Below, one piece after another: positions 1 through 64,000 of a stretch of DNA of 64,000 nucleotides (positions within the stretch are counted from its first letter, which is position 1; every line of letters begins with the position of its first letter). The position numbers were made by a program, and so were the translations under genes. The stretch comes from Candidatus Tumulicola sp. (GTDB taxonomy: Bacteria > Vulcanimicrobiota > Vulcanimicrobiia > Eremiobacterales > Eremiobacteraceae): NCBI GenBank assembly GCA_035601835.1, contig DATNNM010000018.1, forward strand, positions 133,890 to 197,889. Direction: 5' to 3'. The notes below the pieces were generated by a model that saw only the letters and a program-made list of their open reading frames with translations, made no database searches and was not told the DNA's origin.

Positions 1-39
1 CGGCGGCGCCGGCCGACGCGGCGGCGGCTAGGGTCAACC

Positions 40-768
40 GTGACGAACGTAGGAAGAGCCGAAACGCCGGTCATCCGGGTCCGCGACCTCGTGAAGGTCT
101 ACCAGTTGGGATCGGAGCCGGTGGCTGCGCTCGACGGCGTGAGCGTGGACATCGCTTCGGGCGAGTTCGTCGCGGTCATGGGCCACTCGGGCTCGGGGAA
201 ATCCACGTTCATGAACCTGCTGGGATGCCTGGACAGCCCGACGTCCGGCACATATTGGTTCGAGGGCCGCGACGTCTCCGGGCTGCCGCCCGATGCGCTC
301 GCGGACATCCGTAGCCGGCATATCGGCTTTGTTTTCCAAGGTTTCAATCTGTTGTCGCGCACGTCGGCGCTGGAGAACGTTGAGCTGCCCTTGCTGTACT
401 CCGGCGCCCGTGCGGACGAGCGCGGCGAGCGAGCCGCTGCGGCGCTGCGGGCGGTCGGATTGGAGAACCGTTTCTCGCACGCTCCGAGTGAATTGTCCGG
501 CGGGCAGCAACAGCGCGTGGCCATCGCGCGCGCATTGGTCAACGAACCGTCGGTGATACTGGCGGACGAGCCGACCGGCAACCTCGACTCGCGCAGCAGC
601 CAGGAGATCTTGCAGATCTTCCGCGACTTGAACCACTCCAAAGGCATCACGATCGTGCTCGTCACGCACGAAGCCGACGTGGCGGCATGGGCCGATCGCA
701 TCATCGTCTTCAGCGACGGTAAGATCATCGAAGACCGCCAGGCTCGCTCCGCGGATATCGCGTCGTGA
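40..768 (+). CDS. ABC transporter ATP-binding subunit (MacB/LolD-like)
   Basis: GTG start at 40. Walker [13 protein letters not shown] signature LSGGQQQRV, Walker [12 protein letters not shown] overlap with the next gene. Confidence 0.9.
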
Positions 769-1982
769 ATTTCGCGAGTTTGGCGATCGTCGCGTGGCAG
801 GCGCTTCATCGCAACGCGATGCGCTCGTTCCTCACCATGCTCGGCGTCATCATCGGCGTCGCCGCCGTGATCACGTCCATGGCCATCGGTGCAGGCGCTC
901 GCGCAGCCGTGCAGCAGCAGCTCGCGCGCATCGGCAGCAATCTCATCATCGTCGAGTCGGGAAGCGTCACGACCGGCGGCGTGCGTCTTGGGGCCGGACA
1001 GCAGCAGTCGCTCAAGGCCGCGGATGCCGATGCCATCGCCCAAGTCATCCCAGAAGTCAGCGCGGTGGCCCCGCAATCGCAGACCTCGGGCCAGGCTGTG
1101 GCCGGCAACCAGAATTGGTATACCTCAGTGATCGGCTCGACGCCCGCGTGGACGACGACCAGCAACTGGACCATGGCGCAGGGCCGCTTCTTCGATCAGT
1201 CGGACCTGAACCAAACGGCGAAGGTGGCCGTGCTTGGCCAGACCGTGGCCAACAATCTGTTTCCGAACGGCCATGCTCTCGGCAGCATCGTCATCGTCAA
1301 GAACGTGCCGTTCACGGTCATCGGCGTGCTGCAATCAAAGGGCCAGAGCGGTTTTGGCCGGGACCAGGACGATCAGATCGTGGTGCCGCTGACGTCGTTC
1401 CAGTTGCGGCTCACCGGCAACAACTGGGTCAGCGAGATCATGATCTCCGCGAATAGTCCGGATGCGGTGGCGTCCATCATCACCTCGACGCAGCGCTTGC
1501 TGCGCTTGCGCCATCGCTTGGCTTCTTCTCAGGCCGACGATTTTCAGGTGCGCAATATCTCCAACATCCAACAGGCCGCCACCGCGACCGCGGGCATTCA
1601 GTCATTATTGTTGGCGATCGTGGCGACCGTGTCGCTGGTGGTCGGCGGCATCGGCATCATGAACATCATGCTCGTGTCGGTCACGGAGCGCACGCGCGAG
1701 ATCGGCATTCGCATGGCAGTGGGCGCGAAGCAGCGTGATATCATGTGGCAGTTCCTGGTGGAGGCGGTGACGTTGGCATGCGCCGGCGGCATCATCGGCA
1801 TCCTCACAGGGCTTGCCGTCTCAGGACTGACGTCGCATTTTGCGGGCTGGTCACTGCTCATCCCGCCGATGGCTATCGTGCTGGCGTTCGGATTCTCCGC
1901 GCTGATCGGCATCTCGTTCGGCTTCTATCCCGCGCGCCGAGCCGCGTTGCTCAACCCGATCGAAGCCCTCCGCCACGAATAG
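765..1982 (+). CDS. ABC transporter permease, MacB/FtsX-like
   Basis: 405-aa ORF coupled to the ATPase. It has an N-terminal TM segment, a large soluble middle region and a C-terminal hydrophobic bundle, as in MacB-type permeases. Confidence 0.85.
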
Positions 1983-1994
1983 AACCAACCCCGA

Positions 1995-2194
1995 GTGTAG
2001 TGCCGGGGCTTTAGCCCCGGTAATTGGAGCATTGCTGTGGAGCAGGACCTTTAGGTCCTGCTGACTCCCCGTGTAGTATCGGACCTTTAGGTCCGGTGCC
2101 CGGCGGCGGGATCTAAAGATCCCGCTCCACTCCTTTTTCGGGATCTAAAGATCCCGCTCCACACCTTCCCCGGGGCTAAAGCCCCGGCACTACA
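1995..2194. repeat. REP/BIME-like cluster: six GT(A/G)G-headed hairpin units, three forward and three inverted
   Basis: Forward units: GTGTAG-TGCCGGGGC-TTTA-GCCCCGG, GTGGAG-CAGGACC-TTTA-GGTCCTG, GTGTAG-TATCGGACC-TTTA-GGTCCGGTG. The mirror-orientation units end in CTCCAC, CTCCACAC and CACTACA. The cluster lies between convergent genes. Confidence 0.7.
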
Positions 2195-2204
2195 TAGACT
2201 TCCG

Positions 2205-3221
2205 TCAGTGCACCGCGATGCCGCCCACGCAACCGGAAGTCGTGATATTGGCATCGACGAACTTGACCGGCGCGAGCGTGGAAGTGAACGCTTGCGTTGC
2301 GGTCGGCCATTCATACACTCCGAAACCCCCAACCCCGCCGCAGTCGCCGTCGTAAAGATTGCCGGCGCCGTCGAAGGTGAGTTGCGACGGGAAAGCGCTT
2401 GCGCCCATCCCGGTGCCGTCGGTCACATCCGGCGTTGCACCGGAGGTCGGACCGGCGATTGCCGCAGCGACGGTCGCAGCGTTCCATCGCACGATGCCGA
2501 TATTCTCACTGCCGGCGTAAAGGTTCCCCGCGGCGTCGACCGCTATGCCCTCGGGGCGTATCGCTCCATCGAGGGTCACGCGAGAAAGCTGTCCGTTCGT
2601 GAAACCGGAGCCTTTGAGAAAGATCGTGATCGCTGCGGTACCGATGGAAACGCCTTCGTTGGCGACGTAGAGGTTGCCGGCGGCATCGAATGCGGCGCCC
2701 TCCGGAAAATTGAGGTTATTGGTCAGCGTGATGGCCGGTGTGATGTTCGCATTTCCGGTGAAGGGCCCGACATACTCCTGCATCTTGTTGCCGCTGTTGC
2801 CGCAGATCCACATGTTACCGGACGCATCGAACGAGATCCCAAACGCGCCGGTAATGCCGGTGAGCGTCAGGATGAACGCGGCCGAGCTCGTGGACGTGAC
2901 CGGCGGATTGAAGGCGGACACGGTGTTGGGCGGCGCACCCGCGTTGAAGTTCACAGCGAAAAGCCGCCCCGCGGAATCGGTGGCCACGTTATAGGCTTCC
3001 GACAGCCCGGTCCCCGACGAGTTCGACAAGATAGCGAATGGGACATTGCTGCCGGTGACGGGCGCGGTGATAGCTTCGAGAGCCGGCGGCGATGGTGAGC
3101 CGCCAAAGTAGACCGTGTAGTAGACCACGTGCGGAGGCAGGCCGAAGGTGGTCGAACCCGTGTTGCAGCCTACCACGCCGACCACCACAGCCGCGATTGC
3201 AAAACCGACGAGACCCTTCAT
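2205..3221 (-). CDS. NHL-repeat / beta-propeller lipoprotein
   Basis: Signal peptide plus Cys (VVGVVGCNTGS). Repeated AGNLYV/AGNLYA/AGNLYD and SGNMWI blocks are typical of NHL repeats. Confidence 0.7.
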   Translation of the reverse strand: MKGLVGFAIAAVVVGVVGCNTGSTTFGLPPHVVYYTVYFGGSPSPPALEAITAPVTGSNVPFAILSNSSGTGLSEAYNVATDSAGRLFAVNFNAGAPPNTVSAFNPPVTSTSSAAFILTLTGITGAFGISFDASGNMWICGNSGNKMQEYVGPFTGNANITPAITLTNNLNFPEGAAFDAAGNLYVANEGVSIGTAAITIFLKGSGFTNGQLSRVTLDGAIRPEGIAVDAAGNLYAGSENIGIVRWNAATVAAAIAGPTSGATPDVTDGTGMGASAFPSQLTFDGAGNLYDGDCGGVGGFGVYEWPTATQAFTSTLAPVKFVDANITTSGCVGGIAVH

Positions 3222-3334
3222 TTCAGGCTCCTTGCGGGCTTATGGAAAACTCTGTGCCCCAGGCTTTCGCATTTCCCGAGAGCACGCGCATCGCCCTGGC
3301 GTTCGCTGGTCACACGAATCTCAGGAAGGTTGAA

Positions 3335-3364
3335 TTGACACCGGGCCGAAGCTCGCGCTAGAAT
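3335..3364 (+). promoter_or_regulatory. Candidate sigma70-type promoter of the formate dehydrogenase operon
   Basis: TTGACA (3335..3340), an 18-nt spacer, then TAGAAT (3359..3364). The -10 element ends 47 nt upstream of the fdnG GTG. Confidence 0.35.
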
Positions 3365-3411
3365 TGCGCTAAGAATCTGCCGGGACGCGTGTCGGACGGG
3401 GGTGCACTGTC

Positions 3412-6400
3412 GTGCTCGAAGTCGGTCGGCGGGATTTCCTCAAATTAGCGGGCTTTGGCATCGGGACGGCCGGACTCACGGCGCTTGGTTTCGATAAGGC
3501 CAAAGCCGAAACGCTCAAGCAAAGCTTCCGCATCGAAGGGGCCACTGAGGCCCATTCCCTCTGCCCGTATTGCGCGGTGGGCTGCTCGCTCATCGCCTAC
3601 ACAAAGACCGGCGCCGACGGCAAGCGTCAGCTGCTCCAGATCGAAGGCGACCCGGACAGCCCGGTGAACGAGGGCCGGCTGTGTCCCAAAGGCGCCACCG
3701 CCATGCAATTGGCCGTGGCCGCCCGGCGCGTGGACACGCCCCAATACCGCGCCCCCGGCGCGACGGCATGGCAGGACATTTCGTGGGACGACCTGATGGA
3801 CAAACTCGCGCACCGCGTCAAGGCAGCGCGCGACGCCACTTTCGTGGCGGTAGACAAAAAGGGCAACACGGTCAACCGCACCGACGGCCTCGCCTTCGCC
3901 GGCGGCGCGGCCTTCTCGAGCGAAGAGGGCTACTACGCCACCAAAATGATGCGCGGCCTCGGGGTCGTGCATCTGGAGCAGCAGGCCAGGGTCTGACACG
4001 GTCCCACGGTGGCCAGTTTGGCCGCCTGCTTCGGTCGAGGCGCCATGACCAACCATTGGCGCGACATCAAGAACACCGATCTCATCCTGATCAACGGCGC
4101 GAACCCGGCTGAGGCGCACCCGGTCGGCTTCCAGTGGTTCATACGCGCCAAACTGGATCGCGGTGCGAAGATCATCCACGCCGATCCGCGTTTCACCCGC
4201 ACCTCCGCCCTCGCCGACATGTACGTGCGCATGCGCACGGGCACCGACGCCGCCTATTTCGGCGGGCTCATCAATTATGTGCTGAAGAACAAACTGTACC
4301 ACGAAGACTACGTGCGCAACTACACCAACGCGTCCTTCCTCATCAATAAGGACTTCGCGTTCACCGACGGCTTGTTCAGCGGTTACGATCCGGACAAGCG
4401 CCAGTACAAGTTCGACACCTGGACGTACCAATTGGACGCGGACAAATTCGCCCTGCGCGACATGACGTTGCAAGACCCGCAGTGCGTGCTGCAGTTGATG
4501 GCCAAGCACTTCTCGCGCTACACGCCGGAGATGGTATCGAGCATCACGGGCATCACCGTGCCGCAGTTCTTGGAAGTCGCCAAACTCGTCGGCGAGATGG
4601 GCAAGCCCGACAAGGTCATGACGATCGTGTATGCCGTCGGCCTCACCCACCATACCACGGGCGGCCAGTTGATCCGGTCGGGCGCGGTCTTGCAATTGCT
4701 GCTGGGCAACATCGGACGGCCGGGCGGCGGCATGAACGCCGAGCGCGGTCACGCCAACATCCAGGGCAACACCGACCACGCGATCTCTTGGGAGATATTG
4801 CCCGGCTACCTCAAGATCCCGGCCCCGGGTCAGACCGACGTCGACGACTATGTGGATAAGAGCGCTTCCAAGAAATTGCATCCCAACGCTTGGAACTTCT
4901 TTGGGACCAACTACAAGAAGTTCATGGTGTCGCTGCTCAAGGCATGGTACGGCGATGCGGCGACCGCCAAGAACGGCTTCGCGTTTGATTGGATCCCGAA
5001 GCCGGATGGCAACGCGTCGTGGATGGTCATCCATGACAAGGCGTTCCAGGGCAAGATGCACGGGCTCATCTTGTCGGGCATGACGGCCTCGAGCATCGGG
5101 CCGGACTCCAACCGCGTCATGCAAGGCTTGGGCAAACTGAAATGGCTTGCCGTCATGGACGCGTTCCCGACCACGAGTTCGGAGTTCTGGCACGCGCCGG
5201 GGGCGGACCCTGCAGCGATTCAGACCGAAGTCTTCATGATCCCGACGACGCACTGGATCGAGAAGGACGGCTCGTTCGTCAATAGCGGGCGCTGGTCGCA
5301 GTGGAAAGACCAGGTCATCGAGCCGCAAGGCCAGGCGCGCCACGACCATTGGATCCTTGCCGAGCTGTTCGATCGCGTCAAGAAGCTCTATCAAAAGGAA
5401 GGCGGCAAGTTCCCGGACCCGATCATGGCGCTCACGCACGCCTACAAAGATCCGCTCAAACCGGAACTCGACGAGATCGCGCGCGAGATCAACGGCAAGG
5501 ACCTGACCACCGGCAAGCAGATGGCGACGTTCGCCAAGTTGATGGACGATGGCACGACGACCGCCGGCGACTGGATATACGTCGGCAGTTACACCGACAA
5601 GGGCAACATGATGAAGCGCCGCAAAGGCGTACAGGACCCCGCTAAGAACGACCCGACCGGCATGGGCTTCTACGGCGAGTGGGCGTGGAGCTGGCCGCTC
5701 AACCGGCGCGTGCTCTACAACCGCGCGTCGGCCGATATGGCCGGCAAGCCGTGGGATCCCAAGCGTCCGGGCATCAAGTGGAACGGCGCCAAATGGGTCG
5801 GTGACGTGCCCGACTACCCGCCGAAGATGGACCCGGCGGACCCCAAGGCGTGGCTGCCCTTCATCATGACCGGCGAAGGCACCGGCCGGCTTTTCTCGGG
5901 CAGCTCGCTGCTCGACGGGCCGTTCCCCGAGCACTACGAGCCGATGGAATCGCCCGTGCTCAACCCGCTGCATCAAAAGCAGTCGGAATCGCCGGTCGCG
6001 TTCATCTATAAAGGCACGAAGAAGAGCTTCGGCAAGGTCGATGAGTTCCCGTACGTCGCGACGACGTACCGGCTGACCGAGCACGAGCATTACGTCACGC
6101 AAAACGTGCCGCTGCTCGTGGGTCTGCAGCCGGAAGCTTTCGTCGAGGTGCCCTCGGAACTCGCGAAAGAGAAGAACATCCAGAACGGCGATCGCGTGCG
6201 CGTGTGGTCGAAACGCGGAAAGATCGAGACGCTCGCGGTCGTGACCCCGCGGCTTGGCCCGCTCATGATCGCCGGCAAGAAAGTTTATCAGATCGGCATC
6301 CCGATCCACTGGGGCTTCGTCGGCATCAAGACGGGAGACCACTGGCTCGCCAACGCGTTGACGCCGTTCGTCGGTGAAGCGACGACGCGCACGCCCGAGT

Positions 6401-6438
6401 TCAAGGCCTTCCTCGTGAATATCGCGAGGCTCGGATGA
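3412..6438 (+). CDS. fdnG: Formate dehydrogenase alpha subunit, selenocysteine-containing (UGA at 3994..3996)
   Basis: ORFs 3412..3996 and 4009..6438 share one frame and are split only by TGA. The context QQARV-U-HGPTVASLAACFGRGAMTNHW matches the Sec site of FdnG/FdoG. Twin-arginine signal RRDFLK at the N-terminus. Confidence 0.9.
4008..4026 (+). promoter_or_regulatory. Candidate SECIS hairpin for fdnG UGA
   Basis: GGUGGCCA-GUU-UGGCCGCC: an 8-bp stem (one G-U pair) with a GUU loop, starting 12 nt after the UGA. Confidence 0.5.
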
Positions 6439-7223
6439 TACAACAAACCACGCAACTGAGCGATGGCCGGCGGCTGCGCAGTCAGGCGCTGCGCGAACGC
6501 TATCCGTTCGCGGCAGAAATGCTGACGCTCTACGAAGCGCTCCTCGACGCTCAGCTGAATTGTGGTATACCGGACTTCACCTCTGGCGCGACGGCTTCCG
6601 CGATCGCCGTGTACGCGGCCGAAGAAATGATGCCGCGCGTGGTGGAAGCCACAGCGGCCCATGGGCCTGCGCATCTCGCCGCGGCGGTGAGCGAGCGCTT
6701 CGCGCTTGGCGGACTGGTCGACATCACCGCGCGCTGGCTGACGGATGATGAGCTTTCACCGCTGGACCGCTACCTCGCCCGCGCGGCCACGCAACCCGTG
6801 CTCGAGGCGTTGGGCGGCGCGGCGTCGATCTGGCCGGAACAACCGGAAGACGAACGGCGCTGTCCTGTCTGCGGAGGTCTTCCGCAATTGGCCTACTTCG
6901 AGGTCTCCGGCGAAGCGCTCGTAACCGGACCTCGCCGTCTGCTGTGCGCGCGCTGCTCCAACGTCTGGACGGCGCAGCGCCTCACCTGCATTTCGTGCGG
7001 CGAACAGTCGTCTGAGCGTTTGCCCGTCTTCCGCGAAAAGGACAACTTCCCGCACGTCCGCGTCGACGGATGCGAGACGTGCAAGCGCTATGTGCTCACC
7101 ATCGATCTCTTAAAGGATATCCGAGCCGTCCCCGTCGTTGACGAACTCGCGGCGCTGCCGCTTGACCTCTACGCGCAGGAACGCGGCCTGACCAAAATCA
7201 TGCCGAACGTTCTGGGGAACTGA
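6435..7223 (+). CDS. fdhE: Formate dehydrogenase accessory protein FdhE
   Basis: Four CxxC pairs (CPVCGG, CARCSN, CISCGE, CETCKR) in an FdhE-like arrangement. 4-nt overlap with fdnG. Confidence 0.8.
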   Translation: MIQQTTQLSDGRRLRSQALRERYPFAAEMLTLYEALLDAQLNCGIPDFTSGATASAIAVYAAEEMMPRVVEATAAHGPAHLAAAVSERFALGGLVDITARWLTDDELSPLDRYLARAATQPVLEALGGAASIWPEQPEDERRCPVCGGLPQLAYFEVSGEALVTGPRRLLCARCSNVWTAQRLTCISCGEQSSERLPVFREKDNFPHVRVDGCETCKRYVLTIDLLKDIRAVPVVDELAALPLDLYAQERGLTKIMPNVLGN

Positions 7224-7225
7224 TC

Positions 7226-8014
7226 ATGGCAAAACAGGTCGGCTTCTTGACCGACGTCAGTCTTTGCATCGGCTGCAAGGCATGCGAGGTCGCATGCAAA
7301 GAGTGGAATCAGCTTGCCGGCAACGAGCCTGCCTTCAAGGAAGGGCTCGACAATACCGGAGACCTCGACGCCGAGAATTGGCGCCACGTCAAGTTCATCG
7401 AGCAAGAGACGCCGGAGAATCCCAACAAGCCGGTCATGCTGCACATGATGAGCGACGTGTGCAAGCATTGCGCGGATGCGCCGTGCCTCAACGTGTGCCC
7501 CACGAACGCGATCGTGCGCACGGAATTCGACACCGTCTACATCAAGCAGGACACGTGCAACGGATGCCGCGACTGCATCTCGGCGTGCCCGTACAGCGTC
7601 ATCGGCTTCAGCAAGGCGACCGGCACGGTGCACAAGTGCACGTTCTGCTACGACCGCCTGCAAGCGGATTTGAAACCCGCCTGCGCCACGGCGTGCCCGA
7701 CTCAATCCATCAAGTTCGGCGACTTGGCCGACATGCGCGCCGAAGGGGTGGCGCGAGCCGAGACTCTCAGAGCCCAGGGCCACGAAAAGGCGCAAGTCTA
7801 CGGCGACAAAGAGTACGGCGGCCTGCACTCCGTGTTCGTGCTGATGGACAAGCCCGAGGTCTACGGCTTGCCGAACGCCGCCAACGCGGTGACGTTGAAC
7901 AAAGGCAACAAGCCCGGCTACTTTGGGATGCTCGCCACGGCGGTGATCGGAGCGATCGTCGGGCTGGTCGCGCTGCGCAACAACGGCATGCGCAAGGACA
8001 AACAAGCCCAATGA
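7226..8014 (+). CDS. fdnH: Formate dehydrogenase iron-sulfur (beta) subunit with C-terminal TM anchor
   Basis: Multiple 4Fe-4S Cys clusters (CIGCKACEVAC, CKHCADAPC, CNGCRDCISAC, CTFC). C-terminal hydrophobic helix LATAVIGAIVGLVAL. Confidence 0.85.
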   Translation: MAKQVGFLTDVSLCIGCKACEVACKEWNQLAGNEPAFKEGLDNTGDLDAENWRHVKFIEQETPENPNKPVMLHMMSDVCKHCADAPCLNVCPTNAIVRTEFDTVYIKQDTCNGCRDCISACPYSVIGFSKATGTVHKCTFCYDRLQADLKPACATACPTQSIKFGDLADMRAEGVARAETLRAQGHEKAQVYGDKEYGGLHSVFVLMDKPEVYGLPNAANAVTLNKGNKPGYFGMLATAVIGAIVGLVALRNNGMRKDKQAQ

Positions 8015-8895
8015 TGCCCGAGCATTTCGTCCGGCCGCCCGATTGGGGCTGGTGGATCCTGCTCTACTTCTTCTTTGGCGGACTCAGCGGCGGATCGTAC
8101 ACGCTCGGGACGCTGCTGCGGCTGCGCGGATCGGCGCAAGACTCCGGCGTTGCGCGCACGGCGTTTATCGTCAGCTTTGTCACCCTGATCCTGTGCCCCA
8201 TCTTCCTGACCATTGATCTCGGCAGACCAGATCGCTTCTCGCACATGCTCTTCGGCGACAACGGCATCATGTTCAAAGCGTGGTCGCCGATGTCGGTGGG
8301 CGCGTGGGCTCTGCTCATCTTCGGCATCTTCTCGTTCTTCTCGTTCCTCGAATCGCTCGAGCAGGACGGCAAGCTGAAAACTCGCGTCTTCTCCGGATTG
8401 CTCGGCGGCGCGTTCGGCAAGCTGTTCATGCTCGTGGGCTCGGCTTTCGGCTTGTATATCGCAGGCTACACCGGCGTATTGCTCAGCGTCAGCAGCCAGC
8501 CTGTGTGGAGCGACACCTGGATGCTCGGCGCGCTGTTCATCGCTTCGGCGCTCTCGGGCGCCGCGGCCGCGATCGCGTTAGCGGCGCCCAAGCGCGCGGA
8601 CGCTGCCGCATCGGAAGACACGGTTCACCGGCTGGCCAGCGCCGACAGCGGCTTCATCGTCTTGGAATTGATCGTGCTGGCGTTGTTCCTCATCACGCTC
8701 GGCAGCGTGGCGGCACCGGTGATCGGCGGCGGCTACGGGATCCTGTTCTGGGTCGGGGCGGTGGCGCTCGGCATGCTCGTGCCGCTCATCGCGCACTGGT
8801 TCGCGCGCAGCACGTCGCCGGCTTTGATATTCTCACTCGTGCTGCTGGGCAACCTGGCCCTGCGCGCAGTCATCATCTTCGCCCCGCAAAGCTAG
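8011..8895 (+). CDS. NrfD/PsrC-type integral membrane subunit of the formate dehydrogenase complex
   Basis: ATG 8011 overlaps the fdnH stop (ATGA). Polytopic membrane protein starting WWILLYFFFGGLSGGSY, typical of the NrfD family. Only this 3' part of ORF 7264..8895 is taken as real. Confidence 0.75.
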   Translation: MMPEHFVRPPDWGWWILLYFFFGGLSGGSYTLGTLLRLRGSAQDSGVARTAFIVSFVTLILCPIFLTIDLGRPDRFSHMLFGDNGIMFKAWSPMSVGAWALLIFGIFSFFSFLESLEQDGKLKTRVFSGLLGGAFGKLFMLVGSAFGLYIAGYTGVLLSVSSQPVWSDTWMLGALFIASALSGAAAAIALAAPKRADAAASEDTVHRLASADSGFIVLELIVLALFLITLGSVAAPVIGGGYGILFWVGAVALGMLVPLIAHWFARSTSPALIFSLVLLGNLALRAVIIFAPQS

Positions 8896-11159
8896 CTTTG
8901 CAGGCTCGTTTGGGCCTGCAGGACGCGGCTGAGTTGGTCGCGGTCGACCGGCCTGCCGAACAAGTAGCCTTGCATGAGATCGCAACGCTCCTGTTCGAGG
9001 AACGTGGCTTGTTCTTCTAGCTCGATGCCCTCGCCGACGACCGCCATGCCGAGGCCGTGCCCCAGTCCGATCACGGCACGCGCGATCATGTTGGATTCCA
9101 TGCGCGTGCCGATGTCCTTGACGAACGAGCGGTCGAGCTTCAAGTGCGACGCGTTGTACTGCGTCAGATACGCGAGCGAGCTGTAGCCCGTGCCGAAATC
9201 GTCGATCGCGACGTTGGCACCCATGGCGCGCAGCTCGTTGACGACTTCGACGGTCTTCTCGGGCTTGCTCATCGCCTCGCTCTCGGTGATCTCAAACGTC
9301 AACTTGGAGAGATTGATGCCTGTCGGGTCGACGATGCGCTTGATCCTCTTGGTGAAATCTTTCTGCACGAACTGACGGCCGGAAAGATTGAGGGCCATGC
9401 CGAGATCCAAATATCCCTCGCTCTCGAACTCGCGAATCGTCGTGCATACCTGATGCAGCACCCACTCGCCGATTGGCTCGATCAGTCCGGTGTCGACTGC
9501 GATGCCGAGGAAGCGGGCCGGCGCCAGCAAGCCATGTCTCGGATGCTGCCAGCGCAAGAGCGCTTCAACGGAGTCGAACTCGCGCGTACCGCTCCGTACG
9601 ATGGGCTGGAACACCAAACGCAGTTCGTCCCTGTCGAGCGCTTGGCGAAGGTCGTGCTCGATCTCCAGATGTTCTAGGGCCTCGGAGTGCATGGATTGCG
9701 CGAAGAAGCGGAATGTGTCGCGGCCAATCTCTTTGGCCTTGTACATCGCCGCGTCGGCATTGCGCAGCATCGTTTCCGCGTCGGTGCCATCGAAGGGGTA
9801 GACGCTGACGCCGATGCTGACCGAGAGTTGGAACTTGCGCTCACCCAGTTCAAAAGGCTGACGGCATGTCTCCATAATGCGTTCAACGGCAGGAGTGATG
9901 TTGTCGACCGAGCCCGCATCCGAGAGGACCACGATGAATTCGTCCCCACCTGATCGCGCGACGGTGTCTTCTTGGCGCACGCTGCTCACCAAGCGGCCCG
10001 CGAGCGTGACGAGCACCTCGTCGCCGGCGCCGTGCCCCATCGTGTCGTTGATGCTCTTGAAATGGTCCACGTCGAGGAAGAGCAGCGCCACGTGGTCACT
10101 GCGCCGGGCCGCAAGAGCGATCGCCTTCTCCAAGCTGCGGCGCAGCAAGAGGCGATTGGGCAGATCGGTCAGAGGATCGTGGACCGCGAGGTAGCCCAGC
10201 CGCTCTTCGGCTCGCCGCTGGTCGGACATGTCGGTGATGGACACCACCACGCCGTTGAGTTTGCCGGAGTGGTCGTAGACCGGCGCGGCTGCGCCCGACA
10301 CGATGACGCGCGGACGCGTCGGCGTCTGGATGATGAACTCCTGATGGGGCGTGGCCTTGCCGGTGGAAAGCGCGCGCGTCAGAATGCCCTCGGTCGGCGG
10401 CATCGGCTCGCCGGTGATCTTGAAGAATTTCCAGGTCGACGGAAGTCCTTTCACGCCGATGGTGCGCTGCAGATCCACGCCGGCGATCGCGGCGGCCGCG
10501 CTGTTGGCTTGCCGAATCGTGCGATCGGCGGTGAAGAACAGCAGCCCTTCGCTTGCGCACTCGAATATACGGCTCAGTTTGTCCTCGCTCAGGTGCAACT
10601 CGCGCCTGGCCCTCAGCACTCCGATCGCCATGCTTAATTGGCCCGCGATCGCGCCGGCGAACAACGCTATGTGTTCTGCCGGGATTGCCTTTGCCGGCAC
10701 GGCCAAGAGCAATCCGACGAGTTGCTCGGCGATCCGCAGGGGCACGACCAACGCCGAGTCCAGCGATGCGGCGCGAAGCACGCTCTGAGCGGGTCCCTTT
10801 CCTTTAGCTCGCAGCGCTTTTGCAATTTTCACACGGCTGATGCTCTGCATCAAGCCCGCGTCGTGGACTGATTTGATCAACGCGGCCTTGTTCGCGAAGC
10901 CGTACTGGGCCAGGAGCTCGGAGTCGCCCTTCTCGTCGCGACTGAAGAGAGCCGCTTTGACGATGCCGCCCGAGCTGAGGCATTCCTCGAATGACTCGCT
11001 TGGTAATGCCGTGACGTCGGGATCCATCAGCCGTGCAGCGCATTGACCAAGCGCCGACAACTCGGCCTCGCGCAGCGACAAACGCTTCAGAAGGTCGGCG
11101 TTGAGGCCGGGGGGTCGCTTGCCGCGCTTGACGACTCGTCGAGCGCCGGGCGCTCTCAT
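8892..11159 (-). CDS. GAF-PAS-GGDEF-EAL c-di-GMP turnover protein
   Basis: GGDEF motif SGGDEFIVV. EAL motifs EALLRW, DDFGTGYSSL, KLDRSFV. Last gene of the coupled signalling operon. Confidence 0.85.
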   Translation of the reverse strand: MRAPGARRVVKRGKRPPGLNADLLKRLSLREAELSALGQCAARLMDPDVTALPSESFEECLSSGGIVKAALFSRDEKGDSELLAQYGFANKAALIKSVHDAGLMQSISRVKIAKALRAKGKGPAQSVLRAASLDSALVVPLRIAEQLVGLLLAVPAKAIPAEHIALFAGAIAGQLSMAIGVLRARRELHLSEDKLSRIFECASEGLLFFTADRTIRQANSAAAAIAGVDLQRTIGVKGLPSTWKFFKITGEPMPPTEGILTRALSTGKATPHQEFIIQTPTRPRVIVSGAAAPVYDHSGKLNGVVVSITDMSDQRRAEERLGYLAVHDPLTDLPNRLLLRRSLEKAIALAARRSDHVALLFLDVDHFKSINDTMGHGAGDEVLVTLAGRLVSSVRQEDTVARSGGDEFIVVLSDAGSVDNITPAVERIMETCRQPFELGERKFQLSVSIGVSVYPFDGTDAETMLRNADAAMYKAKEIGRDTFRFFAQSMHSEALEHLEIEHDLRQALDRDELRLVFQPIVRSGTREFDSVEALLRWQHPRHGLLAPARFLGIAVDTGLIEPIGEWVLHQVCTTIREFESEGYLDLGMALNLSGRQFVQKDFTKRIKRIVDPTGINLSKLTFEITESEAMSKPEKTVEVVNELRAMGANVAIDDFGTGYSSLAYLTQYNASHLKLDRSFVKDIGTRMESNMIARAVIGLGHGLGMAVVGEGIELEEQATFLEQERCDLMQGYLFGRPVDRDQLSRVLQAQTSLQS

Positions 11160-12610
11160 CCCCGTTTCCTCGGCGCTCTTCGCTCTCCAATACGTTCACC
11201 GGCACGACGCTGCCGGATAAGGCCCAGGGCGAGGGCGATGGCTTCGGAGACCAGTTCGATGAAGTGGTCGTAGTACTCGTCCACCGGTTGCATGGGCACC
11301 GTCACCAACGCGCCTGCCAGCGAGCCTTCGAGCAGCAACGGCGTCACCGTCATGCGCGCGCAGCCGGCGCCGCGCATCACCGCGGCGTCCGCGCCCTTAG
11401 CTCCCTCGGCCTTCAGCGTCGTCGGGCCGCTGCGGCGTGCGAGCTTCGACAGAAGATCCGGGTGGTTGAAGAACGTCGCGAGACCGGCGCGTTTTCCGAT
11501 CGGACCGAAGCGCGTGGTCAGCTCAAAAGAGTCGCCGCGAGAGAGCGCAAAAATGGCGCCTGATTCGATGCGTGCCGCGGTCATGCAGTCGGCCGCCAGG
11601 GCATCGGGAATCGCTTTTGCCTTGGTCGTCGTGACGAGCTTGGCGGCGCCCGCCAAAAACGCGAATCGGATCTCTTGAACGGCAAGGCGGCGTATGAGGC
11701 GGGCGTTCAACTCGGCTTGCAACTCGGCTTGGCGCAGCTTCCTCGCCGAAAAATCGCTCAGCTCGATCGGTTTGTCTGGAGCGCGCGCCCTGGATCCAGG
11801 CGACGTGATCGCACGAGCGACGGCGTTCACCAATCCTTGAGACTGCGTAGAGCGGACCACGAGCTCGCTTGCCCCTGCCCTCTTTGCGAGGTCTTGGTCC
11901 TCCGGGTCACCGATGACGGCGGAGTACAACAGCACGGGGATGTGCGAGAGTTTGGGATCGCGGAGCACGGCCTCGCACAAACCGAGCCCGTCAAGCCCGG
12001 GCATGAAGACATCCGAGACGACGGCTTGCGAAGGTTTCTCGCGCAAAGATTTGAGAGCCTCGAGTCCGTTGGCCGCCCCGCGGGTCGCAAACCCGGCGGC
12101 CTCGAGGCTGAAGCGCGTGAGCTTCAACTGGAGCGGGTTGTCGTCCACCACGAGGATGGTCTTCGCGCCGGCCACCACCCCGGCGAAGCCAAAGGAATGG
12201 GGTAGGTAGGTGCGCACGACCTCGATGAGCCGCGCGATTTCGACGGGCTTGGCCAAGAAGTCGACAAAGCCGACCTGCACGGCCTTCGCGAGGTCGAGCG
12301 CCGGCTGCAACCCGGACATCGCCACAACCGGCAGGCGATCGCCGCCAGGAATGGCGCGATAGTCGCGTGCGAGTTGAATAGCGTCCGTGTCCTCGATCAT
12401 GAGATCTTGGATGATGAGGTCCGGCAGGGATAACCGAGCGAGGGCCAGAGCTGTGGCTCCGCTGGATGCTTCCTTGACCAAAAAGCCTTCCTTCTCGAGC
12501 GCGATCCGGCAGAGCTTCCGGACGATAGCGTTCCCCTCGACCAGGAGGATGGTCGACGGCGCTGTTGTCTTCGCTTGCGACGCCACGTTAACTCGCCCCG
12601 GGCCCTTCAA
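11156..12610 (-). CDS. Tandem receiver (REC-REC) protein with C-terminal GAF-like domain
   Basis: Two CheY-like blocks (ILLVEGN...DLIIQDLMIED and ILVVDDN...AVVSDVFMPGLDG). 4-nt overlap with the downstream GGDEF-EAL gene. Confidence 0.75.
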   Translation of the reverse strand: MKGPGRVNVASQAKTTAPSTILLVEGNAIVRKLCRIALEKEGFLVKEASSGATALALARLSLPDLIIQDLMIEDTDAIQLARDYRAIPGGDRLPVVAMSGLQPALDLAKAVQVGFVDFLAKPVEIARLIEVVRTYLPHSFGFAGVVAGAKTILVVDDNPLQLKLTRFSLEAAGFATRGAANGLEALKSLREKPSQAVVSDVFMPGLDGLGLCEAVLRDPKLSHIPVLLYSAVIGDPEDQDLAKRAGASELVVRSTQSQGLVNAVARAITSPGSRARAPDKPIELSDFSARKLRQAELQAELNARLIRRLAVQEIRFAFLAGAAKLVTTTKAKAIPDALAADCMTAARIESGAIFALSRGDSFELTTRFGPIGKRAGLATFFNHPDLLSKLARRSGPTTLKAEGAKGADAAVMRGAGCARMTVTPLLLEGSLAGALVTVPMQPVDEYYDHFIELVSEAIALALGLIRQRRAGERIGERRAPRKRG

Positions 12611-12839
12611 CGGGGCCCAGCGTCGCGATGACCTCGCGCTGCGTCTCTTCGATGGTCGCGAGCAGTTGCCGGCCGCTCTTCAAGATATCGTCCAAAAACT
12701 CGCGTTGCTGATCCGTCAATGGCCCGGCCTTGCCATCGCGCAGCAGCTGGGCGAAACCGATGACGGGACCGAGCGGCGAACGCAAGTCGTGGAACATCTT
12801 GTGCAAGGATGCTCGGAGATCGGCCGTGCTATGACTCAC
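12588..12839 (-). CDS. Stand-alone HisKA/DHp-domain protein (no ATPase domain); candidate histidine phosphotransferase
   Basis: H-box FHDLRSPLGPVIGFAQLL followed by a second helix (REFLDDILKSGRQLLATIEE). A GTG at 12839 preceded by AAGGUGAGG is the preferred start. The ORF-track start at 12959 would overlap the upstream REC gene by 131 nt. Confidence 0.5.
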   Translation of the reverse strand: MSHSTADLRASLHKMFHDLRSPLGPVIGFAQLLRDGKAGPLTDQQREFLDDILKSGRQLLATIEETQREVIATLGPVEGPGAS

Positions 12840-13236
12840 GACCCTCACCTTTAGTGTTGGATCGCAGAGCGGCGGGCAAGTACTCGTCGACCTCCGCGAC
12901 AAAACGCTGCGGAACGATCGGTTTTGAGATGTAGCCGTCGAAGCCGGCGGCGAGCGCATGCTCTCGGTCGCCCACCATGGCGGCCGCGGTCACCGCGATC
13001 AAACGCAGTTTCTGCGTCGCAGGATCCGTTTTCACGCGCCGCGCCATTTCATACCCGTCGATGCCGGGCATGCGGACGTCGGTCAGCACGAGGTCGAACG
13101 ATCCGGCCTTGATCGCAGCGACGCCGGCCAGACCATCCATCACAGAGGTGGTGCTGTGGCCGAACGCCTGGAGCAGATACGTCATAAGATGCAGGTTCGC
13201 CTGATTGTCTTCGACGATCAAAATTCTGGCCGGCAT
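12829..13236 (-). CDS. Single-domain response regulator (CheY-like)
   Basis: ILIVEDNQ, DLVLTDVRMPGIDG and ISKP receiver motifs; 135 aa. Confidence 0.85.
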   Translation of the reverse strand: MPARILIVEDNQANLHLMTYLLQAFGHSTTSVMDGLAGVAAIKAGSFDLVLTDVRMPGIDGYEMARRVKTDPATQKLRLIAVTAAAMVGDREHALAAGFDGYISKPIVPQRFVAEVDEYLPAALRSNTKGEGRES

Positions 13237-14390
13237 CAGCGCTTACCGGTGATCGTCAACACGAACCTCGACCCTTTGCCGAACTCGCTCGTGAAATGTA
13301 TTTGGCCTCCCAGCAGCAAGGCGAGCTTGAGGCTCAGGTACAGCCCCAAACCGACGCCACCGAAACGGCGCGTGCTGGACGGATCGACCTGCTCGAAAAC
13401 TTGGAAGAGCCTCGCTTGGTCTTCCTTCTTGATGCCCACACCGGTGTCCGACACCGAAAGATCGACGAGCAGGCTTCCATTCACGCGTCTTTCTGCCAGC
13501 GCGAGTCCGACCGAGCCCTTCTGGGTGAATTTGATCGCGTTGTTGGTGAGGTTGATCAGTATCTGACGCACGGCTCGCCGGTCGGTGACGATCGGCGTGA
13601 TCACTTCCGGCAAGCGTGCCGAGAGTTGCAGGCCCTTCGCTTCGGCTTGCGAGCGCAGCGAACTGGCAACCTCGGCGATCACATCCCGCAGCACGACCGG
13701 TTGGAGATCGAGTTCCACCTTGCCGGACTCGATCTTGGCGAGGTCGAGAATGTCGCTGATCAACGAGAGCAAGTGCTGCGCGCTCGAATCGATGGTCCGC
13801 AACTGCCGCTCCTGCTCCGCGCTCAATGGGCCGGGTAGCTTCATGAGCAACGTGCCGGTGAAACCGATGATCGCGTTGAGCGGGCTTCGCAATTCGTGGC
13901 TCATCGAAGCCAGGAACGTGTCCTTCGCGAGATTCGCGCGCTCGAGTTCCACGTTCTTCTGCTGGAGCGCGTGCTCGACGCGCTTGCGATCCGTGATATC
14001 GCGAATAGCGGTTGAGACGATGGTGCCGTCCGCGGTTTCAATCGGGCTCAGGCTGACCTCAACGGGGAACTCGCTGCCGTCCTTGCGCACCCCGTACAGC
14101 TCCAAGCCGGTGCCCATCGGCCGAGGGTGGGGATCTCCGAAAAAACCGGTGCGGTGTGCCTGATGCTTATCGTCGAAGCGCTGCGGGACCAGCGTCTCGA
14201 CTTTTTGCCCGAGCAGCTCGTCGCGCCGATATCCGAAGATCCTCTCCGCTTGCGCGTTGACGAGCACGATGAGACCGCCACGGTCGACCATGAGCATCGC
14301 ATCAGGAGCAGAGTCGAGCACGGCGACAACGGATTCGTCGAGGACCTGAGCGCGAAGGGGCGTCACGTTGGTACTAGTCCTGCCCGCCAA
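13236..14390 (-). CDS. Cytoplasmic PAS sensor histidine kinase
   Basis: PAS region, H-box SHELRSPLN, N-box LTNNAIKFT, G-boxes DTGVGI and GGVGLGL. 1-nt overlap with the downstream REC gene. Confidence 0.9.
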   Translation of the reverse strand: MAGRTSTNVTPLRAQVLDESVVAVLDSAPDAMLMVDRGGLIVLVNAQAERIFGYRRDELLGQKVETLVPQRFDDKHQAHRTGFFGDPHPRPMGTGLELYGVRKDGSEFPVEVSLSPIETADGTIVSTAIRDITDRKRVEHALQQKNVELERANLAKDTFLASMSHELRSPLNAIIGFTGTLLMKLPGPLSAEQERQLRTIDSSAQHLLSLISDILDLAKIESGKVELDLQPVVLRDVIAEVASSLRSQAEAKGLQLSARLPEVITPIVTDRRAVRQILINLTNNAIKFTQKGSVGLALAERRVNGSLLVDLSVSDTGVGIKKEDQARLFQVFEQVDPSSTRRFGGVGLGLYLSLKLALLLGGQIHFTSEFGKGSRFVLTITGKR

Positions 14391-14679
14391 GAAACGAGTC
14401 TCAAAGGCATGTCCGACCTATGCCCACCGGTCGCTACTCTTCATTGTAGCACCGAGCCAAGCGCCGGGCCTGATACCTATGTACCAGGCGTCGCCTACTG
14501 CCATTCTCGGCATTTTCAGCCTTTGTTCTTAGCCGCGACCACAGCTCACAGGCCGCCTCGCTTCCAAAAAGGGGTTTCTCAGAATGAAGACGGCCTTAAT
14601 GGTAGCCTATCAAGAAAGGCGCTCGTGGCCATCGGTGAACTCCGCAATGTTAAGCCGCTCGCCGGCCCACGCCCGCGGG

Positions 14680-17424
14680 TCAGAAAGCTGTGGGGAACTC
14701 CCCGGCGGCTATTTTCGTCGCTATCTCGATCCGCGACTTCAGGCCGGTCTTGCTGAGAATAACCGACACGTGCAGCTCGATGGTGCGCCGGCTGACATGC
14801 AGGTCCTTGGCGATGTCGCCATTGGTCTTGCCACGCGCGATGAGGTGGGCGACCGCCGTTTCGCGTGGCGTCAGGAAGTTCTTCGGCGGGGTCTTGCGCC
14901 CGGGCCGTAACCCAAGTGATCGCGCGGCCGCCCGCCCCCGGTCGGCGGCTGAATGCGCTTCCATCGCTTCGAACTCGTTGATCGCGGCGACGATCGTCTG
15001 CCGGCTGATCAAACCGAGGCCGGCTTCCAGTCGAAGGTAGGCTCTCCAATACGGGTGTTGGCGCGCATCCGCAGCGCCCAAGAGTCGGGCGCAGCCCACA
15101 GCAAGATTGCCGTCGAAGCGCTTTTGCCAGGCCTCGGCTTCGGCGAAGAGCGGATCCGCGACGCCCCACCCCCGCGCCTTCACGAGGCGAAGCCGCTCAA
15201 GGGCGGCGAGACCTTCTTCGGGCAATCCGAGCCGGTAACTGGTGCGCACGAGCCCGGCGAGCGCCCGGATCTCATGCGCCTCTAGCTCGTCGCCGCCATG
15301 TCTTCCCTCCAGCGCTTCTTCGTATGAGGCGTGTGCGGCTTCAAAGTTCTCTTGGATCTCGCTGACGCTTCCGGCGGTGTAGGCGATGGCGCGCCGCCAC
15401 GTCGGGGGCGGCTCGAGCGATGCGGCCTCGCGCAGACTCGCTTCCGCGCTCTCGTAGTCGCCTAGGAAGGCGTTGAGAAATGCTTGCGCGCACAGCGAAC
15501 GGCACAGGTACACGACGTTGCCGCGATCCAGCATCTTTGACGCGCTGATGTTCAGTCCCAGCGCTTCGCGAAGGCGCCCGCCATCAGACGAAACGCTGGC
15601 GAGGTTGGATTGAAGCAGGGCAGTGATCGCCCGCGGCACTGGTCCGACGACTTGCAGCCCACGGCGGCACCAGCGTTCGTACGCTTCGGTGTCGCCGACC
15701 AGATCGCACAGGAAGCAAAGCTTGGTGCACGTCTGCGCCACTTCGTTGTCGAGCCGCAGCGCGGCGGCTTGCTCCACGACCTTTTCCAGGATGGCGATGC
15801 CCTCGCGCGGAGTCTTCATACGTCCGACCACCACGCCGAGCCACGCCTGCAAGCGCAGCATTTCTCGAGCCGCAGGAGCCGGGCTGCGCAAGCTTAGGCC
15901 CTCTTTCAAAACCGTGCGCGCGCGCTCCAACTCACCGCGACGTTCTCGGGCGGAACCGAGCGCGCACAGCAGCCTGGGGAGTAAGCCGCTATCGGCGGGG
16001 CGCGCTTCGGCGATGGCGCTTTCAAGCAGTGCGACCGCGGTCGTGTCGTCTTGTGCGTCAAACCAAATCGTTTCCGCGTGGCGTCCGTGGACGAGCGCCT
16101 GCACCTTCGCGGAACGGCCATCGGCTTCGGCGTCGAAAACAGCCATCGCCAGGGCCGCTTCCTCGCGCCGGCCAAGCGCGTAGAGCGCGATCGCCGCGCC
16201 GCCCTGGGCCTCCCACTTCTCAGCTTCACCGGGACTCAAGTCTCGCGCGCACACGAAGGCGTTGAGCGCTTCACGAGGTGCGTCGCGGTCAAGGCATTGC
16301 CAGCCGATGCGAATGTTGAGCGCGGCGGCTTCCGCAAAGCGGGCGGCGCTCTCGAGGTGCCGGGCGCGCACCCGCTCGTCGTCGGATTGAGCCGCGAGCG
16401 CCGAGTGGCGCGCGACGCGCTCCTGTTCGTTCATCATCTCGTAGCGGGCGTCGCGCAAGAGCGTGTGGCGGAAGGCGAGGCCGCCCGGCGAGCGGCGCAC
16501 GACGCGCGCCTCGATCAAGGTCGAAGCATGCGCTTTGATCGTGCCGACGGAGAGCCCGGCGAGTCTGGCGAGCCTTTCAAGGGGCAGCGGCTCGACGTTC
16601 GCCGCCAGCCAACCCGCGACGTTCAGCGCTCCTTCGGAGAGGATTTGGAAGCGCTCTGCGAGCGCTCTGCGAAGGTCGGGCGCGACGTCGCCGCCTTCCA
16701 GCGAGCGGTTATGCAGCACGAGTTCCGCGTAGAGAGGATTGCCGCCGGTGAGCGCGTGCAGGCGCGAAGCCGCGGCTTCATCGAGGCGAGCTTCCGGAGC
16801 TAGATGCGATGCGAGTTCGTAGAGGTGTTCGGGCGCGAGGCCGTCGACGTCGAAGCGCGTGGTAAGCTCCGCCCGCTCGAGGTCATTCGCCGTCTTGTCG
16901 ACGTCGTGATTGCCGAGCCGGCTCGCGGCGTGCCAGTGGATCGGCAGATCTTGGAGACGGTCGACCAGAAAGTGGAGCGCCTCCAAGCTGGCCGCGTCGG
17001 CCCAGTGGAGATCGTCGATCTGAACGACCAGCGGACCGCTTTGCAGCGCGATTTCCAAAACATCGCGGATATAGGCGAGTCGATCGCGCTCGCCGGCCTC
17101 CACGATCGCCCGCAGCATGGCCCGTGAGATGCGGCCACGTCGGCACAACAGCCTCGCGGTTTCGATGAAACATTCCAGCGGCTGGCCTTGACCGCTCGGC
17201 AAACAGGACACGTGATAGACGTCTGCCCCGACAGCTTCTAAGCGAGCCCTCGCCTCCCGCAGCAAACGCGACTTCCCGATCCCGGGCTCCCCGAACAAAA
17301 TGCCGGCGTTGCGCTGGTTTGAACACAAACTTTCCAGCAAAAAGGCGCGCCCAACCAGGGGGACCGCCTGTTGTTGCGGCCCCCGGATATGCTTAAGTTT
17401 GCGGAGTTCACTAATGGCTGCCAT
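14680..17424 (-). CDS. LuxR-family regulator with N-terminal AAA ATPase (LAL/MalT-like), TPR-like middle region
   Basis: Walker A GEPGIGKSRLL near the N-terminus. C-terminal LuxR HTH (LTPRETAVAHLIARGKTNGDIAKDLHVSRRTIELHV). Start set at ATG 17424 (MAAISELRK). Confidence 0.8.
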   Translation of the reverse strand: MAAISELRKLKHIRGPQQQAVPLVGRAFLLESLCSNQRNAGILFGEPGIGKSRLLREARARLEAVGADVYHVSCLPSGQGQPLECFIETARLLCRRGRISRAMLRAIVEAGERDRLAYIRDVLEIALQSGPLVVQIDDLHWADAASLEALHFLVDRLQDLPIHWHAASRLGNHDVDKTANDLERAELTTRFDVDGLAPEHLYELASHLAPEARLDEAAASRLHALTGGNPLYAELVLHNRSLEGGDVAPDLRRALAERFQILSEGALNVAGWLAANVEPLPLERLARLAGLSVGTIKAHASTLIEARVVRRSPGGLAFRHTLLRDARYEMMNEQERVARHSALAAQSDDERVRARHLESAARFAEAAALNIRIGWQCLDRDAPREALNAFVCARDLSPGEAEKWEAQGGAAIALYALGRREEAALAMAVFDAEADGRSAKVQALVHGRHAETIWFDAQDDTTAVALLESAIAEARPADSGLLPRLLCALGSARERRGELERARTVLKEGLSLRSPAPAAREMLRLQAWLGVVVGRMKTPREGIAILEKVVEQAAALRLDNEVAQTCTKLCFLCDLVGDTEAYERWCRRGLQVVGPVPRAITALLQSNLASVSSDGGRLREALGLNISASKMLDRGNVVYLCRSLCAQAFLNAFLGDYESAEASLREAASLEPPPTWRRAIAYTAGSVSEIQENFEAAHASYEEALEGRHGGDELEAHEIRALAGLVRTSYRLGLPEEGLAALERLRLVKARGWGVADPLFAEAEAWQKRFDGNLAVGCARLLGAADARQHPYWRAYLRLEAGLGLISRQTIVAAINEFEAMEAHSAADRGRAAARSLGLRPGRKTPPKNFLTPRETAVAHLIARGKTNGDIAKDLHVSRRTIELHVSVILSKTGLKSRIEIATKIAAGEFPTAF

Positions 17425-17649
17425 CGCAAAATCGCCTATTCTGAGTTCGGGGGAGTCGCAGATTCTCTTCGCACAGTGAGGGTGAAATGAAAAAATTTCG
17501 GAGTTTCGTCGTTTTGATGGCAGTTTGTTCGGCGCTTGGGAGCGCCATTGTGGGTTGCACGGGTGTGGGACCCGCTCTTCCAGTGCAGCCATCCCACGGC
17601 ACAGCGCTGCTTCCGGCTGACGTCGTGCCGCAACTGCCCGGTTCCATTC

Positions 17650-18228
17650 ATGTCAGAAAGCAATAGATCACACACCGAGTCGTTCCGAGTGATCGACGGC
17701 CCCCTGACTTTAACATCGGCAAAGCAAGCGCCGGCGGGTAGGCCATTGGATCGCCTGGATGCGATGCTTCTCGAGATGCTGCAGGCAGACGGCCGCGCGA
17801 CCTTCTCGGAGATGGGCGCGCGGGTCGGCCTCAAGCCCTCTACCGTTCACGAGCGGGTGAAACGGATGGAGGCAGACGGCGTCATCGTGCGCTATGCGGC
17901 GCTGATCGACGCACGCGCGGTCGGCATCGGGTTTGGCGCGTTTCTCACGTGCCATGTCGCCGGCGCCGGCCGCGATTTCTTGAAAACCGTTTCCATCATG
18001 CCCGAAGTATGCGAAGTCCACCGGGTGACCGGCGAAGATTCATTCATGCTGCGGGTCATGGCGAAGTCGGCGGCTCATCTCGACGAGCTGGTGTCGCGCA
18101 TCAAGTTGGCTCCGGAGCTGATCAGGACGAAGACGACCGTCGTACTTGCCACACCGTTTGAACGGCCGGGCTTCTCGATCCCAGAAATAGTGAGCGAACA
18201 CAGGCGAACGTTGCGCAGCGTGGGTTAG
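17650..18228 (+). CDS. Lrp/AsnC-family transcriptional regulator
   Basis: HTH block LDAMLLEMLQADGRATFSEMGARVGLKPSTVHERVKRME followed by an AsnC-type effector domain. The start is uncertain; ATG 17650 was chosen. Confidence 0.7.
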   Translation: MSESNRSHTESFRVIDGPLTLTSAKQAPAGRPLDRLDAMLLEMLQADGRATFSEMGARVGLKPSTVHERVKRMEADGVIVRYAALIDARAVGIGFGAFLTCHVAGAGRDFLKTVSIMPEVCEVHRVTGEDSFMLRVMAKSAAHLDELVSRIKLAPELIRTKTTVVLATPFERPGFSIPEIVSEHRRTLRSVG

Positions 18229-18231
18229 GCT

Positions 18232-19914
18232 ATGGCGATGCGACAACTCGCGAGCGGCTACCGCGCTCTGTTCGACTATTCTCCGCTTCCCATGTGGGTG
18301 TACGATCGTCAGACCCTGCGCTTCGTAGACGTCAACAGCGAAGCGTTGCGGCACTACGGCTATTCGCTCGAAGAGTTCATGGGGATGACGCTGCTGGACA
18401 TCCGCCCGGCCGAGGACGCCGCGCGTTTGAAACAGCTCCACGAATCGGCGCAGCTTCCCTTCCGGCGAGTCGGCGAATGGCGGCACCGGAAAAAGGACGG
18501 ATCGATCATCTCCGTTTTGGTGACCGCCAACGAGATCGAGTGGAACGGCCGGCCCGCACACGTAGCCGTCATGAACGACGTCACCGCGCAAAGGAGCGCC
18601 GAGCGCGTCGTCAAGGATGCCGAAGAGCAGATCGCCTTCGTCACCAGCCACGATCTTGTCACGGGCCTTCCGAATACGGCGCTCTTCCTAGACCGGCTTC
18701 ATCTCAGCGTCGTCCAGTCCACCCGTTCGCAAGGTCACCTGGCCGTGCTGTCGGTGCACATCGATAAGTTCAGCATCGTCACCGACACACGCGGCCCGGC
18801 CGTTGGCGATTCGGTGCTGCGCGAGCTGGCCAATCGCTTGAGGGGCGCGCTCAAAGAAGGCGACACGCTCGCGCGTCCGGGCGGCGGCGAATTTCTCATC
18901 GTCATTCCCGGTTTGGAGCGCCCTGCCGATGTGGCGGAAACGGCGCAGACGCTGCTCGCCGCCGTCCGAGCTCCCGTCAATAGAGGCGAGAGCCAATACT
19001 TCTTGACCGCCAGCATCGGCATCAGTCTCCATCATAGCGGCGATCCGCATTTGGACCACCTCATTCGGGATGCGGGCGCAGCAGCGACGCAAGTCAGGGG
19101 GGCGGGCGGCGACGGATTTCAGTTCTTCACACCGGAGATCCACGCGGAGGCCGTGCGCCGCCTCTCAATCGAAAGCGAGTTGCGCCAGGCGCTCCAGCAC
19201 GGCCGTTTCGAGCTCGTCTATCAACCCGTGCTCAACTCGACGACCAAGGCCACGGTGGGCGCCGAAGCGCTACTTCGGTGGAACCATCCGACCCGCGGCA
19301 TCATATCGCCGATGGACTTCGTCCCGGTCGCCGAAGCCGCCGGTCTCATCGTGCCGATCGGCACGTGGGTGCTTCGGCAGGCGTTCGCCATGGCCGGTCA
19401 GTGGCAGAGGCAGGGGCGAAAAGACGTCGGCATCGCCGTCAACGTGTCGCCGCGTCAACTCCAGCAGCCGGACTTCCCTAAGGTGGTCGAGGAGGCTATC
19501 GCCGACAGCGGCATCGCCCCGGAGCAATGTATTTTTGAGATCACCGAATCAACGCTTGCCACGGAGGGTGAGTCCAATCGCGTTCGTTTCCTGGCGGACC
19601 TCGGCGTGAGGCTGGCGATCGACGATTTCGGCACGGGCTACAGCTCGCTTGGGTACTTGAAACGTTTCCCGATCTACTCGCTCAAGATCGATAAGTCGTT
19701 CGTCGACAACATCGACACCGACAGCTCCAATCGGGCGATCACGCAGGCCATCATCAAGCTCGCCACGACGTTCGGATTCCATACCGTGGCCGAGGGCGTG
19801 GAGACGCGCGAGCAAGCGCGTATCCTTTCAGAGCTTGGTTGCACGATGATGCAGGGCTACTATTTCGGACGGCCGATGTCGCTGACGTCCTTTTTGGAGA
19901 CGCTTCAGGCTTAG
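18232..19914 (+). CDS. PAS-GGDEF(degenerate)-EAL protein
   Basis: N-terminal PAS. The GGDEF site reads GGGEF. Intact EAL motifs (EALLRW, DDFGTGYSSL, KIDKSFV). Confidence 0.85.
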   Translation: MAMRQLASGYRALFDYSPLPMWVYDRQTLRFVDVNSEALRHYGYSLEEFMGMTLLDIRPAEDAARLKQLHESAQLPFRRVGEWRHRKKDGSIISVLVTANEIEWNGRPAHVAVMNDVTAQRSAERVVKDAEEQIAFVTSHDLVTGLPNTALFLDRLHLSVVQSTRSQGHLAVLSVHIDKFSIVTDTRGPAVGDSVLRELANRLRGALKEGDTLARPGGGEFLIVIPGLERPADVAETAQTLLAAVRAPVNRGESQYFLTASIGISLHHSGDPHLDHLIRDAGAAATQVRGAGGDGFQFFTPEIHAEAVRRLSIESELRQALQHGRFELVYQPVLNSTTKATVGAEALLRWNHPTRGIISPMDFVPVAEAAGLIVPIGTWVLRQAFAMAGQWQRQGRKDVGIAVNVSPRQLQQPDFPKVVEEAIADSGIAPEQCIFEITESTLATEGESNRVRFLADLGVRLAIDDFGTGYSSLGYLKRFPIYSLKIDKSFVDNIDTDSSNRAITQAIIKLATTFGFHTVAEGVETREQARILSELGCTMMQGYYFGRPMSLTSFLETLQA

Positions 19915-19915
19915 C

Positions 19916-20542
19916 TCAGCCGCAACAAGAATCGATCAGCTTGGAGATGGTCTTCGCCTCCCGCCGGTACGCTTCGGCCTCTTCTTTCGCCACCCCGGCG
20001 GGCGTCAGCCATATGTAGGGCAGCGTGTTGTCCGGATGCTTGCGCATCACGCACTGCATAAAATGATACTTCTCGTGCGCTGCGATCAAGGCGCCCAGCT
20101 CCTTGCATGGGAGCGCTTTCTGTGCCGCTTTCAGCGCGTTGTTATCGATCAAGCATGTGACGGGGTTGGTCTTTGCCGTCGCAGAGACGGCCTTGCCGCA
20201 ATCGGGAGCAGCCGGCACCTCCTCGTATAGGTTGTTCTCGGCCTTCTCGTAGGTAGCTTTCTTGCTATTGATCTCATCAAGTTTCGCCTGACGTTGCGCT
20301 TGCGTCAGCTGGTCCATATCGATGAAGTCGACCGCCTTGCCCGAGTCGTCCTTGATCGCCAAATCAGGCAGCTGCGCGATCTTGTCATAACCCACGGCAA
20401 GCGCATTCCGCTGCTTGAGCAGCTGGAAGAGGCATTTCAGGTGCTGGCACGGACAGCTCTCGGCCGCGCCCGCGGGCATGACGGCGAGCACGGACGCAAT
20501 GGCAAGAAGAACCAGAGAGTACCAAAGCCTTGGTGTAGTCAT
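19916..20542 (-). CDS. Secreted Cys-rich protein of unknown function with an HExxH motif
   Basis: Signal peptide (LLAIASVLAVMPAGAAE), multiple Cys, and AAHEKYHFMQC. Confidence 0.5.
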   Translation of the reverse strand: MTTPRLWYSLVLLAIASVLAVMPAGAAESCPCQHLKCLFQLLKQRNALAVGYDKIAQLPDLAIKDDSGKAVDFIDMDQLTQAQRQAKLDEINSKKATYEKAENNLYEEVPAAPDCGKAVSATAKTNPVTCLIDNNALKAAQKALPCKELGALIAAHEKYHFMQCVMRKHPDNTLPYIWLTPAGVAKEEAEAYRREAKTISKLIDSCCG

Positions 20543-20557
20543 GATGCACCCAGTCGA

Positions 20558-20599
20558 AGCGGGAGACGGGTCTCGAACCCGCGACCCTCAGCTTGGGAA
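20558..20599 (-). repeat. 42-bp duplicate of the tRNA-Gly(CCC) 3' part (distal att repeat)
   Basis: Identical by eye to 22972..23013 (agcgggagacgggtctcgaacccgcgaccctcagcttgggaa). Confidence 0.85.
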
Positions 20600-20794
20600 T
20601 TTGATTCAACGATATTCCGCCGACATCCGCCAACATGTGCCAACACCCGCCCTGCGTGGCTTTGGCGGCAATCCGGATTCCGCCGACATCCGCCAACGTA
20701 CGCTGAGATTCGCCCATCAGGCTACAGTATGGCTACAGTTGGGGGATGGCAACTTTCAGCGCTTTTCTCTGCGCACAGCTCCGTTAGGCGCGAA

Positions 20795-21385
20795 CTATTT
20801 GGCGCCTAATAGGGACTCAAGTTCATGCTGTGTCACCTCGCGTGCAGCCTGTCCGAACAACCAGACGCCGTCCAGGATGAAAAGGGTGAAGGCCAGCGTG
20901 CCAAAGCTTAAGACGAGACTTGGGAACAAACCGCTCCCAAGAGCATGTTGATTAATCAGGAATGCGCCTATCAATAAAGGGGTCAGCCCGGCGAGCAACA
21001 CGAGGCTGTGCATACGAAACCGCCCGCGCAGCACTGGACCGAACTCGCTTTCCACAAACTTACCAGTAAAGGAATAGGGATTGAAAAGCAGCCTCCTACC
21101 TCCGCCAAGAAGCAGCGGGCCGGTCGCAGGGTAAAACAAGACGGAAATGTGATCCGGTTGTACTTCTCCCACGAAGCCCCCGGTCGCGCCGAAATAGTCG
21201 AAGTAGTCGCGTGTAGCCGAACGCAGCCGCTGAAATCCTACTTGCTCACCGCATGGGCACTGAAGGCGCATTTCGGCCGAGCCCCAAAACGGCGACAGAA
21301 CTTGTCTAAAGAACGAAAGCAGCGACCTGTCGCAAGGAAGGCCCATCTCCATCGGCCCGGGATTCAAGAAAAACCGCGCCCACAC
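20795..21385 (-). CDS. Hypothetical membrane protein (island cargo)
   Basis: 196-aa ORF with two C-terminal hydrophobic helices; no recognisable motif. Confidence 0.4.
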   Translation of the reverse strand: MWARFFLNPGPMEMGLPCDRSLLSFFRQVLSPFWGSAEMRLQCPCGEQVGFQRLRSATRDYFDYFGATGGFVGEVQPDHISVLFYPATGPLLLGGGRRLLFNPYSFTGKFVESEFGPVLRGRFRMHSLVLLAGLTPLLIGAFLINQHALGSGLFPSLVLSFGTLAFTLFILDGVWLFGQAAREVTQHELESLLGAK

Positions 21386-21680
21386 CCTCCAGGGTCAACT
21401 AAACAACACCCGCGCCCAACGCAACAAAGCGAGGCCGTGAGTTGCGAATCCGATTGTCAGGAGCAGTTGTGCGGTAGGGCCACGGAGCGTGGTGATTGCG
21501 TTGGATTCGCGGCAGCTGTACTCGCGAAAAGGTCTAACCAGCTTCTATCTCATGGGATCTCGGTCGAGCGGCCTGAATGTGGCACCGCTGTTGATCGGCG
21601 GTAACCGGCAAATGCCGTTTCAGCCTTGGTCAGTAACGTAGTCAACATGCATCTAGTCTACCGTGTGTAGTTTATACGGC

Positions 21681-22157
21681 TTAGTCCTTAAATGCAAAGG
21701 TAAGACTGTCGAAAGCCCAGCCTCTTCCGTTGTTGATGATCTCGACGGCAATGATCGCTGGCTGCTTTGTGCATTGCGCCTGAAACTTGAAGCGCGCGAT
21801 TTTGCTGGCGGTCAAGGTAAAATAGTCATACTTAAAGCTTTGATTACTCGTCATAAGCTGAAAGCTTCTTGCTTCGCCAAAGAGGCTATGGAATTGCCCA
21901 ATTACCTTTCGCGCCCGTTCCGGTGTATTCAGGGGTGGTGGCAGCGCCGTCATGCGGGCGAGCTGGGCGCCATCTCCAGCGACGAACGCCGTCCTGAGTA
22001 CGGACTCTGCAAAATCTCGGGCGTCTTGAGGGGGGGTGGTCACAGTGCATCCCTGGCATATCAGCACGCTCGCAGCTGCTAGCGCAGATGCCAACCGAAT
22101 CCGGAAGTCGTGATTTCTGGTAATTCTCAAGTCACCCAATTGAATCGAGAACAGCAA
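21681..22157 (-). CDS. Hypothetical lipoprotein (island cargo)
   Basis: 158-aa ORF in AT-richer DNA with a lipobox-like LICQGC after a hydrophobic stretch. Confidence 0.4.
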   Translation of the reverse strand: MLFSIQLGDLRITRNHDFRIRLASALAAASVLICQGCTVTTPPQDARDFAESVLRTAFVAGDGAQLARMTALPPPLNTPERARKVIGQFHSLFGEARSFQLMTSNQSFKYDYFTLTASKIARFKFQAQCTKQPAIIAVEIINNGRGWAFDSLTFAFKD

Positions 22158-22682
22158 TAGAGAGCCATTAGGTACCCGTCACAGGAGGAGCGCCCCAGAT
22201 GCTATCGGAGCCGACCTGACCAAAATGTACCAGTAATCCCAAATCCCCACAGGGGCCATGCAACCCCAACCTCCTGGGCAACATGGTTATTGCTGTCGAA
22301 AGTCAGCCCCTCGTTTAAGCCATAGACGGTCGCATTGACGTTCTTCGTGGTGTCGCTATCCAAGATGGCCTGCGCCGAGTTATTCTCTAATCCCGTAAAT
22401 CCATACACTCCAGACGCACCGGGTTCAAGCGTCAATCCGCTAAAACTGAGGTAGGTAGATGCTGTATCAACATTCAAAGAGACGGTAGCAACGACTCCAA
22501 AACCCACCGAGAGGCTTTGGTAGTTCGGTATCCGCTGGCCTGTTAAGAGCAAAACTGCGCAGCGCCAGCACGCATCGGCCAGCACCCGAGTGGCGAATAA
22601 GGATCGATCTATCCAGTTACCGCTCCCCGTTGCGCCGTTCTGATTCGTGAGGGCACCGCCTCCGGGCATTTGACTAGAAGGG

Positions 22683-22868
22683 GTGCTTCGGCACACCGCC
22701 GCAACGCTGATGCTGTCGCAGGGCATACACCCGAAGGTCGTCCAGGAGCGGCTTGGACATGCGAGTATCGCCCTCACGTTGGATACGTATTCGCATAGCA
22801 TTCCAACGTTGCAACGAGACGCCGCCGTCAAGATGGACGAGCTGCTTGGAGCTGCCTGTGAGGCCTGA
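22683..22868 (+). pseudogene. Tyrosine recombinase (phage-type integrase), C-terminal fragment only
   Basis: LRHTAATLMLSQGIHPKVVQERLGHASIALTLDTYSH covers box II and the catalytic Tyr. An in-frame TGA lies at 22671..22673, and no N-terminal part is present upstream. Confidence 0.8.
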
Positions 22869-22922
22869 ATTGGGGAGATTGGCTACAATTAGGCTACAGT
22901 AGGCTCTTTCTGCTAGAGCTCC

Positions 22923-22969
22923 AAAAAAATAAAACCCTTGCAAAGCCTTGTACTGCAAGGGTTTTGATT
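22923..22969. terminator. Bidirectional intrinsic terminator between the integrase remnant and tRNA-Gly
   Basis: 12-bp stem AAAACCCTTGCA/TGCAAGGGTTTT (22931..22965), flanked by an A-run and a T-run. Confidence 0.6.
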
Positions 22970-23044
22970 GGAGCGGGAGACGGGTCTCGAACCCGCGACC
23001 CTCAGCTTGGGAAGCTGATGCTCTACCAATTGAGCTACTCCCGC
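22969..23044 (-). tRNA. tRNA-Gly (anticodon CCC), CCA encoded
   Basis: Manual cloverleaf: GCGGGAG acceptor, anticodon loop UUCCCAA, T-arm GCGGG-TTCGAGA-CCCGT. Confidence 0.9.
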
Positions 23045-23066
23045 TCGGAGAGTTCGCGTTCGTCGG

Positions 23067-24047
23067 TTAGAGGAACGCCTCCCGCCACGCGGCGACCTCC
23101 TCGGACGTCACGTTGCCGCCGCATAGCAGCACGGCAGTTGTGCCGGCGGCCGCGCGGGGTATTCGGCCCAAACGAAGCGCGGCATTGCAACACGACGCCG
23201 CCGGTTCCACGCTCACGTTGAGTTGATCTTGGATCTCGAGAATCGAGCGCACCGCTTCCGCATCTGATACCACGACGACGTCTTCCGCCAGCGCCTTCGT
23301 GGCGGCCAGCGTCGTATCGCTGACGCTTGGTGCGCCGAGCGTACGGGCGATGGAGGTGATCGCGGGCAAGGTGACGGGCCAGCCTGCGTCCAGCGCCTTG
23401 CGCATCGCATCAGCGCCTTCCGTCTCGACGCCGTAGATCTTGACCTCCGGGCGCATCGCTTTGACGACCGATGCGATGCCGGAGATCAAGCCGCCGCCGC
23501 CGATCGAGATCACGAGCGTTGCGAGGTCGGGCAGGTCCTCGAGCAATTCCAAGCCGATCGTGCCTTGCCCGGCCATCACGTGCTCGTTGTCGAACGGATG
23601 GATCAAGGCCTGACCGTCAGCTTGTCGCTCGTGCGCCGTCTTGAACGCCTCGGCGATAGTGGCGGTGAGCACCACCTCGGCGCCGTCGGCGCGGGCGCGC
23701 TCCACCACAAAAGGCGGCGTGGTTTGCGGCATGAGCACGGTCGCGTGAATGCCCAGCCGTTTGCCGACATGGGCGATCGCGAGCCCGTGGTTGCCGCCGC
23801 TCACACCGACGATGCCGCGTTCGCGCGCAGCGGCATCCAGTTGCAGCGCGGCGTTGAACGCGCCGCGTGGCTTGAACGAGCCGGTGACTTGCTGAAACTC
23901 GAATTTGTACGCGGTGCCGCCGGCGGCAACCGTAGGAGTACGGCGCACGTAGTTCGCGATGCGCTGTCGCGCGGCGCGTGCGATCTCGGGCGTTGGCAGC
24001 GGAAGCACGCGGGTGTGGTTGGAGGTCGCCGGAGCAAAGTCCGGCAT
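23067..24047 (-). CDS. PLP-dependent threonine/serine dehydratase family enzyme
   Basis: PLP-lysine motif GSFKPRGA and the glycine loop SGGNHG. Confidence 0.8.
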   Translation of the reverse strand: MPDFAPATSNHTRVLPLPTPEIARAARQRIANYVRRTPTVAAGGTAYKFEFQQVTGSFKPRGAFNAALQLDAAARERGIVGVSGGNHGLAIAHVGKRLGIHATVLMPQTTPPFVVERARADGAEVVLTATIAEAFKTAHERQADGQALIHPFDNEHVMAGQGTIGLELLEDLPDLATLVISIGGGGLISGIASVVKAMRPEVKIYGVETEGADAMRKALDAGWPVTLPAITSIARTLGAPSVSDTTLAATKALAEDVVVVSDAEAVRSILEIQDQLNVSVEPAASCCNAALRLGRIPRAAAGTTAVLLCGGNVTSEEVAAWREAFL

Positions 24048-24081
24048 GCCCCACGCATGACATTAATGAAAGGGCACTAGG

Positions 24082-24145
24082 GTGTGGAGCAGGACCTTCA
24101 GGTCCTGCTAACCCGGGGTGTGGAGCGCGACCTTTAGGTCGCGCT
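24082..24145 (+). repeat. Two REP-like hairpin units
   Basis: GTGTGGAG-CAGGACC-TTCA-GGTCCTG and GTGTGGAG-CGCGACC-TTTA-GGTCGCG, in the gap between two minus-strand genes. Confidence 0.6.
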
Positions 24146-24149
24146 CGTG

Positions 24150-25022
24150 TTATTTTGGTGGCGGGACGATGTCGTAGTTCATCGCGGCCAGATCGAGGTT
24201 GCCGTGCCCGGCCTCGATCTGCCTTTGCAGCTTCTTCCGGATCGCTTCAAGCGCGGGGAGGGGCAGCCCGCCCAGCGCCGCAGCCTCGATCATCAAGCGC
24301 ACGTCTTTTTCCACCATGGCCAGCGTGAACGACGGAGCATAGTCCCCCTTGGCCATGCGCGCGCCGCGCAACTTGATCGTGCCGCTCGGATCGAACTGAT
24401 CGAAAAAACCGAAAGCGCGCTGCGCGTCGATGCCGCATCCTTTGGCGATGGTGTAGAACTCGTTGAGCGCGGACGTTATGCCGACGAGCATCGAGTTCCC
24501 CATGAGCTTGAACGCGTTGGCTTCGGAATTGTCCTCTGAGATGTACCAGTGGCGTTCGATGATCTGATGCAGCGTCGCAGCATCGCCGTCATACGCGGCC
24601 TTATCGCCGGCCACGAGCATCAGGCCCTCTCCCTTGCCGACATTTGCAGGCGATCCGAAGACCGGCGCGCTTAGGAACGAATGACCGAGCGACTTCAGTC
24701 GCGCCGCACGCGCTCGCGCCCCGGCGACCGAGACCGTCGAATGATCCACGATGAGCGCCTTGGTTTGTCCGGCTTGAGTGGAGCGCAGCGCCGCATCGAG
24801 CGCGGCTTCGACCGCTGCGTCATCTGCGAGCATCAGGTGAATCGCGCCGGCGCTGGCCGCCGCCTCGGCCGGCGTTGCGCACGCAGTGCCCCCATCTCGC
24901 GCCCACGCTTGCGCCTTAGAAAGAGTCCTGTTCCACACGCGCACGTCGTGGCCCGCGCTGCGCAAGCGCGCTGCCATCGGGGCACCCATCATGCCCATGC
25001 CGAAAAATGCGATCGTCGCCAT
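24150..25022 (-). CDS. NAD(P)-dependent oxidoreductase, 3-hydroxyisobutyrate/6-phosphogluconate dehydrogenase family
   Basis: N-terminal Rossmann motif IAFFGMGMMGAPMAARL; 290 aa. Confidence 0.85.
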   Translation of the reverse strand: MATIAFFGMGMMGAPMAARLRSAGHDVRVWNRTLSKAQAWARDGGTACATPAEAAASAGAIHLMLADDAAVEAALDAALRSTQAGQTKALIVDHSTVSVAGARARAARLKSLGHSFLSAPVFGSPANVGKGEGLMLVAGDKAAYDGDAATLHQIIERHWYISEDNSEANAFKLMGNSMLVGITSALNEFYTIAKGCGIDAQRAFGFFDQFDPSGTIKLRGARMAKGDYAPSFTLAMVEKDVRLMIEAAALGGLPLPALEAIRKKLQRQIEAGHGNLDLAAMNYDIVPPPK

Positions 25023-25340
25023 CTACTGCTCGCCTCCCTTAGGCCCATAGAACACGACCCACGTGCCGAAGTCGTCGCTGAAGTCCTCAAAACGATGCAC
25101 TGCCCGCGCTGCGATGAAAATCGCGTCGCCCGGACCTACCTGAACCCGCCCGTCGGGCGTCACGAACCAGCCTGAGCCGCGATCGACGATATACAACTCG
25201 TCTTGTTCGTGGGGCTGCTGCGTATCGGTTCCACGGGGTACGTAGTACATGACCGAGGCCGATCCGCGCGCTAAGAGCAGCGCGGCGTCGCCCGCCACGC
25301 GCGGATGATCCGCCGCTTTCGCGACAATGCTTGTTTCCAT
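25023..25340 (-). CDS. Cupin-domain protein
   Basis: 105 aa with a cupin-like pattern (HEQDELYIV...GDAIFIAARAVHRF). Confidence 0.65.
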   Translation of the reverse strand: METSIVAKAADHPRVAGDAALLLARGSASVMYYVPRGTDTQQPHEQDELYIVDRGSGWFVTPDGRVQVGPGDAIFIAARAVHRFEDFSDDFGTWVVFYGPKGGEQ

Positions 25341-25399
25341 GCGACTCCGGAGAAGGGCCGAGGCCCGGGCTTAAGGGCCAGGGCCTCGGGTTCCGAGTA

Positions 25400-25472
25400 T
25401 GCCGAGAGCCAGAATCGAACTGGCGACACCAGGTTTTTCAGACCTGTGCTCTACCAACTGAGCTATCTCGGC
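25400..25472 (-). tRNA. tRNA-Phe (anticodon GAA), CCA not encoded
   Basis: Manual cloverleaf: GCCGAGA acceptor, anticodon loop CUGAAAA, T-arm GCCAG-TTCGATT-CTGGC. Confidence 0.9.
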
Positions 25473-25687
25473 CGGCGTTTTTAGTAGCGCACGGGCATGC
25501 GAAGGGCCCTTTTTCTTGGCGCCGCCCCGCCCGGCCTCTCTAATCTTTCCCTGAAAAATGGCGGGGGTCGCCTAACAAATCCTCGGGGGTTTCTCGCCCG
25601 GCTTTGAGAACCAACGGCTCATTCCAGTGGTCTGCACGCTGTTGCGTGCAGCGCTGAACGCTATTTTTCAGGGCGAGGAGTCAGCCG

Positions 25688-28600
25688 ATGCGAGATCCAG
25701 TGCGGTTGGTGAGCGCCGTTCTTGTGGCGCTGTGCATGCTTGTGTGCGGATGGCAGTCCGCAAGCGCCGGTACGACAGGCGAGTTGGCCGGCAAGGTCAC
25801 GACTGAAAACGGCGCCGCCGTCGCCGGCGCAAAGGTGACGGCAACTTCGCCGTCGGGCAATCAATCGACGACGACCGACGCGCAAGGCAGATTTGCGATG
25901 ATCTCCATGACGCCCGATACTTACCTCGTCACCGCTTCGAAAGACGGCTTTGAGCCCACCAGCCAACCGGGCGTTACCGTCATCGCCGACAACACGGTCA
26001 CGCTCACGATAGCGCTTCGTCCGGCGATCCGAACCCTTGGCACGGTAACGGTGAGGTCCGCCGGCTCGCTGGTTAAACCGGGAACGACCGCCGACGTGTA
26101 TTCCGTCAATGCGGTCACGCAAGCAAAGGCATCGGCGCTCGGCGGCGGCGGCGGGCTCGACAGCGCGTACAGCGCCATCGCCGCTGTGCCCGGAGCGGTC
26201 GTGCCGCCGGGTCAGTCCGGCTGGTTCCAGGCGATCCATATCCGTGGCGGTGACGTGGATCAAGTCGGCTACGAATTTGACGGCGTTCCCGTGCTCCGTT
26301 CCTATGACAACTATCCGACCACCAACGCCGCGACGCTCGGGCAGCAAGAACTGCAGGTGTACACCGGCGCGACGCCCGCCAACTCGGAATCACAGGGTCT
26401 GTCAGGATTCATCAACCAGGTCATCAAGAGCGGGACCTATCCCGGTTTTTCGAGCCTCGACCTCGGTGTTGGTTCACCGGTGTTGTACAACAAGGCGAGT
26501 TTCGAAGTCGGGGGCGCGACGCCCGACCGCAATTTCGCATACTTCGTCGGCATCGGCTTGGCCGATGCGGATCAGCGCGTGGTCGACAACTCCAACGGCG
26601 CGGCTTTGAGTTCGCTTTGGGGTGCGCCCTACGGGCAAATGCCTTGCCCGGGCGATGCGACGAACTTGAATTTCGCTTCCTGCTACCCGACGGGCGTCGG
26701 GCCCGGAGGCTGGTTCCTGGGGCCGTTCAACGTGGCGCTGCAGAACAACCTAGCCGCCTCGCGCATCTCCGACCGCGAGAACATATTCAATTTCCACATC
26801 GGCATCCCGCATCACCGTGACTCGGGCAAGGACGATATCCAAGTCCTCTACGACGCCTCGGAACTGTTCACGACCTATTACGGCTCGGCGATGGACTGGG
26901 GCATCCCCTTCGTCCAGATGGTCAACGCCGCCAGTAGCCCCCCAGTTACTTGCCCAACCGAAAGTGGGGGTACGGCTCCGTGCGCGGGCTGGCCGTTGGT
27001 CCAAGGGATCGTGTACAAAGGCGCCGTTGATACGCAGCTGGCGACGAACTATCAAGCCTTGACGGTGAACTACGCCTTCCCCAATCAACCATTGACGACG
27101 CTCGTCGATCCGAGCCATCGTGACGGCGGTTCCAACGGTCAGGGCATCTACAAACTGCAGTATCAGCGCAACTTCAGTCCTTCTTCGTATCTACGGATCT
27201 ATGGTTATACCTACTACTCGGATTGGTATAACAACGGCCCCAACGGCGCGTGGCAGAGCTTCATCGCGCCGGCGAGCGCCGACTACGAACTCTCCAACCA
27301 CACGCACGGGGTGAGCGCGACCTTTGCGAACCAATTCAACTCGCAGCACCTGTTGACGCTGCAAGCCGCGGTCATCGGCGCGACCAACTATCGCATGAAC
27401 AACTTCACGATGTTCAACAATTTCGGTACGTTCCCGTTTGCCTACGTGGTCGATTCGACGCACCCGAAAAACGGCGTGTGCTACGACTTGACCACGGCGC
27501 CGGCGGCGACGCCGATTTCGTGCTATAATGCCAAGGCCGACGCCGGCGGCGCTGGCTCGTTCGATCTACTTCAATGGGCCTCGCTCAACGACGCGCAGAA
27601 CGGAGTGATCCCCAGCCTTGCCGGCGACACTTGCGGGTCGGGTCCGTGTCAATGGTTCGTCGCGGAGAACGGCTTTACGGGCGGCGCGAACAATCAGAAG
27701 CCGCTTTTCACCTCGGCATCCATCACCGACCAATGGCGCCCAAGCGACCGGCTGACGTTCAACTTCGGCCTTCGTTACGACCGCTTTGCCTTCAAAGGAA
27801 GCGACACGAGCGGCGGCGCTCGCGATTTCTGGTTCAGCGCGTGGAATAAAGAGGCGTGCGCGCCTCCGATCCCTGGCGTCTCCCCGACCTTCAAGACCGA
27901 CCCGACGGCGGCGTGCCCAGTCGGCCAGATCCCGGCGACGCTCTTCAACCAGCCAGGCGCCACTATCGCCAGCACGGTATGGCAGCCGCGTCTTGGCGGG
28001 ACGTACTCGCTGACGCCGGACACGGTCCTGCGCTTCTCGGCGGGCAAGTACGCTGAAGCCCCGAGCTCTGCCTACACGCAGTACAACATCCTCGACCAGG
28101 ACCTGCCGGGCTTCCTTGGCCCGACGTTCTACAAATATGGATTCACCGGCACGAGCCACCCGGTCGGACCGGAGGTCTCCTACAACTACGACGTCTCCCT
28201 CGAGCACCATTTCCGCAACAGCGACGTCAGCTTCAAACTGACTCCGTTTTATCGCAAGACGAACGGGCAGCTCGCCAACTTCTTCTTGGACCAAAAGACC
28301 AACTTCGTATCCGGCCTGAACGCCGGCAGTCAAGTGGCGACCGGTGTGGAGTTCGAACTCAACAAGGGCGACTTCAGCCGCGACGGTCTCTCCGCCATAT
28401 TCTCGATGGCGTTCACGCACAGCTACGAGACGTTCAGCAAGCTGTCGAGCGGCGGGACCGTCCTCGACACGATCAATCTCGCGATTTCCGGCGATGCTCA
28501 AACCCCTGGCTACAATCAGTACACCAAATTCTGCTCGACGAACTTCGCAGATGCGCGCTGCGGCAACTTGGCGGCGCCGGCGCCCTTCGATGTGGCGTGT

Positions 28601-29359
28601 TACGATGGAGCGTCTCCGGGGACGCCCGATCCGACGTGCGCCACCCCCAATGCGATCGCCAATCCGTACTGGAACGCCCCGGCTCAGCCGCTCTTCGATC
28701 CGAACGCGCAGTACGAACCGTACAGCACGCTGCCCGGAGGATTCCAGTCGTCCGCGAATGGCTATGTCTGGCCGACGACGGCGACGCTGCTGCTCTCCTA
28801 CAAGCACGACCGCTTTGCGATCACGCCGTCACTGCAGTACTTCACCGGAACACGTTACGGCGCGCCGCTTGAGACATCGGGCATCGACCCGGCCACGTGC
28901 GGTATCTCCGCCGTTGCCACACCCATCGCCACCGATCCACGCTATCCCTACGGCGCGCCTGGCGGCGCAGCATTCGACGCCCTGAATTGCTCGGGGACGC
29001 TGACGTCGATTCCAAACCCGTACACGAAGGTGTTCGACAATCTCGGAGCGTTCCGCAATCCAAGCCAACTGCTCGGACACCTGCAGTTGAGCTATGAGAT
29101 GTCGGCGCACATGTCGCTCACGCTCAACGTCGCCAACATCATCGACACGTGCTTCGGCGGCGACGTGCGCCCGTGGACGGCGCTGGCGGATCATCGCGTG
29201 TGTTCGTACAGCTTGCCTGGATACGGCGGATTGGTGCCCTCGGTAGGCAACGTCTACAATCCGGGCGCGACCTTCCAGCCGTTCGTGCAATACCCGTATC
29301 AGCAGTACTTCGGCACGTCACCGACGGCGTACTACTTGGCCCTGAAGATCAAGATGTAG
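25688..29359 (+). CDS. TonB-dependent receptor-like outer-membrane protein with N-terminal carboxypeptidase-regulatory-like domain
   Basis: Signal peptide. CarboxypepD_reg-like block (GKVTTENGAAVAGAKVTATSPSGNQSTTTDAQGRFAM). Plug-like region (IHIRGGDVDQVGYEFDGVPV). Long Gly/Tyr/Asn-rich barrel. Confidence 0.75.
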   Translation: MRDPVRLVSAVLVALCMLVCGWQSASAGTTGELAGKVTTENGAAVAGAKVTATSPSGNQSTTTDAQGRFAMISMTPDTYLVTASKDGFEPTSQPGVTVIADNTVTLTIALRPAIRTLGTVTVRSAGSLVKPGTTADVYSVNAVTQAKASALGGGGGLDSAYSAIAAVPGAVVPPGQSGWFQAIHIRGGDVDQVGYEFDGVPVLRSYDNYPTTNAATLGQQELQVYTGATPANSESQGLSGFINQVIKSGTYPGFSSLDLGVGSPVLYNKASFEVGGATPDRNFAYFVGIGLADADQRVVDNSNGAALSSLWGAPYGQMPCPGDATNLNFASCYPTGVGPGGWFLGPFNVALQNNLAASRISDRENIFNFHIGIPHHRDSGKDDIQVLYDASELFTTYYGSAMDWGIPFVQMVNAASSPPVTCPTESGGTAPCAGWPLVQGIVYKGAVDTQLATNYQALTVNYAFPNQPLTTLVDPSHRDGGSNGQGIYKLQYQRNFSPSSYLRIYGYTYYSDWYNNGPNGAWQSFIAPASADYELSNHTHGVSATFANQFNSQHLLTLQAAVIGATNYRMNNFTMFNNFGTFPFAYVVDSTHPKNGVCYDLTTAPAATPISCYNAKADAGGAGSFDLLQWASLNDAQNGVIPSLAGDTCGSGPCQWFVAENGFTGGANNQKPLFTSASITDQWRPSDRLTFNFGLRYDRFAFKGSDTSGGARDFWFSAWNKEACAPPIPGVSPTFKTDPTAACPVGQIPATLFNQPGATIASTVWQPRLGGTYSLTPDTVLRFSAGKYAEAPSSAYTQYNILDQDLPGFLGPTFYKYGFTGTSHPVGPEVSYNYDVSLEHHFRNSDVSFKLTPFYRKTNGQLANFFLDQKTNFVSGLNAGSQVATGVEFELNKGDFSRDGLSAIFSMAFTHSYETFSKLSSGGTVLDTINLAISGDAQTPGYNQYTKFCSTNFADARCGNLAAPAPFDVACYDGASPGTPDPTCATPNAIANPYWNAPAQPLFDPNAQYEPYSTLPGGFQSSANGYVWPTTATLLLSYKHDRFAITPSLQYFTGTRYGAPLETSGIDPATCGISAVATPIATDPRYPYGAPGGAAFDALNCSGTLTSIPNPYTKVFDNLGAFRNPSQLLGHLQLSYEMSAHMSLTLNVANIIDTCFGGDVRPWTALADHRVCSYSLPGYGGLVPSVGNVYNPGATFQPFVQYPYQQYFGTSPTAYYLALKIKM

Positions 29360-29361
29360 GC

Positions 29362-30660
29362 TTACGTACCTCTGAGCGTCTGCCAGATCAACACGAGATT
29401 GAGGCCGATGATGACGACTGCAGCGGCGATGCCGAGCGTGCGCATCAGCGGCCTCGTGATCGCGTCGCCCATGATCGACCTCTTGTTGGTGAAGAGCAGC
29501 AAAACGACGATCGGCAGCGGCAGGACCAGACTGAGGACCACCTGGCTGAGCACCAGCGCCTGAGTCGTGTTGACGCCGATGGCGACAACGATGACAGTCG
29601 GAATCATCGTAACCAGCCGGCGAACCCACATCGGGACCGTGAACCCTACGAAGCCCTGCATGATGACCTGACCGGCCATCGTGCCGACGACCGAACTGGA
29701 TATCCCCGAGGCCATCAACGATAACAGAAATACTGCCGCCGCCGCCGATCCGAGCAGCGGCGTCAGCGTTTGGTAGGCTGATTCGATCGTCGCAACGCCG
29801 GGGTGGCCGCCGAAATGGAACACCGCGGCGGCCATATACATCATCGCAAGATTGACGATGCCCGCGATCCCGAGCGCGATGAGCACGTCGATGTTCGAGA
29901 ATCTGATGACCGTCGCCATCTCGTCTCGATTGCCGGGGACGATCCGGTCCTGCGTCAAGCTTGAGTGCAAGTAGACGGCGTGGGGCATGACGGTCGCGCC
30001 GATGATGCCGACCGCGAGGAGCAAAGCGGTGGGACTTCCCAGCCACGGCACGACCGAGTGATACGCGATCTGGCCCCAGTCGGGTCGCGCGAGCAAGGTC
30101 TCCACGACGTAGCAGACCGCGATGATCCCGACGAGCCCTGTGATGAGCGCTTCGATCCTGCGAAAACCCGTCGACTGCATGAGCAGGATGGCGTAGGTCG
30201 CGATGCCGGTGATGATGACGCCGACGAGCAGCGGGATGTGGAACAAGAGGTTGATCCCGATGCTCGCGCCGAGGAATTCGGCAAGATCGGTCGCCATCGC
30301 CCCGACCTCGCTCACGAGCCACATCGATATCGCCGTGGGCTTGGAGAAGCGCTCGCGGCAGACTTCGGGCAGGTTTTTGCCGGTCACGATGCCGAGCTTC
30401 GCGGAGAGGGCTTGGAACAGCATCGCTGAGAGATTCGCGAACACCACCACCCATAGCAGCTTGTAGCCGAACGCCGAGCCGCCTTGAACGTTGGTCGCGA
30501 AGTTGCCGGGATCCATGTATGCGACCGAAGCGATGAATGCGGGTCCTGCAAACGGCAGCAAGGCCATGAGCCCTTTGCGGCGACCCTCCAAGACTTCTCT
30601 GGCGGCGGCGCGCGTGCGCTCGCTCAGCGGATCGAGCGTGGCAAGGTCCGCGCCGCTCAT
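29362..30660 (-). CDS. mntH: NRAMP-family divalent metal (Mn2+/Fe2+) transporter
   Basis: DPGNFATN signature and about 11 TM segments. 4-nt overlap with the upstream DtxR-family regulator. Confidence 0.9.
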   Translation of the reverse strand: MSGADLATLDPLSERTRAAAREVLEGRRKGLMALLPFAGPAFIASVAYMDPGNFATNVQGGSAFGYKLLWVVVFANLSAMLFQALSAKLGIVTGKNLPEVCRERFSKPTAISMWLVSEVGAMATDLAEFLGASIGINLLFHIPLLVGVIITGIATYAILLMQSTGFRRIEALITGLVGIIAVCYVVETLLARPDWGQIAYHSVVPWLGSPTALLLAVGIIGATVMPHAVYLHSSLTQDRIVPGNRDEMATVIRFSNIDVLIALGIAGIVNLAMMYMAAAVFHFGGHPGVATIESAYQTLTPLLGSAAAAVFLLSLMASGISSSVVGTMAGQVIMQGFVGFTVPMWVRRLVTMIPTVIVVAIGVNTTQALVLSQVVLSLVLPLPIVVLLLFTNKRSIMGDAITRPLMRTLGIAAAVVIIGLNLVLIWQTLRGT

Positions 30661-31358
30661 CGCGTGGACTTTCGCGGCTTTTCGATCGCGATCATGATCG
30701 AGGCGGCTACGCTTGGCGCTATCAGGCTGGCGCCTCGTGCGCTAAGGATCCTGATCGAGCCTTTCTCGCGGCCGGTGACGGTCGCTTTGTGACCGGGCAA
30801 CACACCCTGCGCGGACAACTGCCGGACGACGCTTGCGTCTCGATCCGGAATGCTGTCGACTCGGATGCGGGTTCCCGGTTTGACGTCGGCCAGCGACTGA
30901 CTCCGCGAGCGGCCCGCACCCTGGCCGGCAGTCACGATGGGATGCCCGTGCGGATCAACGCGAGGATTGCGCAGGAAGCGTGCCAGCCGCTCGGCGACGT
31001 CATCGGAGATGACGTGCTCGATCGCTTCGGCTTGGGGGTGCAGGTCGTCCAAGGGCACGTGCAGCGTTCGGTGGAGAAACGTCTCGATCAGGCGATGCCG
31101 CCGCATCAAACTAAGCGCCAAGCGCCGGCCACGCTCGGTGAGCTCGATGCGCTCGACGCGCGACGCGGCGCGCTTCACGAGCCCTTCTTTTTCTAACAGG
31201 CGCCGCGACTTCGTGACCGCGGCGCGTGAGACGGTCAGGTAGCGCGCGAGATCCGCACCGGCCACCGGCGAGTCGTTGCCGAGCTGATAGATCGCCTTGA
31301 CATAGTCTTGGCGTGCTCGTTCCGGGGATCTATCCGGCCTCGCCCCAGGTGTTAACAT
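30657..31358 (-). CDS. mntR: DtxR/MntR-family metalloregulator with C-terminal FeoA/SH3-like domain
   Basis: N-terminal wHTH (DYVKAIYQL...ADLARYLTVSRAAVTKSRRLLEKEGLV), a metal-binding helix region, and a C-terminal FeoA-like tail. Confidence 0.85.
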   Translation of the reverse strand: MLTPGARPDRSPERARQDYVKAIYQLGNDSPVAGADLARYLTVSRAAVTKSRRLLEKEGLVKRAASRVERIELTERGRRLALSLMRRHRLIETFLHRTLHVPLDDLHPQAEAIEHVISDDVAERLARFLRNPRVDPHGHPIVTAGQGAGRSRSQSLADVKPGTRIRVDSIPDRDASVVRQLSAQGVLPGHKATVTGREKGSIRILSARGASLIAPSVAASIMIAIEKPRKSTR

Positions 31359-31382
31359 TGGTTAACAAGAAATACGGACGCC

Positions 31383-32045
31383 TTGGAACAAGCTCCTGCC
31401 GCCCCGTCCACGGCGGTCCTTCAACGGCGCGCGCCGGCGCTGCGTCAGGCGCTGGTTTTGGAATGGATCACCCTAGCGTGGATGGTGGTCGAAGCCGGGG
31501 CGGCGCTGTGGGCCGCCCTCACAGCGGGTAGTCTCTCGCTCTTGGCATTCGGGCTTGACAGCGGCGTCGAACTCGCTTCGGCGAGCGTGCTCGTATGGCG
31601 GCTGCGCAGCGAACTCGAGCATCACTGCGAGGATGCCGAATGTCAGCGCACCGAGCGGGTCGAGCGCAGCGCTGCGCGCATCACGGCCGTTCTGCTCTTC
31701 GCCTTGGCGGTGTACGTCGGCGTCGCGGCCGTGCTGAAACTGTTTGCTCACACCGGCGAAGCCGTATCCGTGCTCGGACTGGCGGTGACGATCGTCTCGA
31801 TACCCATCATGATCGCCTTGGCGAACGCCAAACGCAGATTATCCGCGGCGCTCGATAGCGGCGCCCTGCGCGCTGACGCCGCGCAGGGAACCGCCTGTTG
31901 GTATCTGGCTGTCGCCGTGCTTGGCGGAATTGCGCTTCAAGCTTGGTTCGGAGCGTGGTGGGCAGATGCCGTGGCATCGCTCGCAATCGTCGCGTTCCTG
32001 GTTCAAGAGGGCCGCGAGGCGTGGCAAGGCATCCGCTGCTGCTGA
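31383..32045 (+). CDS. Cation-diffusion-facilitator-like membrane protein (TM domain only)
   Basis: Six hydrophobic segments, acidic/His-containing loops, and a C-terminal CC. Divergent from mntR. The start codon (TTG) is uncertain. Confidence 0.55.
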   Translation: MEQAPAAPSTAVLQRRAPALRQALVLEWITLAWMVVEAGAALWAALTAGSLSLLAFGLDSGVELASASVLVWRLRSELEHHCEDAECQRTERVERSAARITAVLLFALAVYVGVAAVLKLFAHTGEAVSVLGLAVTIVSIPIMIALANAKRRLSAALDSGALRADAAQGTACWYLAVAVLGGIALQAWFGAWWADAVASLAIVAFLVQEGREAWQGIRCC

Positions 32046-32054
32046 TCGATGGAG

Positions 32055-32468
32055 TTATTGCTCCAACTGGCCATTGACCATCCAGTCAATGCCGTATTTG
32101 TCGGTGAACATGCCGAACATCGCGCCCCAGAAAGCCTTCTCCAACGGCACCTCGACCTTACCGCCTTGAGAGAGAGCGTCGAAGAGTCGCTTGGCTTCGC
32201 TCACGTCTTTCGTGCCGAGCGAGAGGGATATGGCGCCATCGCCGTATTGCGTAGTCGGCTGAGCGTCCGACGCCATGAATTTGACAGCGGGCGAGGTGAA
32301 GGTGGAATGCATTATCCTGTTGCCCAGCTCTGCCGGCAGACCCATTTCCGCCGGCGCTTCTTTCCAACGCATGATTTGGCCGATCTCCCCGCCGAAAATG
32401 CGCTTATAGAAATTGAGGGCCTCTTCGCATCGGCCGCCGGTGATGAAAAGATAGGGCACGAATTCCAT
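32055..32468 (-). CDS. PhnB/YjdN-like VOC (glyoxalase-fold) protein
   Basis: MEFVPYLFITGGRCEEALNFYKRIFGG...FGMFTDKYGIDWMVN. AGGAGA SD upstream of ATG 32468. Confidence 0.75.
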   Translation of the reverse strand: MEFVPYLFITGGRCEEALNFYKRIFGGEIGQIMRWKEAPAEMGLPAELGNRIMHSTFTSPAVKFMASDAQPTTQYGDGAISLSLGTKDVSEAKRLFDALSQGGKVEVPLEKAFWGAMFGMFTDKYGIDWMVNGQLEQ

Positions 32469-32577
32469 GCGTGGTTCTCCTGTTCGGTTTTGAGTGAGGG
32501 ACGTGCGGGTTCCGCGCCCATTCACCCCGTGCCTCTATGAAAAGTTGCTCATCAGCACAAAGGCGAATATATTTCAC

Positions 32578-33093
32578 ATGAGCACCTTCGAAGAGAAGCC
32601 GGAAACGGGGCTGGGGCGCGCGCTTTTTGAAGAGCTGGTGTGGATCCACGGTATGATCCGCCATGATCTTGCAACGGTACGCCAGCTTGCGGCCGACATC
32701 GCGACCAGCATGCCGGCTCACGAGGTGACGGCCGAGATTAAGGACCTTAAGCGGGATAGCAAGCTATGGCAGCTCAAGGTGGGATGTCTGCGCTACTGCC
32801 GTTTTGTCCACTCGCACCACAACCTCGAAGACGCTGCCTTTTTCCCGTCGCTGCGAGCCGCCAATCCTGCCCTTAATCCGGTAGTCGACAAACTTGAAGA
32901 CGACCATCGCAAGGTTTCCGATTTATTGGATGCAGTCGAAGAAGGCGCCGACGTCCTCACCAAGATCGATAGCGATGCCGTGCGGCGCAGCATCGCCGAC
33001 ACGCTGACCGTGCTCGGCGAACGTCTCCTCGAGCACCTCGACTACGAGGAACTGAACGTCGGCCCGACATTGCGCCGGACGCAAGGGATCTAG
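32578..33093 (+). CDS. Hemerythrin-like domain protein
   Basis: His/Glu/Asp ligand pattern (HHNLEDAAFFP, LEDDHRKV). Start set at ATG 32578. Confidence 0.6.
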   Translation: MSTFEEKPETGLGRALFEELVWIHGMIRHDLATVRQLAADIATSMPAHEVTAEIKDLKRDSKLWQLKVGCLRYCRFVHSHHNLEDAAFFPSLRAANPALNPVVDKLEDDHRKVSDLLDAVEEGADVLTKIDSDAVRRSIADTLTVLGERLLEHLDYEELNVGPTLRRTQGI

Positions 33094-33479
33094 GTGTCGT
33101 CCGTTTCGACGCTGTCCACGCGCTCGGGATAGAAGGCAAGGTGCCCCCTGATCGCGGCCACGGCGGGAAACGGGTTTTCATAAGTCCACACTGCGTTTTT
33201 CGAGCGCAATCCGCCGATTACAATGTCGAAGTACGAGCAATCGCCTTTGTACGGGCAGTACGTAACATGGGTGGACCGCTCAAGCAGCGACATGTTCACG
33301 TCTTTCCGCGGAACGTATTGGACCGCCGGATAATCCGCTTCGCAAAGCTCTAGGCCCGCATTTGAATCTGCGATCACCCTGCCGTTCATCCTCACGACCA
33401 CGCGCCCCGGGGTGGGTTCGATTGCTATGGGATGATCGGGGCTAGGTTCCTTCTGAACCTTGACGCCTTCGGCTGCCAT
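33090..33479 (-). CDS. DUF427-family protein
   Basis: YCPYKGDCSYFD and AVWTYENPFPAVAAIRGHLAFYPERV are typical of DUF427. Confidence 0.7.
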   Translation of the reverse strand: MAAEGVKVQKEPSPDHPIAIEPTPGRVVVRMNGRVIADSNAGLELCEADYPAVQYVPRKDVNMSLLERSTHVTYCPYKGDCSYFDIVIGGLRSKNAVWTYENPFPAVAAIRGHLAFYPERVDSVETDDT

Positions 33480-33569
33480 AGCAGGACTGTACCAGCAATA
33501 CTAACTTATCGCAAGTACGCACCTAAAGGTTAGTGCTCGCTAGGCGCACGCCCGCTGGTGCGTTGTGCG

Positions 33570-34949
33570 TTAAGGGCCGGTGATGAATTGTGGATTCTTG
33601 ACGCTTAGATGGAAGCGCAGGAGGGCTTGGCCCGCATGCGTGCCGCGCATCTGTACTATAGCAACTCCGTTGATGACCGGAGCCGAGGCGGTCGTACTTC
33701 CGTCGAGCATCGTCGCTGCGCCGCCAACTTCAAAGAACATCGTTGCTTGTGCGCCGGGAGCGAGCCCTTCGACATGCACCTTCACCGTTTGCACGACGCC
33801 GGGTGTAGACGGCGCAACCGGCTCAGATGTGAGCTTGACGATAGCTAGGTTCAGGGCCTTGCTTTGCTGACCGCCCGATTCCATAACGAGCGCATGATTC
33901 GCGAGCGATGTGCCGACTGGAATCTGAAAGAGCGCGCTGTTGTCGGAAACGCCGAGCGGGGTGATCTGCCGGCCGTCGAGCGAGAATTGCGTCGTTAGCG
34001 GATCGTTGCGAGCGATGTGCACGGTTACGAGGTCACCGGGTTGTGCCGAAGATGTGCACTCGAGAATGCTCGGCCCGCTGGAAGACGGATTCGCAACCAC
34101 GTCGGTGCCCGGAATATGTACCGGGTTCCCGACGGTGCTACGGGAGAGGACGTCCGGTGCACCGTGCTCGTCGATGCGCTTCACCAATTCGACCGCCGCA
34201 GTGCCGATCGCGACGTCGATGAGAAGTTGTCCAATGGTATTTGGTTTGTGGCGTTGGTAGTTCTTATTGTGCTGCTGGTCTTCCGTCACCACTAAGACGC
34301 CTTGCGCGCCACCTTCGCCGGGCGTGAGCTGAACGGCGATGAGCGAACCTGAGCCAGCGTACGGAGGCAGCATCGTCACGCCTGGTCCGTAGCCGCCATC
34401 CTCACCAGCGACAGGCGTGACGGGACACGCGCTGCCGCCGCTGCGCGGCTGAGCGGGTCCGCCGCCGCTCACCGTGACCCACTTGCCGTTCTTGTAGATC
34501 GCTCGGCTGGGAGGCTGTGCGACGCCGCTTAGGACCTTCGTGATCGTCCGTTGTCCAGTGATCTCTTGGGTTCGCACGAAGTCGCCGGACTCGATGTGGG
34601 TAAGGCTCGAACACGTCGACGGGTCGTTGTCCATGGACTGCTCGTCTTTGTGGTTTCTCCCGTTTGCGATCGCCGCAAGTGTCGAATGGAACGTGTACGT
34701 ACGCGTGCCGCATGTGGTCGCGATGCTGCGGATATTCTTCACGAACGCGCCGAGATGCGTGTATCGCGAGTTATCTTCGTGAAGATGACAGTCCCCGGCG
34801 ACGTAATCCCATATCGTCGTCTCGACGTCGTATGCGCCCTCTTTGTGCGTCTCGTGGCGCGCAGTTGGTGGAGCGTCCGCAGTGGCCGGAATTGCCGTCA
34901 CCAAGAGCAGGGCCGCCAGTGGAATCGCGAGAGGTAATCTCATCGACAT
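33570..34949 (-). CDS. Secreted protein of unknown function (C-terminal Ig-like repeats)
   Basis: Signal peptide MSMRLPLAIPLAALLLVTAIPATADA. Its start lies 2 nt downstream of the stop of the preceding large secreted protein gene. Confidence 0.6.
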   Translation of the reverse strand: MSMRLPLAIPLAALLLVTAIPATADAPPTARHETHKEGAYDVETTIWDYVAGDCHLHEDNSRYTHLGAFVKNIRSIATTCGTRTYTFHSTLAAIANGRNHKDEQSMDNDPSTCSSLTHIESGDFVRTQEITGQRTITKVLSGVAQPPSRAIYKNGKWVTVSGGGPAQPRSGGSACPVTPVAGEDGGYGPGVTMLPPYAGSGSLIAVQLTPGEGGAQGVLVVTEDQQHNKNYQRHKPNTIGQLLIDVAIGTAAVELVKRIDEHGAPDVLSRSTVGNPVHIPGTDVVANPSSSGPSILECTSSAQPGDLVTVHIARNDPLTTQFSLDGRQITPLGVSDNSALFQIPVGTSLANHALVMESGGQQSKALNLAIVKLTSEPVAPSTPGVVQTVKVHVEGLAPGAQATMFFEVGGAATMLDGSTTASAPVINGVAIVQMRGTHAGQALLRFHLSVKNPQFITGP

Positions 34950-34951
34950 TG

Positions 34952-37231
34952 CTACTTGACCTTCGTGATCTTGAACTTTATATCAAAGCAGGGACAACCG
35001 CTGCTCCACTCATCTTTACCAAGGTGGCCGGCAAGGTCCGCGCTGCCAGTCAGCGTGGGGTCCTGCGTGGCCGACAGCAAGCTTGGATCGTAGAACTGGG
35101 AGGCCGTTCCCGCGGAATCGCCACCGCCACAGCTGGTGCACAGGAAGCGCGACGCGTTGAAGTACGTCACGCGGAACGAGATGTGGAGCGGTTGATTGTC
35201 GACCACCGTCACCTCGAACGGAGCTGTGCTGCTCAAATCGATGTCATCTTTGTTGTGCACGTCCATGTACGATTCGTGATTGGAGTTGAAGCCACCGCCG
35301 AAGAGCAGACTGCCGCGCTGCTCCTCATTCACGTAGGCGTATAGTCCCCACGGTGCCGATCCGATCGTCGCGAGGTTTTTAATGACGTGCAGCGAGAGCG
35401 GTTGGACTTTGAAGATGTGGAGATTCTTGATGGCTGGCGCGTTCTTATCGGTCCACCTCACGCTGATTCGAGCGCCGAAAACCTCCGAAACGGAAACGGC
35501 ACCCCCGCCCGAAACGACAGTCCCTGTGCTCGACGGGAATTTTAGTGTGAAGGTATAGCCTCGCCCGTCGGGTGTCGGCGTCCAGGTGAGCGGTCCAGGA
35601 GCGCCTTGCATCTGCTTCACGCCAGGAGGTGCAAGCACGGCGGTCGCGCTGGGCCTGGGCGGCGCCATCACGTCGAATGTGTAGGTGGGGACGCTGACGG
35701 GTTGATGCGTTAGTCCGGGGTGGCCGAACTCGATTCCGAACGCGCCGCCGCCGTAGCTCGAGGCAAAGACATCGACGTGCGTCGCCTCGTGATTGTCTGA
35801 GGGGTCAGAACTTCCCAGCCGCCCGTTCCAGCCGCCGAGCGGCGCGAGCGCCGCATTTCGATACGTGGCGACGAACAGCGGGGGGTGAATCTCAGTTCGG
35901 TAGTTGGGCTTGCCGTGGCTGCAATCGAGGATGTGCCAGCCGACGACCTTGACTTTGTCTCCGACGGTCGGCCATGCCCACTCAGGCAACCCATCATGCC
36001 CATGGCCGGCGCGCTCCCATTCCACCTCGAGGCGTCCGACTTCACTCGGCGTGTACTCGCTGGTCACCAAGAAGTTGCCGTGCTTCAGCAGTTTTCGGTA
36101 GCCTTGGTCGGGGTAGACGAAGAAGTTGTAGTCCGCTGCGAAGTGCAAGGAGTCCGGTCCCAGGACCGGTACATGCGTCGCGTCTTCGGTTGCGATGTGC
36201 CCTTCGACAACCTGACCTTCGAGCGTTTCCGGCGCGACAACCGGCGGGGGAGAGAGAAGCCCCCAACCGACCGTCTTGCCGAAAATGACGGTATGCGCTT
36301 TGCATGGGCTGGTCAGGGGATAGTGTGAGCCTTGTTCCTCGCCGACCTGACCATCGAGCAGATTGTGCAATGTCGTAGTGCCGCGTAGCGATACGTATTG
36401 CGGGCTATCGGTAGCATTGTCGGTGAGAGTCAGCTCGCCGGTCTCTTCGACCAGACCCATGTGCGTCGCCGTGAAAGAGACTTGAATGGTGCACGAGTCA
36501 TCAGGATCGACGGAAACAACCGTTCCGCTTGCGTTGACGCACGTGGTACTCGGACCCAGCACGACTTTGAAGACGCTGCCGGGTATTGTGGCGCTGCTGA
36601 TTTTCAGCGGTGTGTTGCCGCCGTTGGTGATTGTCAGCGTCTGCTCGTGCATCAACCCGGATTCCAGGTTTCCGAAATCCAGGCCGCCGTGGTCTGTGTT
36701 GGGAGTGACGTCCAAGTGGTCGAGATTGCTTGGATGGACGACGACCCATGGAACAAACGGCGTTGGGCCTTCCAGTGAGAAGTACGTGCTTGCGCCAGGG
36801 GCGAGGCCGCCTGGAAAATTGACGAAACCGTCGCTTGCGTCCGTGACGGTGAATGTGTTCTTCGGTCCTTCGTACCCCGTCGGATTCGGCCATGTGCACA
36901 AAATGTACGTGCACAGTCCGTCGCCGTCGAAACCGAAAATATCAGGGCCGCTCAGTGGAATGCTTGTCACGGTGGCGTGCGATTTGTTGATGATGCCGAC
37001 GAGCGTGTCGTCGCCGCCGTCATATGGTCCCTGGCTGGGATCGTAGTAACCTGTGACGCGCCCCTTATCGTCGATCACGACGAGCACGCCACAGCTCAAG
37101 TCGGCGCCGATGGCAGGGCATTGGGTAAAAGGCGGGGTCGGACCGGATGCGAGGGCGTTCGCCGGAGCAAGAAATAGCAAGGGACCAACAACAGCAAAGG
37201 CGAGTGCGTAGCACCAAATCAGACGTCGCAT
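34952..37231 (-). CDS. Large secreted protein of unknown function with a choice-of-anchor-D/ASH-like beta-sandwich
   Basis: Start set at ATG 37231 (MRRLIWCYALAFAVVGPLLFLAPANALA). Block LDFGNLESG..TLTITNGGNTPLKISS...SCTIQVSFTA. No catalytic motif recognised. Confidence 0.6.
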   Translation of the reverse strand: MRRLIWCYALAFAVVGPLLFLAPANALASGPTPPFTQCPAIGADLSCGVLVVIDDKGRVTGYYDPSQGPYDGGDDTLVGIINKSHATVTSIPLSGPDIFGFDGDGLCTYILCTWPNPTGYEGPKNTFTVTDASDGFVNFPGGLAPGASTYFSLEGPTPFVPWVVVHPSNLDHLDVTPNTDHGGLDFGNLESGLMHEQTLTITNGGNTPLKISSATIPGSVFKVVLGPSTTCVNASGTVVSVDPDDSCTIQVSFTATHMGLVEETGELTLTDNATDSPQYVSLRGTTTLHNLLDGQVGEEQGSHYPLTSPCKAHTVIFGKTVGWGLLSPPPVVAPETLEGQVVEGHIATEDATHVPVLGPDSLHFAADYNFFVYPDQGYRKLLKHGNFLVTSEYTPSEVGRLEVEWERAGHGHDGLPEWAWPTVGDKVKVVGWHILDCSHGKPNYRTEIHPPLFVATYRNAALAPLGGWNGRLGSSDPSDNHEATHVDVFASSYGGGAFGIEFGHPGLTHQPVSVPTYTFDVMAPPRPSATAVLAPPGVKQMQGAPGPLTWTPTPDGRGYTFTLKFPSSTGTVVSGGGAVSVSEVFGARISVRWTDKNAPAIKNLHIFKVQPLSLHVIKNLATIGSAPWGLYAYVNEEQRGSLLFGGGFNSNHESYMDVHNKDDIDLSSTAPFEVTVVDNQPLHISFRVTYFNASRFLCTSCGGGDSAGTASQFYDPSLLSATQDPTLTGSADLAGHLGKDEWSSGCPCFDIKFKITKVK

Positions 37232-37449
37232 CGCGTAACCCCCGCTACACGTAGTGCTTAGAGGCGCCGATGTCCTTGGACCTGACGTCGTCTTGAAACG
37301 CTGGGCGTGGGAATCCCTCCCGCGGTGATGGGCGAGCGTTGAGAGGACACTCGGCGGCTCCAGGCGCGGGATCAGCAAATCGTGGAAGGACGTCGGCCCG
37401 CAGCCAGGAGTTGGACACGGTGTCTCCAGTTCAAAACGTGCAAAATCGT

Positions 37450-37481
37450 AAAAAAAACCCGCAACGCTTTATGCGATGCGG
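37450..37481 (-). terminator. Intrinsic terminator after tRNA-Asp
   Basis: Minus strand reads CCGCATCGCA-TAAA-GCGTTGCGG followed by a U-run (A-run 37450..37457 on the plus strand). Confidence 0.6.
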
Positions 37482-37488
37482 ATTTGAG

Positions 37489-37566
37489 TGGCGACGCTGA
37501 TCGGGCTCGAACCGACGACCTCCTGCGTGACAGGCAGGCGCTCTAAACCAACTGAGCTACAGCGCC
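37489..37566 (-). tRNA. tRNA-Asp (anticodon GUC), CCA encoded
   Basis: Manual cloverleaf: GGCGCUG acceptor, anticodon loop CUGUCAC, T-loop TTCGAGC. Confidence 0.9.
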
Positions 37567-37655
37567 ACGAAGCAATCTGGGGCGCTTGAATCTAATACGG
37601 TTTCCGCCGCGAGATGCCTGCCCGAGACGCGCCGAGTCACATGGCCATCAGTACG

Positions 37656-38159
37656 TCAGGGCTTTACTACGATCGCCCCGCGCATGCCGTCACCCAAGTG
37701 GTAGGCGCAGCCGAAGTAAAAGATGCCGACGGTCTTCGCGGTGAGGATCTGCGATTTTCCGCCATGTGACCGCAAAACGCCGCTACTCCACTCGCGCGCA
37801 TCAAGCTGGCTGCCGGATCGCTTGGTTGGATCGCCGGCGAATCGATAATTCTTCGGGACAGTTTGACCGCCGACAGCAAATCCCGTTGCGGTGTGGATCG
37901 AGTCGTCGGTGTTGACGAATTGGATGCGATCGCCGACGCGCACGGTGGCTACGGCAGGATCGTATCCGCGAAGTTTTCCTTGTATTGGCCGAACCTTCGG
38001 ACGAAAATCAAGGTCTGCGTTGATGATCTGCAACCGAGGTCGATGAGCGGCTGACGCCGCGAGAACCGCGGTGGCGGGGATGTGGTACGCTGCAGGCGCT
38101 GGTGCGAGCAGCGAAAACAGGACCAGGCCCAGCAGCGTCCGCAAGACACCTTTCAGCAT
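37656..38159 (-). CDS. Exported cupredoxin (plastocyanin/azurin-like type-1 copper protein)
   Basis: Signal peptide. Copper ligands: His in DSIHTATG and C-x2-H-x4-M in GCAYHLGDGM. Confidence 0.75.
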   Translation of the reverse strand: MLKGVLRTLLGLVLFSLLAPAPAAYHIPATAVLAASAAHRPRLQIINADLDFRPKVRPIQGKLRGYDPAVATVRVGDRIQFVNTDDSIHTATGFAVGGQTVPKNYRFAGDPTKRSGSQLDAREWSSGVLRSHGGKSQILTAKTVGIFYFGCAYHLGDGMRGAIVVKP

Positions 38160-38231
38160 ACGATGCCTCCTTAAGAGGGTACGGCCTTGACTATGTACCC
38201 GCCAAGCAGGCGCTCTAAAACCGAGCTGTGC

Positions 38232-38594
38232 TTAGGGTGCGGGCGCGTCGACGTAGGTGAGCGGAACCACGCGCGATATCCCCGTGAGTTCGAAGATCCG
38301 CTGCGCAGCGCTTCCGGATGCCGCGATGACGCGCACGGCGAGATGCGGTCGTTCGGCGATCTGGAGCAGCGTATTGACGCAATACGAGTCCAAGTACGTG
38401 CACCCGGTCATGTCGATGACCACCGGACGGCCTGCCTGCGCTGCTTCCGCGATTGCGTTTCGAAAGAGCGGCCCGTTGAACAAATCTATCTCGCCCCTGA
38501 CTTTGATCAGCTCCTGATCTTCAAGGGAGATGCGGTCGAAAGCGGCCTGGGGTTGAATGCTGGGTTCGCGCTTCTTGGTCGGCATTAGGGCCAC
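38232..38594 (-). CDS. STAS-domain protein (anti-sigma-factor antagonist-like)
   Basis: SpoIIAA-like pattern (IKVRGEIDLFNGPLFRNAI...VVIDMTGCTYLDSYCVNTLLQ). Confidence 0.7.
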   Translation of the reverse strand: MALMPTKKREPSIQPQAAFDRISLEDQELIKVRGEIDLFNGPLFRNAIAEAAQAGRPVVIDMTGCTYLDSYCVNTLLQIAERPHLAVRVIAASGSAAQRIFELTGISRVVPLTYVDAPAP

Positions 38595-38658
38595 GATTCA
38601 CGAAAGCGGGCAGTTCTCCCCGCAATCGAACACCTGTTGCAGGTCGGGGCCTCGTTGG

Positions 38659-39168
38659 TCAGGGCTTGGCGGCGATCAGGTCCATTTCGGTCTTGATCTC
38701 GCGCTCGGTCATCGGCCCGATCTGCGCCGCCTTGATCTTTCCGGACGGTGCGATGAAAATGTGCAGCGGCAGGGCATTGACCCCGTAGGTGGCGCCGACG
38801 CGGCCGTCAGTGTCGGAAAGGATCCCATACTGCAGCCGGTACTTCTTCACGAATGCGAGCGCCGGCTGTGTCTGGTCGAGTTCGTCGATGCCGACCACCA
38901 CCACGTTACGCTTGGCGTAGACGCGCGCGATCTTGCTCAGCCACGGCGCTTCTTCTTTACACGGGTCGCACCAGGACGCGAAGAAGTTCAGATACACGCC
39001 GTGACCTTTGAAGGAAGACAGCGCGATCTGACCGCTGCCGTTTGCGATGACCGGCAACGTGAAGTCCGGAGCCGGCTGGCCCGGCATCGGCGGTTGATCG
39101 GCGCGCGACGGTGCGAACGCGGCGAAGCTCAGCGCAAGCGCGACGAGCGACCCCAGCGCGCGTTTCAC
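38659..39168 (-). CDS. Exported TlpA/ResA-like thiol-disulfide oxidoreductase
   Basis: Signal peptide and the thioredoxin motif FFASWCDPCKEEAP. 4-nt overlap with the upstream peroxiredoxin gene. Confidence 0.85.
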   Translation of the reverse strand: MKRALGSLVALALSFAAFAPSRADQPPMPGQPAPDFTLPVIANGSGQIALSSFKGHGVYLNFFASWCDPCKEEAPWLSKIARVYAKRNVVVVGIDELDQTQPALAFVKKYRLQYGILSDTDGRVGATYGVNALPLHIFIAPSGKIKAAQIGPMTEREIKTEMDLIAAKP

Positions 39169-39728
39169 TGCTGTTGGTGAGCCTCGAGCCAGTCTAGCGT
39201 CTTGTTGACGTTGCCGAGCGGACTCCAGTCGAACACCATGTGGGCTACCTTGCCGTCGCGACCGATGATGAAGGTCGTGCGTTTGGCGTAGATCTTGCCC
39301 GCGTCTTCGAGCGTCACCCCATAGGCCTTGATCGCCTCGGCCTTGGGATCGGATGCAAAGCGCTGGGGCGCCTTTTCTTCCTTTTGAAAGCGGGCGAGCG
39401 TGTCGATGGGGTCCGGGGAGATGCCCACGACCTCGGCGCCGAGCTTGTCGAAGTCCGCCAGCCTGGCGGCGTAGGCTTTCGCCTCCACGGTTCAGCCGGC
39501 GCTGAAGGCTAGGGGGAAGAAATACAGGACGACGATCTTCTTCGATAATTCGTTCTTGAGATTGAAAGGAACGGTCTTGCCGTCAAGGACCGATTGACCG
39601 ACGATGTTGGGCGCGACCGAACCCTCCGGCAAGATGCCGGCGGATTCGTCCGCGGCGGCAAAAACGGGGGCTGCGGCCAAGATCGCAGCCGCGGCGGCGG
39701 CTCCTATGAATCGACTGAAGGAATGCAT
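39165..39728 (-). CDS. Exported PrxQ/BCP-type peroxiredoxin with in-frame UGA (Sec) at the peroxidatic position (39492..39494)
   Basis: ORFs 39492..40088 and 39165..39488 share one frame. Read-through gives KIVVLYFFPLAFSAG-U-TVEAKAY...GAEVVGISPD, the Prx active-site block. Start set at ATG 39728, followed by a signal peptide. Confidence 0.7.
39455..39469 (-). promoter_or_regulatory. Candidate SECIS hairpin for the peroxiredoxin UGA
   Basis: CCGCCA-GGC-UGGCGG on the mRNA strand, starting 23 nt after the UGA. Confidence 0.35.
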
Positions 39729-39785
39729 GCTGACAGGATTTGAAGATATGCTCAGAGTTTCCCGTCGCGCAACCTTGGAAAAAGC

Positions 39786-40832
39786 ATGAACGTTTTCATC
39801 TTCAGCCTCGCAGCGCTCGCTCTCTACGCCGCTCCGGGCCCTACGATCGCGCCTTCCGGGGCGACTGATCTCGAAACGCTGCGCGTGCGCAGCGCGGCGG
39901 TGGCGGCCGACTGCAAGTCGCACTTCGTCGACATCGACGCGCGCTCGGGTTTGGGGGCAGCGCTCTACTCGCGCGTGCAAAGCGACGCGGCGCGCATCGA
40001 CGCGGCTGCGCTGGGAAAAACCGACGCTCGTTTCACCGCCGCTGATCTCACGATGCTCGTCGATCTCGACCGCAGCGTGATCGATCAACTTTCGACCGGA
40101 GTCTATCGCGATCTCGGCTCCGTGCGTGGCGCCGGCGCGGTGTTGTTGCGTTTGAGCGACGCCGGCAAGCCGCAGCCGGTGGCTGTCTTCGTGCCGCCGT
40201 CATATGGAGTTTCCGAGAAGGTCCCGTCGCTGATCATCTATCTCCACGGCAAAGACGAGCACGAGGGCGAAGTCATCGCATCGCATACGATCCGCCAGCT
40301 CGCCACCGACTCGGAGAGCGTAGTCGTCGCGCCGTTCCTCAACGGCAAGGACCTGATGTCGGACCGCAGCGTCACCGAACTCTACCGGCTCGTCGATCTC
40401 GTCGAGCAATCGTTCAGGATCGACCGGCGCTCCGTGTACCTGGCCGGCCACTCGCTCGGCGGCTTCGCGACGTTTAAAGCCGCAACCGTGCATCCGGATC
40501 GGTGGACCGCGTTGCTCGTGGCTGCGGGCGCGGTCGCGGAAAGCGACAGCGACTCGGTCGCGCAGCACCTGCGCGGCAAGCCCGTCTACTTGGTGGCCGG
40601 CTCAGCGGACAAGCAGGTCACGGCGACCTACATGCGCCAGCTTGCCGCCTGGCTCGCGCTCCACGGCGCCTTGCCCAGCTACTACGAGCAGGCGGGTGCA
40701 GCGCACGACTTCGCCATGCTTGCTCCCGCGCTGGGCCGAGCATGGCGCGATATGCTCGCCGGGGTACGCAGCCCCGTGCCCGACACGTTCGCGCAGCCAA
40801 GCGTGCCCCCGCAGACGCCGAAGCCGTTTTAG
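39786..40832 (+). CDS. Secreted alpha/beta hydrolase (esterase/peptidase S9-like)
   Basis: Signal peptide and the nucleophile elbow GHSLGG. Confidence 0.7.
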   Translation: MNVFIFSLAALALYAAPGPTIAPSGATDLETLRVRSAAVAADCKSHFVDIDARSGLGAALYSRVQSDAARIDAAALGKTDARFTAADLTMLVDLDRSVIDQLSTGVYRDLGSVRGAGAVLLRLSDAGKPQPVAVFVPPSYGVSEKVPSLIIYLHGKDEHEGEVIASHTIRQLATDSESVVVAPFLNGKDLMSDRSVTELYRLVDLVEQSFRIDRRSVYLAGHSLGGFATFKAATVHPDRWTALLVAAGAVAESDSDSVAQHLRGKPVYLVAGSADKQVTATYMRQLAAWLALHGALPSYYEQAGAAHDFAMLAPALGRAWRDMLAGVRSPVPDTFAQPSVPPQTPKPF

Positions 40833-40891
40833 ACCCTCCGCGCCTGCGGCGGACAAGGACGCACGGCCGCCGCGGCAAATTGCTCAATGTT

Positions 40892-43800
40892 ATGAACAAC
40901 GCGGGCTATTATCGTCACCCGACGTTATCGGGGGATGTCATCATATTTGTCTGTGAAGATGATCTTTGGTCGGTGCCGACCTCCGGCGGCGTTGCGCGGC
41001 GCTTGACCGCCGGGCTGGGCGAATGCTCGAGCCCGCGCCTGTCGCGCGACGGAAGACTCGTCGCCTTCGTCGGCCGTGAAGAGGGGCACCCCGAAGTTTA
41101 CGTCATGCCTGCGGACGGCGGACCCGCGAAACGCCTCACGTTCATGGGCGCAGAGACCTGCAGCGTCGTGGGGTGGACGCCCGACGGCAAGGACATCCTG
41201 TTCGCAAGCGACGGTCGCTCGCCGTTTTTCCGGCACACCGAAGGCTTTCGCGTGAGCGGCTCCGGCGGCGCGCCGCGAGCGCTCGGCCTCGGCCACATGC
41301 TTTCGTTCGATATCCGGCGCGACGGCGCGACCGTGCTCGGCCGCAACAACAACGATCCCGCCCGCTGGAAGCGCTATCGTGGCGGCACCGCCGGCGAGCT
41401 GTGGATCGACGCGCATGGAACTGGCACGTTCCGGCGGCTGATCTCCTTGCCTGGCAATTCCGTCACCCCGATGTGGCTCGGCGACCGCGTTTTCTTCCTG
41501 TCCGATCACGAAGGCGTCGGCAATCTGTACTCGTGTCAGCCCGACGGCGGCGACCTGCGCCGGCACACCGACCACGCTGAATACTACGTGCGTTTTCCAT
41601 CGACCGACGGCAAGCGCGTGGTCTACGGCGCAGGCGCCGAGCTGCATGTATACGACCCCGCGAGCGACACGGCGACGCGGCTCGAGGTCACCTGTCCCTC
41701 CACGCCGACGCATACCGCGCGGCGTTTCGTCGATGCCGCACCGCACCTCGAACACTTCGCGCCGCATCCGGACGGACGCTCGCTCGCTCTTGTGGTGCGC
41801 GGGCAGCCGTACACGATGCCGTTGTGGGAGGAAGCTGCCGTCCATCACGGAGTCGGCAGCCGCGTCCGCTACCGAAACACGGAATGGCTGCGCGACGGCG
41901 CGCGCTTCGCCGTGGTCGATGACGCCTCGGGAGCCGACCGGGTGGAGATCATCGAGGAGACCTTGATCGCTCCGACCTCGGCCGCGGGATCGAACGCGGC
42001 TCTCGACGTCGATCTCGGGCGCGTGGTCGAGATGGTGGCCTCGCCGGCCGCGGATCTGCTCGCGATCGCCAATCATCGGCACGAGTTGTTGCTGCTCGAC
42101 ATCGGCACGAAAACGGCGCGCGTCATCGACCGCAGTCCGGCGGCTCGCGTGCGCGACGTCGCTTGGTCGCCTGACGGCCGCTGGATCGCCTACAGCTGGG
42201 CTCCACAGCAGGACCAGGCTATCATCAGAGTGGCGGAGGCCGAAACGGGGCGGGTGCACGATGTGACGACTCCCCTGCGCATCGATCGCGCGCCGGCGTG
42301 GGATCCGGAAGGCAAGTATCTTTATTTCCTGTCGACGCGCGACTTCAATCCCGTCTACGATGCGCTGCAGTTCGATCTCGGTTTCCCCTACGCGGTCAGA
42401 CCTTTTCTTGTGACGCTGCGCGGCGACGTGGCCTCTCCCTTCGTGCCCAAGCCGCGCGCCTTCAACGGCGTCTCCAAGAGCAAAGAGGATGAGTATCCGA
42501 GCGTTTCGATGCCCGGACTCGTCGCGCCGCCGGCCGAGGCCGTGGCCGCGCGGGTGAGCGATGCTCCGCCTGCCGCCGCGCTCCCGCCGACGATGGCGGA
42601 GGCGGTGCGGCCGCCGCTCGACATCGACATCGACTTCGATGGCATCGCCGGGCGCATCGTCGGCTTTCCCGTGGAGGAAAGCCGCTACGAGCAGATCGCC
42701 GGCGCTGTGGGCCGAGCGCTGTTCACGCAATTCCCGGTGCGCGGCAGTTTGGATCGCAACATCTTCAAGGACGAGCCGCGAGATGACGGCACCCTCATCG
42801 CGTTCGATTTCGGCGAGCAGCGCGCCGCGCCGATCGCGCACGAGGTGGGGGCGATCAGGCTCGCGGCGGATCATCACACGTTGGTGTACCTGTCCGGCCA
42901 CAAGCTGCGCGCCATGGATGCGCTCGAACCGCTGACCGACGAGTTCAAGCCGCCGCTCGCCGGCGAGGCGAATCGCCGGACCGGCTGGATAGACTTGGGG
43001 CGCATCAGCGTGCCGGTCGAACCGCGCGAGGAATGGGCGCAGATGCTCGACGAGGCGTGGCGCTTGCAGCGCGAGCAGTTCTGGGATTCCGCGATGTCGC
43101 AGGTCGACTGGGAGCTGGTGCGTGCGCGCTACACGCGCCTGCTGCCGCGCGTGCGTTCGCGTTCCGAACTCTCCGACCTGTTCTGGGAGATGCAAGGCGA
43201 GCTGGGCACGTCGCACGCGTATGAGTATTTTGGAGACTATCGCAGACCGCCGCAGTACAAGGTCGGCTTGCTCGGTGCCGACCTCGAGTTCGACGAGCGC
43301 AGCAACGGATACCGGATCGCGCGCATTCTGCGGGGAGATTCGTGGGATCGCGATGCCGACTCGCCTTTGGCGGAGCCGGGTCTGCGCGTGCGCGAGGGCG
43401 ATGTGATCCTGACCGTCGGCGGGCAGCCGGTGCGCAGAGATCGCTCGCCCGAAGAACTGCTGGTGAACTCGGCGGGCCGCGAAGTGGCGCTCGGAGTTAT
43501 CGATCCGAAGGGCGAACGGCGTCGCGTCGTGGTCAAGGCGTTGCGCGAAGAGCGCAAGCTGCGCTATCGCGAATGGGTCGAGACGAACCGCCGGCACGTG
43601 CGCGAGCGCACGCAAGGCCGGGTCGGTTATCTGCATATCCCCGACATGGGTCCCTTGGGTTTCGCGGAGTTCCACCGCGGATTCTTGGCGGAGTTGAACC
43701 GCGAAGGCCTCATCGTGGATCTGCGCTACAATCGGGGCGGCCACGTCTCAGCGCTGCTGTTGGAAAAATTGGCGCGGCGGCGGGTCGGCTATGACGTCTC

Positions 43801-44242
43801 GCGTTGGGGTTTGCCGCAGCCGTATCCGTCAGAATCCGTGGCGGGTCCGCTGGTCGGCATCACCAATCAGTTCGCAGGCTCCGACGGCGATATCTTCAGC
43901 CATTGCTTTAAGCTCTACAAGTTGGGGCCGCTTGTCGGCAAGCGCACGTGGGGCGGGGTCATCGGCATATGGCCGCAGCATCCGCTGGTGGACGGCACCG
44001 TCACGACGCAGCCCGAGTTCTCGTTCTGGTTCATGGACGTGGGCTGGAACGTTGAGAACTACGGCACCGATCCGGACTACGAGGTGGACATCCCGCCGCA
44101 CGACTATCGCGACGGCCGCGATCCGCAGATGGACAAAGCGTTGGAGTTGGTCGAGCAAGCGCTGGCGCAAAACCCGGTGAAGCTGCCGACGTTCGACGGG
44201 CGCCCGAACCTGGCGCATCCAAAACTCCCACCCCGCAAGTGA
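40892..44242 (+). CDS. Tricorn protease homologue (S41 family)
   Basis: N-terminus YYRHPTLSGDVIIFVCEDDLWSVPTSGGVARRLT is typical of tricorn. Propeller repeats and a C-terminal S41-like region. ATG 40892 chosen instead of the 130-codon Arg-rich extension. Confidence 0.85.
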   Translation: MNNAGYYRHPTLSGDVIIFVCEDDLWSVPTSGGVARRLTAGLGECSSPRLSRDGRLVAFVGREEGHPEVYVMPADGGPAKRLTFMGAETCSVVGWTPDGKDILFASDGRSPFFRHTEGFRVSGSGGAPRALGLGHMLSFDIRRDGATVLGRNNNDPARWKRYRGGTAGELWIDAHGTGTFRRLISLPGNSVTPMWLGDRVFFLSDHEGVGNLYSCQPDGGDLRRHTDHAEYYVRFPSTDGKRVVYGAGAELHVYDPASDTATRLEVTCPSTPTHTARRFVDAAPHLEHFAPHPDGRSLALVVRGQPYTMPLWEEAAVHHGVGSRVRYRNTEWLRDGARFAVVDDASGADRVEIIEETLIAPTSAAGSNAALDVDLGRVVEMVASPAADLLAIANHRHELLLLDIGTKTARVIDRSPAARVRDVAWSPDGRWIAYSWAPQQDQAIIRVAEAETGRVHDVTTPLRIDRAPAWDPEGKYLYFLSTRDFNPVYDALQFDLGFPYAVRPFLVTLRGDVASPFVPKPRAFNGVSKSKEDEYPSVSMPGLVAPPAEAVAARVSDAPPAAALPPTMAEAVRPPLDIDIDFDGIAGRIVGFPVEESRYEQIAGAVGRALFTQFPVRGSLDRNIFKDEPRDDGTLIAFDFGEQRAAPIAHEVGAIRLAADHHTLVYLSGHKLRAMDALEPLTDEFKPPLAGEANRRTGWIDLGRISVPVEPREEWAQMLDEAWRLQREQFWDSAMSQVDWELVRARYTRLLPRVRSRSELSDLFWEMQGELGTSHAYEYFGDYRRPPQYKVGLLGADLEFDERSNGYRIARILRGDSWDRDADSPLAEPGLRVREGDVILTVGGQPVRRDRSPEELLVNSAGREVALGVIDPKGERRRVVVKALREERKLRYREWVETNRRHVRERTQGRVGYLHIPDMGPLGFAEFHRGFLAELNREGLIVDLRYNRGGHVSALLLEKLARRRVGYDVSRWGLPQPYPSESVAGPLVGITNQFAGSDGDIFSHCFKLYKLGPLVGKRTWGGVIGIWPQHPLVDGTVTTQPEFSFWFMDVGWNVENYGTDPDYEVDIPPHDYRDGRDPQMDKALELVEQALAQNPVKLPTFDGRPNLAHPKLPPRK

Positions 44243-44264
44243 CTGTGTAGCGACCCGATCGCGG

Positions 44265-44290
44265 ATGTAGTGCCGGGGCTTTAGCCCCGG
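44265..44290 (+). repeat. REP-like hairpin unit
   Basis: ATGTAG-TGCCGGGGC-TTTA-GCCCCGG; from TGTAG onward identical to the first unit at 1996..2020. Confidence 0.55.
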
Positions 44291-44483
44291 TTGTGATATG
44301 CTGATGCGACGTCTTTTTATCGGCGTGCTCCAAGGTCTGGCTGCGGCCGCGATCGTCGGCGCAACGCTGTTCAGCTGCGCTTGGCGACTCGATATTCCGC
44401 AGTTCTGGATCTAGGCCGGGATCATCGCCGCGACAACGGTCGCGAGCGTTCTCCTGGTCGACCCTTCCCTCTACGCCGAACGA

Positions 44484-44966
44484 TTGCGGCCCGGCGGGCA
44501 GCCGCTCGATCCGCGCTACTGGCTGTTGAACGTGCTCATCGCCGCGCACTGGGTCGTGGCCGGATTCGACGTCGGACGTCTTCATTGGAGTCCGCCGCTG
44601 CCGCCCGTCGCGTGGATCGTGGGGAATCTGGTCCTGGCCGGCGGTATGGGGTTGATCTTGTGGGCGATGCACGTCAACCGCTTCTTCTCTTCTGTGGTGC
44701 GTATCCAGACCGACCGCGGCCACGTCGTCGTGACCCAGGGGCCATATGCTTTCATACGCCATCCGGGTTACGCAGCCGGCGTTGTCATGGCCATCGCGAG
44801 CGGTTTTGCGCTCGGGTCATTGTGGTCTGTCGCGGTGGCGCTCGCCGCCTTGCCGTTGCTCTACGTTCGCGTCGTTCACGAAGACCGCACGTTGCATGAC
44901 GAGCTGCCGGGCTATGCCGACTACGCGAAGCGCGTCCGCTGGCGCATCATCCCCGGCATCTGGTAG
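44484..44966 (+). CDS. Isoprenylcysteine carboxyl methyltransferase (ICMT)/PEMT-family membrane methyltransferase
   Basis: RHPGYAAGVVM and HEDRTLHDELPGYADYAKRV are typical of the family. See the finding on the upstream in-frame TAG. Confidence 0.7.
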   Translation: MRPGGQPLDPRYWLLNVLIAAHWVVAGFDVGRLHWSPPLPPVAWIVGNLVLAGGMGLILWAMHVNRFFSSVVRIQTDRGHVVVTQGPYAFIRHPGYAAGVVMAIASGFALGSLWSVAVALAALPLLYVRVVHEDRTLHDELPGYADYAKRVRWRIIPGIW

Positions 44967-44967
44967 C

Positions 44968-45948
44968 TTAGTGGATGATCGTCCCCGTCTGCACGACCTC
45001 GAACTGGCTTGCCGGCACTGACTTGAGCTGATTCAAGTCGGTGTCATCCCAGCCCGTGTCGGTGGCGCCGGTGATGAACCAATCGCTGCCATTATCGGCC
45101 ACGAACATCCCGTATTTCTTGAGCGCGACGAGGATGACTTTTGACGCTCCGGTGAATCCGCTGATGTCGTAGCTCGCTTTGAGGCGCACGCGCAGGCCCA
45201 TAGGCGGGTCGTTCGCATCGGTCGACGAGCTCGCGAAATGCGTCGCGGGGTGGATGAAGCCGCGCTGGGTCTGGTGGACCGTGAAGCGCAGGGCATGGTT
45301 GATGACGCCGGCGTTGGTCTCGTCGCGCCGTGCGAGGCCCGGAAAGATCGGCAAACCGGCGGCATCGGCCGACGTCCAGTAATCCGGCCGCAGCGCGTTC
45401 GAGTTGAAATGGAAGACGGCGCCCGAATACGCTTGCCAGCCCGGATTCGTGTAGTACGACAGGCCCGTCTCGTACAGCACGCAGTTGTCTTGATCGATGA
45501 CGAGCACGTGCCGGTCGCCGGTCGAACTCGAGCCGCCTTCGATCGGCGCGCTAGGTGGATAGGGATAAGGCCCCGGATCACTTTCCGTCGGGACGGTGAA
45601 CGACATCGCGACTTTGGCCTGCGTGCCAGATACCAAGATGAATGGGATGCCGTAGGTGGGATTTGACCCGAAGTCAGGATGGAGGTTCGTGGTGCCGGCG
45701 TTCATGTGCGAGAGATAATTCGTAGAGTTGGCATCCACCGGCAATCCCGAGATATCCTGATTCCACGGATTGTCGGTCGGAAAGACCTGGCACGAGGCGA
45801 TCGTCGGAACCCCGCCCGAGCCTGGTGTCGGTGTCGGCGTTGGATGTCCGCCCGACCCGGAACCGGGTGCCGGCGCCGCTCCGCCACCCGAACACGCGCT
45901 TACGACTGCGCCAAGCAACGCCGCAAGAGCCAAACAAATGCTTCGCAT
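44968..45948 (-). CDS. Lipoprotein of unknown function
   Basis: MRSICLALAALLGAVVSACSGGG, a Gly/Pro/Thr linker, then a block (GLPIFPGLARRDE..INHALRFTV) that looks conserved by eye but was not searched. ATG 45948 has an AAGG upstream. Confidence 0.6.
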   Translation of the reverse strand: MRSICLALAALLGAVVSACSGGGAAPAPGSGSGGHPTPTPTPGSGGVPTIASCQVFPTDNPWNQDISGLPVDANSTNYLSHMNAGTTNLHPDFGSNPTYGIPFILVSGTQAKVAMSFTVPTESDPGPYPYPPSAPIEGGSSSTGDRHVLVIDQDNCVLYETGLSYYTNPGWQAYSGAVFHFNSNALRPDYWTSADAAGLPIFPGLARRDETNAGVINHALRFTVHQTQRGFIHPATHFASSSTDANDPPMGLRVRLKASYDISGFTGASKVILVALKKYGMFVADNGSDWFITGATDTGWDDTDLNQLKSVPASQFEVVQTGTIIH

Positions 45949-46064
45949 ATCTACCTTAGACATCGGTAGGGTTCGGCTAAGACGCCTGAAAGTGAGAGGT
46001 GCGTCACGGGGATGCACGGAGCTAAGACGCACGGAGCTAAAGCTCCGTGGCTACGAGGGTTAGT

Positions 46065-49000
46065 TCACATGCCGGGGGAGGGGGAACCCGCGAGTTCTTC
46101 GTCCGGCTCCGCGATCGCGAGGCGGCGCGCCATTCGTTTGGCATGGATGCGCTCCACCCAGCCGACCAGCACCACATACCAGACCGGAACGAGGAAAAGC
46201 GTGAGCAGCAGCGAGCTGATCAAGCCGCCGATGATCACCGTGCCCATCGACTTGCGGAACTCGGCGCCCTCGGTGATGCCGATCGCGAGCGGCAGCATTC
46301 CCAAGATCATCGCGGCGGTGGTCATGACGATCGGGCGGAAACGGACCACGGCAGATTCCCTCATCGCCTCGACGAGCCCCAGGCCCCTGGTGTGCAGCGT
46401 GTTCGCGTAATCCACGAGCAGGATGCCGTTCTTTGCGACCAGCCCCATCAGCATCACGATTCCCAGCATGGAGAATATGTTGAGCGTCTGTCCGGCGAAG
46501 TAGCGAACGTCCGGCAGGACGCCGTGGATCAGGTTGCTCACCGTGAGGATGCCGAGCGCGCCGATGAGCGCGACCGGTATGCTGAACATGATGACCCACG
46601 GTGTCAGATAATTGCGATACAAGATCACCAGCAGCATATAGATCAGCACGAACGACGTCAGGAGCGCGATGCCGATCTTATTGACTGTATCGCCCAGGAA
46701 TTGAGCCTCGCCCTCGGCCTTGACGCTGACGCCGGGGGGCAAGAAGCCGGGCTGCGCCAGCACCTTCTTCACCTTCTCGTCGATGGGCCCGATCGGAGCG
46801 CCGCCTACGGTGCTCGCGAACACGCGAACGATGCGCTGGCGATCCTGCCGGCGTAGCGTCGGAGGCTCGCTTACCCAACGGAAATGTGCCACGTCCGCGA
46901 GCGGCACTAGGGTGCCATCGCTGGCTCGCACCTGCGCAGTGCGAATTTGCGACTCGTCGTTGCGGACCGCGGGAGAAAACTGCACGAGGGTGTCTACGAG
47001 CCCATCGGGCATGCGCAACTTGGTCGCGATGACGCCTGCGACCGCTGCGCGGGCCGTTGTCGCTGCCGCCTGCGGCGATACCCCGAGCAACGCTGAGCGA
47101 TCGCGATCGATGTTCACTTCAAGACGCGGTCCGACAATAGCGCTCGTCGCTTTCACGCCAATGGTGTTCGGGATCTTCTTTATGTACGCGGCCAGCTTAT
47201 CGGCCGCGGCGAACAGCTCGTCGGCCTGGCCGCTGAGCGTGTAGACCAGGTCTGCACCGCCGCCGTTTTGCGCGCCGCCCGCCTCGATCAGTCCGCCCGG
47301 TACCAGATTACCCATTCCGCGTATGGCCTCGACGACCTGATGCTCGTTGTGGCGCTTCGACGCTTTGAGGTTGACCTGCAGATTGGCGACATAACCGCCG
47401 TTGACGTCGTTGTTGTCCTGGCCGACGTTGACGATGACGTCTTGAACATCATCGCGCTTGAGCAGTTCGCGCTCCAAGCGGTGGGCGCCGGCCGACGTCA
47501 CGTCGATCGGCGTGCCCACCCGATACGTCAGGCTCGCGACCGCCCAACCGTATTCGGTGTTCGGCTGGAACTCGAAGGGCACGATTCCGCTTGCTACGGT
47601 CGCAAGCGAAGCCACCACCAGGCCGACCGAACCGAAGATCACGAGATATGGGTGACGCTGCGCCCATGGCAGCAATTTGTCGTGATAGTTCACGCGCACG
47701 CGATCGAACCAGGCGGTAAAAGCGCGCACGAAACCCCAGCGGCTCGGCTTCGGTTTGCGTAACACGGCCCACTTCGCCGCCAGCAGAGGCGTGAGCGTAA
47801 AGGAGACCAACAGCGAGAACATCGTGGCGGTGACGATGACGAGCCCGTACTCACGCAAGAACTGCCCAACGATGCCGCCCATGAACGCGATGGGCGTGAA
47901 CACGACGACGTCCACGAGCGTGATCGCGATCGCCGCGGTGCCGATCTCCGAGCGGCCGACGATGGCCGCCTCCTCGGCGGGTTTGCCCATCTCTCGATGG
48001 CGCGTGATATTCTCGATGACGACGATCGAGTCGTCGACTAAGATGCCGATCGTCAGTGACAGCCCCATCAGCGAGAGCAGGTCGATGGAGAACCCGAGGA
48101 TCCACATCAGCAGGAAGGTCGCCAACAGCGAAGTCGGGATCGCGACCATCACCACCAACGCGCTGCGCCACAGATGCAGGAAGAATAGCAAGACGAGAGC
48201 CGTCAGCAGGATGCCTTCGCCAAGGTTTTGGAACACGCCCGAGAGAGCCTCGCCGAGGAACGTCGCGTCCGCCACGAGTTCGTTGAATTGCACGTCGGGG
48301 TACTTGGCCTTGAGGATCTTGAACTCGTCGCGCACGCGCGCGGTGGTGCGTGCCGTGTCGGCGTCTGAATCGTGGGCGATATTGAGCACGACCGCCACAT
48401 TGTTGTTCACATCCGAAGCGAGGCGGTGGTCCTGATACGAATCCACCACCTTCGCCACGTCGCCTACTCGCAGCTGGGTCATCGAGGCGCCCGGCACGGA
48501 CAGCGACAGTTGTGCGATTTGCGCGGGATCGGTGATGTCCGCGCGCACGCCCATGGTGGCCTCGCGGTATTGGTCGAGACGGCCGCCGGGCAAGCTGACA
48601 TTGCCTTGCGCGACGGCACTGCTGACGTCGAGCAGCGTTGCTCCGAGTATCTGCAAGCGCGCCGGGTCCGGGTTCACCGTCACCTGTCGAACGTATTGAC
48701 CGCTCTCGGCGACGAAGCCGACGCCTTGCACGCCCTTGAGCGCCGGGACGATCTGGTATTGAACGAGATTCGAAAGTTCGACCGGTGACAGCTTTGAGGA
48801 AGTGATCGTCTCGGTCATGATCGGCTGGGCGTTCGGGTCCTCCCGCGTGACGATCGGCGGAATGAGGTCGGAGGGCAGATTGACCCGTGCCGCGTCGATG
48901 GCTTGCTGCACGTCGATGGCGCCGAAATCGACGTTGGCGCCCAACTTGAGCTGCACTCCGATAATGCCGGAGCCTTCTTGAGCGCGAGCGGTGATTTTCT

Positions 49001-49232
49001 CCACATGGCGGACGCCTTGCAACTCGTCTTCAATGGGCCGGATGACGAGCCGTTCGATCTCCTGCGGGCTCGCGCCGGGATACACCGCGAAGACGTTGAT
49101 GAACGGGAATTGAACATTGGGGTTGATGTTGACGCCCATCGAGAAATAGCCGATGACGCCGAACAGCGCGATCGCCACGAAGAACAACGTGACGATGGTC
49201 GGCTGTTTTATGGCAAAGCGTGTCAACCACAT
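46065..49232 (-). CDS. RND efflux transporter permease (AcrB/HAE1-like)
   Basis: 1055 aa with a 12-TM RND layout and two large periplasmic loops. N-terminus MWLTRFAIKQPTIVTLFFVAIALFG. Confidence 0.9.
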   Translation of the reverse strand: MWLTRFAIKQPTIVTLFFVAIALFGVIGYFSMGVNINPNVQFPFINVFAVYPGASPQEIERLVIRPIEDELQGVRHVEKITARAQEGSGIIGVQLKLGANVDFGAIDVQQAIDAARVNLPSDLIPPIVTREDPNAQPIMTETITSSKLSPVELSNLVQYQIVPALKGVQGVGFVAESGQYVRQVTVNPDPARLQILGATLLDVSSAVAQGNVSLPGGRLDQYREATMGVRADITDPAQIAQLSLSVPGASMTQLRVGDVAKVVDSYQDHRLASDVNNNVAVVLNIAHDSDADTARTTARVRDEFKILKAKYPDVQFNELVADATFLGEALSGVFQNLGEGILLTALVLLFFLHLWRSALVVMVAIPTSLLATFLLMWILGFSIDLLSLMGLSLTIGILVDDSIVVIENITRHREMGKPAEEAAIVGRSEIGTAAIAITLVDVVVFTPIAFMGGIVGQFLREYGLVIVTATMFSLLVSFTLTPLLAAKWAVLRKPKPSRWGFVRAFTAWFDRVRVNYHDKLLPWAQRHPYLVIFGSVGLVVASLATVASGIVPFEFQPNTEYGWAVASLTYRVGTPIDVTSAGAHRLERELLKRDDVQDVIVNVGQDNNDVNGGYVANLQVNLKASKRHNEHQVVEAIRGMGNLVPGGLIEAGGAQNGGGADLVYTLSGQADELFAAADKLAAYIKKIPNTIGVKATSAIVGPRLEVNIDRDRSALLGVSPQAAATTARAAVAGVIATKLRMPDGLVDTLVQFSPAVRNDESQIRTAQVRASDGTLVPLADVAHFRWVSEPPTLRRQDRQRIVRVFASTVGGAPIGPIDEKVKKVLAQPGFLPPGVSVKAEGEAQFLGDTVNKIGIALLTSFVLIYMLLVILYRNYLTPWVIMFSIPVALIGALGILTVSNLIHGVLPDVRYFAGQTLNIFSMLGIVMLMGLVAKNGILLVDYANTLHTRGLGLVEAMRESAVVRFRPIVMTTAAMILGMLPLAIGITEGAEFRKSMGTVIIGGLISSLLLTLFLVPVWYVVLVGWVERIHAKRMARRLAIAEPDEELAGSPSPGM

Positions 49233-49299
49233 GATTAAAGGTGCCTACTGCGCCCGCGGGACGAAAGTTACAATGGGTTCGTTTCGGGGCTTTCGGACG

Positions 49300-50463
49300 C
49301 TAGTCCGGCTTTTTTAGGCCCGAGCCCGTGTTGATCAGCAGCACGCGCTCTTCGGGGTGGATCCAGCCTTGGGCCAGCAAAGATTGGGCGGCTGCGAGCG
49401 TGGCGCCGCCTTCCCGGCACGCGGAGATGCCTTCGGTCGTAGCGATGCGCTGCTGCGCTTTCAGGATGGCCTCATCATCGACCGCCACCGCGGCGCCGCC
49501 GCTTTCGTAGAGGGCATGCAAGATCAAGAAATCACCGAGCGCCTTTGGGACGTTGATGCCGAAGGCGATCGTCTTCGAGTCTTTCCAGAACGTAGAAATT
49601 GCGGCGTGCTTCTGCCACGCTTTCACGATCGGGGCGCAGCCCGTCGCCTGAACCGCCACGAAGCGCGGCATGCGTTCTTCGAGCAGACCCATCTCGCGCA
49701 GTTCGCGCAGCGCCTTATGAATGCCGATCAGGCCCACTCCGCCGCCGGTCGGATAGATGATCACTTCAGGCACGTCCCAATCGAATTGCTCGACGAGCTC
49801 GAAACCCATCGTCTTTTTGCCCTCGATCCGGTAGGGCTCTTTCAATGTCGAGGCGTCGTAGAGGCCGCGTTCGGCGACGAGCTGCGCCACCACGCGGCCG
49901 GCGTCGCTGATGACGCCCTCAACCAGCTGCACGCGCGCGCCGGCCATCTCGCACTCCAGTCTGTGGATGCTCGGCGCGCTTTTCGGCATCACGATGTGGG
50001 CGGCGATGCCGGCTCGGGCTGCGTACGCCGCCCAGGCGCCCCCCGCGTTGCCGTTGGTCGGCATCGCGAACGCCTTGACGCCGAGTTCTCTCGCGCGCGA
50101 CACACCGACGCACGCGCCGCGCGCCTTGAACGACGCCGTCGGCAGCTGCCCTTCATCCTTTAGATACAAGTTGCGCAGGCCTGTGGCGTTGCCAAGCCGC
50201 TCCAGCTTGTGCAGCGGAGTGAACTGCTCGCCGAGCGAGATCGCCTGTTCGGGATCGCGCAGCGGCAGCAGTTCCGTGTAGCGCCACAAACTGCGCTGGC
50301 GGGTCGCCAGAGTCTCTCGGGAAAGCGTCGACGAGGCGGCATGAAGATCGTAACGCGCCAAGAGCGGCCCGCCGCACGTGCATAGCTGCTGGATGCGGTC
50401 CGCGGCGTAGCGCGCGTCGCACTTGGAACAAGCAAGTTCTGCGAGCGCGGAGCGCGGCGCCAT
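49300..50463 (-). CDS. thrC: Threonine synthase-like PLP enzyme with N-terminal zinc ribbon
   Basis: CSKCDARY...CTCGGPL ribbon and PLP-lysine motif PTASFKARGA. Confidence 0.75.
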   Translation of the reverse strand: MAPRSALAELACSKCDARYAADRIQQLCTCGGPLLARYDLHAASSTLSRETLATRQRSLWRYTELLPLRDPEQAISLGEQFTPLHKLERLGNATGLRNLYLKDEGQLPTASFKARGACVGVSRARELGVKAFAMPTNGNAGGAWAAYAARAGIAAHIVMPKSAPSIHRLECEMAGARVQLVEGVISDAGRVVAQLVAERGLYDASTLKEPYRIEGKKTMGFELVEQFDWDVPEVIIYPTGGGVGLIGIHKALRELREMGLLEERMPRFVAVQATGCAPIVKAWQKHAAISTFWKDSKTIAFGINVPKALGDFLILHALYESGGAAVAVDDEAILKAQQRIATTEGISACREGGATLAAAQSLLAQGWIHPEERVLLINTGSGLKKPD

Positions 50464-50473
50464 TCTTATGACC

Positions 50474-50785
50474 TCAACCCAGGACCGTGTACAACCACCA
50501 ACGCGGTTGATTCTTGCCGCCGCGCGCGATCTGGCGCATGCAGTACAAGGTCATGCGCTTCCCATTGGTCGTCTCGACGTCGAACCAGTGCTTATGGATG
50601 TATGTGTCGCCGCGATCGGTGCGCGTCGTCTTCCAGGTCTTATGCACGTTGGCGACCTCGAACTGTTGATCTCGCCATGTGAATAAGCGCGGTAAACCCG
50701 GTTCGCCACGCGACATGGCGGTGAGATCCGCCGATCCGGGCGCCGGCACGATCGGTTCGCTGACGAACTGCGGTTTCGAGGTCAT
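50474..50785 (-). CDS. Small conserved protein of unknown function (DUF6504-like pattern)
   Basis: ATG 50785 overlaps the upstream stop (ATGA). Motifs FTWRDQQFEV..V..W and WWLYTV. Family assignment is from memory only. Confidence 0.5.
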   Translation of the reverse strand: MTSKPQFVSEPIVPAPGSADLTAMSRGEPGLPRLFTWRDQQFEVANVHKTWKTTRTDRGDTYIHKHWFDVETTNGKRMTLYCMRQIARGGKNQPRWWLYTVLG

Positions 50786-51345
50786 CGCAGCAGCGGCGCG
50801 AGAGCGCGCGACAGCTCGTCCGTGTGGCTGATCACCGGTGAACCGTAACCCCGCAGTGGTCCGGGTACTTCTTTCCAGCGCGCTTTGCCATCGTACACGA
50901 AAAAGGCGTCCCAGCACAAAGCATTAGTGCCGAGGACGCGTCGTCCGAACCAATCGCCTATGGACAGGTTAGCGACCCAATAGTTTGTCACGCGTTTGTC
51001 GGTAAGGATGCTCGAGTCCCACCCGCTCTTGCTGTCAGATGCCAAGACCGAAAACCAGATCGCTTGAATGCGCAGATCGGTACGCGGATGCTTTGCGAGG
51101 ACCTCTTGCTGCACCCAACGGGCGCCGGCTTGGCACACCGCTCAAGTCGGCGAAAGCAGGAGCACGACCCGCGGTTTACCTGTATCGCGGTTGAATGCCG
51201 CGGCCAGTTGATCGACGCCACCAAGGTCATGCAAACCGGTGACGGCACTGGAGTGCCTGCTCTGAACGAAATAGATCGCCGAAATGATGACCACGGCAGC
51301 GGCGGTAGCCAACCCGATGAATAGACGAACGCGCGATAGCGACAT
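50782..51345 (-). CDS. Membrane-anchored thioredoxin-fold protein with in-frame UGA: SPT-U-AVC redox motif (UGA at 51142..51144)
   Basis: ORFs 51142..51459 and 50782..51138 share one frame, split by a single TGA. N-terminal TM helix, then PRVVLLLSPT-U-AVC. Start and stop overlap the neighbouring genes. Confidence 0.65.
51111..51125 (-). promoter_or_regulatory. Candidate SECIS hairpin for the thioredoxin-fold selenoprotein
   Basis: GCGCCC-GUU-GGGUGC (6-bp stem, one G-U pair, GUU loop), starting 17 nt after the UGA. Confidence 0.4.
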
Positions 51346-52397
51346 CACGTGGACAACGCGCCAAAGAGGCTGGTTTGCTTCGTCGCGCCCTCCACCAGTG
51401 AAGCGACGCGCACGCCGACCAATCGAACCGGTTTCCCGTCGAAGGCGCGCTTGAGACAAAACACCGCGGCCGCGGTGATGATGCGCGCGTCGTCTGCAGG
51501 CTCGGCGAGCGTGGTCTGCTTGCCGTGAATTGCGAAATCCGCCAGTTTGATCTTCACCCCCACGGTGAGCGCGCGCAGCTTGCGCCCGGCAAGGCGCTCT
51601 GCGAGTTCCGCCGCTTGCTCGCGGACGGTCTGGGCGAGCACGTTGATGTCCGCCACATCGCGCTCGAAGGTCTGCTCGCTTGAAATGGATCGCATCCGAT
51701 CATCTTGATGCACGCGCCGGCTGTCCATGCCCCGCGCGAGATCGCGAACTTCAACGCCCCAACGGCCGAAGAGCTCGAAAGCCTGCGCGTCGCTCATGGA
51801 AGCGAGCTGCTCGATCCGCTCGATGCCCTTGCGCTGCAGTCGCGCCTGCGTCTTCGGGCCGATGCCCCACAGTCTGCCCACCGGTTTGCTTGCGAGGTAT
51901 TCCGCCTCGCGACCCGGCTCGACGCAGACCAAGCCATCCGGTTTGCCGTCGTCGCTGGCGATCTTGGCGACCATCTTTCCCGACGCCACGCCGATCGAGA
52001 TCGTCAACGAGGTCGCCGCGCGCACTTCTTCCTTGATCCGCCGGGCGATTGCTTCGGCCTCTTGTAGCGTGGTGTCGCCGACGTCGAGGAACGCTTCGTC
52101 CAAAGACATGCGCTCGACGACCTTTGCATGGCTGCGAAGGATCGCGACGACCGCCTTGCTCGCCTCGTGATACTTCTCGAAGTCCGGCTGGACCACGATC
52201 AAATCCGGGCACGATTCCCGCGCGCGATAGAGCGGCGTGGCGCTGCGGATACCGTACGGCCGAGCCTCATACGAGGCGGTCAGCACCACGGCACGGCGGC
52301 TCGACCCGGCGACGACCAGCGGCTTGCCACGCAGCGAAGGGTCGTCGCGTTGGGCCACGCTCGCGTAGAACGCGTCGAGATCGGCGTGCAAAATCAC
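51345..52397 (-). CDS. dinB: DNA polymerase IV (Y-family)
   Basis: GTG 52397 gives VILHADLDAFYASV. Catalytic blocks DLDAFYASV and SLDEAFLDV are intact. The ORF-track N-terminal extension was discarded. Confidence 0.85.
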   Translation of the reverse strand: MILHADLDAFYASVAQRDDPSLRGKPLVVAGSSRRAVVLTASYEARPYGIRSATPLYRARESCPDLIVVQPDFEKYHEASKAVVAILRSHAKVVERMSLDEAFLDVGDTTLQEAEAIARRIKEEVRAATSLTISIGVASGKMVAKIASDDGKPDGLVCVEPGREAEYLASKPVGRLWGIGPKTQARLQRKGIERIEQLASMSDAQAFELFGRWGVEVRDLARGMDSRRVHQDDRMRSISSEQTFERDVADINVLAQTVREQAAELAERLAGRKLRALTVGVKIKLADFAIHGKQTTLAEPADDARIITAAAVFCLKRAFDGKPVRLVGVRVASLVEGATKQTSLFGALST

Positions 52398-52487
52398 TGC
52401 AGGCCAATCTTCTTCGCGTCGCCCGCACAGCCCCGCGAGGGGCCGGCCGCGGCCGCCCTGAACAGCAAGCCCGTGCCGGACGCCCGC

Positions 52488-53546
52488 GTGTATCCCTACC
52501 TGCTCGAACCGCAACTCAAACCGCTCATCTGGGGCGGCGACGCTTTGGTCCGGCACTACTACAAGACGGGCGACCCGAACGCCAAGTACGGTGAGTCGTG
52601 GGAGTGCTGGGATCAGAACCGGACGCTCAATGGTCCGCTGACCGGGAAAACGGTGGCTGATTTGCGAGAGCGGCTCGGCGCGGAGCTGATGGGGCCGCTG
52701 GATCCCAGCCGCATTTTTCCGGTGCTCACGAAGATCATCGATGCGCGCGACTCGCTGTCGGTCCAAGTGCATCCGGGCGATGCCCACGCGCGAGCGCACG
52801 AGCACCAGCCAAACGGCAAGACCGAGTGCTGGTACATCCTTTCGGCTGCCGCGGGCGCGCATCTCATCCTGGGCTGGAAGCGCGACACCACCCGCGATGA
52901 GTATTTACAGCGCGTGGCTGACGGCTCGCTCACCGAGCTCCTGCGCCCCGTCCCCGTCAAGCCCGGCGACGTCTTTTACCTGCCTGCCGGCACTTTACAC
53001 GCCATCGGCGCCGGCATCCAACTCTTCGAGACGCAGCAAGCCAGCGACCTCACCTATCGGATCTTCGATTGGAATCGCGTTGACGCCCAAGGCCGGTCGC
53101 GCGAACTGCACGTCCAAAAAGCCGCAGACGTTTTGGATTATCGCCGATCTGAGGCTGGCGCGCTCAACCCGCTGGAATACCGTACGGGCGGACTGAACCG
53201 CGCTGCGCTAGTAGCGGATCCGCGCTTCACCCTTGAGCGCATCGTTGTGACAAAAACTGGGGGCCAGATCGACCTCGACGGCATGCCGCTCATTCTGTGG
53301 GCGCTTGACGGTGGAATCGAGATTTCAGCCGGCGCTGAGTTGGTGCATTTGCCGCCTTACGCGACGGCGCTGATCCCGGCCGCTGCCGGAAGTGTCAAGG
53401 TGCGCTCCGGTGACGCAGATGCTAAGCTGCTCGCCGCGGCCGTTCCCGCGGACGCCCGTGCCTTAGCGCGAAGGTTTGCAGCGGCCGGCGTGGATGGCGC
53501 AAGCGTCGATAGGTTCGCGGCCCAGTTCTCTACGATCCAGCCTTGA
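52488..53546 (+). CDS. manA: Class I mannose-6-phosphate isomerase
   Basis: YPYLLEPQLKPLIWGG, LSVQVHPGD and ECWYIL motifs. GTG 52488 (or 52473) taken as the start. Confidence 0.75.
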   Translation: MYPYLLEPQLKPLIWGGDALVRHYYKTGDPNAKYGESWECWDQNRTLNGPLTGKTVADLRERLGAELMGPLDPSRIFPVLTKIIDARDSLSVQVHPGDAHARAHEHQPNGKTECWYILSAAAGAHLILGWKRDTTRDEYLQRVADGSLTELLRPVPVKPGDVFYLPAGTLHAIGAGIQLFETQQASDLTYRIFDWNRVDAQGRSRELHVQKAADVLDYRRSEAGALNPLEYRTGGLNRAALVADPRFTLERIVVTKTGGQIDLDGMPLILWALDGGIEISAGAELVHLPPYATALIPAAAGSVKVRSGDADAKLLAAAVPADARALARRFAAAGVDGASVDRFAAQFSTIQP

Positions 53547-54171
53547 CAAGCGCGGGGAACTGCTCGCGCAAGTGCTTCAGCTTCGGCATGTCGTTGAAGA
53601 CGATGTACGGGTTGTAGGGGTTGTGCGCAAGGAAGTGCTGGTGGTAGTCCTCGGCGGCATAGAAAGCCTTGAGCGGCACGACCTGCGTCACAATCGGATT
53701 GCTGAACTTCTTCTCGCGCTCGAGCTGCTTGATGTATGACTCGGCCGCGAGTTTTTGCTGCGGGGTCGTGTAGAAAATCGCCGAGCGATACTGCGTTCCC
53801 GTGTCCGGGCCTTGGCGGTTGAGTTCGGTCGGGTCGTGCGCTACCAGGAAATACACCTGCAGCAACTGGTTGAACGAGATCTTTGAGGGGTCGTACGTCA
53901 CCTCGACGGATTCGGCATGGCCGGTCTCGCCGGTGCTAACGATCTCATAGTGCGCGGTGGCGGCATTGCCGCCGGCGTACCCGGAGACCGCGTTCGAAAC
54001 GCCCTTCAGCGACTCAAAGACCGCTTCCACGCCCCAGAAGCACCCGCCGGCGAGCACCACTTTTTCGCTTCCGCTTGGCGTCGTGGTGGCCTGGCCCGCA
54101 GCCGTGCATCCGAGCAGCAGGCCCGCGAGCACGGCAGCTGCTAGGCTAATTCTTCTTCTCATCATGTCCAT
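53530..54171 (-). CDS. msrA: Peptide methionine-S-sulfoxide reductase, exported lipoprotein form
   Basis: GGCFWGVEAVF active-site motif and N-terminal lipobox LLLGCTAAG. Confidence 0.9.
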   Translation of the reverse strand: MDMMRRRISLAAAVLAGLLLGCTAAGQATTTPSGSEKVVLAGGCFWGVEAVFESLKGVSNAVSGYAGGNAATAHYEIVSTGETGHAESVEVTYDPSKISFNQLLQVYFLVAHDPTELNRQGPDTGTQYRSAIFYTTPQQKLAAESYIKQLEREKKFSNPIVTQVVPLKAFYAAEDYHQHFLAHNPYNPYIVFNDMPKLKHLREQFPALVKAGS

Positions 54172-54205
54172 TACTACGTACGCGGCACCGGCTTGGATGC
54201 CCCAA

Positions 54206-54231
54206 TGTAGCGTTCCGAGCGAAGCTCGGAA
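54206..54231 (+). repeat. REP-like hairpin unit
   Basis: TGTAG-CG-TTCCGAGC-GAA-GCTCGGAA, next to the tRNA-Val(CAC) 3' end. Confidence 0.45.
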
Positions 54232-54238
54232 TCGAACC

Positions 54239-54310
<72 letters not shown>

Positions 54311-54311
54311 T

Positions 54312-54337
54312 TGTAACAGCGGACCTTTAGGTTCGCT
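54312..54337 (+). repeat. REP-like hairpin unit (degenerate head TGTAA)
   Basis: TGTAACA-GCGGACC-TTTA-GGTTCGC. Confidence 0.4.
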
Positions 54338-54392
54338 CGGCCTTAAATCTTCCTTCGTTGACGGGCATTTCCTGTGATGCTACACTCTGGAG

Positions 54393-54896
54393 GTGGCCGT
54401 GCAGCCTTCATCTGCGCCGCAGATCGATCCGTTCAAATTCCAAGATTTCGTTCGCCGTATGCGCGACGGTCAAAATCTCGGATTGGGATTTTTGGGCGGG
54501 CTCATCGGCGGCTTGATCGGCGCCATCTTGTGGGCGATCATCACCGCGCTCAGCAACTACGAACTCGGCATCATGGCCATCGGCGTCGCGTTCCTCGTCG
54601 GCTTCGGCGTTCGCACGCTCGGCAAGGGCGTCGATAAGACGTTCGGCTACCTCGGCGCTGTCTTGTCGCTTCTGAGTTGTGCCGCCGGCAGCTTCTTAGC
54701 GGCTGTAGCGATCGCCTCGCGCCAACAACACGTCGACTTCCTGTTCGCCCTGGCGCGACTCACGCCGCATGCGTTCGATATTTTGAAGGACAGCTTCACC
54801 TTCATCGATCTTATCTTCTATGCCGTGGCGCTCTACTTCGGCTACCGTTACTCGTTCCGGCAGATCACGCATGCGGAGCTGGCCAACCTCACCTGA
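54393..54896 (+). CDS. Hypothetical integral membrane protein
   Basis: 167 aa with four Gly-rich hydrophobic segments; no motif recognised. Confidence 0.55.
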   Translation: MAVQPSSAPQIDPFKFQDFVRRMRDGQNLGLGFLGGLIGGLIGAILWAIITALSNYELGIMAIGVAFLVGFGVRTLGKGVDKTFGYLGAVLSLLSCAAGSFLAAVAIASRQQHVDFLFALARLTPHAFDILKDSFTFIDLIFYAVALYFGYRYSFRQITHAELANLT

Positions 54897-54935
54897 AAGG
54901 GCCCATTCTTGAGCGGCGCGAAACCGCTCGTCCGC

Positions 54936-55010
54936 GGGCGCGTAGCTCAGGGGTAGAGCACTACATTGACACTGTAGGGGTCAGAGGTTCGAGACCTCTC
55001 GCGCCCACCA
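54936..55010 (+). tRNA. tRNA-Val (anticodon GAC), CCA encoded
   Basis: Manual cloverleaf: GGGCGCG acceptor, anticodon loop UUGACAC, T-arm AGAGG-TTCGAGA-CCTCT. Confidence 0.9.
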
Positions 55011-55265
55011 TCGGAAACCTTGATGCCGCGGACCTCCGTGGCTTTTTCATCCGGTGTGGTACCCTTACCACTATCCGAAAATGCTGACAGATGCTGACCG
55101 AATTTTGACCGCATTGCGGCGTCGACTTTGGTCGCCGCGCTCACGTCTAGCGCCGGCACGACGTGACTGTAAACGTCAAGCGTCATACGAGTTGTGCTGT
55201 GGCCAAGGCGATCCGCAACTACTTTGGGGTGAATGCCTTCGCTCAGCATTTCAGTCGCTGCGGTG
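55011..55265 (-). pseudogene. Tyrosine recombinase C-terminal remnant (copy 1)
   Basis: AATEMLSEGIHPKVVADRLGHSTTRMTLDVYSH (catalytic Tyr region). Homology to copy 2 stops at 55265, where Rhs sequence begins. Confidence 0.75.
55025..55047 (+). terminator. Intrinsic terminator after tRNA-Val(GAC)
   Basis: GCCGCGG-ACCT-CCGTGGC followed by TTTTT. A perfect-stem copy recurs at 60613..60635. Confidence 0.6.
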
Positions 55266-58200
55266 GATGCCAACAATCGGATCAAGACCGTGACGAGCAA
55301 TCCGACCGGCGTCTCACTGGTTTTTACCTACGACAGCGGGACCAACTGCGGCACGGGTGATCTCTGCTCGGCTCAGGAGTCAGACGGAAAGATTTGGAGC
55401 TATCAGTATCAGGATTTGGGGCCAAATCCGGGTGATCAGCACAACCTCACTCGGGTCACCGATCCGCTCGGGCACGTAGTAGAGCAAACCGCTTTCGCGC
55501 AGGTTCTGCAGTTCGGCAACTACTGTTGCATTAGCGTTCCGACGAGCCAGTCGACCGATGGCGGCCAGAATACGCTGACCTTCTCCTACGCCCTTTCGAA
55601 CAATGGGTATAAGACGTGGCTTCATACCACGGTTACCGATGGGCTGAATCGAACGACAGTTTATTATTCCGACAGCATACGCTTTGTGCTCATTAGCGTC
55701 ACGGGGACCATGACCGGCGGTGGCAATCAATCTGTCACCTACAACTACGATCCATACTTCCGCTTGATTTCGCGTGCCGATGGCAATAGCCACGCGACCA
55801 CATATGGCTATGGGCGCGACACAACCGCAAGCGGTCTTGGTTACTCATACATCATCCAAGCCATTCCCGGTCCGAACTCGATCACGGAGCAACTGGCGAG
55901 TGGGCTTAACCGCGTAACGAATATCTCATACTACGCGCTCGGTGACCTGCGACAAGATCTCCCAAACACCATTTCAGTCCCATCCGTCGACACCCCGGGC
56001 AACACGGAAACGATAACGGACACATTCGGCACCAACGGACTACTCACATCGCAAGCGACTCAGGGTTACATCGGGGGTTCCGCAACGACCTACACCACTG
56101 GATTTTCCTACGATACCAAGGGTCGACTTCAGCAGATTACGGGTCCGCGGACCGACGTCGTTCAGCACACCACTGTCGCATACTACCCAGACACTGACTC
56201 CGACATGGCGCGCCGCGGCCAACCCCAAACCATTACCGATGCACTCAGCCATGTCACCACGCTTGCAGCCGATGCAGCTCCTAACAATACGTACAACGTT
56301 TTTGGGAACCCTCTGAGCGTGGCGGACCCCAACGGTGTCGTTACCGACTTGAGCTATGATGCGCGCGGGCGAACGCTTTCCTCAACCATCAAAGGAGTGA
56401 CGGGCGATCCGACAGCGCTGACAACCTCTTACGTTTACGACGCCGCCGGCAGGCTCATCAAAATCATACGACCGTTGCTCAACGGGTTGAGTCTAACCTA
56501 CGATACGAGCAATCGGTTAACGGACATGACCCGGTTCACCGCCAGCACGAATCTCCTGGAGGAACAAATCGTGCTTGGCTACGATGTCATGAGCCAGTTA
56601 ACTTCCCGGCTCGCTCAGGCATGCACGACGCCGGCAGTTTCGTGCAGCGCGTGGAGTACAAAGCAACAAGAGAGCTTCCAGTACGATAGCTTCGGGCGTG
56701 TGAAAGAAATCGACCACCCGGTCCCGAGCGGATCAAAAATACTCTACGGCTACGATTTGGCGGGCAACCTTAACTCAATCCAAGACGAAAATCACAGCAC
56801 GGCGAACTCGACATACAACTATGATTTTGCCAACCGCCTCACCAGCGTCGTGCAGACGTTAGCGGGCGCGCCGGGCAATCAAATTACGACCAGCTTTGGG
56901 TACGACCTACACGACAATCTGAACTCGCTTATCGACCCCAACAGCAATCAGACCACGTACGCCTTCGACGACTTCGATCGGGTAAGGCAGCAGACGTCGC
57001 CGGTGAGCGGAGTCAGCACCTATGCCTATGATCCTGACGACAACCTGCTGACGTTCTCAGACGCCAATGGAGCGATGACCACGCGCAGTTTCGATGCGCT
57101 AGACCGCGTGCTGTCGGCGATGTCTGTGCGCAGCGGGCTCACGACAGAGACCGTGAATTGGGCCTACGACGACGCCACCAGCGGCAACTTCGGCATTGGG
57201 GTCTCAAGAACATCACAGACCCCTCGGGATCGACGACCTATACCTACGACCGGCGCGGGCTGCTCAAAACCGAAGCGCCCACTATCTTGGGCAACGCGTA
57301 TTCTCTGGCCTATGCTTACGACGGCAACGCCAACCGCACGAGCATTACATACCCGGACGCCAACGCCGTCATGTATACCTTTGATTTTGCCGACCGGCCT
57401 CTCTCGGCGACTTTGGGAAGCACGACCTTTGTGTCGAGCGCTACATACGCGCCGTTCGGGCCGCTGACCACCCTTTCGTTCGGGAACGCAAGGACACAGA
57501 CGCTTACTACGACCTCCGCTATCGCCCGACCGAGAACAAGTTGTGTTGCGCGAGACACGGAGCGTCGCTCGCGGACTACACGTATGCCGAGGACGGGGTT
57601 GGCAATATCACGGGAATCACCGACACCGTGAGCACGGGATTCAACCGGACGTTTGCCTACGACGACCTAAATCGGCTGATCACGGCCAATTCTGGCGCCT
57701 CCCTGTGGAATTCCGGCTCCTACACCTACGATTCCATGGGCAACATGAAGACCTTGGGGTTGGGCAGTGCTCGGACGGCGACATTTAGCTATTCAGGCAC
57801 GCTTCCAAAACTAACGTCGGTGACAGAGAACGGCACGCCGCGATCTGTGGCCTACGACGCGGTGGGCAACGAGACGGCTGTGGGCACGGCGACGTATGCC
57901 TATGGCACGCGCAACCAGCTCGAATCGGGCGACGCGCTCACCTACACCTACGACGGTTGGGGGCGGCGGCTTGTGACCTCTGGCAGTTTGGGCACCCGCT
58001 ACTCGTTCTTTACTCCTGGCATGACGTTGCTCTCGGAATCAGCACTGACGATTTCCGGAAGACCTGCGATCGCTTACAAATACATTTGGTTCGCGGGCAG
58101 GCCCATCGCGCAAGTGGACGGCGCGGGCACGCACTGGACCTTCTCCGATCACTTGGGAACGCCTGAGATTCAAACCAATAGTAGCGGCGCGATCGCTTAC

Positions 58201-58848
58201 CAGGCAGAGTACGAACCGTATGGAAAAGTCTTCGCGTTGCGCTCGGGCGACGTGCACCAGCCGCTACGACTGCCAGGCCAAGTGGCGGAACAATTCGACA
58301 CTGGGGCGAATGGTGCGACCGAGCGAAACTATAATGTGTTTCGGTGGTATCGGCCGGGATGGGGTAGGTATTCGCAGGCAGATCCGATTGGGCTAAACGG
58401 CAATTATAATCTTTACCGGTACGTGGAGGACGATCCTGTATCTCTTGATGACCCCTTCGGTCTCAGGCATCTCACGCCGTGCGAAAAGTTAGTGCTCCGT
58501 CCCTACATTCCGCAAATCGACTTGAACAATGCGAATATTCACGAGGGTGAGGTTCCTTGGTGGCTCGGTAAAGACTATGGGGGAGTCACGCTAGAAAATA
58601 ACATCTATTTTCGTCCCGGCGTATATGACCCCACGACCTCTTATGGGTTGGCTCTGCTCGGGCACGAATCGTTTCATGTTGGTCAATACCGAACGGGGAT
58701 GACGCGTGCCGATTATCTGTGGGAAGGATTCTGGCATGGCGGTGGTCAGGAAAATAGGTACGAAAAACCGGCGTACGCCTTGCAACGACGCATCTATTCA
58801 GATTTGGTCAAAGCAGGATTTGAGGGCTGCGAACTATGCGGACGATAA
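55233..58848 (+). pseudogene. Rhs/YD-repeat polymorphic toxin, N-terminally truncated, two frameshifts, DUF4157-like HExxH C-terminal domain
   Basis: YD repeats throughout (YDARGR, YVYDAAGRL, YAYDPDDNL). Reading frame changes at about 57200 and about 57506 relative to copy 2. Core ends at DPVSLDDPFGL (58464). Confidence 0.8.
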
Positions 58849-59312
58849 AATACGCGGCTGCAGCATGTTTGGCAGCGGCGCTGAGTTTCATGGGATGCGC
58901 GCCATCTGTCAACGAGAGTCCTTGGCAGGGGCACGAACCCGTTATTGACGCCTTCTTCCAGCAACCGAGCAAAATTCAAATGTTGACATTCAAGTCCTAT
59001 TCGCTTGACGACCAGTATGCGATATTCTTGTACGGCAACCAAGTCCTCGAACCTCCCGCGATACAGTTAGCGACGGCGTTTGGTGCGGAAGGCCAGCAGG
59101 TTGTCCCATATCTGTCCGCTCATCTTGAGCGCACGTCCCGTGACCTAACAGTCAGGGATTTGGTTTTCGTATTTCGCGAGATGGATCGCCAGAGAGCATA
59201 CAATGTCGGCAAAGACACGACACTGATGAATCTCTTGAGGGAGGCCGTTTCCAAAATGAAGGATCCGGTTTGGAAACGGATTGCTGAGAGAGACTTAGCT
59301 GTTCTCAGATGA
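58836..59312 (+). CDS. Lipoprotein; candidate cognate immunity protein for the DUF4157-like Rhs tip
   Basis: Overlaps the Rhs stop by 13 nt. Lipobox LSFMGC. AT-richer than the Rhs core. Confidence 0.5.
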   Translation: MRTIKYAAAACLAAALSFMGCAPSVNESPWQGHEPVIDAFFQQPSKIQMLTFKSYSLDDQYAIFLYGNQVLEPPAIQLATAFGAEGQQVVPYLSAHLERTSRDLTVRDLVFVFREMDRQRAYNVGKDTTLMNLLREAVSKMKDPVWKRIAERDLAVLR

Positions 59313-59343
59313 GAAAGTTCCATCGCAAAAATTCATCAGGGCG

Positions 59344-59470
59344 GTCTCCGGGTACGACGTCGTGGGTAATCTGCAGACCGTTCAAGACGAGAACCCCTCG
59401 AGCGCCAACACGAAGTACGCGTATGACGCGGCGCATCGTTTGCTCTCAGCCACCCAAACGCTTACCGGCA
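59344..59470 (+). pseudogene. Short Rhs-core fragment (third, diverged copy)
   Basis: VSGYDVVGNLQTVQDENPSSANTKYAYDAAHRLLSATQTLTG parallels YGYDLAGNLNSIQDENHSTANSTYNYDFANRLTSVVQTLAG of the two long copies. Confidence 0.5.
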
Positions 59471-59830
59471 CGTTCAAACTCTTCCTCTCGCCGTATGGCG
59501 GCTTTCGCTCGATGCAGCTTGTCCGTTCCCTAGCCTTCGTTAGCAGTGAGGGCCACCACCGAATTGCGTATGTGTATCATGCCACCTTCGAGAACGGTGA
59601 CTTGCTGTACACCTTTTCCTTTGACAGCGACGGCTTTGTGGGGGGTGTGGCGGCTGGCAGACAAAAGAAGGTCAGTATATTTTTACCGTTAGCGCCTATC
59701 TAAACTCAACACATCGACCCTTTCGGTAACACGGTGTTCAAATCTGTACCGGGCAGTCGAGCTTGTCGCGGGTTTCAACGACCTGCCCTCTTATTGTGAA
59801 TGTTCGCGTTGAAGCGAGAGCGGTAGCACC

Positions 59831-60367
59831 TTGAAGCTGCGAATAGTGGGCCAAACGTCGCTCGGCCTTATGCTGGGGTTCATTCCAGTTGCTCTGTTTT
59901 GGTGGTACTGCACACAGATTAAGGTGCATTATGTCCTAAGTTCGAACATCGAGGGCGAGGGAGTCCTGTGGACATCTTTCTTAATGACGGCGTCATGGAT
60001 GCTGTGTGCCACGCCGGCATATATCGTCGTCTTCAAGCGTCCGGAGAAAGTTTCGCGCTTGGTTGCCCCGTTGCTCTTGGTACTATTGTCGCCCCTATTC
60101 GTGATATCGGCGTTTAACAGCATCGAGCAGATCGTTTGTTATGGAGCCATCGATCACCCGAGGTTGCTCTCTTGGTTTAGAGCGATGTCAGGCGATGTCG
60201 TTTACCTGCTGCTCGCATCTGTGCTAACTTGGCTAATTGGATTCGCGGCGGCAGGTGTTCGCTGGCGAGGTACGCGTGCTGAGCCAGTCCTTGGAATATT
60301 AGCCATGTTGCTAGTCCTCGGCTATGTGATTTTTTGGATCTGGTCCTTGAACCATATCCGTTGGTGA
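59831..60367 (+). CDS. Hypothetical polytopic membrane protein (possible orphan immunity gene)
   Basis: 178-aa ORF with 5 or more hydrophobic helices in AT-richer DNA. Start uncertain (TTG 59831 or ATG 59870). Confidence 0.45.
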   Translation: MKLRIVGQTSLGLMLGFIPVALFWWYCTQIKVHYVLSSNIEGEGVLWTSFLMTASWMLCATPAYIVVFKRPEKVSRLVAPLLLVLLSPLFVISAFNSIEQIVCYGAIDHPRLLSWFRAMSGDVVYLLLASVLTWLIGFAAAGVRWRGTRAEPVLGILAMLLVLGYVIFWIWSLNHIRW

Positions 60368-60553
60368 GGTCACCTTGCCCAAGAGGCGATTTGGCCGGAA
60401 TCGAGGGTTGTAGCATCACAGGAAGGGCGCCCAGATTAACCGAGATAAGTGCTGACCAAATGCTGACCAACAGTCGGATACGGGGGCGAATTCAATAGCA
60501 CTCAACAACACGGGGGCTGCCGCAATCACTCGAAAAGTGTCTTCTTCCGCTCT

Positions 60554-60598
60554 TTGACACTGTAGGGGTCAGAGGTTCGAGACCTCTCGCGCCCACCA
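60554..60598 (+). repeat. 45-bp copy of the tRNA-Val(GAC) 3' part (att repeat)
   Basis: Identical by eye to 54966..55010 (ttgacactgtaggggtcagaggttcgagacctctcgcgcccacca). Confidence 0.85.
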
Positions 60599-60900
60599 TC
60601 AGAAACCATGATGCCGCGGACCTCCGCGGCTTTTTCATCCGCTCCAGCACCCCTATCACTACCCGAAAATGCTGACAGATGCTGACCGAATTTGGACCGC
60701 ATAGCGGTATCCAACTTGAGCGCCGCGCTCGTTTCTAGCGCCGGCACCACGTGACTGTAAACGTCGAGCGTCATGCGCGTTGTACTGTGGCCGAGGCGAT
60801 CTGCTACTACTTTGGGATGAATGCCCTCGCTCAGCATTTCTGTCGCTGCGGTGTGGCGAAGCGAATGTGGGCCGATACTGCCAATGCCAACCCTTACAGC
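60599..60900 (-). pseudogene. Tyrosine recombinase C-terminal remnant (copy 2, longer)
   Basis: GPHSLRHTAATEMLSEGIHPKVVADRLGHSTTRMTLDVYSH (box II plus catalytic Tyr). No N-terminal domain. Confidence 0.75.
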
Positions 60901-60903
60901 TAG

Positions 60904-63900
60904 AACGGGCTCAATCGCTTGACGAATATCTCGTACTACCCGCTCGGTGACCCGCGCCAAGATCTCCCAAACATCATCTCTATCCCGTCCGTCGACACCC
61001 CGGGCAACACGGAAACGATAACGGACACGTTCGGCTCTAACGGACTACTCGCATCGCAAGCGACTCAGGGTTATATCGCGGGTTCCGCCACCGCCTACAC
61101 GACCGGATTTTCCTACGATACCAAGGGTCGGCTTCAGCAGATCACGGGTCCCCGGACCGACGTGGTGCAGCACACGACTGTCGCCTATTACCCAGACAGC
61201 GACACCGACATGGCGCGCCGCGGTCAACCCCAAACAATCACCGATGCACTCAGCCATGTCATCACGCTTGCAGCCGATGCAGCTCCTAACAATACGTACA
61301 GCATTTTTGGGGATCCGCTGAGTGTGGCGGATCCCAACGGCGTCATCACCGACTTGAGCTATGATGCGCGCGGGCGAACGCTTTCCTCAACGATCAAAGG
61401 GGTGACAGGCGATCCGACACCGCTGGCAACCTCCTACGTCTATGACGCCGCGGGCAGGCTCACCAAAATCACACGACCGCTGCTCAACGGGTTGAGCCTG
61501 ACGTACGACACGAGTAATCGGCTGACCGACGTGATACGGTTCACCGCCAGCACGAATCTCCAGGAGGAGCAAATCGTGCTTGGCTACGACGTCACGAGTC
61601 AGTTGACTTCCCAACTCGCTCAAGCATGCACGACGCCAGCGGTTTCGTGCAGCGCGTGGAGTACAAAGCAGCAGGAGACCGTCCAGTATGACAGCTACGG
61701 GCGCGTAAGAGAAATTGACCACCCTTTCCCGAGCGGATCGAAGATCTTGTACGGCTACGATTTGGCCGGGAACCTAAACTCAATCCAAGACGAGAATCAC
61801 AGCACGGCGAACTCGACATACAACTATGATTTTGCCAACCGCCTCACCAGCGTCGTGCAAACGTTGGCAGGTGCGCCGGGCAATCAAATCACGACTAGCT
61901 TCGGGTACGACCTGCACGACAATCTGAACTCGGTTATCGACCCCAACAGCAACCAGACCACGTACGCCTTCGACGACTTTGATCGGGTAAGACAGCAGAC
62001 GTCGCCTGTGAGCGGGGTCAGCAGCTACGCCTACGACCCCGACGACAACCTCCTGACGTTCGCAGACGCCAACGGAGCGATGACCACGCGCACTTTCGAT
62101 GCGCTGGACCGCGTGCTTTCTGCGATGTCTGTGCGCAGCGGTTTCACGACAGAGACCGTGAATTGGGCCTACGACGACGCCACCAACGGCAACTTCGGCA
62201 TCGGGCGCCTCAGGAACATCACCGACCCCTCGGGATCGACAACCTACACCTACGACAGGCGCGGTCTGCTCAAGACCGAAGCGCCCACGATCTTGGGGAA
62301 TGCGTATTCGCAGGCCTATGCGTACGACGGCAACGCCAACCGTACGAGCGTCACCTATCCGGACTCCTCAGTGGTTAATTATACCTTTGATTTCGCGGAC
62401 CGGCCACTATCGGCGACCCTGGGAAGCACGACCTTTGTGTCATCGGCGAGCTACGCGCCGTTTGGGCCGCTGACCAGTCTTTCGTTCGGGAATACAAAAA
62501 CGCAGACGCTCAGCTACGATCTCCGCTATCGCCCGACCGAGAACAAATTGTGTTGCGGGAAACACGGAGTAGCGCTCGCAGACTACACATATGCCGAGGA
62601 CGGGGTTGGCAACATCACGGGCATCACCGACACCGTGAGCACGGGATTCAACCGGACGTTTGGCTATGACGACCTCAATCGCTTGATTACCGCCAATACA
62701 GGCGCTTCGCTGTGGGTCACGGGCTCATACACTTATGACTCCATGGGCAACATGAAGACCTTGGGGCTGGGCGGTTCTCGGACTGCGTCATTCAGCTACT
62801 CAGGAACACTTCCAAGACTCACGTCCGTGACGGAGAACGGCACGCCGCGATCTGTGGCCTACGACGCGGCGGGCAACGAGAGCAACGTGGGCACGGCCAC
62901 GTACGGCTACGGCACGCGCAACTTGCTCGAATCGGGCGACACGCTCACCTACACCTACGATGGCTGGGGGCGGCGTCTTGTGACCTCTGGCAGTCAGGGC
63001 ACCCGCTACTCGTTCTTTAGTCCTGCCACGGCGCTGCTCTCGGAATCGGCGCTGACCATGTCCGGAAGACCTGCTATCGCTTACAAATACATTTGGTTCG
63101 CGGGCAGACCCATCGCGCAAGTGGACGGCGCGGGCACGCACTGGGCCTTTGCCGATCACTTGGGAACGCCGGAGATTCAAACCAATACCAGCGGCACGAT
63201 CACTTACCAAGCAGAGTACGAGCCGTACGGAAGAATCTTTTCGTTGCGCTCGAGCGACGTGCACCAGCCGCTTCGACTGCCGGGCCAGGTGGCGGAGCAA
63301 TTCGACACTGGGGCCAATGGCGCGACGGAGCGTTCATACAACAATTTCCGCTGGTATCGGCCGGGCTGGGGAAGGTATTCTGAGGCGGATCCGCTTGGGT
63401 TGGTCGCTGGAGCGAACGGATATCCTTACGTTTTGGATAATCCCGGCGGGAGAATCGACCCTCTGGGGTTGCACCCCGGACCGAGTATTACGGCGGTGGG
63501 CTATTTCCAGTATGCCCTCGATCCCGTCTACAGGCAGCAGTACAACGACTTGCTACTTGGGGCGGGTATTGTTGGGCTAAATGTGGTTCCCGTCGTTGGT
63601 GAGGTCTTGGATGTCGTTGCCGCGGCCCGGATCGCCGGCCTGGGCGCAGCACTCCTTCGTTTGGAACAATCGGCGCAAGAGGAAGAACCTGGTCCGCTGT
63701 GTCCGAACTCTCCAATTGTAATCGGCGAAAACATGAATCGCGTCCGTGCGGCCGCCGCCGAATTAGGAGCTAGGACCTACTCGGGATTCCCAAACGCAGA
63801 GGGTCTAGCCGGTTCAAACCTTGCGGAGGCGCAACTTTCCCATAACGCCGAGTGGCTTCTTGGAGAACTTCGGGGAGGAAGCACTGTAATAGACATCGGG

Positions 63901-64000
63901 CCGGACATCCGCGGGTTAAATTACCCGGGAATAACCAGTGACAGTTACAGTTTGGAGCTGCAGCTCCTCGAGCAGTTTCCCAACACGCTAATGTTTGGGG
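60904..64000 (+). CDS. Rhs/YD-repeat polymorphic toxin cassette, 5'-truncated, open to the window end, distinct C-terminal domain
   Basis: Frame with codons starting at 60904, 60907 and so on, open from the TAG at 60901 to 64000. The track lists no stop-bounded ORF in this frame, and a hand translation of 63472..64000 found no stop. Collinear with copy 1 from about 55902. Core ends at GRIDPLGL (63471). Confidence 0.7.

Follow-up and report, generated by a model that had tools for sequence, protein, structure and literature searches.

The question raised by this locus is whether five co-directional genes of Candidatus Tumulicola sp. encode a His-Asp-His-Asp phosphorelay, and whether a protein with no domain other than a DHp could provide its second histidine. 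The genes lie on the minus strand of a window of 64,000 nucleotides (the whole stretch of DNA analysed) and, from open reading frames and Pfam matches, run from a sensor kinase through a single receiver, a DHp-only protein and a REC-REC-GAF protein to a GAF-PAS-GGDEF-EAL enzyme. We lean, with modest confidence, towards such a relay, in which a bare DHp dimer would be the second histidine component.

The operon and its protein products

The five reading frames lie where the original prediction had placed them, and Pfam bears out their domains. The kinase (13236..14390) is of the PAS-HisKA-HATPase_c type (Pfam HisKA E 7e-21, HATPase_c E 2e-22), with His165 (H1) at 13896..13898 and with the N, G1, F and G2 boxes intact in its translation. 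Its PAS domain is nearest to the haem-PAS structures of FixL (E about 1e-17) and aligns to them without gaps, a His matching the proximal His of FixL; in contrast, Arg206 and Arg220 of FixL are read from the alignment as Gly and Leu. Since the sensor is FixL-like, the kinase may respond to a haem-bound gas or to a redox signal. DosP provides a case of a haem-PAS sensor that is linked to c-di-GMP turnover. The single receiver (12829..13236; one Response_reg, E 4e-25) is canonical at all active-site positions, namely Glu9-Asp10, Asp53 (D1), Thr83 and Lys105, and carries an AVTAxAM motif; in NCBIfam it is matched best by the receivers of two hybrid kinases, BarA and TorS.

The third gene (12588..12839) encodes 83 residues that match HisKA only in Pfam (E 2e-11, covering positions 7-56 of the 66 in the profile). 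The fourth (11156..12586, or to 12610 if a TTG start is used) encodes a REC-REC-coiled coil-GAF protein of 476 residues, with two Response_reg matches and without an enzymatic or DNA-binding output domain; its orthologue P0010 is 64% identical. In an AlphaFold2 model (pLDDT 76.5), residues 276-320 form one long helix and residues 328-469 an alpha/beta domain. The C-terminal part had been labelled 'GAF-like', which is upheld at the level of profile searches only; Pfam leaves it unassigned. REC1 has Glu17-Gly18, Asp61, Ser91 and Lys113, with Gly at the position of the second Mg-binding Asp in this clade (the window, L021 and P0010), and REC2 has Asp148-Asp149, Asp192, Ser222 and Arg245, with Arg-Ser replacing Lys-Pro; neither terminal receiver is therefore canonical here. 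The receivers of the orthologue at locus L034 are nearer to canonical.

The fifth gene (8892..11159; 755 residues) has a weak GAF_2 match in Pfam, followed by PAS, GGDEF (E 8e-51) and EAL (E 2e-69), with GGDEF at 404-408, an RxxD I-site at 395-398 and EAL at 532-534 by translation and alignment. No receiver domain was found in this protein with Pfam or NCBIfam, so that the proposed relay cannot have the c-di-GMP enzyme as its direct end point. Its N-terminal 190 residues align with the REC-REC-GAF protein's C-terminal domain at 28% identity (E 3e-13), and on this alignment the two GAF domains are paralogous. The link between the operon and the enzyme rests, as far as sequence goes, on translational coupling and on this common GAF domain.

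It had been claimed that all junctions overlap by 1 to 23 nt. As read from the sequence, this applies to kinase and receiver (TGATG, 1 nt), to receiver and DHp-only gene (11 nt, with aaGGTGAGGgtcGTG as a Shine-Dalgarno-like site and start) and to the REC-REC-GAF and GGDEF-EAL genes (ATGA, 4 nt), but not to the junction between the DHp-only and REC-REC-GAF genes, where the 23-nt overlap needs a TTG start at 12610 that is without a ribosome-binding site. The fourth gene probably starts at the GTG at 12586, after a 1-nt spacer that follows the DHp stop codon, as favoured by database gene calls (476 residues) and the aligned N-termini of relatives. The gene order and the 11-nt overlap recur in independent metagenome contigs, and the arrangement is thus more than chance.

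Directly upstream, also on the minus strand, is a gene for a STAND-type ATPase/TPR/LuxR-HTH regulator of 970 residues (14680..17592; Pfam AAA_16, TPR and GerE). Its counterpart in the syntenic relative L030 shows 67% identity, and L021 likewise has a STAND-type regulator gene upstream of the kinase; judged by these loci, the regulator gene is conserved beside the operon. The intervening minus-strand leader of 289 nt (14391..14679) contains conserved sequence blocks and aligns with the sequences upstream of the L021 kinase gene and of the L030 REC-REC-GAF gene; at L030 the kinase, receiver and DHp genes are absent. No Rfam family matched this leader.

Conservation of the DHp-only gene

The candidate second histidine (H2), His17, is encoded at 12789..12791 within the H-box FHDLRSPL. 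The AlphaFold2 model (pLDDT 90) consists of helices 5-34 and 43-74 and nothing else, the first helix being broken at residues 21-22, by Pro22. Its best Foldseek matches are the DHp domains of GacS, RetS and ERS1, with weak E-values (0.07 or worse).

According to the original prediction, a recently broken hybrid kinase would be indicated if every relative lacked the reading frame or had it joined to a CA domain; stand-alone homologues do exist. Seven metagenomic homologues of 70-84 residues (76-88% identity) all stand alone in the same gene order, and their core is almost invariant; dN/dS is 0.24-0.55, compared with 0.18-0.32 in the adjoining genes. When 1.84 billion representative proteins were scanned in full, the best single-domain matches were more stand-alone proteins (79-112 residues), and remoter relatives of this form, at 57-40% identity, keep the His, which is invariant across 17 stand-alone homologues. 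The acidic residue at His+1 (Asp) is nearly invariant, and most members have Ser or Thr at His+4 (Ala in P0195). By these measures the small reading frame is a conserved DHp-only gene under purifying selection and not a broken kinase.

The genome itself has ten HisKA matches, of which this gene is the sole stand-alone one; it has no stand-alone Hpt, its single Hpt match lying within a 754-residue reading frame. The closest full-length relatives of the DHp-only protein are complete kinases (L042, L043 and L045), each with a single receiver as its partner, of the type found upstream of the DHp gene in the window. The protein scores 80-86 bits against the DHp domains of other kinases and 56 bits against that of the adjoining kinase, to which it is 41% identical.

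A candidate phosphorelay and its rivals

From sequence we infer every phosphotransfer step, the dimeric state, the choice of REC1 and the coupling between GAF domains in the following scheme. The soluble PAS kinase would autophosphorylate on His165, its FixL-like sensor perhaps responding to a haem-bound gas or redox signal. The phosphoryl group would then pass to Asp53 in the stand-alone receiver, which is of the hybrid-kinase type yet separately encoded. The 83-residue protein, as a homodimeric four-helix bundle, would accept this group on His17, standing in for an Hpt domain, Spo0B or ChpT, and would hand it on to the REC-REC-GAF protein, with REC1 as the likeliest acceptor. The REC-REC-GAF protein would act through its coiled coil and GAF domain on the paralogous GAF of the translationally coupled GAF-PAS-GGDEF-EAL enzyme, and the GAF-GAF coupling would shift c-di-GMP synthesis against breakdown.

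The kinase-receiver-His domain-receiver logic on which the original prediction relied is favoured by the gene order, the conserved DHp, the invariant His and the fusions found in relatives, and disfavoured by the noncanonical receivers of the fourth protein. At the more distantly related L034 the order kinase, REC-REC, DHp and REC-REC-GAF recurs (63, 52, 43 and 45% identity to the genes of the window, the 52% being for the first receiver), but a Crp-type regulator follows in place of GGDEF-EAL, and this counts against the relay. So does L033, where kinase, receiver and DHp keep the 11-nt overlap and no receiver was found downstream, and so does the syntenic L030, which has the fourth and fifth genes and the same leader but lacks the whole upstream trio; the pair can therefore work without it. 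The L030 orthologue of the enzyme (61% identity) has an extra N-terminal receiver, whose helix-1 and strand-4 motifs, by eye, resemble those of the REC1-like group described below; this receiver type is thereby connected with c-di-GMP output.

Further DHp genes adjoin or overlap a receiver gene in five of the six contexts fetched, often with receivers on either side; the exception, L037, is isolated. The orders include REC, DHp, REC (L035), hybrid kinase, NtrC-type regulator, REC, DHp, REC (L040) and NtrC-type regulator, DHp, REC (L038 and L039), and L035, L038 and L039 have no kinase adjacent to the DHp gene. Receivers upstream of DHp genes form one similarity group, and those directly downstream (REC1 of the window, REC1 of L034 and the receivers at L035 and L040) form a second. 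Fusions of the form DHp-REC-REC without a CA domain (P0169) and DHp-PAS-HisKA-CA-REC (P0165) also occur.

Alternatively, though we think it unlikely, the DHp-only protein might be a dedicated transmitter-type phosphatase, or sink accelerator, of the single receiver: the kinase would phosphorylate this receiver, and perhaps the REC-REC-GAF protein directly, and the DHp dimer would hydrolyse REC~P and so set the signal lifetime. The isolated EnvZ DHp domain reportedly has phosphatase activity in vitro, which counts for this role, as does the L033 trio. Thr or Asn at His+4 is the residue needed exclusively for HisKA phosphatase activity (Willett and Kirby, PMC3510030) and, given Ser or Thr there in most family members, a phosphatase role fits the sequence equally. 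The pairing of L042, L043 and L045 with the upstream receiver type also favours it, and makes docking on the upstream receiver an inherited specificity. The His, however, is not known to be a strict requirement of HisKA phosphatases, and it is invariant in 17 of the 17 stand-alone homologues; moreover, the second receiver type lies directly downstream of DHp in three independent contexts, the P0169 fusion exists, and no other H2 module is available in the genome to a kinase and receiver pair that lacks an Hpt.

The DHp domains of RetS and GacS form inhibitory hetero-complexes, and it is conceivable, if improbable, that the small protein regulates the adjoining kinase in this way, blocking or redirecting its autophosphorylation, or serves its CA domain as a substrate in trans. 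The best structural matches (including the RetS-GacS DHp co-complex 7n0e), which weigh against the relay, and the 41% identity to the DHp of the neighbour point in this direction, as does the acidic residue at His+1, without which a CA domain does not bring about autophosphorylation (PMC3510030). Any DHp hairpin would match such entries, however, at the E-values obtained; a pure inhibitor would have no need of an invariant His; the recurrent partners are receiver genes, sometimes with no kinase adjacent; and the bit scores place the protein nearer to the DHp domains of other kinases. Scarcely any credence can be given to a functionless pseudogene remnant of a recently broken hybrid kinase. Complete kinases are the nearest full-length relatives, so that loss of the CA domain from a kinase must lie at the origin of the gene, and few genomes have the stand-alone form (1 of 201 in the class); but its own start and stop are kept in the seven close relatives and in other lineages, dN/dS is below 1, the coupled 11-nt overlap is conserved, and no CA remnant follows, as the next gene begins 1 nt past the stop. 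These observations contradict a remnant.

Comparison with known systems

PleD (REC-REC-GGDEF) uses a phosphorylated receiver and an adaptor receiver to control c-di-GMP output. It is the best Foldseek match of the REC-REC part of the fourth protein, and the REC-GAF-PAS-GGDEF-EAL orthologue at L030 resembles REC-fused GGDEF-EAL enzymes; in the window, unlike PleD, tandem receivers and c-di-GMP domains are on two proteins that share only the paralogous GAF.

The candidate relay resembles Spo0F-Spo0B-Spo0A of Bacillus in having a kinase, a stand-alone receiver, a dimeric helical-hairpin His protein and a terminal receiver (PMC6136694). In Spo0B, too, the His is on helix 1 of the hairpin (in the window, the hairpin would make up a four-helix bundle), and two different receivers have to be docked by the middle protein (PMC6136694). 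Spo0B, however, is divergent in sequence and has a C-terminal alpha/beta domain resembling CA, whereas the 83-residue protein has no second domain, a canonical HisKA score and an HDLRSPL H-box; the terminal output of Spo0A is DNA-binding, and that of the window is a GAF domain. In Caulobacter's CckA-ChpT-CtrA/CpdR pathway, a kinase-derived DHp likewise serves as the His phosphotransferase that follows a hybrid-type receiver (PMC3433190, PMC9981736), and PhyT is described as a kinase-like phosphotransferase related to ChpT (PMC5898713). Both ChpT and PhyT retain a degenerate CA-like domain, of which the DHp of the window has no remnant, and the window has no Pfam match to HPTransfase. The receiver of CckA is fused to the kinase and that of the window is a separate gene, with AVTAAAM in contrast to the FATGUY motif of CckA-type intermediary receivers.

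Back-transfer from a receiver to the His of a kinase-like protein has been demonstrated by experiment in the RedCDEF 'four-component' system of Myxococcus xanthus (PMC2755868). RedE, however, retains HATPase_c and is the proposed phosphatase of RedF, and gene order and outputs differ. No experimental study of a bare natural DHp as a relay part was found in the literature consulted. A related form is the isolated DHp of EnvZ ('domain A'), a bare HisKA hairpin dimer that is said to interact with a receiver, to undergo phosphorylation in trans and to function as a phosphatase. Domain A is an engineered laboratory truncation, whereas the bare DHp of the window is a natural, conserved gene.

Operon layout, kinase and single receiver

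The five minus-strand reading frames that the original prediction had placed in one operon are all present, and their domains can be assigned by Pfam. They encode a kinase with PAS, HisKA and HATPase_c domains (13236..14390), a protein with a single Response_reg domain (12829..13236), a protein in which HisKA is the only domain (12588..12839), the gene 4 product, with two Response_reg domains and a C-terminal third that has no Pfam match (11156..12610), and the gene 5 product, with a weak GAF match followed by PAS, GGDEF and EAL domains (8892..11159). Read from the sequence, the kinase and receiver genes overlap by 1 nt (TGATG), the receiver and DHp-only genes by 11 nt, with the ribosome-binding site and start of the latter in aaGGTGAGGgtcGTG, and genes 4 and 5 by 4 nt (ATGA). 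It had been claimed that every junction overlaps, by 1–23 nt. This is correct for the junctions just listed, but probably not for the 23-nt overlap between the DHp-only gene and gene 4, which would need translation to start at a TTG (12610) with no ribosome-binding site. A GTG at 12586, 1 nt past the DHp stop, is favoured as the start of gene 4 both by database gene calls of 476 aa and by the aligned N-termini of relatives. The source assembly is of 2.57 Mb in 18 contigs, at ~98% completeness, and the G+C content of the sampled region of the window is 60–68%.

The leader of the operon (14391-14679, minus strand; ~290 nt), which follows a STAND-LuxR gene, contains conserved blocks with counterparts at 3340-3553 in L021, a close metagenome contig with the same gene order, and at 9690-10000 in L030, a syntenic relative that lacks the trio of kinase, receiver and DHp-only genes. 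L030 retains the blocks although a different gene follows its leader. The leader may contain binding sites for a regulator or an RNA element of an unknown kind. No riboswitch or known RNA was matched in the leader by Rfam, and a scan for promoters and terminators gave counts no higher than those in shuffled controls. At the opposite end, the stop of the GGDEF-EAL gene (8892-8895) overlaps by 4 nt, as judged from ORF coordinates, the end of a long ORF that runs convergently on the plus strand (7264..8895) and is presumably the last gene for formate dehydrogenase. In L030, too, a convergent overlap is called, and no terminator-like site was found between the GGDEF-EAL gene and ORF 7264..8895.

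The kinase has what is needed of the first histidine of a relay (H1), namely an acceptor histidine within HisKA (SHELRSPL) and an intact ATPase (CA) domain, matched by Pfam as HATPase_c, with the N, G1, F and G2 boxes evident in the translation. The single receiver (D1) has a complete active site (Glu9-Asp10, Asp53, Thr83 and Lys105) and, at 135 aa, no output domain. For both the kinase core and the receiver, the nearest NCBIfam models are the matching parts of hybrid kinases, such as BarA and TorS. The PAS domain of the kinase (13956-14390, minus strand) is closest to the FixL haem-PAS structures (E about 1e-17, in a gap-free alignment), and matches a multi-sensor kinase in a 2026 PDB entry, 10jx, with E 5e-22. 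A histidine is aligned opposite the proximal histidine of FixL; Arg206 and Arg220 of FixL are not conserved, so that an oxygen or redox input to the kinase would be only a lead.

A HisKA hairpin encoded on its own

The DHp-only protein consists of nothing more than a canonical HisKA hairpin. It scores 44.5 bits with the HisKA family (PF00512), for which the cutoff is 26.9; that family is defined by an H-box of the form H-[ED]-x-x-[TN]-P on helix 1 and by a helix-loop-helix hairpin; here the H-box is HDLRSPL, with serine at position +4. The AlphaFold2 model, built with 17 homologues (pLDDT 90), contains only two helices, 5-34 (broken at 21-22 by Pro22) and 43-74. Among PDB entries it is best matched by the DHp domains of GacS, RetS and ERS1, with weak E-values, as is to be expected of a 60-residue hairpin. 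The protein thus has the attributes of an ATPase-less second-histidine module (H2): Pfam finds HisKA only, the model has two helices, and the histidine is invariant in 17 stand-alone homologues. It lies outside the Spo0B and ChpT families because it lacks a CA-like domain and matches neither Spo0B nor HPTransfase in Pfam or NCBIfam. Nor does Pfam detect an Hpt domain (PF01627) in any of the five proteins.

The view of this reading frame as a pseudogene, a decayed fragment of a recently broken hybrid kinase, is excluded. No CA remnant lies downstream of it, the next gene beginning 1 nt past its stop, and the gene is conserved in relatives as a stand-alone, rather than being absent or fused to a CA domain in all of them. 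A word-indexed search gave seven further proteins of 70–84 aa and 76–88% identity, each with HisKA only, on contigs that have the same order of STAND-LuxR regulator, PAS kinase, receiver, DHp and REC-REC genes and, likewise, an 11-nt overlap between REC and DHp. Nei-Gojobori dN/dS is 0.24–0.55 for the DHp gene, alongside 0.18–0.32 for the receiver and 0.22–0.30 for the kinase, and 39 of the 84 alignment columns in the DHp protein are invariant, the H-box among them. Recent duplication of the DHp of the neighbouring kinase is ruled out too, since the identity between the two is 41% and other kinases are closer.

More distant relatives were sought in a profile search that was exhaustive over 1.84 billion representative proteins; its best single-domain matches are stand-alone proteins of 79–112 aa. 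The wider stand-alone set comprises P0091, P0128, P0143, P0171, P0195, P0213, P0161, P0164 and P0168, one of which is annotated as from Kofleriaceae. Most relatives are represented by metagenome contigs of short length. Locus L034 has a PAS-PAS kinase, REC-REC, DHp, REC-REC-GAF and a Crp-type regulator, with identities to the window of 63% for the kinase, 52% for the receiver, 43% for the DHp protein and 45% for gene 4. A PAS kinase, REC and DHp, with the same 11-nt overlap, are followed by unrelated convergent genes in L033. Elsewhere, the order is REC, DHp, REC (L035), hybrid kinase, NtrC-type regulator, REC, DHp, REC (L040), NtrC-type regulator, DHp, REC, again with an 11-nt overlap (L038 and L039), or GGDEF protein, DHp (L036), and in L037 the DHp gene is isolated. 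These contexts indicate that the four-gene block of kinase, REC, DHp and REC-REC-GAF is old, and that receiver genes are repeatedly coupled to stand-alone DHp genes. No REC-REC-GAF orthologue was found among the genomes of family- and class-level relatives examined, and a scan of genome contigs with REC-REC-GAF returned unrelated receivers only; across 200 other genomes of the class, no small stand-alone DHp ORF was among the matches listed.

Several other proteins came to light in these searches. Those of ~890 aa with two matches to the DHp profile were considered as relay fusions and ruled out, as they are tandem double kinases (HisKA-HATPase_c twice), a sizeable family of ~860–920 aa including P0089, P0090, P0093 and P0095, which rank highly against the HisKA profile only because two domain scores add up. 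P0086 (556 aa, with a hydrophobic N-terminus), P0088 (293 aa) and P0106 (203 aa) consist solely of three to six tandem DHp-like repeats with phenylalanine throughout in place of the phospho-acceptor histidine (SF[NK]LR[TS]); they would seem to be a family of DHp-repeat proteins that lack the histidine. L032 encodes, at 7548-8711, a protein of 387 aa with a strong HisKA match (residues 193-260) and no HATPase_c match. Its gene precedes those for REC-REC, REC and a homologue of REC-REC-GAF with 36% identity; a related cassette may thus include a further transmitter whose CA domain has degenerated.

Genes 4 and 5 and a variant locus lacking the trio

The model of the gene 4 product has receivers at 12-127 and 143-261, a long helix at 276-320 and an alpha/beta domain at 328-469. 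A fold search with the full-length model is dominated by receiver domains, and the tandem receivers most resemble PleD in structure. As the candidate terminal receiver (D2), the protein has a phospho-acceptor aspartate in both receivers and a GAF-like domain as putative output, with alterations in the acidic pair and the Lys-Pro: REC1 has Glu-Gly instead of the acidic pair in the window, in L021 and in P0010, the L030 orthologue (Glu-Asp in L034), and REC2 has Arg-Ser instead of Lys-Pro in the window (Lys in L034). The C-terminal domain is related to the N-terminal 190 aa of the GGDEF-EAL protein (28% identity, E 3e-13). A profile of this domain built from six sequences gave weak PDB matches that are mostly GAF, the best six (E 0.0035–0.24) all being GAF-containing. 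Four of the six members match Pfam GAF_2 (best E 5.5e-7), but the window's gene 4 copy, searched by itself, does not; support for the label ‘GAF-like’, itself a reasonable one, is thus weak. The pattern of secondary structure in the model is compatible with a GAF fold, and when the GAF part was used by itself as the query of a word-based search, only the 64% orthologue was recovered.

Gene 5 is predicted to encode an enzyme, with GGDEF at 404-408, an RxxD I-site (RQED, 395-398) and EAL at 532-534, accompanied in the translation by the EAL-side motifs DDFGTGYSSL, KLD, EGIE and QGY; the Pfam E-values are 8e-51 for GGDEF and 2e-69 for EAL. It has no receiver domain, so a relay cannot end on it directly. 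The original prediction of a relay of kinase, receiver, His-containing domain and receiver that feeds a c-di-GMP enzyme is supported in part, as regards the candidates for H1, D1 and H2, but not as regards a direct end on the GGDEF-EAL protein.

By pairwise scores, the receivers of these loci fall into two groups. The ‘upstream’ group, with a common AVTAxAM motif, consists of the window's single receiver, that of L033, the first receiver of L034 and the upstream receiver of L035. REC1 of the window and of L034, and the downstream receivers of L035 and L040, form the ‘downstream’ group, with NPxxRK, AxSG and FxDxLxKP in common.

The neighbourhood in L030 (GCA_936414105.1) is that of the window, with formate dehydrogenase downstream and a STAND-LuxR regulator of 67% identity. 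Its homologous leader runs directly into gene 4 (64% identity), with no kinase, receiver or DHp gene between the two. The GGDEF-EAL orthologue (61% identity) has an extra N-terminal receiver, the helix-1 and strand-4 motifs of which, compared by eye in a motif table, resemble those of the downstream (REC1-like) group. A simple transfer of this receiver from the GGDEF-EAL protein to the stand-alone gene is ruled out, its identity to the window's single receiver being 27% as against 61% for the rest of the protein. In P0010 (L030 10001-11419), glycine replaces the phospho-acceptor aspartate of REC2, making it a dead adaptor receiver, like that of PleD. Beside the STAND-LuxR gene lie a divergent Lrp/AsnC-type regulator gene and a second PAS-GGDEF-EAL gene, at 17536-19914 (plus strand) in the window and, in synteny, at 4063-6723 in L030; there are therefore two c-di-GMP enzymes at the locus.

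Loss of the trio in L030 would be the simpler history because the four-gene block is kept in L034. The L030 arrangement also indicates that REC1-like receivers are tied to c-di-GMP output, and that genes 4 and 5 do not need the trio in order to work. The locus provides a natural comparison between two wirings of one c-di-GMP output, one with a receiver fused to the enzyme (L030) and the other with a separate relay and an enzyme that has no receiver (the window), which bears on how relays become inserted into existing pathways.

The proposed relay, rival readings and known systems

The best-supported reading of the operon is a His-Asp-His-Asp relay, of which we infer each phosphotransfer step and the coupling through GAF domains. 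Phosphate would pass from His165 of the kinase to Asp53 of the stand-alone receiver, thence to His17 of a homodimer of the DHp-only protein, and on to the REC-REC-GAF protein, with REC1 the favoured acceptor; the GGDEF-EAL enzyme would then be controlled via the paralogous coiled-coil and GAF modules of the two proteins. The window's genome contains ten HisKA matches, only one of which, the DHp-only protein, is stand-alone, and its sole Hpt match is inside a 754-aa ORF elsewhere; there is therefore no other obvious second-His partner for this Hpt-less pair of kinase and receiver.

The strongest alternative has the DHp-only protein acting on a receiver as a phosphatase, or modulating it as a sink. 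Docking specificity for the upstream type of receiver appears to have been inherited, which speaks for such a role; the receivers beside the closest full-length kinases (L042, L043 and L045) resemble the upstream group. Against it stand the coupling of stand-alone DHp genes to receivers of the downstream group and a natural fusion, P0169, which is DHp-REC-REC without a CA domain. Two further fusions are P0165, which is DHp-PAS-HisKA-CA-REC, and P0219 (568 aa), which has an N-terminal tandem DHp, then REC, then a complete kinase. In the tandem of P0219, copy 1 has the histidine and copy 2 has arginine at that position. A kinase inhibitor in the manner of RetS, the DHp domain of which is among the structural matches of the hairpin, is a weaker rival. 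The relay, with the DHp-only protein as its second histidine, is the reading that we prefer.

Current thinking has multistep phosphorelays relying on one of two kinds of module, either an Hpt domain or a protein that derives from a kinase and still possesses a CA-like domain, such as Spo0B and ChpT. It is quite possible, if slightly on the doubtful side, that the natural DHp-only proteins, which are ~80–110 aa long, have a canonical H-box of the HisKA type and lack any CA-like domain, constitute a class of histidine phosphotransferase that has so far gone unrecognised and is scattered over soil lineages including Kofleriaceae. Dimerised into bare four-helix bundles, they would supply the second His of relays made from split hybrid kinases, in place of Hpt, Spo0B or ChpT, and the kinase-REC-DHp-REC-REC-GAF block of the window would be one conserved cassette, feeding c-di-GMP turnover via GAF-GAF pairing. 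A full-text literature search found no relevant paper on natural DHp-only or HisKA-only proteins. A conserved natural protein of this kind would be the second-His module in its minimal form. If it is a phosphotransferase, loss of the CA domain alone suffices to convert a kinase into one, and an annotation rule is gained for small ‘histidine kinase’ fragments beside receiver genes, now easily dismissed as pseudogenes; it would also be a very small part for the design of synthetic relays.

The system in the window would work like Spo0F-Spo0B-Spo0A, CckA-ChpT-CtrA and RedCDEF. It differs in the form of the second histidine protein: Spo0B and ChpT combine a DHp-like hairpin with a C-terminal CA-like alpha/beta domain, and Hpt, to which the DHp-only protein does not belong, is a monomeric four-helix bundle, whereas the protein of the window has 83 aa and, in the model, two helices only.

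Follow-up and report, generated by a model that had tools for sequence, protein, structure and literature searches.

The locus described here raises the question of whether an in-frame TGA divides two gene fragments or is translated, as selenocysteine (Sec), within a single peroxiredoxin gene. The window, the whole 64,000-nucleotide stretch of Candidatus Tumulicola (Eremiobacterota/Vulcanimicrobiota) DNA that was analysed, contains two same-frame ORFs parted by this codon, and both their layout and their read-through sequence are exactly as given in a preliminary description of the DNA. One frame of 187 codons, U79 included, runs along the minus strand from the ATG at 39728..39726 to a terminal TGA at 39167..39165, and the TGA at 39494..39492 is its sole in-frame interruption. 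The read-through translation is MHSFSRF...KIVVLYFFPLAFSAG-U-TVEAKAYAARLADFDKLGAEVVGISPD..., in which the true N-terminal part comprises 78 codons counted from the ATG. Judged from its sequence and those of its relatives, we consider it highly probable that one gene spans the locus and encodes a BCP/PrxQ-like peroxiredoxin that is located outside the cytoplasm and has selenocysteine as its peroxidatic residue, hereafter Sec-Prx. The features discussed below are collected in Table 1.

Table 1. Features of the Sec-Prx gene and of its neighbour, in window positions.
Feature	Position	Strand	Basis
Complete Sec-Prx gene, signal peptide and BCP/PrxQ-like Prx domain	39165..39728	-	Translation, Pfam, PDB profile search, 38 family copies
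Predicted Sec-type signal peptide MHSFSRFIGAAAAAAILAAAPVFA, likely cleavage after VFA	39657..39728	-	Inspection and hydropathy
P72 codon	39513..39515	-	Invariant column, Sec and Cys alignment
S76 codon	39501..39503	-	Invariant column, Sec and Cys alignment
UGA probably read as selenocysteine (U79), peroxidatic position of PxxxS/TxxU	39492..39494	-	38/38 TGA; Cys in homologues
Putative SECIS hairpin H1, G-GAGGC-GAAA-GCCU(A)C-G	39470..39486	-	RNAalifold; starts 8 nt after UGA
Putative SECIS hairpin H2, CCGCCA-GGC-UGGCGG, probable SelB-binding apex	39455..39469	-	Invariant stems, variable loop
R150 codon, conserved catalytic Arg of peroxiredoxins	39279..39281	-	Invariant column, Sec and Cys alignment
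TlpA/ResA-like thioredoxin-fold protein, 169 aa, own signal peptide, WCDPC	38659..39168	-	Pfam, NCBIfam

The deposited annotation shows only part of this gene. GenBank entry HXM19589.1 (107 aa, 'redoxin domain-containing protein') is the C-terminal fragment alone, the 78-aa N-terminal stub is unannotated there, and metagenome gene calls also split the gene. The preliminary description had warned of such a misannotation and had dismissed a 198-aa ORF (39492..40088, TTG start) as spurious; this ORF is indeed a mechanical stop-to-stop product, which enters the divergent esterase gene at 39786..40832.

Conservation of the TGA was assessed in a family of 38 copies, four of them second tandem copies, drawn from four Eremiobacterota MAGs, one MAG labelled Binatus and soil/peat metagenomes. 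All 38 copies, from genomes and metagenomes alike (51-93% identity), carry TGA at the U79 codon, which is far beyond chance, and their reading frames contain no further stop and no frameshift. Among the family copies, dN/dS 5' of the TGA is 0.07-0.47 with dS saturated and, as far as these comparisons can tell, both halves of the gene are under purifying selection. A nonsense mutation in a Cys-peroxiredoxin gene, or an assembly or sequencing error, with the fragments now decaying, would agree with the gene calls and the GenBank record, which show fragments only. It is at odds with one and the same TGA in 38 independent copies, with otherwise uninterrupted frames, with constraint that persists 5' of the stop although dS is saturated, and with intact catalytic residues. 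Because TGA and frame are conserved across the family, the pseudogene reading is refuted, and we give it practically no weight. In the orthologues, to which the preliminary description had pointed as a check on its own reading, TGA is kept throughout, no sense codon takes its place, and neither half is decayed.

The residue encoded by the TGA can be judged from homologues. Cysteine, as had been expected, occupies the U column in all eight aligned Cys-containing homologues (32-39% identity), where it is the invariant Cys of FTxGCTxEA; the nearest Cys-containing homologues of Sec-Prx show 32-45% identity and have Cys at the U79 position. UGA might instead be decoded through a reassigned code (UGA as Trp or Gly) or by near-cognate read-through inserting Trp, Cys or Arg, and this would suit the fact that Sec machinery genes were not directly seen. 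Neither selA, selB, selD nor tRNA-Sec was found in the window, in the 7.8 kb beyond its start or in related loci; Pfam annotation of 40 window ORFs returned no selA, selB or selD, and ARAGORN detected no tRNA-Sec in the window, L001-L010 or L091. Against such decoding, TGA serves as a true stop more often than any other codon in the window, terminating 18 of 36 well-supported genes, and the codon in question falls at the single position that has to be Cys or Sec for the protein to work. A conserved hairpin also follows the UGA, and in the FdnG gene of this genome the canonical Sec site is likewise encoded by UGA. We regard decoding as anything other than selenocysteine as very improbable.

The FdnG gene is a canonical selenoprotein gene within the window (UGA at 3994..3996, U in QARV-U-HGPTV). 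It matches TIGR01553 with 1312 bits and Sec-FdhA/FdnG in the PDB at 1e-146, and a hairpin lies 11 nt after its UGA. A third selenoprotein gene, Prx-like and encoding W-U-P-F-C, is located on the same contig, 5.4 kb outside the window, and came to light in the 7.8 kb by which the contig was extended past the window start. Since both genes carry an in-frame UGA, Sec decoding appears to be available to the genome. In a rough scan for in-frame TGAs within coding-like sequence, four sites were returned, of which only 39492 and 3994 are real; those at 6756 and 5220, on the strand opposite the fdh genes, were rejected as Sec codons. The FdnG gene is likewise split in GenBank and in metagenome gene calls, and because annotation cuts both this gene and that of Sec-Prx, Eremiobacterota selenoproteomes are under-counted. 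Our search found no relevant literature joining Eremiobacterota, WPS-2 or Vulcanimicrobium with selenocysteine.

A conserved RNA element of 32 nt, 8-39 nt 3' of the UGA, is folded into two adjacent hairpins, H1 and H2, in the RNAalifold consensus. The preliminary description had reported one hairpin; that structure, H2, is present and conserved at synonymous sites, but the SECIS probably consists of two hairpins. In H1, the four inner pairs are invariant, while the outer two show G-C/G-U exchanges and one double change; its loop is GAAA, CAAG, UAAG or GAAG across the family, and its codons GAG and GCC are invariant in 32 distinct sequences. The first base of H2 is the 23rd nucleotide after the UGA (a 22-nt spacer), and its loop lies 28 nt after the UGA. 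The H2 stems are invariant in 28 distinct sequences, with a loop of G[G/U][C/U] across the family. The triplets GCC, GCC and GCG that specify its Ala residues do not change across the family, and an Arg (AGG) to Ser (AGU) replacement within H2 retains the RNA bases. For the 12 hairpin codons, codon entropy amounts to 0.43 bits, as against 1.23 bits elsewhere (Mann-Whitney p=1e-5), and in an earlier set of 10 sequences a single codon was used at 7/11 invariant-residue columns in the hairpins compared with 7/52 elsewhere. All Sec forms share the segment EAKAYAARLADF, which varies among Cys forms.

Bacterial SECIS elements are commonly searched for with a model that places a G-containing apical loop roughly 16-37 nt after the UGA. 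H2 fits this description, being a stem-loop shortly after the UGA with a G in its apical loop, and its apex is similar to the SECIS apices of the FdnG and Prx-like genes of the same genome; it starts 22 nt from the UGA, compared with 11 nt for the hairpins of these two other selenoprotein genes. Covariation counting in the family alignment gave no support for H2 because its stems never vary. In this GC-rich DNA, single-sequence folding gave energies no better than those of shuffled sequences (z -0.3 to -1.3), and thermodynamics alone therefore cannot back the SECIS. Rfam returned no SECIS family, only tRNAs and noise, for the window at the gathering cut-off or for 39300..39600 at E<=10.

Read across the UGA, residues 38-163 match Pfam AhpC-TSA (PF00578; E=4.3e-27, 95 bits against a cut-off of 26). 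The active-site columns P72, S76 (T in most orthologues), U79 and R150 are invariant and common to Sec and Cys forms. The PrxQ/BCP assignment of the preliminary description stands in part. When a family profile was compared with the PDB, the top eight matches were BCPs, among them 3drn (5e-28), 5epf, 2ywn, 5iph, 3gkk and 3hjp, and the best Prx1 type reached 2e-21; with the single sequence, the BCP and Prx1 classes were tied. However, Sec-Prx falls below the NCBIfam cut-off of every Prx equivalog, including Bcp (NF006960, 69 bits against 140) and PrxQ (NF053650, 45 against 260). Because these two scores lie under their cut-offs, Sec-Prx is, on sequence comparison, a divergent BCP/PrxQ-like clade rather than a Bcp/PrxQ equivalog.

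The mature protein is free of Cys in every family member, and the enzyme would therefore be of the 1-Sec type, as had been proposed. A resolving Cys is absent both at +5 (helix alpha2) and at about +36 (helix alpha3); in the Cys-form relatives a second Cys follows ~39 residues downstream, and this residue is missing from the Sec forms. Since 1-Cys BCPs exist, a missing resolving Cys does not bar membership of the BCP/PrxQ group.

At the N-terminus of Sec-Prx, a positively charged n-region is accompanied by a hydrophobic core, with a Kyte-Doolittle maximum of 2.3 over 12 residues, and by an AxA-type site, in keeping with the signal peptide reported earlier. By inspection and hydropathy, a comparable segment is present in 27/29 other first-copy orthologues with a complete 5' end, and the three low-scoring N-termini are probably an effect of start-codon choice. 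The second tandem copies in L018, L020, L024 and L025 are without any signal peptide. These copies, and the lack of a clear Shine-Dalgarno sequence 5' of ATG 39728, would be in line with a cytoplasmic or membrane-anchored protein whose N-terminal segment is an uncleaved anchor or a start-codon artefact and whose reductant is cytoplasmic thioredoxin. Against this, the hydrophobic N-terminus and AxA-like site have been kept in those 27 first copies despite divergence, and the Cys-form relatives likewise bear signal peptides. Moreover, the TlpA-like protein encoded next to Sec-Prx has a signal peptide of its own, which is missing exactly where this protein is fused behind Prx. We judge a cytoplasmic or anchored location improbable and favour an exported enzyme.

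The TlpA-like gene is closely tied to that of Sec-Prx, its GTG start overlapping the Prx stop codon by 4 nt (GTGA). Its product matches Pfam AhpC-TSA/Redoxin/Thioredoxin and, below cut-off, the NCBIfam ResA and DsbE subfamilies. An NFFxSWCxPC gene lies immediately 3' of Prx in 17 other loci, and Prx and TlpA are fused in frame in six loci (L004, L005, L007, L015, L017 and L019); no TlpA-like gene was found within 900 nt in five loci with at least 1 kb of downstream sequence. The fusions provide a Rosetta-stone argument for which protein reduces which, and we propose the TlpA-like protein as the reductant of Sec-Prx. No ScsB/DsbD/CcdA membrane electron transporter was found among the annotated window genes, and Pfam annotation of the 40 ORFs gave no DsbD or CcdA.

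Partnership with TlpA might also suit a selenoprotein that is not a peroxide reductase, such as an envelope thiol:disulfide or sulfenic-acid reductase acting with TlpA on protein substrates, or a redox sensor. The NCBIfam scores under every Prx equivalog cut-off and the loss of the resolving Cys of the Cys forms speak for such a role, as does PrxL, a relative studied alongside the peroxiredoxin PprX, which has no detectable peroxidase activity (PMC3322552). However, the full Prx set, P-x3-T/S-x2-U plus Arg, is invariant in the Sec-Prx family and, according to the same paper, absent from PrxL-type proteins; the best structural relatives of Sec-Prx, furthermore, are active BCPs. A role other than peroxide reduction is thus unlikely.

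For Sec-Prx as an exported peroxidase, we envisage the following mechanism. SelB-Sec-tRNA(Sec) would bind the hairpin, Sec would be inserted at the UGA, and the signal peptide would take the pre-protein out via the Sec translocon. In the envelope, the U79 selenolate, activated by P72, S76 and R150, would reduce H2O2 or organic hydroperoxides and be converted to a selenenic acid. Because the mature Prx is without Cys, the selenenic acid would be resolved by the first Cys of the TlpA-like WCxPC, giving a selenosulfide and then oxidised TlpA; the TlpA partner would be co-translated with Prx or, in some species, covalently fused to it. Oxidised TlpA may then be re-reduced by a DsbD/CcdA/ScsB-type membrane electron transporter.

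A broader reading, plausible but advanced tentatively, is that Eremiobacterota possess a selenium-dependent extracytoplasmic peroxide-scavenging module, made up of an exported Cys-free Sec-Prx and a co-encoded TlpA that resolves it intermolecularly, with a bipartite SECIS. Sec-Prx would then be a Sec version of PprX, and several species would have welded Prx and TlpA into one polypeptide. In this unusual bipartite SECIS, the SelB-binding hairpin would have a GNRA-type hairpin stacked onto it, with the apex 28 nt, not about 19 nt, from the UGA. If true, no envelope Sec-Prx/TlpA hybrid would have been described before this one, and its host phylum, from soil, is not known to use Sec.

Replacement of Cys by Sec is well documented in peroxiredoxins and other thioredoxin-fold oxidoreductases. 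Sec-Prx is a newly recognised, ordinary member of a known bacterial selenoprotein class and does not overturn current understanding. PrxU is a Prx1/AhpC-type cytoplasmic enzyme, for which reason Sec-Prx is not a PrxU equivalog; PrxU membership (NF040737) was likewise rejected on score, at 43 bits against a cut-off of 270. In both proteins a UGA-encoded Sec replaces the peroxidatic Cys of PxxxT/SxxC in an AhpC/TSA fold, with an intragenic SECIS just downstream, whereas Sec-Prx is BCP-like and Cys-free, is predicted to be exported, and has a SECIS of two hairpins with its apex 28 nt from the UGA. As the preliminary description noted, Sec-peroxiredoxins are already known, being listed as the family 'Prx' (motif T/SxxU) and including PrxU of Eubacterium acidaminophilum (Sohling et al. 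2001; PMC1794560, PMC13188914). The same metagenome scan also yielded a Sec-BCP clade, YFFP[RK]A[DN]TPG-U-T[IV]E (loci L036-L089). Like Sec-Prx, this clade is of BCP type and has UGA at the peroxidatic Cys followed by a hairpin, here GUU-looped; it differs in its canonical DTPGC-type BCP motif and in the position of the hairpin, 11 nt after the UGA, and shows 31-45% identity to Sec-Prx.

Two further systems share the proposed pairing of enzyme and reductant. In Streptococcus pneumoniae, CcdA -> Etrx1/2 (TlpA-like) -> MsrAB2 is an extracellular repair system, in which a dedicated TlpA-like thioredoxin feeds a surface antioxidant enzyme, much as proposed for Sec-Prx and TlpA. Hybrid fusions of Prx with its reductant are also known, for example Haemophilus Prx-Grx, which unites peroxidase and reductant in one chain as the Prx-TlpA fusions do. 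Both belong to other enzyme families (Msr, Prx5-Grx) and involve no selenium.

The closest characterised analogue of Sec-Prx appears to be the periplasmic PprX/TlpA system, a likeness that rests on shared features reported in PMC3322552 and not on the CC1673 sequence. In the Caulobacter crescentus envelope pathway ScsB -> TlpA -> PprX, TlpA reduces periplasmic PprX and ScsB reduces TlpA (Cho et al. 2012, PMC3322552). PprX and Sec-Prx are alike in being of the BCP/PrxQ subfamily, with a signal sequence and no CxxxxC arrangement, and a TlpA-type periplasmic thioredoxin is the reductant of the one and the proposed reductant of the other. The Cys homologues found here are signal-peptide-bearing Prx of alpha- and beta-proteobacteria, which fits the reported distribution of PprX (PMC3322552); their distant resolving Cys (ExC[R/Q]xKF) is replaced by APQRF in Sec-Prx. 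In contrast to PprX, Sec-Prx occurs in the phylum Eremiobacterota, shows no ScsB/DsbD gene among the annotated genes of the window, is translationally coupled or fused to its TlpA-like partner, and probably carries Sec where PprX has Cys. This suggests that selenium supply may matter to the oxidative-stress defence of a widespread soil/peat phylum, and with Sec-Prx the only envelope peroxide-reduction pathway characterised so far, ScsB-TlpA-PprX, would gain a form that depends on selenium.

The gene for the selenocysteine (Sec) peroxiredoxin (Sec-Prx) lies on the minus strand, and its coordinates and those of the associated features are collected in the table. As proposed in the preliminary description, an in-frame TGA separates two ORFs in the same frame. 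Read-through yields a 187-residue product, MHSFSRFIGAAAAAAILAAAPVFAAADES...KIVVLYFFPLAFSAG-U-TVEAKAYAARLADFDKLGAEVVGISPD...LDWLEAHQQQ. With U entered as Cys, Pfam AhpC-TSA matched residues 38-163 of this product (E=4e-27, 95 bits), and the domain therefore spans the in-frame stop codon. The GenBank entry (HXM19589.1, 'redoxin domain-containing protein') is limited to 107 residues of the C-terminal part, and metagenome gene callers likewise give a 72-78-aa ORF without a Pfam match followed by a Prx fragment of at least 107 aa, so the suspected mis-annotation by standard ORF calling is correct. The 198-aa ORF at 39492..40088, also suspected to be spurious, is a mere mechanical stop-to-stop extension that overlaps the divergent esterase gene at 39786..40832. 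On sequence evidence, the gene encodes a genuine selenoprotein and has been mis-annotated.

Coordinates of the Sec-Prx gene, its hairpins, its neighbor and the other selenoprotein genes
Feature	Position	Strand	Basis or remarks
Sec-Prx gene	ATG 39728..39726; in-frame TGA 39494..39492; terminal TGA 39167..39165	minus	sequence and translation
Hairpin H1, (C/G)GAGGC-GAAA-GCCU(A)CG	39486..39470	minus	RNAalifold
Hairpin H2, CCGCCA-G(G/U)(C/U)-UGGCGG (window loop GGC)	39469..39455	minus	RNAalifold
TlpA/ResA-like thioredoxin-fold gene	38659..39168	minus	next after Prx; own signal peptide, WCDPC motif
FdnG-type formate dehydrogenase alpha gene, second selenoprotein	3412..6438; TGA 3994..3996	plus	halves 3412..3996 and 4009..6438 (Pfam)
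AhpC/TSA-like gene, third selenoprotein candidate	L091 18585..19139, ~5.4-5.9 kb before window position 1	minus	TGA in ...YRGHW-U-PFC...

The four closest database proteins comprise the C-terminal half only, and all their contigs carry a same-frame upstream ORF with a TGA in between. A GTDB scan (one genome per species) recovered five loci, four in Eremiobacterota MAGs and one labelled Candidatus Binatus, with TGA at the peroxidatic codon in 5/5; another 24, at 51-65% identity, came from a metagenome scan, again with TGA in 24/24. Four of the latter carry a second, tandem copy, and in total TGA occupies this codon in 38/38 family copies, with no further stops or frameshifts in their reading frames. 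Synonymous sites have reached saturation relative to the window gene (dS about 1 or more), yet the 30 codons before the TGA give dN/dS values of 0.07-0.47 between orthologues and the window gene, indicating that selection maintains both halves. Neither a sense codon other than Cys/Sec in orthologues nor decay of the two halves, the findings that had been named as speaking against the reading, was observed. A reassigned genetic code is ruled out, since TGA terminates 18 of 36 well-supported genes in the window, more than either other stop codon.

The family looks largely confined to Eremiobacterota (Vulcanimicrobiota) so far, the phylum to which the Candidatus Tumulicola sp. MAG of the window (lineage Vulcanimicrobiaceae) also belongs. 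Outside this phylum there is a single genome match, L010 (DASRXC010000138.1, labelled Candidatus Binatus). Its protein is the same as the one encoded at metagenome locus L021 and falls among those of Eremiobacterota; mis-binning or recent transfer may account for it. The tandem paralogues are found at L018 641..1678, L020 7..960, L024 2501..3544, and L025 2432..3475. There, the first copy has a signal peptide and ends in TGA, and the second begins in the same frame with a GTG two codons later, with its own U and SECIS and without a signal peptide. The TGA between them either terminates translation, with re-initiation at the second copy, or is decoded, in which case a double Prx would result.

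The nearest Cys-containing homologues, from Novosphingobium, Burkholderiaceae, and metagenomes, are ~175-195-aa 'peroxiredoxins' with signal peptides at 32-45% identity. The U column corresponds to the invariant Cys of FTxGCTxEA in 8/8 aligned Cys forms, and the remaining catalytic residues P72, T/S76 (Ser in the window protein), and R150 are invariant across the Sec forms and these eight. This alignment, the check originally suggested, bears out the replacement of the peroxidatic Cys by U. In the Cys forms, another Cys is conserved ~39 residues downstream (ExC[R/Q]xKF), at a place where the Sec forms read APQRF. The mature Prx domain is free of Cys in every Sec form, and the '1-Sec' reading therefore holds.

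The proposed PrxQ/BCP type stood in part. A single-sequence query against structures left Prx1-type and BCP-type matches tied, while the family profile ranked BCP/PrxQ first (3drn 5e-28, then 5epf, 2ywn, 5iph, 3gkk, 3hjp; Prx1 types 2e-21). However, scores on the NCBIfam equivalog models were far below the cut-offs for Bcp (69 versus 140 bits) and PrxQ (45 versus 260). The E. acidaminophilum PrxU type is rejected at 43 versus 270 bits. By these comparisons, the family is a divergent BCP-like clade.

Separate from the window Sec-Prx, a second Sec-BCP clade (L036-L089; about 38 soil-metagenome loci with TGA at the peroxidatic Cys) has the pattern YFFP[RK]A[DN]TPG-U-T[IV]E and, as YFFPRADTPG-U-TIE, is abundant in the same metagenome scan; five other loci in that scan have TGC (Cys) at this codon. 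Its GUU-looped hairpin (e.g. UCGCGG-GUU-CCGCGA) begins 11 nt after the UGA, with a closing pair that switches between G-C and A-U.

Downstream of the Prx UGA, RNAalifold on 20 distinct sequences predicted two adjacent hairpins, H1 and H2, as the putative SECIS. The hairpin first noted, CCGCCA-GGC-UGGCGG, is H2 and begins at the 23rd nucleotide after the UGA; the expected conserved element is present, but probably as two adjacent hairpins, not one. The H2 stems are invariant in 28/28 distinct sequences, with loop variants GGC, GGU, GUU, and GUC. In a set of 32 distinct coding sequences, the codons of conserved residues have a mean entropy of 0.43 bits within the 12 hairpin codons versus 1.23 elsewhere (Mann-Whitney p=1e-5), and a smaller set analyzed earlier likewise showed suppressed codon choice. 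The four-fold degenerate Ala codons of the stems are always GCC, GCC, and GCG. In one subclade, Arg (AGG) is replaced by Ser (AGU), a radical change that retains the stem/loop-junction A and G. The EAKAYAARLADF peptide is invariant among Sec forms and variable among Cys forms, as expected if the constraint acts on the RNA and not on the protein. H2 shows no covariation in the family alignment because it never varies. Folding energies of the region were no better than those of shuffles, and Rfam gave no SECIS match in the window or in the hairpin region.

Two further genes indicate that this genome decodes Sec. The formate dehydrogenase reads through as ...EQQARV-U-HGPTVASLAACFGRGAMTNHW, with U in QARV-U-HGPTV and a Tat signal (RRDFLK). 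The full protein scores 1312 bits over its whole length on TIGR01553 (formate dehydrogenase-N alpha; cut-off 814) and aligns across the TGA with Sec-containing Desulfovibrio FdhA and E. coli FdnG (1e-146 to 1e-148). A hairpin, GGUGGCCA-GUU-UGGCCGCC, begins 11 nt after its UGA. ORF callers report this gene as two pieces, of 194 aa and 797/809 aa. Behind it lie an FdhE-like gene (6435..7223), a gene for a 4Fe-4S subunit (7226..8014), and a minus-strand NrfD-like gene. The other gene lies on L091, a locus 100% identical to window positions 1..13221 that reaches 7.8 kb beyond the window start. It has the known UxxC 'Prx-like thiol:disulfide oxidoreductase' pattern, and its hairpin, CCGCC-AGUU-GGCGG, also begins 11 nt after the UGA; gene callers give only a 134-aa fragment. 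Neither sel genes nor tRNA-Sec were found in the window and the 7.8 kb beyond its start. The apices of the three hairpins share CCA-G(U/G)(U/C)-(U)GG, as would be expected for recognition by one SelB. H2 starts 22 nt after the Prx UGA, compared with 11 nt for the other two on the same contig, and the conserved H1 fills this gap and may serve as a compact spacer.

By inspection, the window protein and 27/29 other first-copy orthologues with complete 5' ends begin with positively charged residues, followed by a hydrophobic core (12-residue hydropathy maximum 1.9-3.4) and an AxA-like site; this supports the proposed signal peptide. No twin-arginine motif occurs in the N-termini examined, so export would use the Sec pathway. 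We consider it quite probable that Sec-Prx is an exported Sec-peroxiredoxin.

The GTG start of the TlpA-like gene overlaps the Prx stop codon (GTGA). An NFFxSWCxPC gene follows Prx in 17 other loci, and six (L004, L005, L007, L015, L017, L019) encode an in-frame Prx-TlpA fusion whose TlpA part lacks a separate signal peptide. In five loci for which 1 kb or more of sequence is available downstream, no TlpA-like gene occurs within 900 nt. Fusion, coupling, and the missing resolving Cys point to TlpA as the resolving, recycling thiol, and we lean towards the TlpA-like protein resolving Sec-Prx. Immediately downstream of the pair, on the minus strand, are an exported plastocyanin/azurin-like copper protein (37656..38159) and a STAS-domain protein (38232..38594). 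TlpA proteins are known to act as reductants in copper-site maturation, making an alternative or additional client conceivable. An MsrA (53530..54171, minus; PMSR, E=2e-60) bears a lipoprotein-type signal (…AGLLLGC…) at its N-terminus; as a further antioxidant enzyme outside the cytoplasm, it would depend on a TlpA-like reductant.

Elsewhere in the window, RHS-repeat proteins of 744 and 435 aa (55233..58848, plus), the latter with an eCIS-core/RHS C-terminal region, belong to a cluster whose members differ greatly in length within the same MAG, suggesting a polymorphic-toxin locus. A metal-homeostasis cluster (29362..33093) encodes an Nramp transporter, a DtxR-family repressor with a FeoA domain, a cation-efflux protein, and a hemerythrin-domain protein.

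Overall, the UGA in every family copy, the Cys pairing, the conserved hairpins, and the signal-peptide-like N-termini support both the observation and the interpretation of the preliminary description. Sec-peroxiredoxins (T/SxxU) have been known since E. acidaminophilum PrxU and count among the more frequent selenoprotein families of bacteria (PMC1794560; PMC13188914). Minor unusual features here are export, Cys-free 1-Sec chemistry, Prx-TlpA fusions, and a long-spaced two-hairpin SECIS. Our literature search found no paper linking Eremiobacterota with selenocysteine. PprX, the peroxiredoxin of the ScsB->TlpA->PprX envelope pathway in Caulobacter, belongs to the BCP/PrxQ subfamily, carries a signal sequence and a distant resolving Cys, and is distributed in alpha- and beta-proteobacteria and cyanobacteria (PMC3322552). 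Its reported features match those of the Cys-form relatives of Sec-Prx (PMC3322552). The window protein would be the Sec counterpart of a PprX-like envelope peroxiredoxin, with a TlpA-like reductant that is coupled to it and in some loci fused; by analogy, ScsB->TlpA->PprX (PMC3322552) is the closest characterized system in function to Sec-Prx/TlpA.

What the first reader, a model, noticed from the sequence alone, without database searches (positions are those of the whole stretch)
50474..52397. dinB, a Sec-oxidoreductase and a small conserved protein form one translationally coupled operon
A catalytically intact Y-family polymerase (DLDAFYASV, SLDEAFLDV) is followed by the membrane-anchored U-x-x-C thioredoxin-fold gene with a 1-nt overlap. 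That gene is followed by a 103-aa protein (FTWRDQQFEV...WWLYTV) with a 4-nt overlap. Small proteins of this type are, as far as I recall, usually found beside Y-family/ImuB-like polymerases. A membrane redox selenoprotein inserted between the two is not an arrangement I know. It could link translesion synthesis to oxidative or envelope stress, or it could simply be a gene insertion that preserved coupling.
Basis: inference. Interest (0 to 1): 0.6.

Follow-up and report, generated by a model that had tools for sequence, protein, structure and literature searches.

The report
DinB–ImuB-C pair split by selenoprotein gene
In an uncultured soil bacterium (Eremiobacterota), a known pairing of an error-prone DNA polymerase gene (dinB) with its small partner gene (ImuB-C, Pfam DUF6504) has an unrelated gene for an exported selenocysteine redox protein wedged between them; the layout is real, but it is confined to one small clade and looks like a gene insertion, not a new stress circuit.

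Summary
The sequence facts are correct. On the minus strand lie an intact Pol IV gene (52397-51345), a 187-codon gene for a membrane-anchored thioredoxin-fold protein with an in-frame UGA in an LLLSPT-U-AV-C motif (51345-50782), and a 103-codon DUF6504 gene (50785-50474). Stop and start codons overlap at both junctions (TGATG, ATGA).

The UGA is a real selenocysteine codon. It is conserved in every relative, Cys stands there in homologues, a hairpin follows it, and the genome has tRNA-Sec, selA and selB.

DUF6504 is the ImuB-C domain. The same Pfam model hits the C-terminus of genuine ImuB proteins, and the literature reports that free-standing ImuB-C most often sits beside dinB. So the outer two genes form a known pair.

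The three-gene layout occurs only in four near relatives. A fifth contig of the same clade has dinB followed directly by DUF6504. About 150 other DUF6504 loci and 29 other Eremiobacterota dinB loci show no such linkage. The middle gene has lower GC3 than its neighbours, and its domain is extracytoplasmic.

No LexA box precedes dinB, although the genome's imuA-imuB-dnaE2 cassette has one.

Verdict: this is an ordinary DinB/ImuB-C pair with a lineage-specific nested selenoprotein gene. A functional link between translesion synthesis and redox chemistry is unlikely.

The parts
51345..52397 (-). dinB, DNA polymerase IV (350 aa), catalytically intact, with a C-terminal QTSLF clamp-type motif
   Evidence: Pfam IMS E 7e-49, IMS_C E 1e-26, IMS_HHH. 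NCBIfam NF002677 scores 333 bits against a cut-off of 256. Orthologues at 52-72% identity occur in 36 of 40 relatives. dN/dS 0.08-0.09.
50782..51345 (-). Gene for a membrane-anchored thioredoxin-fold selenoprotein (187 aa including Sec67; active site U-A-V-C)
   Evidence: Gene callers split it at the UGA into a 66-67-aa piece and a 109-118-aa piece in L009 and L069; in L070 only the upstream piece was called. Both halves are under purifying selection. AF2 model has pLDDT 95. Foldseek top PDB hits are M. tuberculosis DsbF/DsbE, then ResA and CcmG. No Pfam or NCBIfam model matches.
51265..51324 (-). N-terminal hydrophobic anchor (residues 8-27, LFIGLATAAAVVIISAIYFV), preceded by R5 and R7
   Evidence: Read from the sequence. 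The AF2 model has a helix at residues 3-31. Homologues carry signal or lipoprotein-type N-termini such as LAGC or LTSC.
51142..51144 (-). In-frame UGA read as selenocysteine
   Evidence: The TGA is conserved in L009, L069, L070, L011, L012 and in eight paralogue loci of seven relatives. Cys stands there in L022 and L024 and in 65 of 149 representative homologues. The genome holds tRNA-Sec (77 bits), selA (533 bits) and selB (312 bits).
51111..51125 (-). Candidate SECIS hairpin GCGCCC-GUU-GGGUGC, starting 17 nt after the UGA
   Evidence: All six pairs are invariant in six orthologue sequences down to 36-43% protein identity, with synonymous change only in the loop. The paralogue set has a hairpin in the same zone with two compensatory pairs. 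The single-sequence fold is not exceptional (z 0.3).
50474..50785 (-). Stand-alone ImuB-C domain protein (Pfam DUF6504, 103 aa)
   Evidence: PF20114 E 3e-22. The same model hits the C-terminus of ImuB in imuA-imuB-dnaE2 cassettes (E 4e-5 and 1e-3). The AF2 model is all-beta with pLDDT 89, and Foldseek finds no PDB neighbour (best E 0.4), as published for ImuB-C. dN/dS 0.13-0.18 against L009 and L069.
49300..50463 (-). thrC (threonine synthase). It starts 10 nt after the DUF6504 stop and has its own GAGG. It is probably co-transcribed here but is not part of the conserved unit.
   Evidence: NF006050 scores 603 bits. In L009 and L069 a convergent F420-type oxidoreductase gene separates DUF6504 from thrC.
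52398..52487 (.). Divergent intergenic region between dinB and the mannose-6-phosphate isomerase gene (GTG 52488, + strand). It must hold the operon promoter. It has no LexA box.
   Evidence: Alignment with L009 and L069. The best match to GAAC-N4-GTTC in or next to this region (52331-52620 scanned) has 2-3 mismatches in the 8 core bases. No match with 0-1 mismatch to the 14-mer lies anywhere in 50400-52600.

Best explanation
The outer genes are a known functional pair: an active Pol IV (DinB) and a free-standing ImuB-C domain protein (DUF6504). ImuB-C is a small beta-rich, non-catalytic accessory that published comparative genomics predicts to bind or guide mutagenic polymerases.

In one genus-level clade of Eremiobacterota (another agent's note names it Ca. 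Tumulicola), these two genes came to lie together. In most sampled members, a gene for an unrelated extracytoplasmic UxxC selenoprotein of the TlpA/DsbE/ResA kind lies between them, most likely by insertion. That protein is a thiol-disulfide oxidoreductase of an unannotated family.

The three genes are read from one promoter in the 90-bp region upstream of 52397. That region carries no LexA operator. The second and third genes have no Shine-Dalgarno sequence and are started by ribosomes terminating at TGATG and ATGA.

Shown here: gene identities, Sec decoding signals, the overlaps, and the distribution across genomes. Inferred: co-transcription, translational coupling, a DinB/ImuB-C interaction, and the direction of the event (insertion versus loss).
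For: Identity of the third gene:
- DUF6504 is ImuB-C. The window protein matches PF20114 at E 3e-22. The model also matches residues 428-502 of annotated ImuB proteins in Sinorhizobium and Agrobacterium imuA-imuB-dnaE2 cassettes.
- The fold is all-beta with no PDB neighbour, as described for ImuB-C in PMC12926913.
- PMC3765255 states that stand-alone ImuB-C is most frequently combined with dinB.

The middle gene is dispensable to the pair:
- On the JGI 3300047160 contig, an IMS gene at 265-1338 is followed by DUF6504 at 1342-1650. That DUF6504 is 70% identical to the window's over the full alignment (74% over the best local alignment).
- The trio occurs in the window, L009, L069 and L070.
- Middle-gene GC3 is 0.67, against 0.79-0.82 for its neighbours.
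- It evolves faster: 55-66% amino-acid identity where dinB has 88-89%.
- Its nearest full homologues come from unrelated soil contigs and show no DUF6504; on L011 it is followed by a convergent gene.
- Topology differs: an N-terminal anchor plus an exported thioredoxin-fold domain, versus cytoplasmic DinB and ImuB-C.

Sec is real.
Against: - Outside this clade, DUF6504 of Eremiobacterota and other phyla is not next to dinB. This holds for 0 of 29 loci at +/-1.5 kb, 0 of 14 at up to +/-6 kb, 0 of 80 metagenome loci, and for the Planctomycetota-type DeoC-DUF6504-PabB context. In the window's own family it is mostly fused to a GNAT acetyltransferase. The pairing here could therefore be a chance rearrangement.
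- The genome's own ImuB C-terminus is not hit by PF20114. The profile-profile match to it is weak (E 1e-3, probability 20%).
- DinB ends 7 residues after its clamp motif. The RecA-NT motif that the 2026 survey associates with PolY/ImuB-C modules could not be shown.
- I could not read the DNA of the contig that lacks the middle gene; only its gene table was available.
- No transcript data were available.
Confidence: 0.55

Rival explanations
1. Pure juxtaposition. None of the three genes is functionally related to the others. One lineage-specific rearrangement brought msrA-PMI-dinB(-Sec gene) next to a DUF6504 gene that stayed in its ancestral place near the F420-type oxidoreductase and AcrB genes. 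Compact high-GC genomes readily evolve overlapping stops and starts.
For: - The dinB neighbourhood differs in all 29 other Eremiobacterota loci examined.
- DUF6504 keeps its ancestral neighbours. F420_oxidored and AcrB flank the DUF6504-GNAT fusion in L200, and F420_oxidored flanks it in L037. The same genes flank DUF6504 in L009 and L069.
- No LexA box is shared.
- DUF6504 in this phylum mostly travels with GNAT, not with polymerases.
Against: - Landing within one gene of dinB by chance is improbable: roughly 0.2% for a genome of about 2500 genes, by my own estimate.
- It reproduces the most frequent published context of stand-alone ImuB-C (PMC3765255).
- The dinB-DUF6504 adjacency persists with and without the middle gene.
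Confidence: 0.3
2. A true three-part module. The membrane selenoprotein senses or repairs oxidative or envelope damage and is deliberately co-expressed with DinB and ImuB-C. Alternatively, Sec decoding of the middle gene gates translation of ImuB-C.
For: - Tight coupling geometry is conserved in four assemblies, although what follows the trio differs.
- DUF6504 has no Shine-Dalgarno sequence, so its translation should depend on ribosomes that pass the UGA.
- msrA lies two genes upstream.
Against: - The middle gene is absent in a clade member.
- The products sit in different compartments.
- No other member of the roughly 900-cluster thioredoxin-like family that I examined sits by dinB or DUF6504. 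The window's middle protein gave no hit in any of the 124 DUF6504 or 29 dinB loci searched.
- The middle gene's GC3 is deviant.
Confidence: 0.08
3. The middle reading frame is a decaying pseudogene, or two small genes, and the UGA is a plain stop.
For: All public gene calls cut it at the UGA. The single-sequence fold downstream of the UGA is unexceptional.
Against: - The UGA sits at the same codon in 14 sequences, with conserved flanks on both sides.
- Cys stands there in homologues.
- Hairpins follow the UGA, with compensatory changes in the paralogue set.
- The full Sec machinery is present.
- dN/dS is below 0.35 on both sides of the UGA in the window-versus-L009/L069 comparisons.
Confidence: 0.03

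Closest known systems
Stand-alone ImuB-C genes next to dinB (Aravind, Anand & Iyer 2013, PMC3765255; 'PolYs associated with ImuB-C', Timinskas & Venclovas group, NAR 2026, PMC12926913)
   Same: An active Y-family polymerase gene and a roughly 100-aa ImuB-C/DUF6504 gene lie on the same strand, close together. The small protein is beta-rich with no PDB neighbour and has a conserved C-terminal Trp and basic residues.
   Different: - Published operons often also carry lexA, SRAP, Ku/ligase or DnaE2; none is present here.
- No LexA box is present.
- A selenoprotein gene is nested between the two partners.
- The genome also has a complete LexA-boxed imuA-imuB-dnaE2 cassette. The 2026 survey reports stand-alone ImuB-C modules with DnaE2 in genomes lacking imuA and imuB.
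Extracytoplasmic TlpA/ResA/CcmG/DsbE-type thioredoxin-fold oxidoreductases, and their known UxxC selenoprotein forms (e.g. 'thiol-disulfide isomerase-like', 'redoxin family' and 'thiol:disulfide interchange' selenoproteins listed in PMC13188914)
   Same: - An N-terminal anchor or lipoprotein signal.
- A beta-strand followed by [U/C]xxC at the start of a helix.
- Foldseek hits to M. tuberculosis DsbF/DsbE, ResA and CcmG.
- Sec and Cys forms coexist in the family.
- Some members are fused to a long N-terminal multi-pass hydrophobic region with a conserved FNPCG motif that I read as CcdA/DsbD-like (no Pfam hit), or carry HMA domains.
   Different: - No Pfam-A or NCBIfam model matches this family at E <= 0.01.
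- PDB matches are weak (E about 1e-4, TM 0.4-0.6).
- The family has its own signature: PRhhLLhSPT[U/C]xxC...GAxW...LRVYAVW...WD.Y.LY.
- I could not test the CDD model cd02966.
Canonical ImuA-ImuB-DnaE2 mutasome
   Same: It shares the ImuB-C domain, and the genome carries a copy of the cassette at contig C8:57605-63094 behind TCGAACATATGTTCGA.
   Different: Here the polymerase is catalytically active DinB. ImuB-C is a separate protein. No RecA-like ImuA or DnaE2 lies in cis. No SOS operator is present.

Membership tests
Y-family DNA polymerase IV (DinB) | IMS catalytic core plus little-finger domain, with catalytic Asp/Asp/Glu | tested here: met
   PF00817, PF11798 and PF11799 match. DLDAF and SLDEAF are present. 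NF002677 scores above its cut-off.
Y-family DNA polymerase IV (DinB) | Beta-clamp binding motif QxxLF near the C-terminus | tested here: met
   KQTSLFGALST* read directly from the translation.
Bacterial selenoprotein | In-frame UGA conserved among homologues, with coding conservation on both sides | tested here: met
   Fourteen sequences carry TGA at the aligned codon. dN/dS is 0.29-0.31 upstream and 0.21 downstream of it against L009 and L069.
Bacterial selenoprotein | Cys-containing homologues aligned at the Sec position | tested here: met
   65 of 149 representatives have Cys in SPT-C-xx-C, and roughly 70 more are fragments that start just after it. L022 and L024 have Cys.
Bacterial selenoprotein | SECIS hairpin shortly downstream of the UGA | tested here: inconclusive
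   The orthologue hairpin is invariant, so it offers no covariation. The paralogue hairpin has 2 of 6 pairs with compensatory changes. The single-sequence MFE is not exceptional. SelB binding cannot be tested with these tools.
Bacterial selenoprotein | Sec machinery in the genome (tRNA-Sec, SelA, SelB) | tested here: met
   RF01852 scores 77 bits, TIGR00474 scores 533 bits and TIGR00475 scores 312 bits, all on contig C11. selD was not searched.
Thioredoxin-fold TlpA/DsbE/ResA-like oxidoreductase | Thioredoxin fold with [C/U]xxC at the N-terminus of helix 1 | tested here: met
   AF2 model with pLDDT 95. Strand 59-64 is followed by U67-x-x-C70 and helix 69-83. Foldseek finds DsbF, DsbE, ResA and CcmG.
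Thioredoxin-fold TlpA/DsbE/ResA-like oxidoreductase | Match to curated sequence models (Pfam Redoxin, AhpC-TSA, Thioredoxin_x; NCBIfam) | tested here: not met
   No family matches at E <= 0.01 for the window protein or, at E <= 0.1, for eight of the ten Cys homologues scanned; the other two hit only HMA and an unrelated C-terminal Thioredoxin_3 stretch.
ImuB-C (Pfam PF20114, DUF6504) | Significant match to the family model, and that model recognising genuine ImuB C-termini | tested here: met
   E 3e-22 for the window protein. E 4e-5 and 1e-3 on ImuB residues 428-502 from two alphaproteobacterial cassettes. The model does not hit Eremiobacterota ImuB C-termini.
ImuB-C (Pfam PF20114, DUF6504) | Beta-rich small domain, conserved C-terminal Trp and basic residues, no known fold neighbour | tested here: met
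   W96, R84 and H66 are invariant and R95 nearly invariant. The model is all-beta. The best PDB E-value is 0.4.
PolY-[ImuB-C]-RecA association module (NAR 2026) | The PolY partner carries a RecA-NT motif | not tested
   I had no motif model. DinB ends 7 residues after QTSLF, which leaves little room for a C-terminal motif.
SOS (LexA) regulon | LexA operator in the promoter | tested here: not met
   The genome's box is TCGAAC-N4-GTTCGA, seen upstream of lexA and imuA. The best match near the dinB promoter has 2-3 core mismatches, and window-wide matches are at chance level.
Single operon with translational coupling | One transcript, with downstream starts dependent on upstream termination | not testable with these tools

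The most novel reading that the evidence does not exclude
DUF6504/ImuB-C has no ribosome-binding site of its own and starts on the ATGA stop of a gene that holds a Sec-UGA 360 nt upstream. Its synthesis may therefore be throttled by the efficiency of selenocysteine insertion. That would make the dose of a translesion-polymerase accessory factor depend on selenium supply or redox state, a form of recoding-dependent translational polarity inside a mutagenesis operon.
Probability: 0.08. Interest if true: 0.65.

Novelty: new member of a known kind. Interest (0 to 1): 0.33.

Why it matters
It extends the DinB/ImuB-C association, so far described mainly in Actinobacteria, Firmicutes, Deltaproteobacteria and Deinococcus-type genomes, to a candidate phylum. 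It also shows that the pair can arise late and locally.

It marks DUF6504 annotations as ImuB-C.

It shows in passing that a large thioredoxin-like family (about 900 clusters at 50% identity) with no Pfam or NCBIfam model is roughly half selenoprotein and is systematically cut in two by gene callers. That matters for selenoproteome catalogues more than for DNA repair.

The proposed link between translesion synthesis and redox chemistry would have been surprising, but it is not supported.

Tried and rejected
- LexA control. I derived the genome's own box from the lexA and imuA upstream regions. None lies in or before the operon.
- Rfam scan of 49000-54500 at E <= 1. It found only a tRNA at 54239-54310 and a sub-threshold radC hit.
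- Promoter and terminator scan. Results were at chance level, and the one terminator-like site inside dinB is not conserved in L009.
- Direct homology between DUF6504 and this genome's ImuB C-terminus. hhalign against the single sequence gave nothing. Profile against profile was weak (E 1e-3, 24 columns). Pfam on 17 Eremiobacterota ImuB C-termini gave no hit. The link was established instead through alphaproteobacterial ImuB.
- PDB fold search for DUF6504 gave no neighbour.
- tblastn of DUF6504 against plasmids gave no match.
- The genome-contig scan with a 12-sequence alignment failed. The narrower alignment used one strict peptide pattern and returned only 14 Eremiobacterota loci, so it is not a broad survey.
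- My first PMI query was out of frame. I redid it in frame and got the same negative result.
- Full-text search for 'DUF6504' found no paper.
- Gene neighbourhoods of the thioredoxin-like paralogues were looked at only crudely and not resolved.
Full report
**What is there.** Three genes on the minus strand of 50474-52397 are packed without spacers.

- The first runs from GTG 52397 to TGA 51347-51345 and encodes a 350-aa Pol IV. It has Pfam IMS, IMS_HHH and IMS_C domains, scores 333 bits on NCBIfam NF002677 (cut-off 256), carries the catalytic DLDAF and SLDEAF motifs, and ends with a QTSLF clamp-type motif.
- The second starts at ATG 51345, whose A is the last base of the dinB stop. An in-frame GTG at 51348 is the alternative start. 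It runs to TGA 50784-50782 if the TGA at 51144-51142 is read through. That gives 187 residues: a hydrophobic N-terminal helix, then ...PRVVLLLSPT-U-AV-CQAGARWVQQ...
- The third starts at ATG 50785, inside the ATGA that ends the second gene. It encodes 103 residues that match Pfam DUF6504 at E 3e-22.
- thrC follows after 10 nt with its own GAGG. An AcrB-type pump gene comes next.
- Upstream, a mannose-6-phosphate isomerase gene (GTG 52488, + strand) diverges from dinB, leaving a 90-bp control region.

**The middle gene is a selenoprotein gene.**

- The genome (2.57 Mb, 18 contigs) holds a tRNA-Sec (77 bits) and adjacent selA and selB genes.
- The TGA lies at the same codon, with LLLSPT before it and xxC after it, in three close assemblies (L009, L069, L070), in two soil-metagenome contigs with only 36-43% identity (L011, L012), and at eight paralogue loci in seven other Eremiobacterota genomes. 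Two further paralogues have TGC or TGT there.
- A search of 1.8 billion representative proteins found 909 relatives. Of the best 149, 65 are full-length with SPT-C-xx-C. Roughly 70 are 95-150-aa fragments that begin just after the motif, which is the signature of gene callers stopping at a Sec codon.
- In the window-versus-L009/L069 comparisons, both halves are under purifying selection: dN/dS is 0.29-0.31 before the UGA and 0.21 after it.
- Seventeen nucleotides after the UGA lies the hairpin GCGCCC-GUU-GGGUGC. Its six pairs are invariant in all six orthologue sequences, while the loop takes synonymous changes. The paralogues have a hairpin in the same zone, with two pairs kept through double changes. 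On its own the window hairpin is not thermodynamically unusual. I therefore call the SECIS probable, not proven.

**What the middle protein is.** An AlphaFold2 model built on 39 homologues has pLDDT 95. Its nearest solved structures are the secreted M. tuberculosis DsbF and DsbE, followed by ResA, CcmG, SdbA, Etrx2 and GPx-type proteins. It is a thioredoxin fold of the TlpA/DsbE kind.

Homologues begin with signal or lipoprotein-type peptides. Some carry a long N-terminal multi-pass hydrophobic region with an FNPCG motif that I read as CcdA/DsbD-like (no Pfam model matched it), and others carry HMA domains. All this points to an extracytoplasmic thiol-disulfide oxidoreductase. No Pfam-A or NCBIfam model matches the thioredoxin-like domain itself. 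The 2026 review of prokaryotic selenoproteins lists several UxxC thioredoxin-like families, but each is defined by such a model (PMC13188914).

**What DUF6504 is.** Earlier notes of this scan equate PF20114 with the ImuB-C domain. I tested that claim.

- PF20114 matches residues 428-502 of the annotated ImuB proteins in the imuA-imuB-dnaE2 cassettes of a Sinorhizobium and an Agrobacterium plasmid (E 1e-3 and 4e-5).
- The window protein's model is all-beta (pLDDT 89) and has no PDB neighbour (best E 0.4). That agrees with the description of ImuB-C as a beta-barrel of novel fold (PMC12926913).
- Its invariant C-terminal Trp and basic residues fit the 2013 definition (PMC3765255).
- The model does not reach this phylum's own ImuB C-termini. 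The profile-profile match to them is weak. The relationship is therefore distant.

PMC3765255 states that free-standing ImuB-C is most frequently combined with dinB. PMC12926913 lists 'PolYs associated with ImuB-C' among predicted mutasome types.

**How conserved is the arrangement?** The same order, msrA-PMI-dinB-Sec gene-DUF6504, occurs in GCA_936414105.1 (L009), in a 2.6-Mb JGI contig (L069) and, as far as the contig reaches (dinB-Sec gene-DUF6504-thrC), on a 4-kb JGI contig (L070). Overlapping codons are present at both junctions in all three. In L009 and L069 a convergent F420-type oxidoreductase gene follows DUF6504, so thrC is not part of the unit.

Beyond these four assemblies the linkage disappears.

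- In 29 other Eremiobacterota genomes, the dinB orthologue (57-72% identity in those loci) has none of these neighbours within 1.5 kb, and its downstream genes vary.
- DUF6504 has no dinB within 1.5 kb in 29 loci, within up to 6 kb in 14 further loci, or within up to 5 kb (as far as each contig reaches) in 80 metagenome loci.
- In the window's own family DUF6504 is usually the N-terminal half of a fusion with a GNAT acetyltransferase, next to the same F420-type oxidoreductase and, in L200, with AcrB downstream.
- In Planctomycetota-type contigs it sits between deoC and pabB.
- The key case is the 2071-bp contig that carries P0159. Its DUF6504 is 70% identical to the window's over the full alignment (74% over the best local alignment) and shares the clade-specific ...RGxKNQPRWWLYT ending. 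Its IMS gene ends at 1338 and DUF6504 starts at 1342, so there is no room for a middle gene.

**Regulation.** The genome's LexA box is the Gram-positive type, TCGAAC-N4-GTTCGA. It is present before lexA and before an imuA-imuB-dnaE2 cassette on contig C8. Nothing comparable lies before or inside the dinB operon. The best core match has 2-3 mismatches, and window-wide counts are at chance level. Rfam finds nothing in the operon. The second and third genes have no Shine-Dalgarno-like sequence, whereas thrC does. This fits termination-reinitiation coupling.

**Reading.**

- Most likely (about 0.55): DinB and a stand-alone ImuB-C form the functional pair already predicted in the literature. The pair was assembled late, in one genus-level clade. 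An unrelated exported selenoprotein gene was inserted between them, or lost from one member. Supporting points are its low GC3 (0.67 against 0.79-0.82 for its neighbours), its faster divergence, its foreign-looking nearest relatives and its different cellular compartment.
- Main rival (about 0.3): even the dinB/DUF6504 adjacency is an accident of one rearrangement, since this phylum's DUF6504 otherwise travels with a GNAT domain.
- A real three-way module is unlikely (about 0.08).
- One consequence of the geometry is worth a test. ImuB-C translation should depend on ribosomes that get past the Sec codon.

**Verdict.** The operon is a new, lineage-specific member of the known DinB/ImuB-C kind, and interest is modest. 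The unannotated Sec/Cys thioredoxin-like family is the more useful by-product.

Noticed in passing
L034:1474-2301, L037:997-2283 (-), L200:4992-5852: In most genera of the window's family, DUF6504/ImuB-C is fused N-terminally to a GNAT acetyltransferase (Acetyltransf_3, E 1e-36 in L200). In other contigs a GNAT gene lies next to it or two genes upstream (L031, L106-L108). The text of the 2013 ImuB-C paper that I read does not list this architecture among ImuB-C contexts.
   Followed up: partly
G000 contig C8:57605-63094 (L105): A complete imuA (RecA-like, 266 aa open frame) - imuB (531 aa open frame) - dnaE2 (1110 aa open frame) cassette sits behind a perfect TCGAACATATGTTCGA LexA box. The genome therefore has both a canonical mutasome and a free ImuB-C.
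   Followed up: partly
P0016, P0022 (representative proteins of the thioredoxin-like family): Two full-length database proteins read SPT-W-PVC at the Sec position. Probably TGA was translated as Trp by a gene caller using a TGA=W code, which would make them hidden Sec forms.
   Followed up: no
P0020, P0023, P0028, P0036: In some members of the thioredoxin-like family the domain is preceded by a roughly 340-aa N-terminal multi-pass hydrophobic region (motif FNPCG) that I read as CcdA/DsbD-like, although no Pfam model matched it. Other members hold two copies of the domain plus an HMA metal-binding domain. This hints at electron supply from the cytoplasm and a possible metal link.
   Followed up: no
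window 54239-54310 (-): A tRNA gene (Rfam RF00005, 71 bits) lies just upstream of msrA.
   Followed up: no
L009:5627-6271 (-), L069:5298-5942 (-): A 214-aa F420-type NADP oxidoreductase gene, convergent with DUF6504 and overlapping its 3' end, is present in two relatives. It is absent from the window and from L070, where thrC follows DUF6504 directly. This is a small deletion or insertion polymorphism within the clade.
   Followed up: partly
L069:5001-5309: The DUF6504 of L069 is only 72-76% identical to those of the window and L009, while its dinB is 95% identical to that of L009. The evolutionary rates are uneven, and I have no explanation.
   Followed up: no
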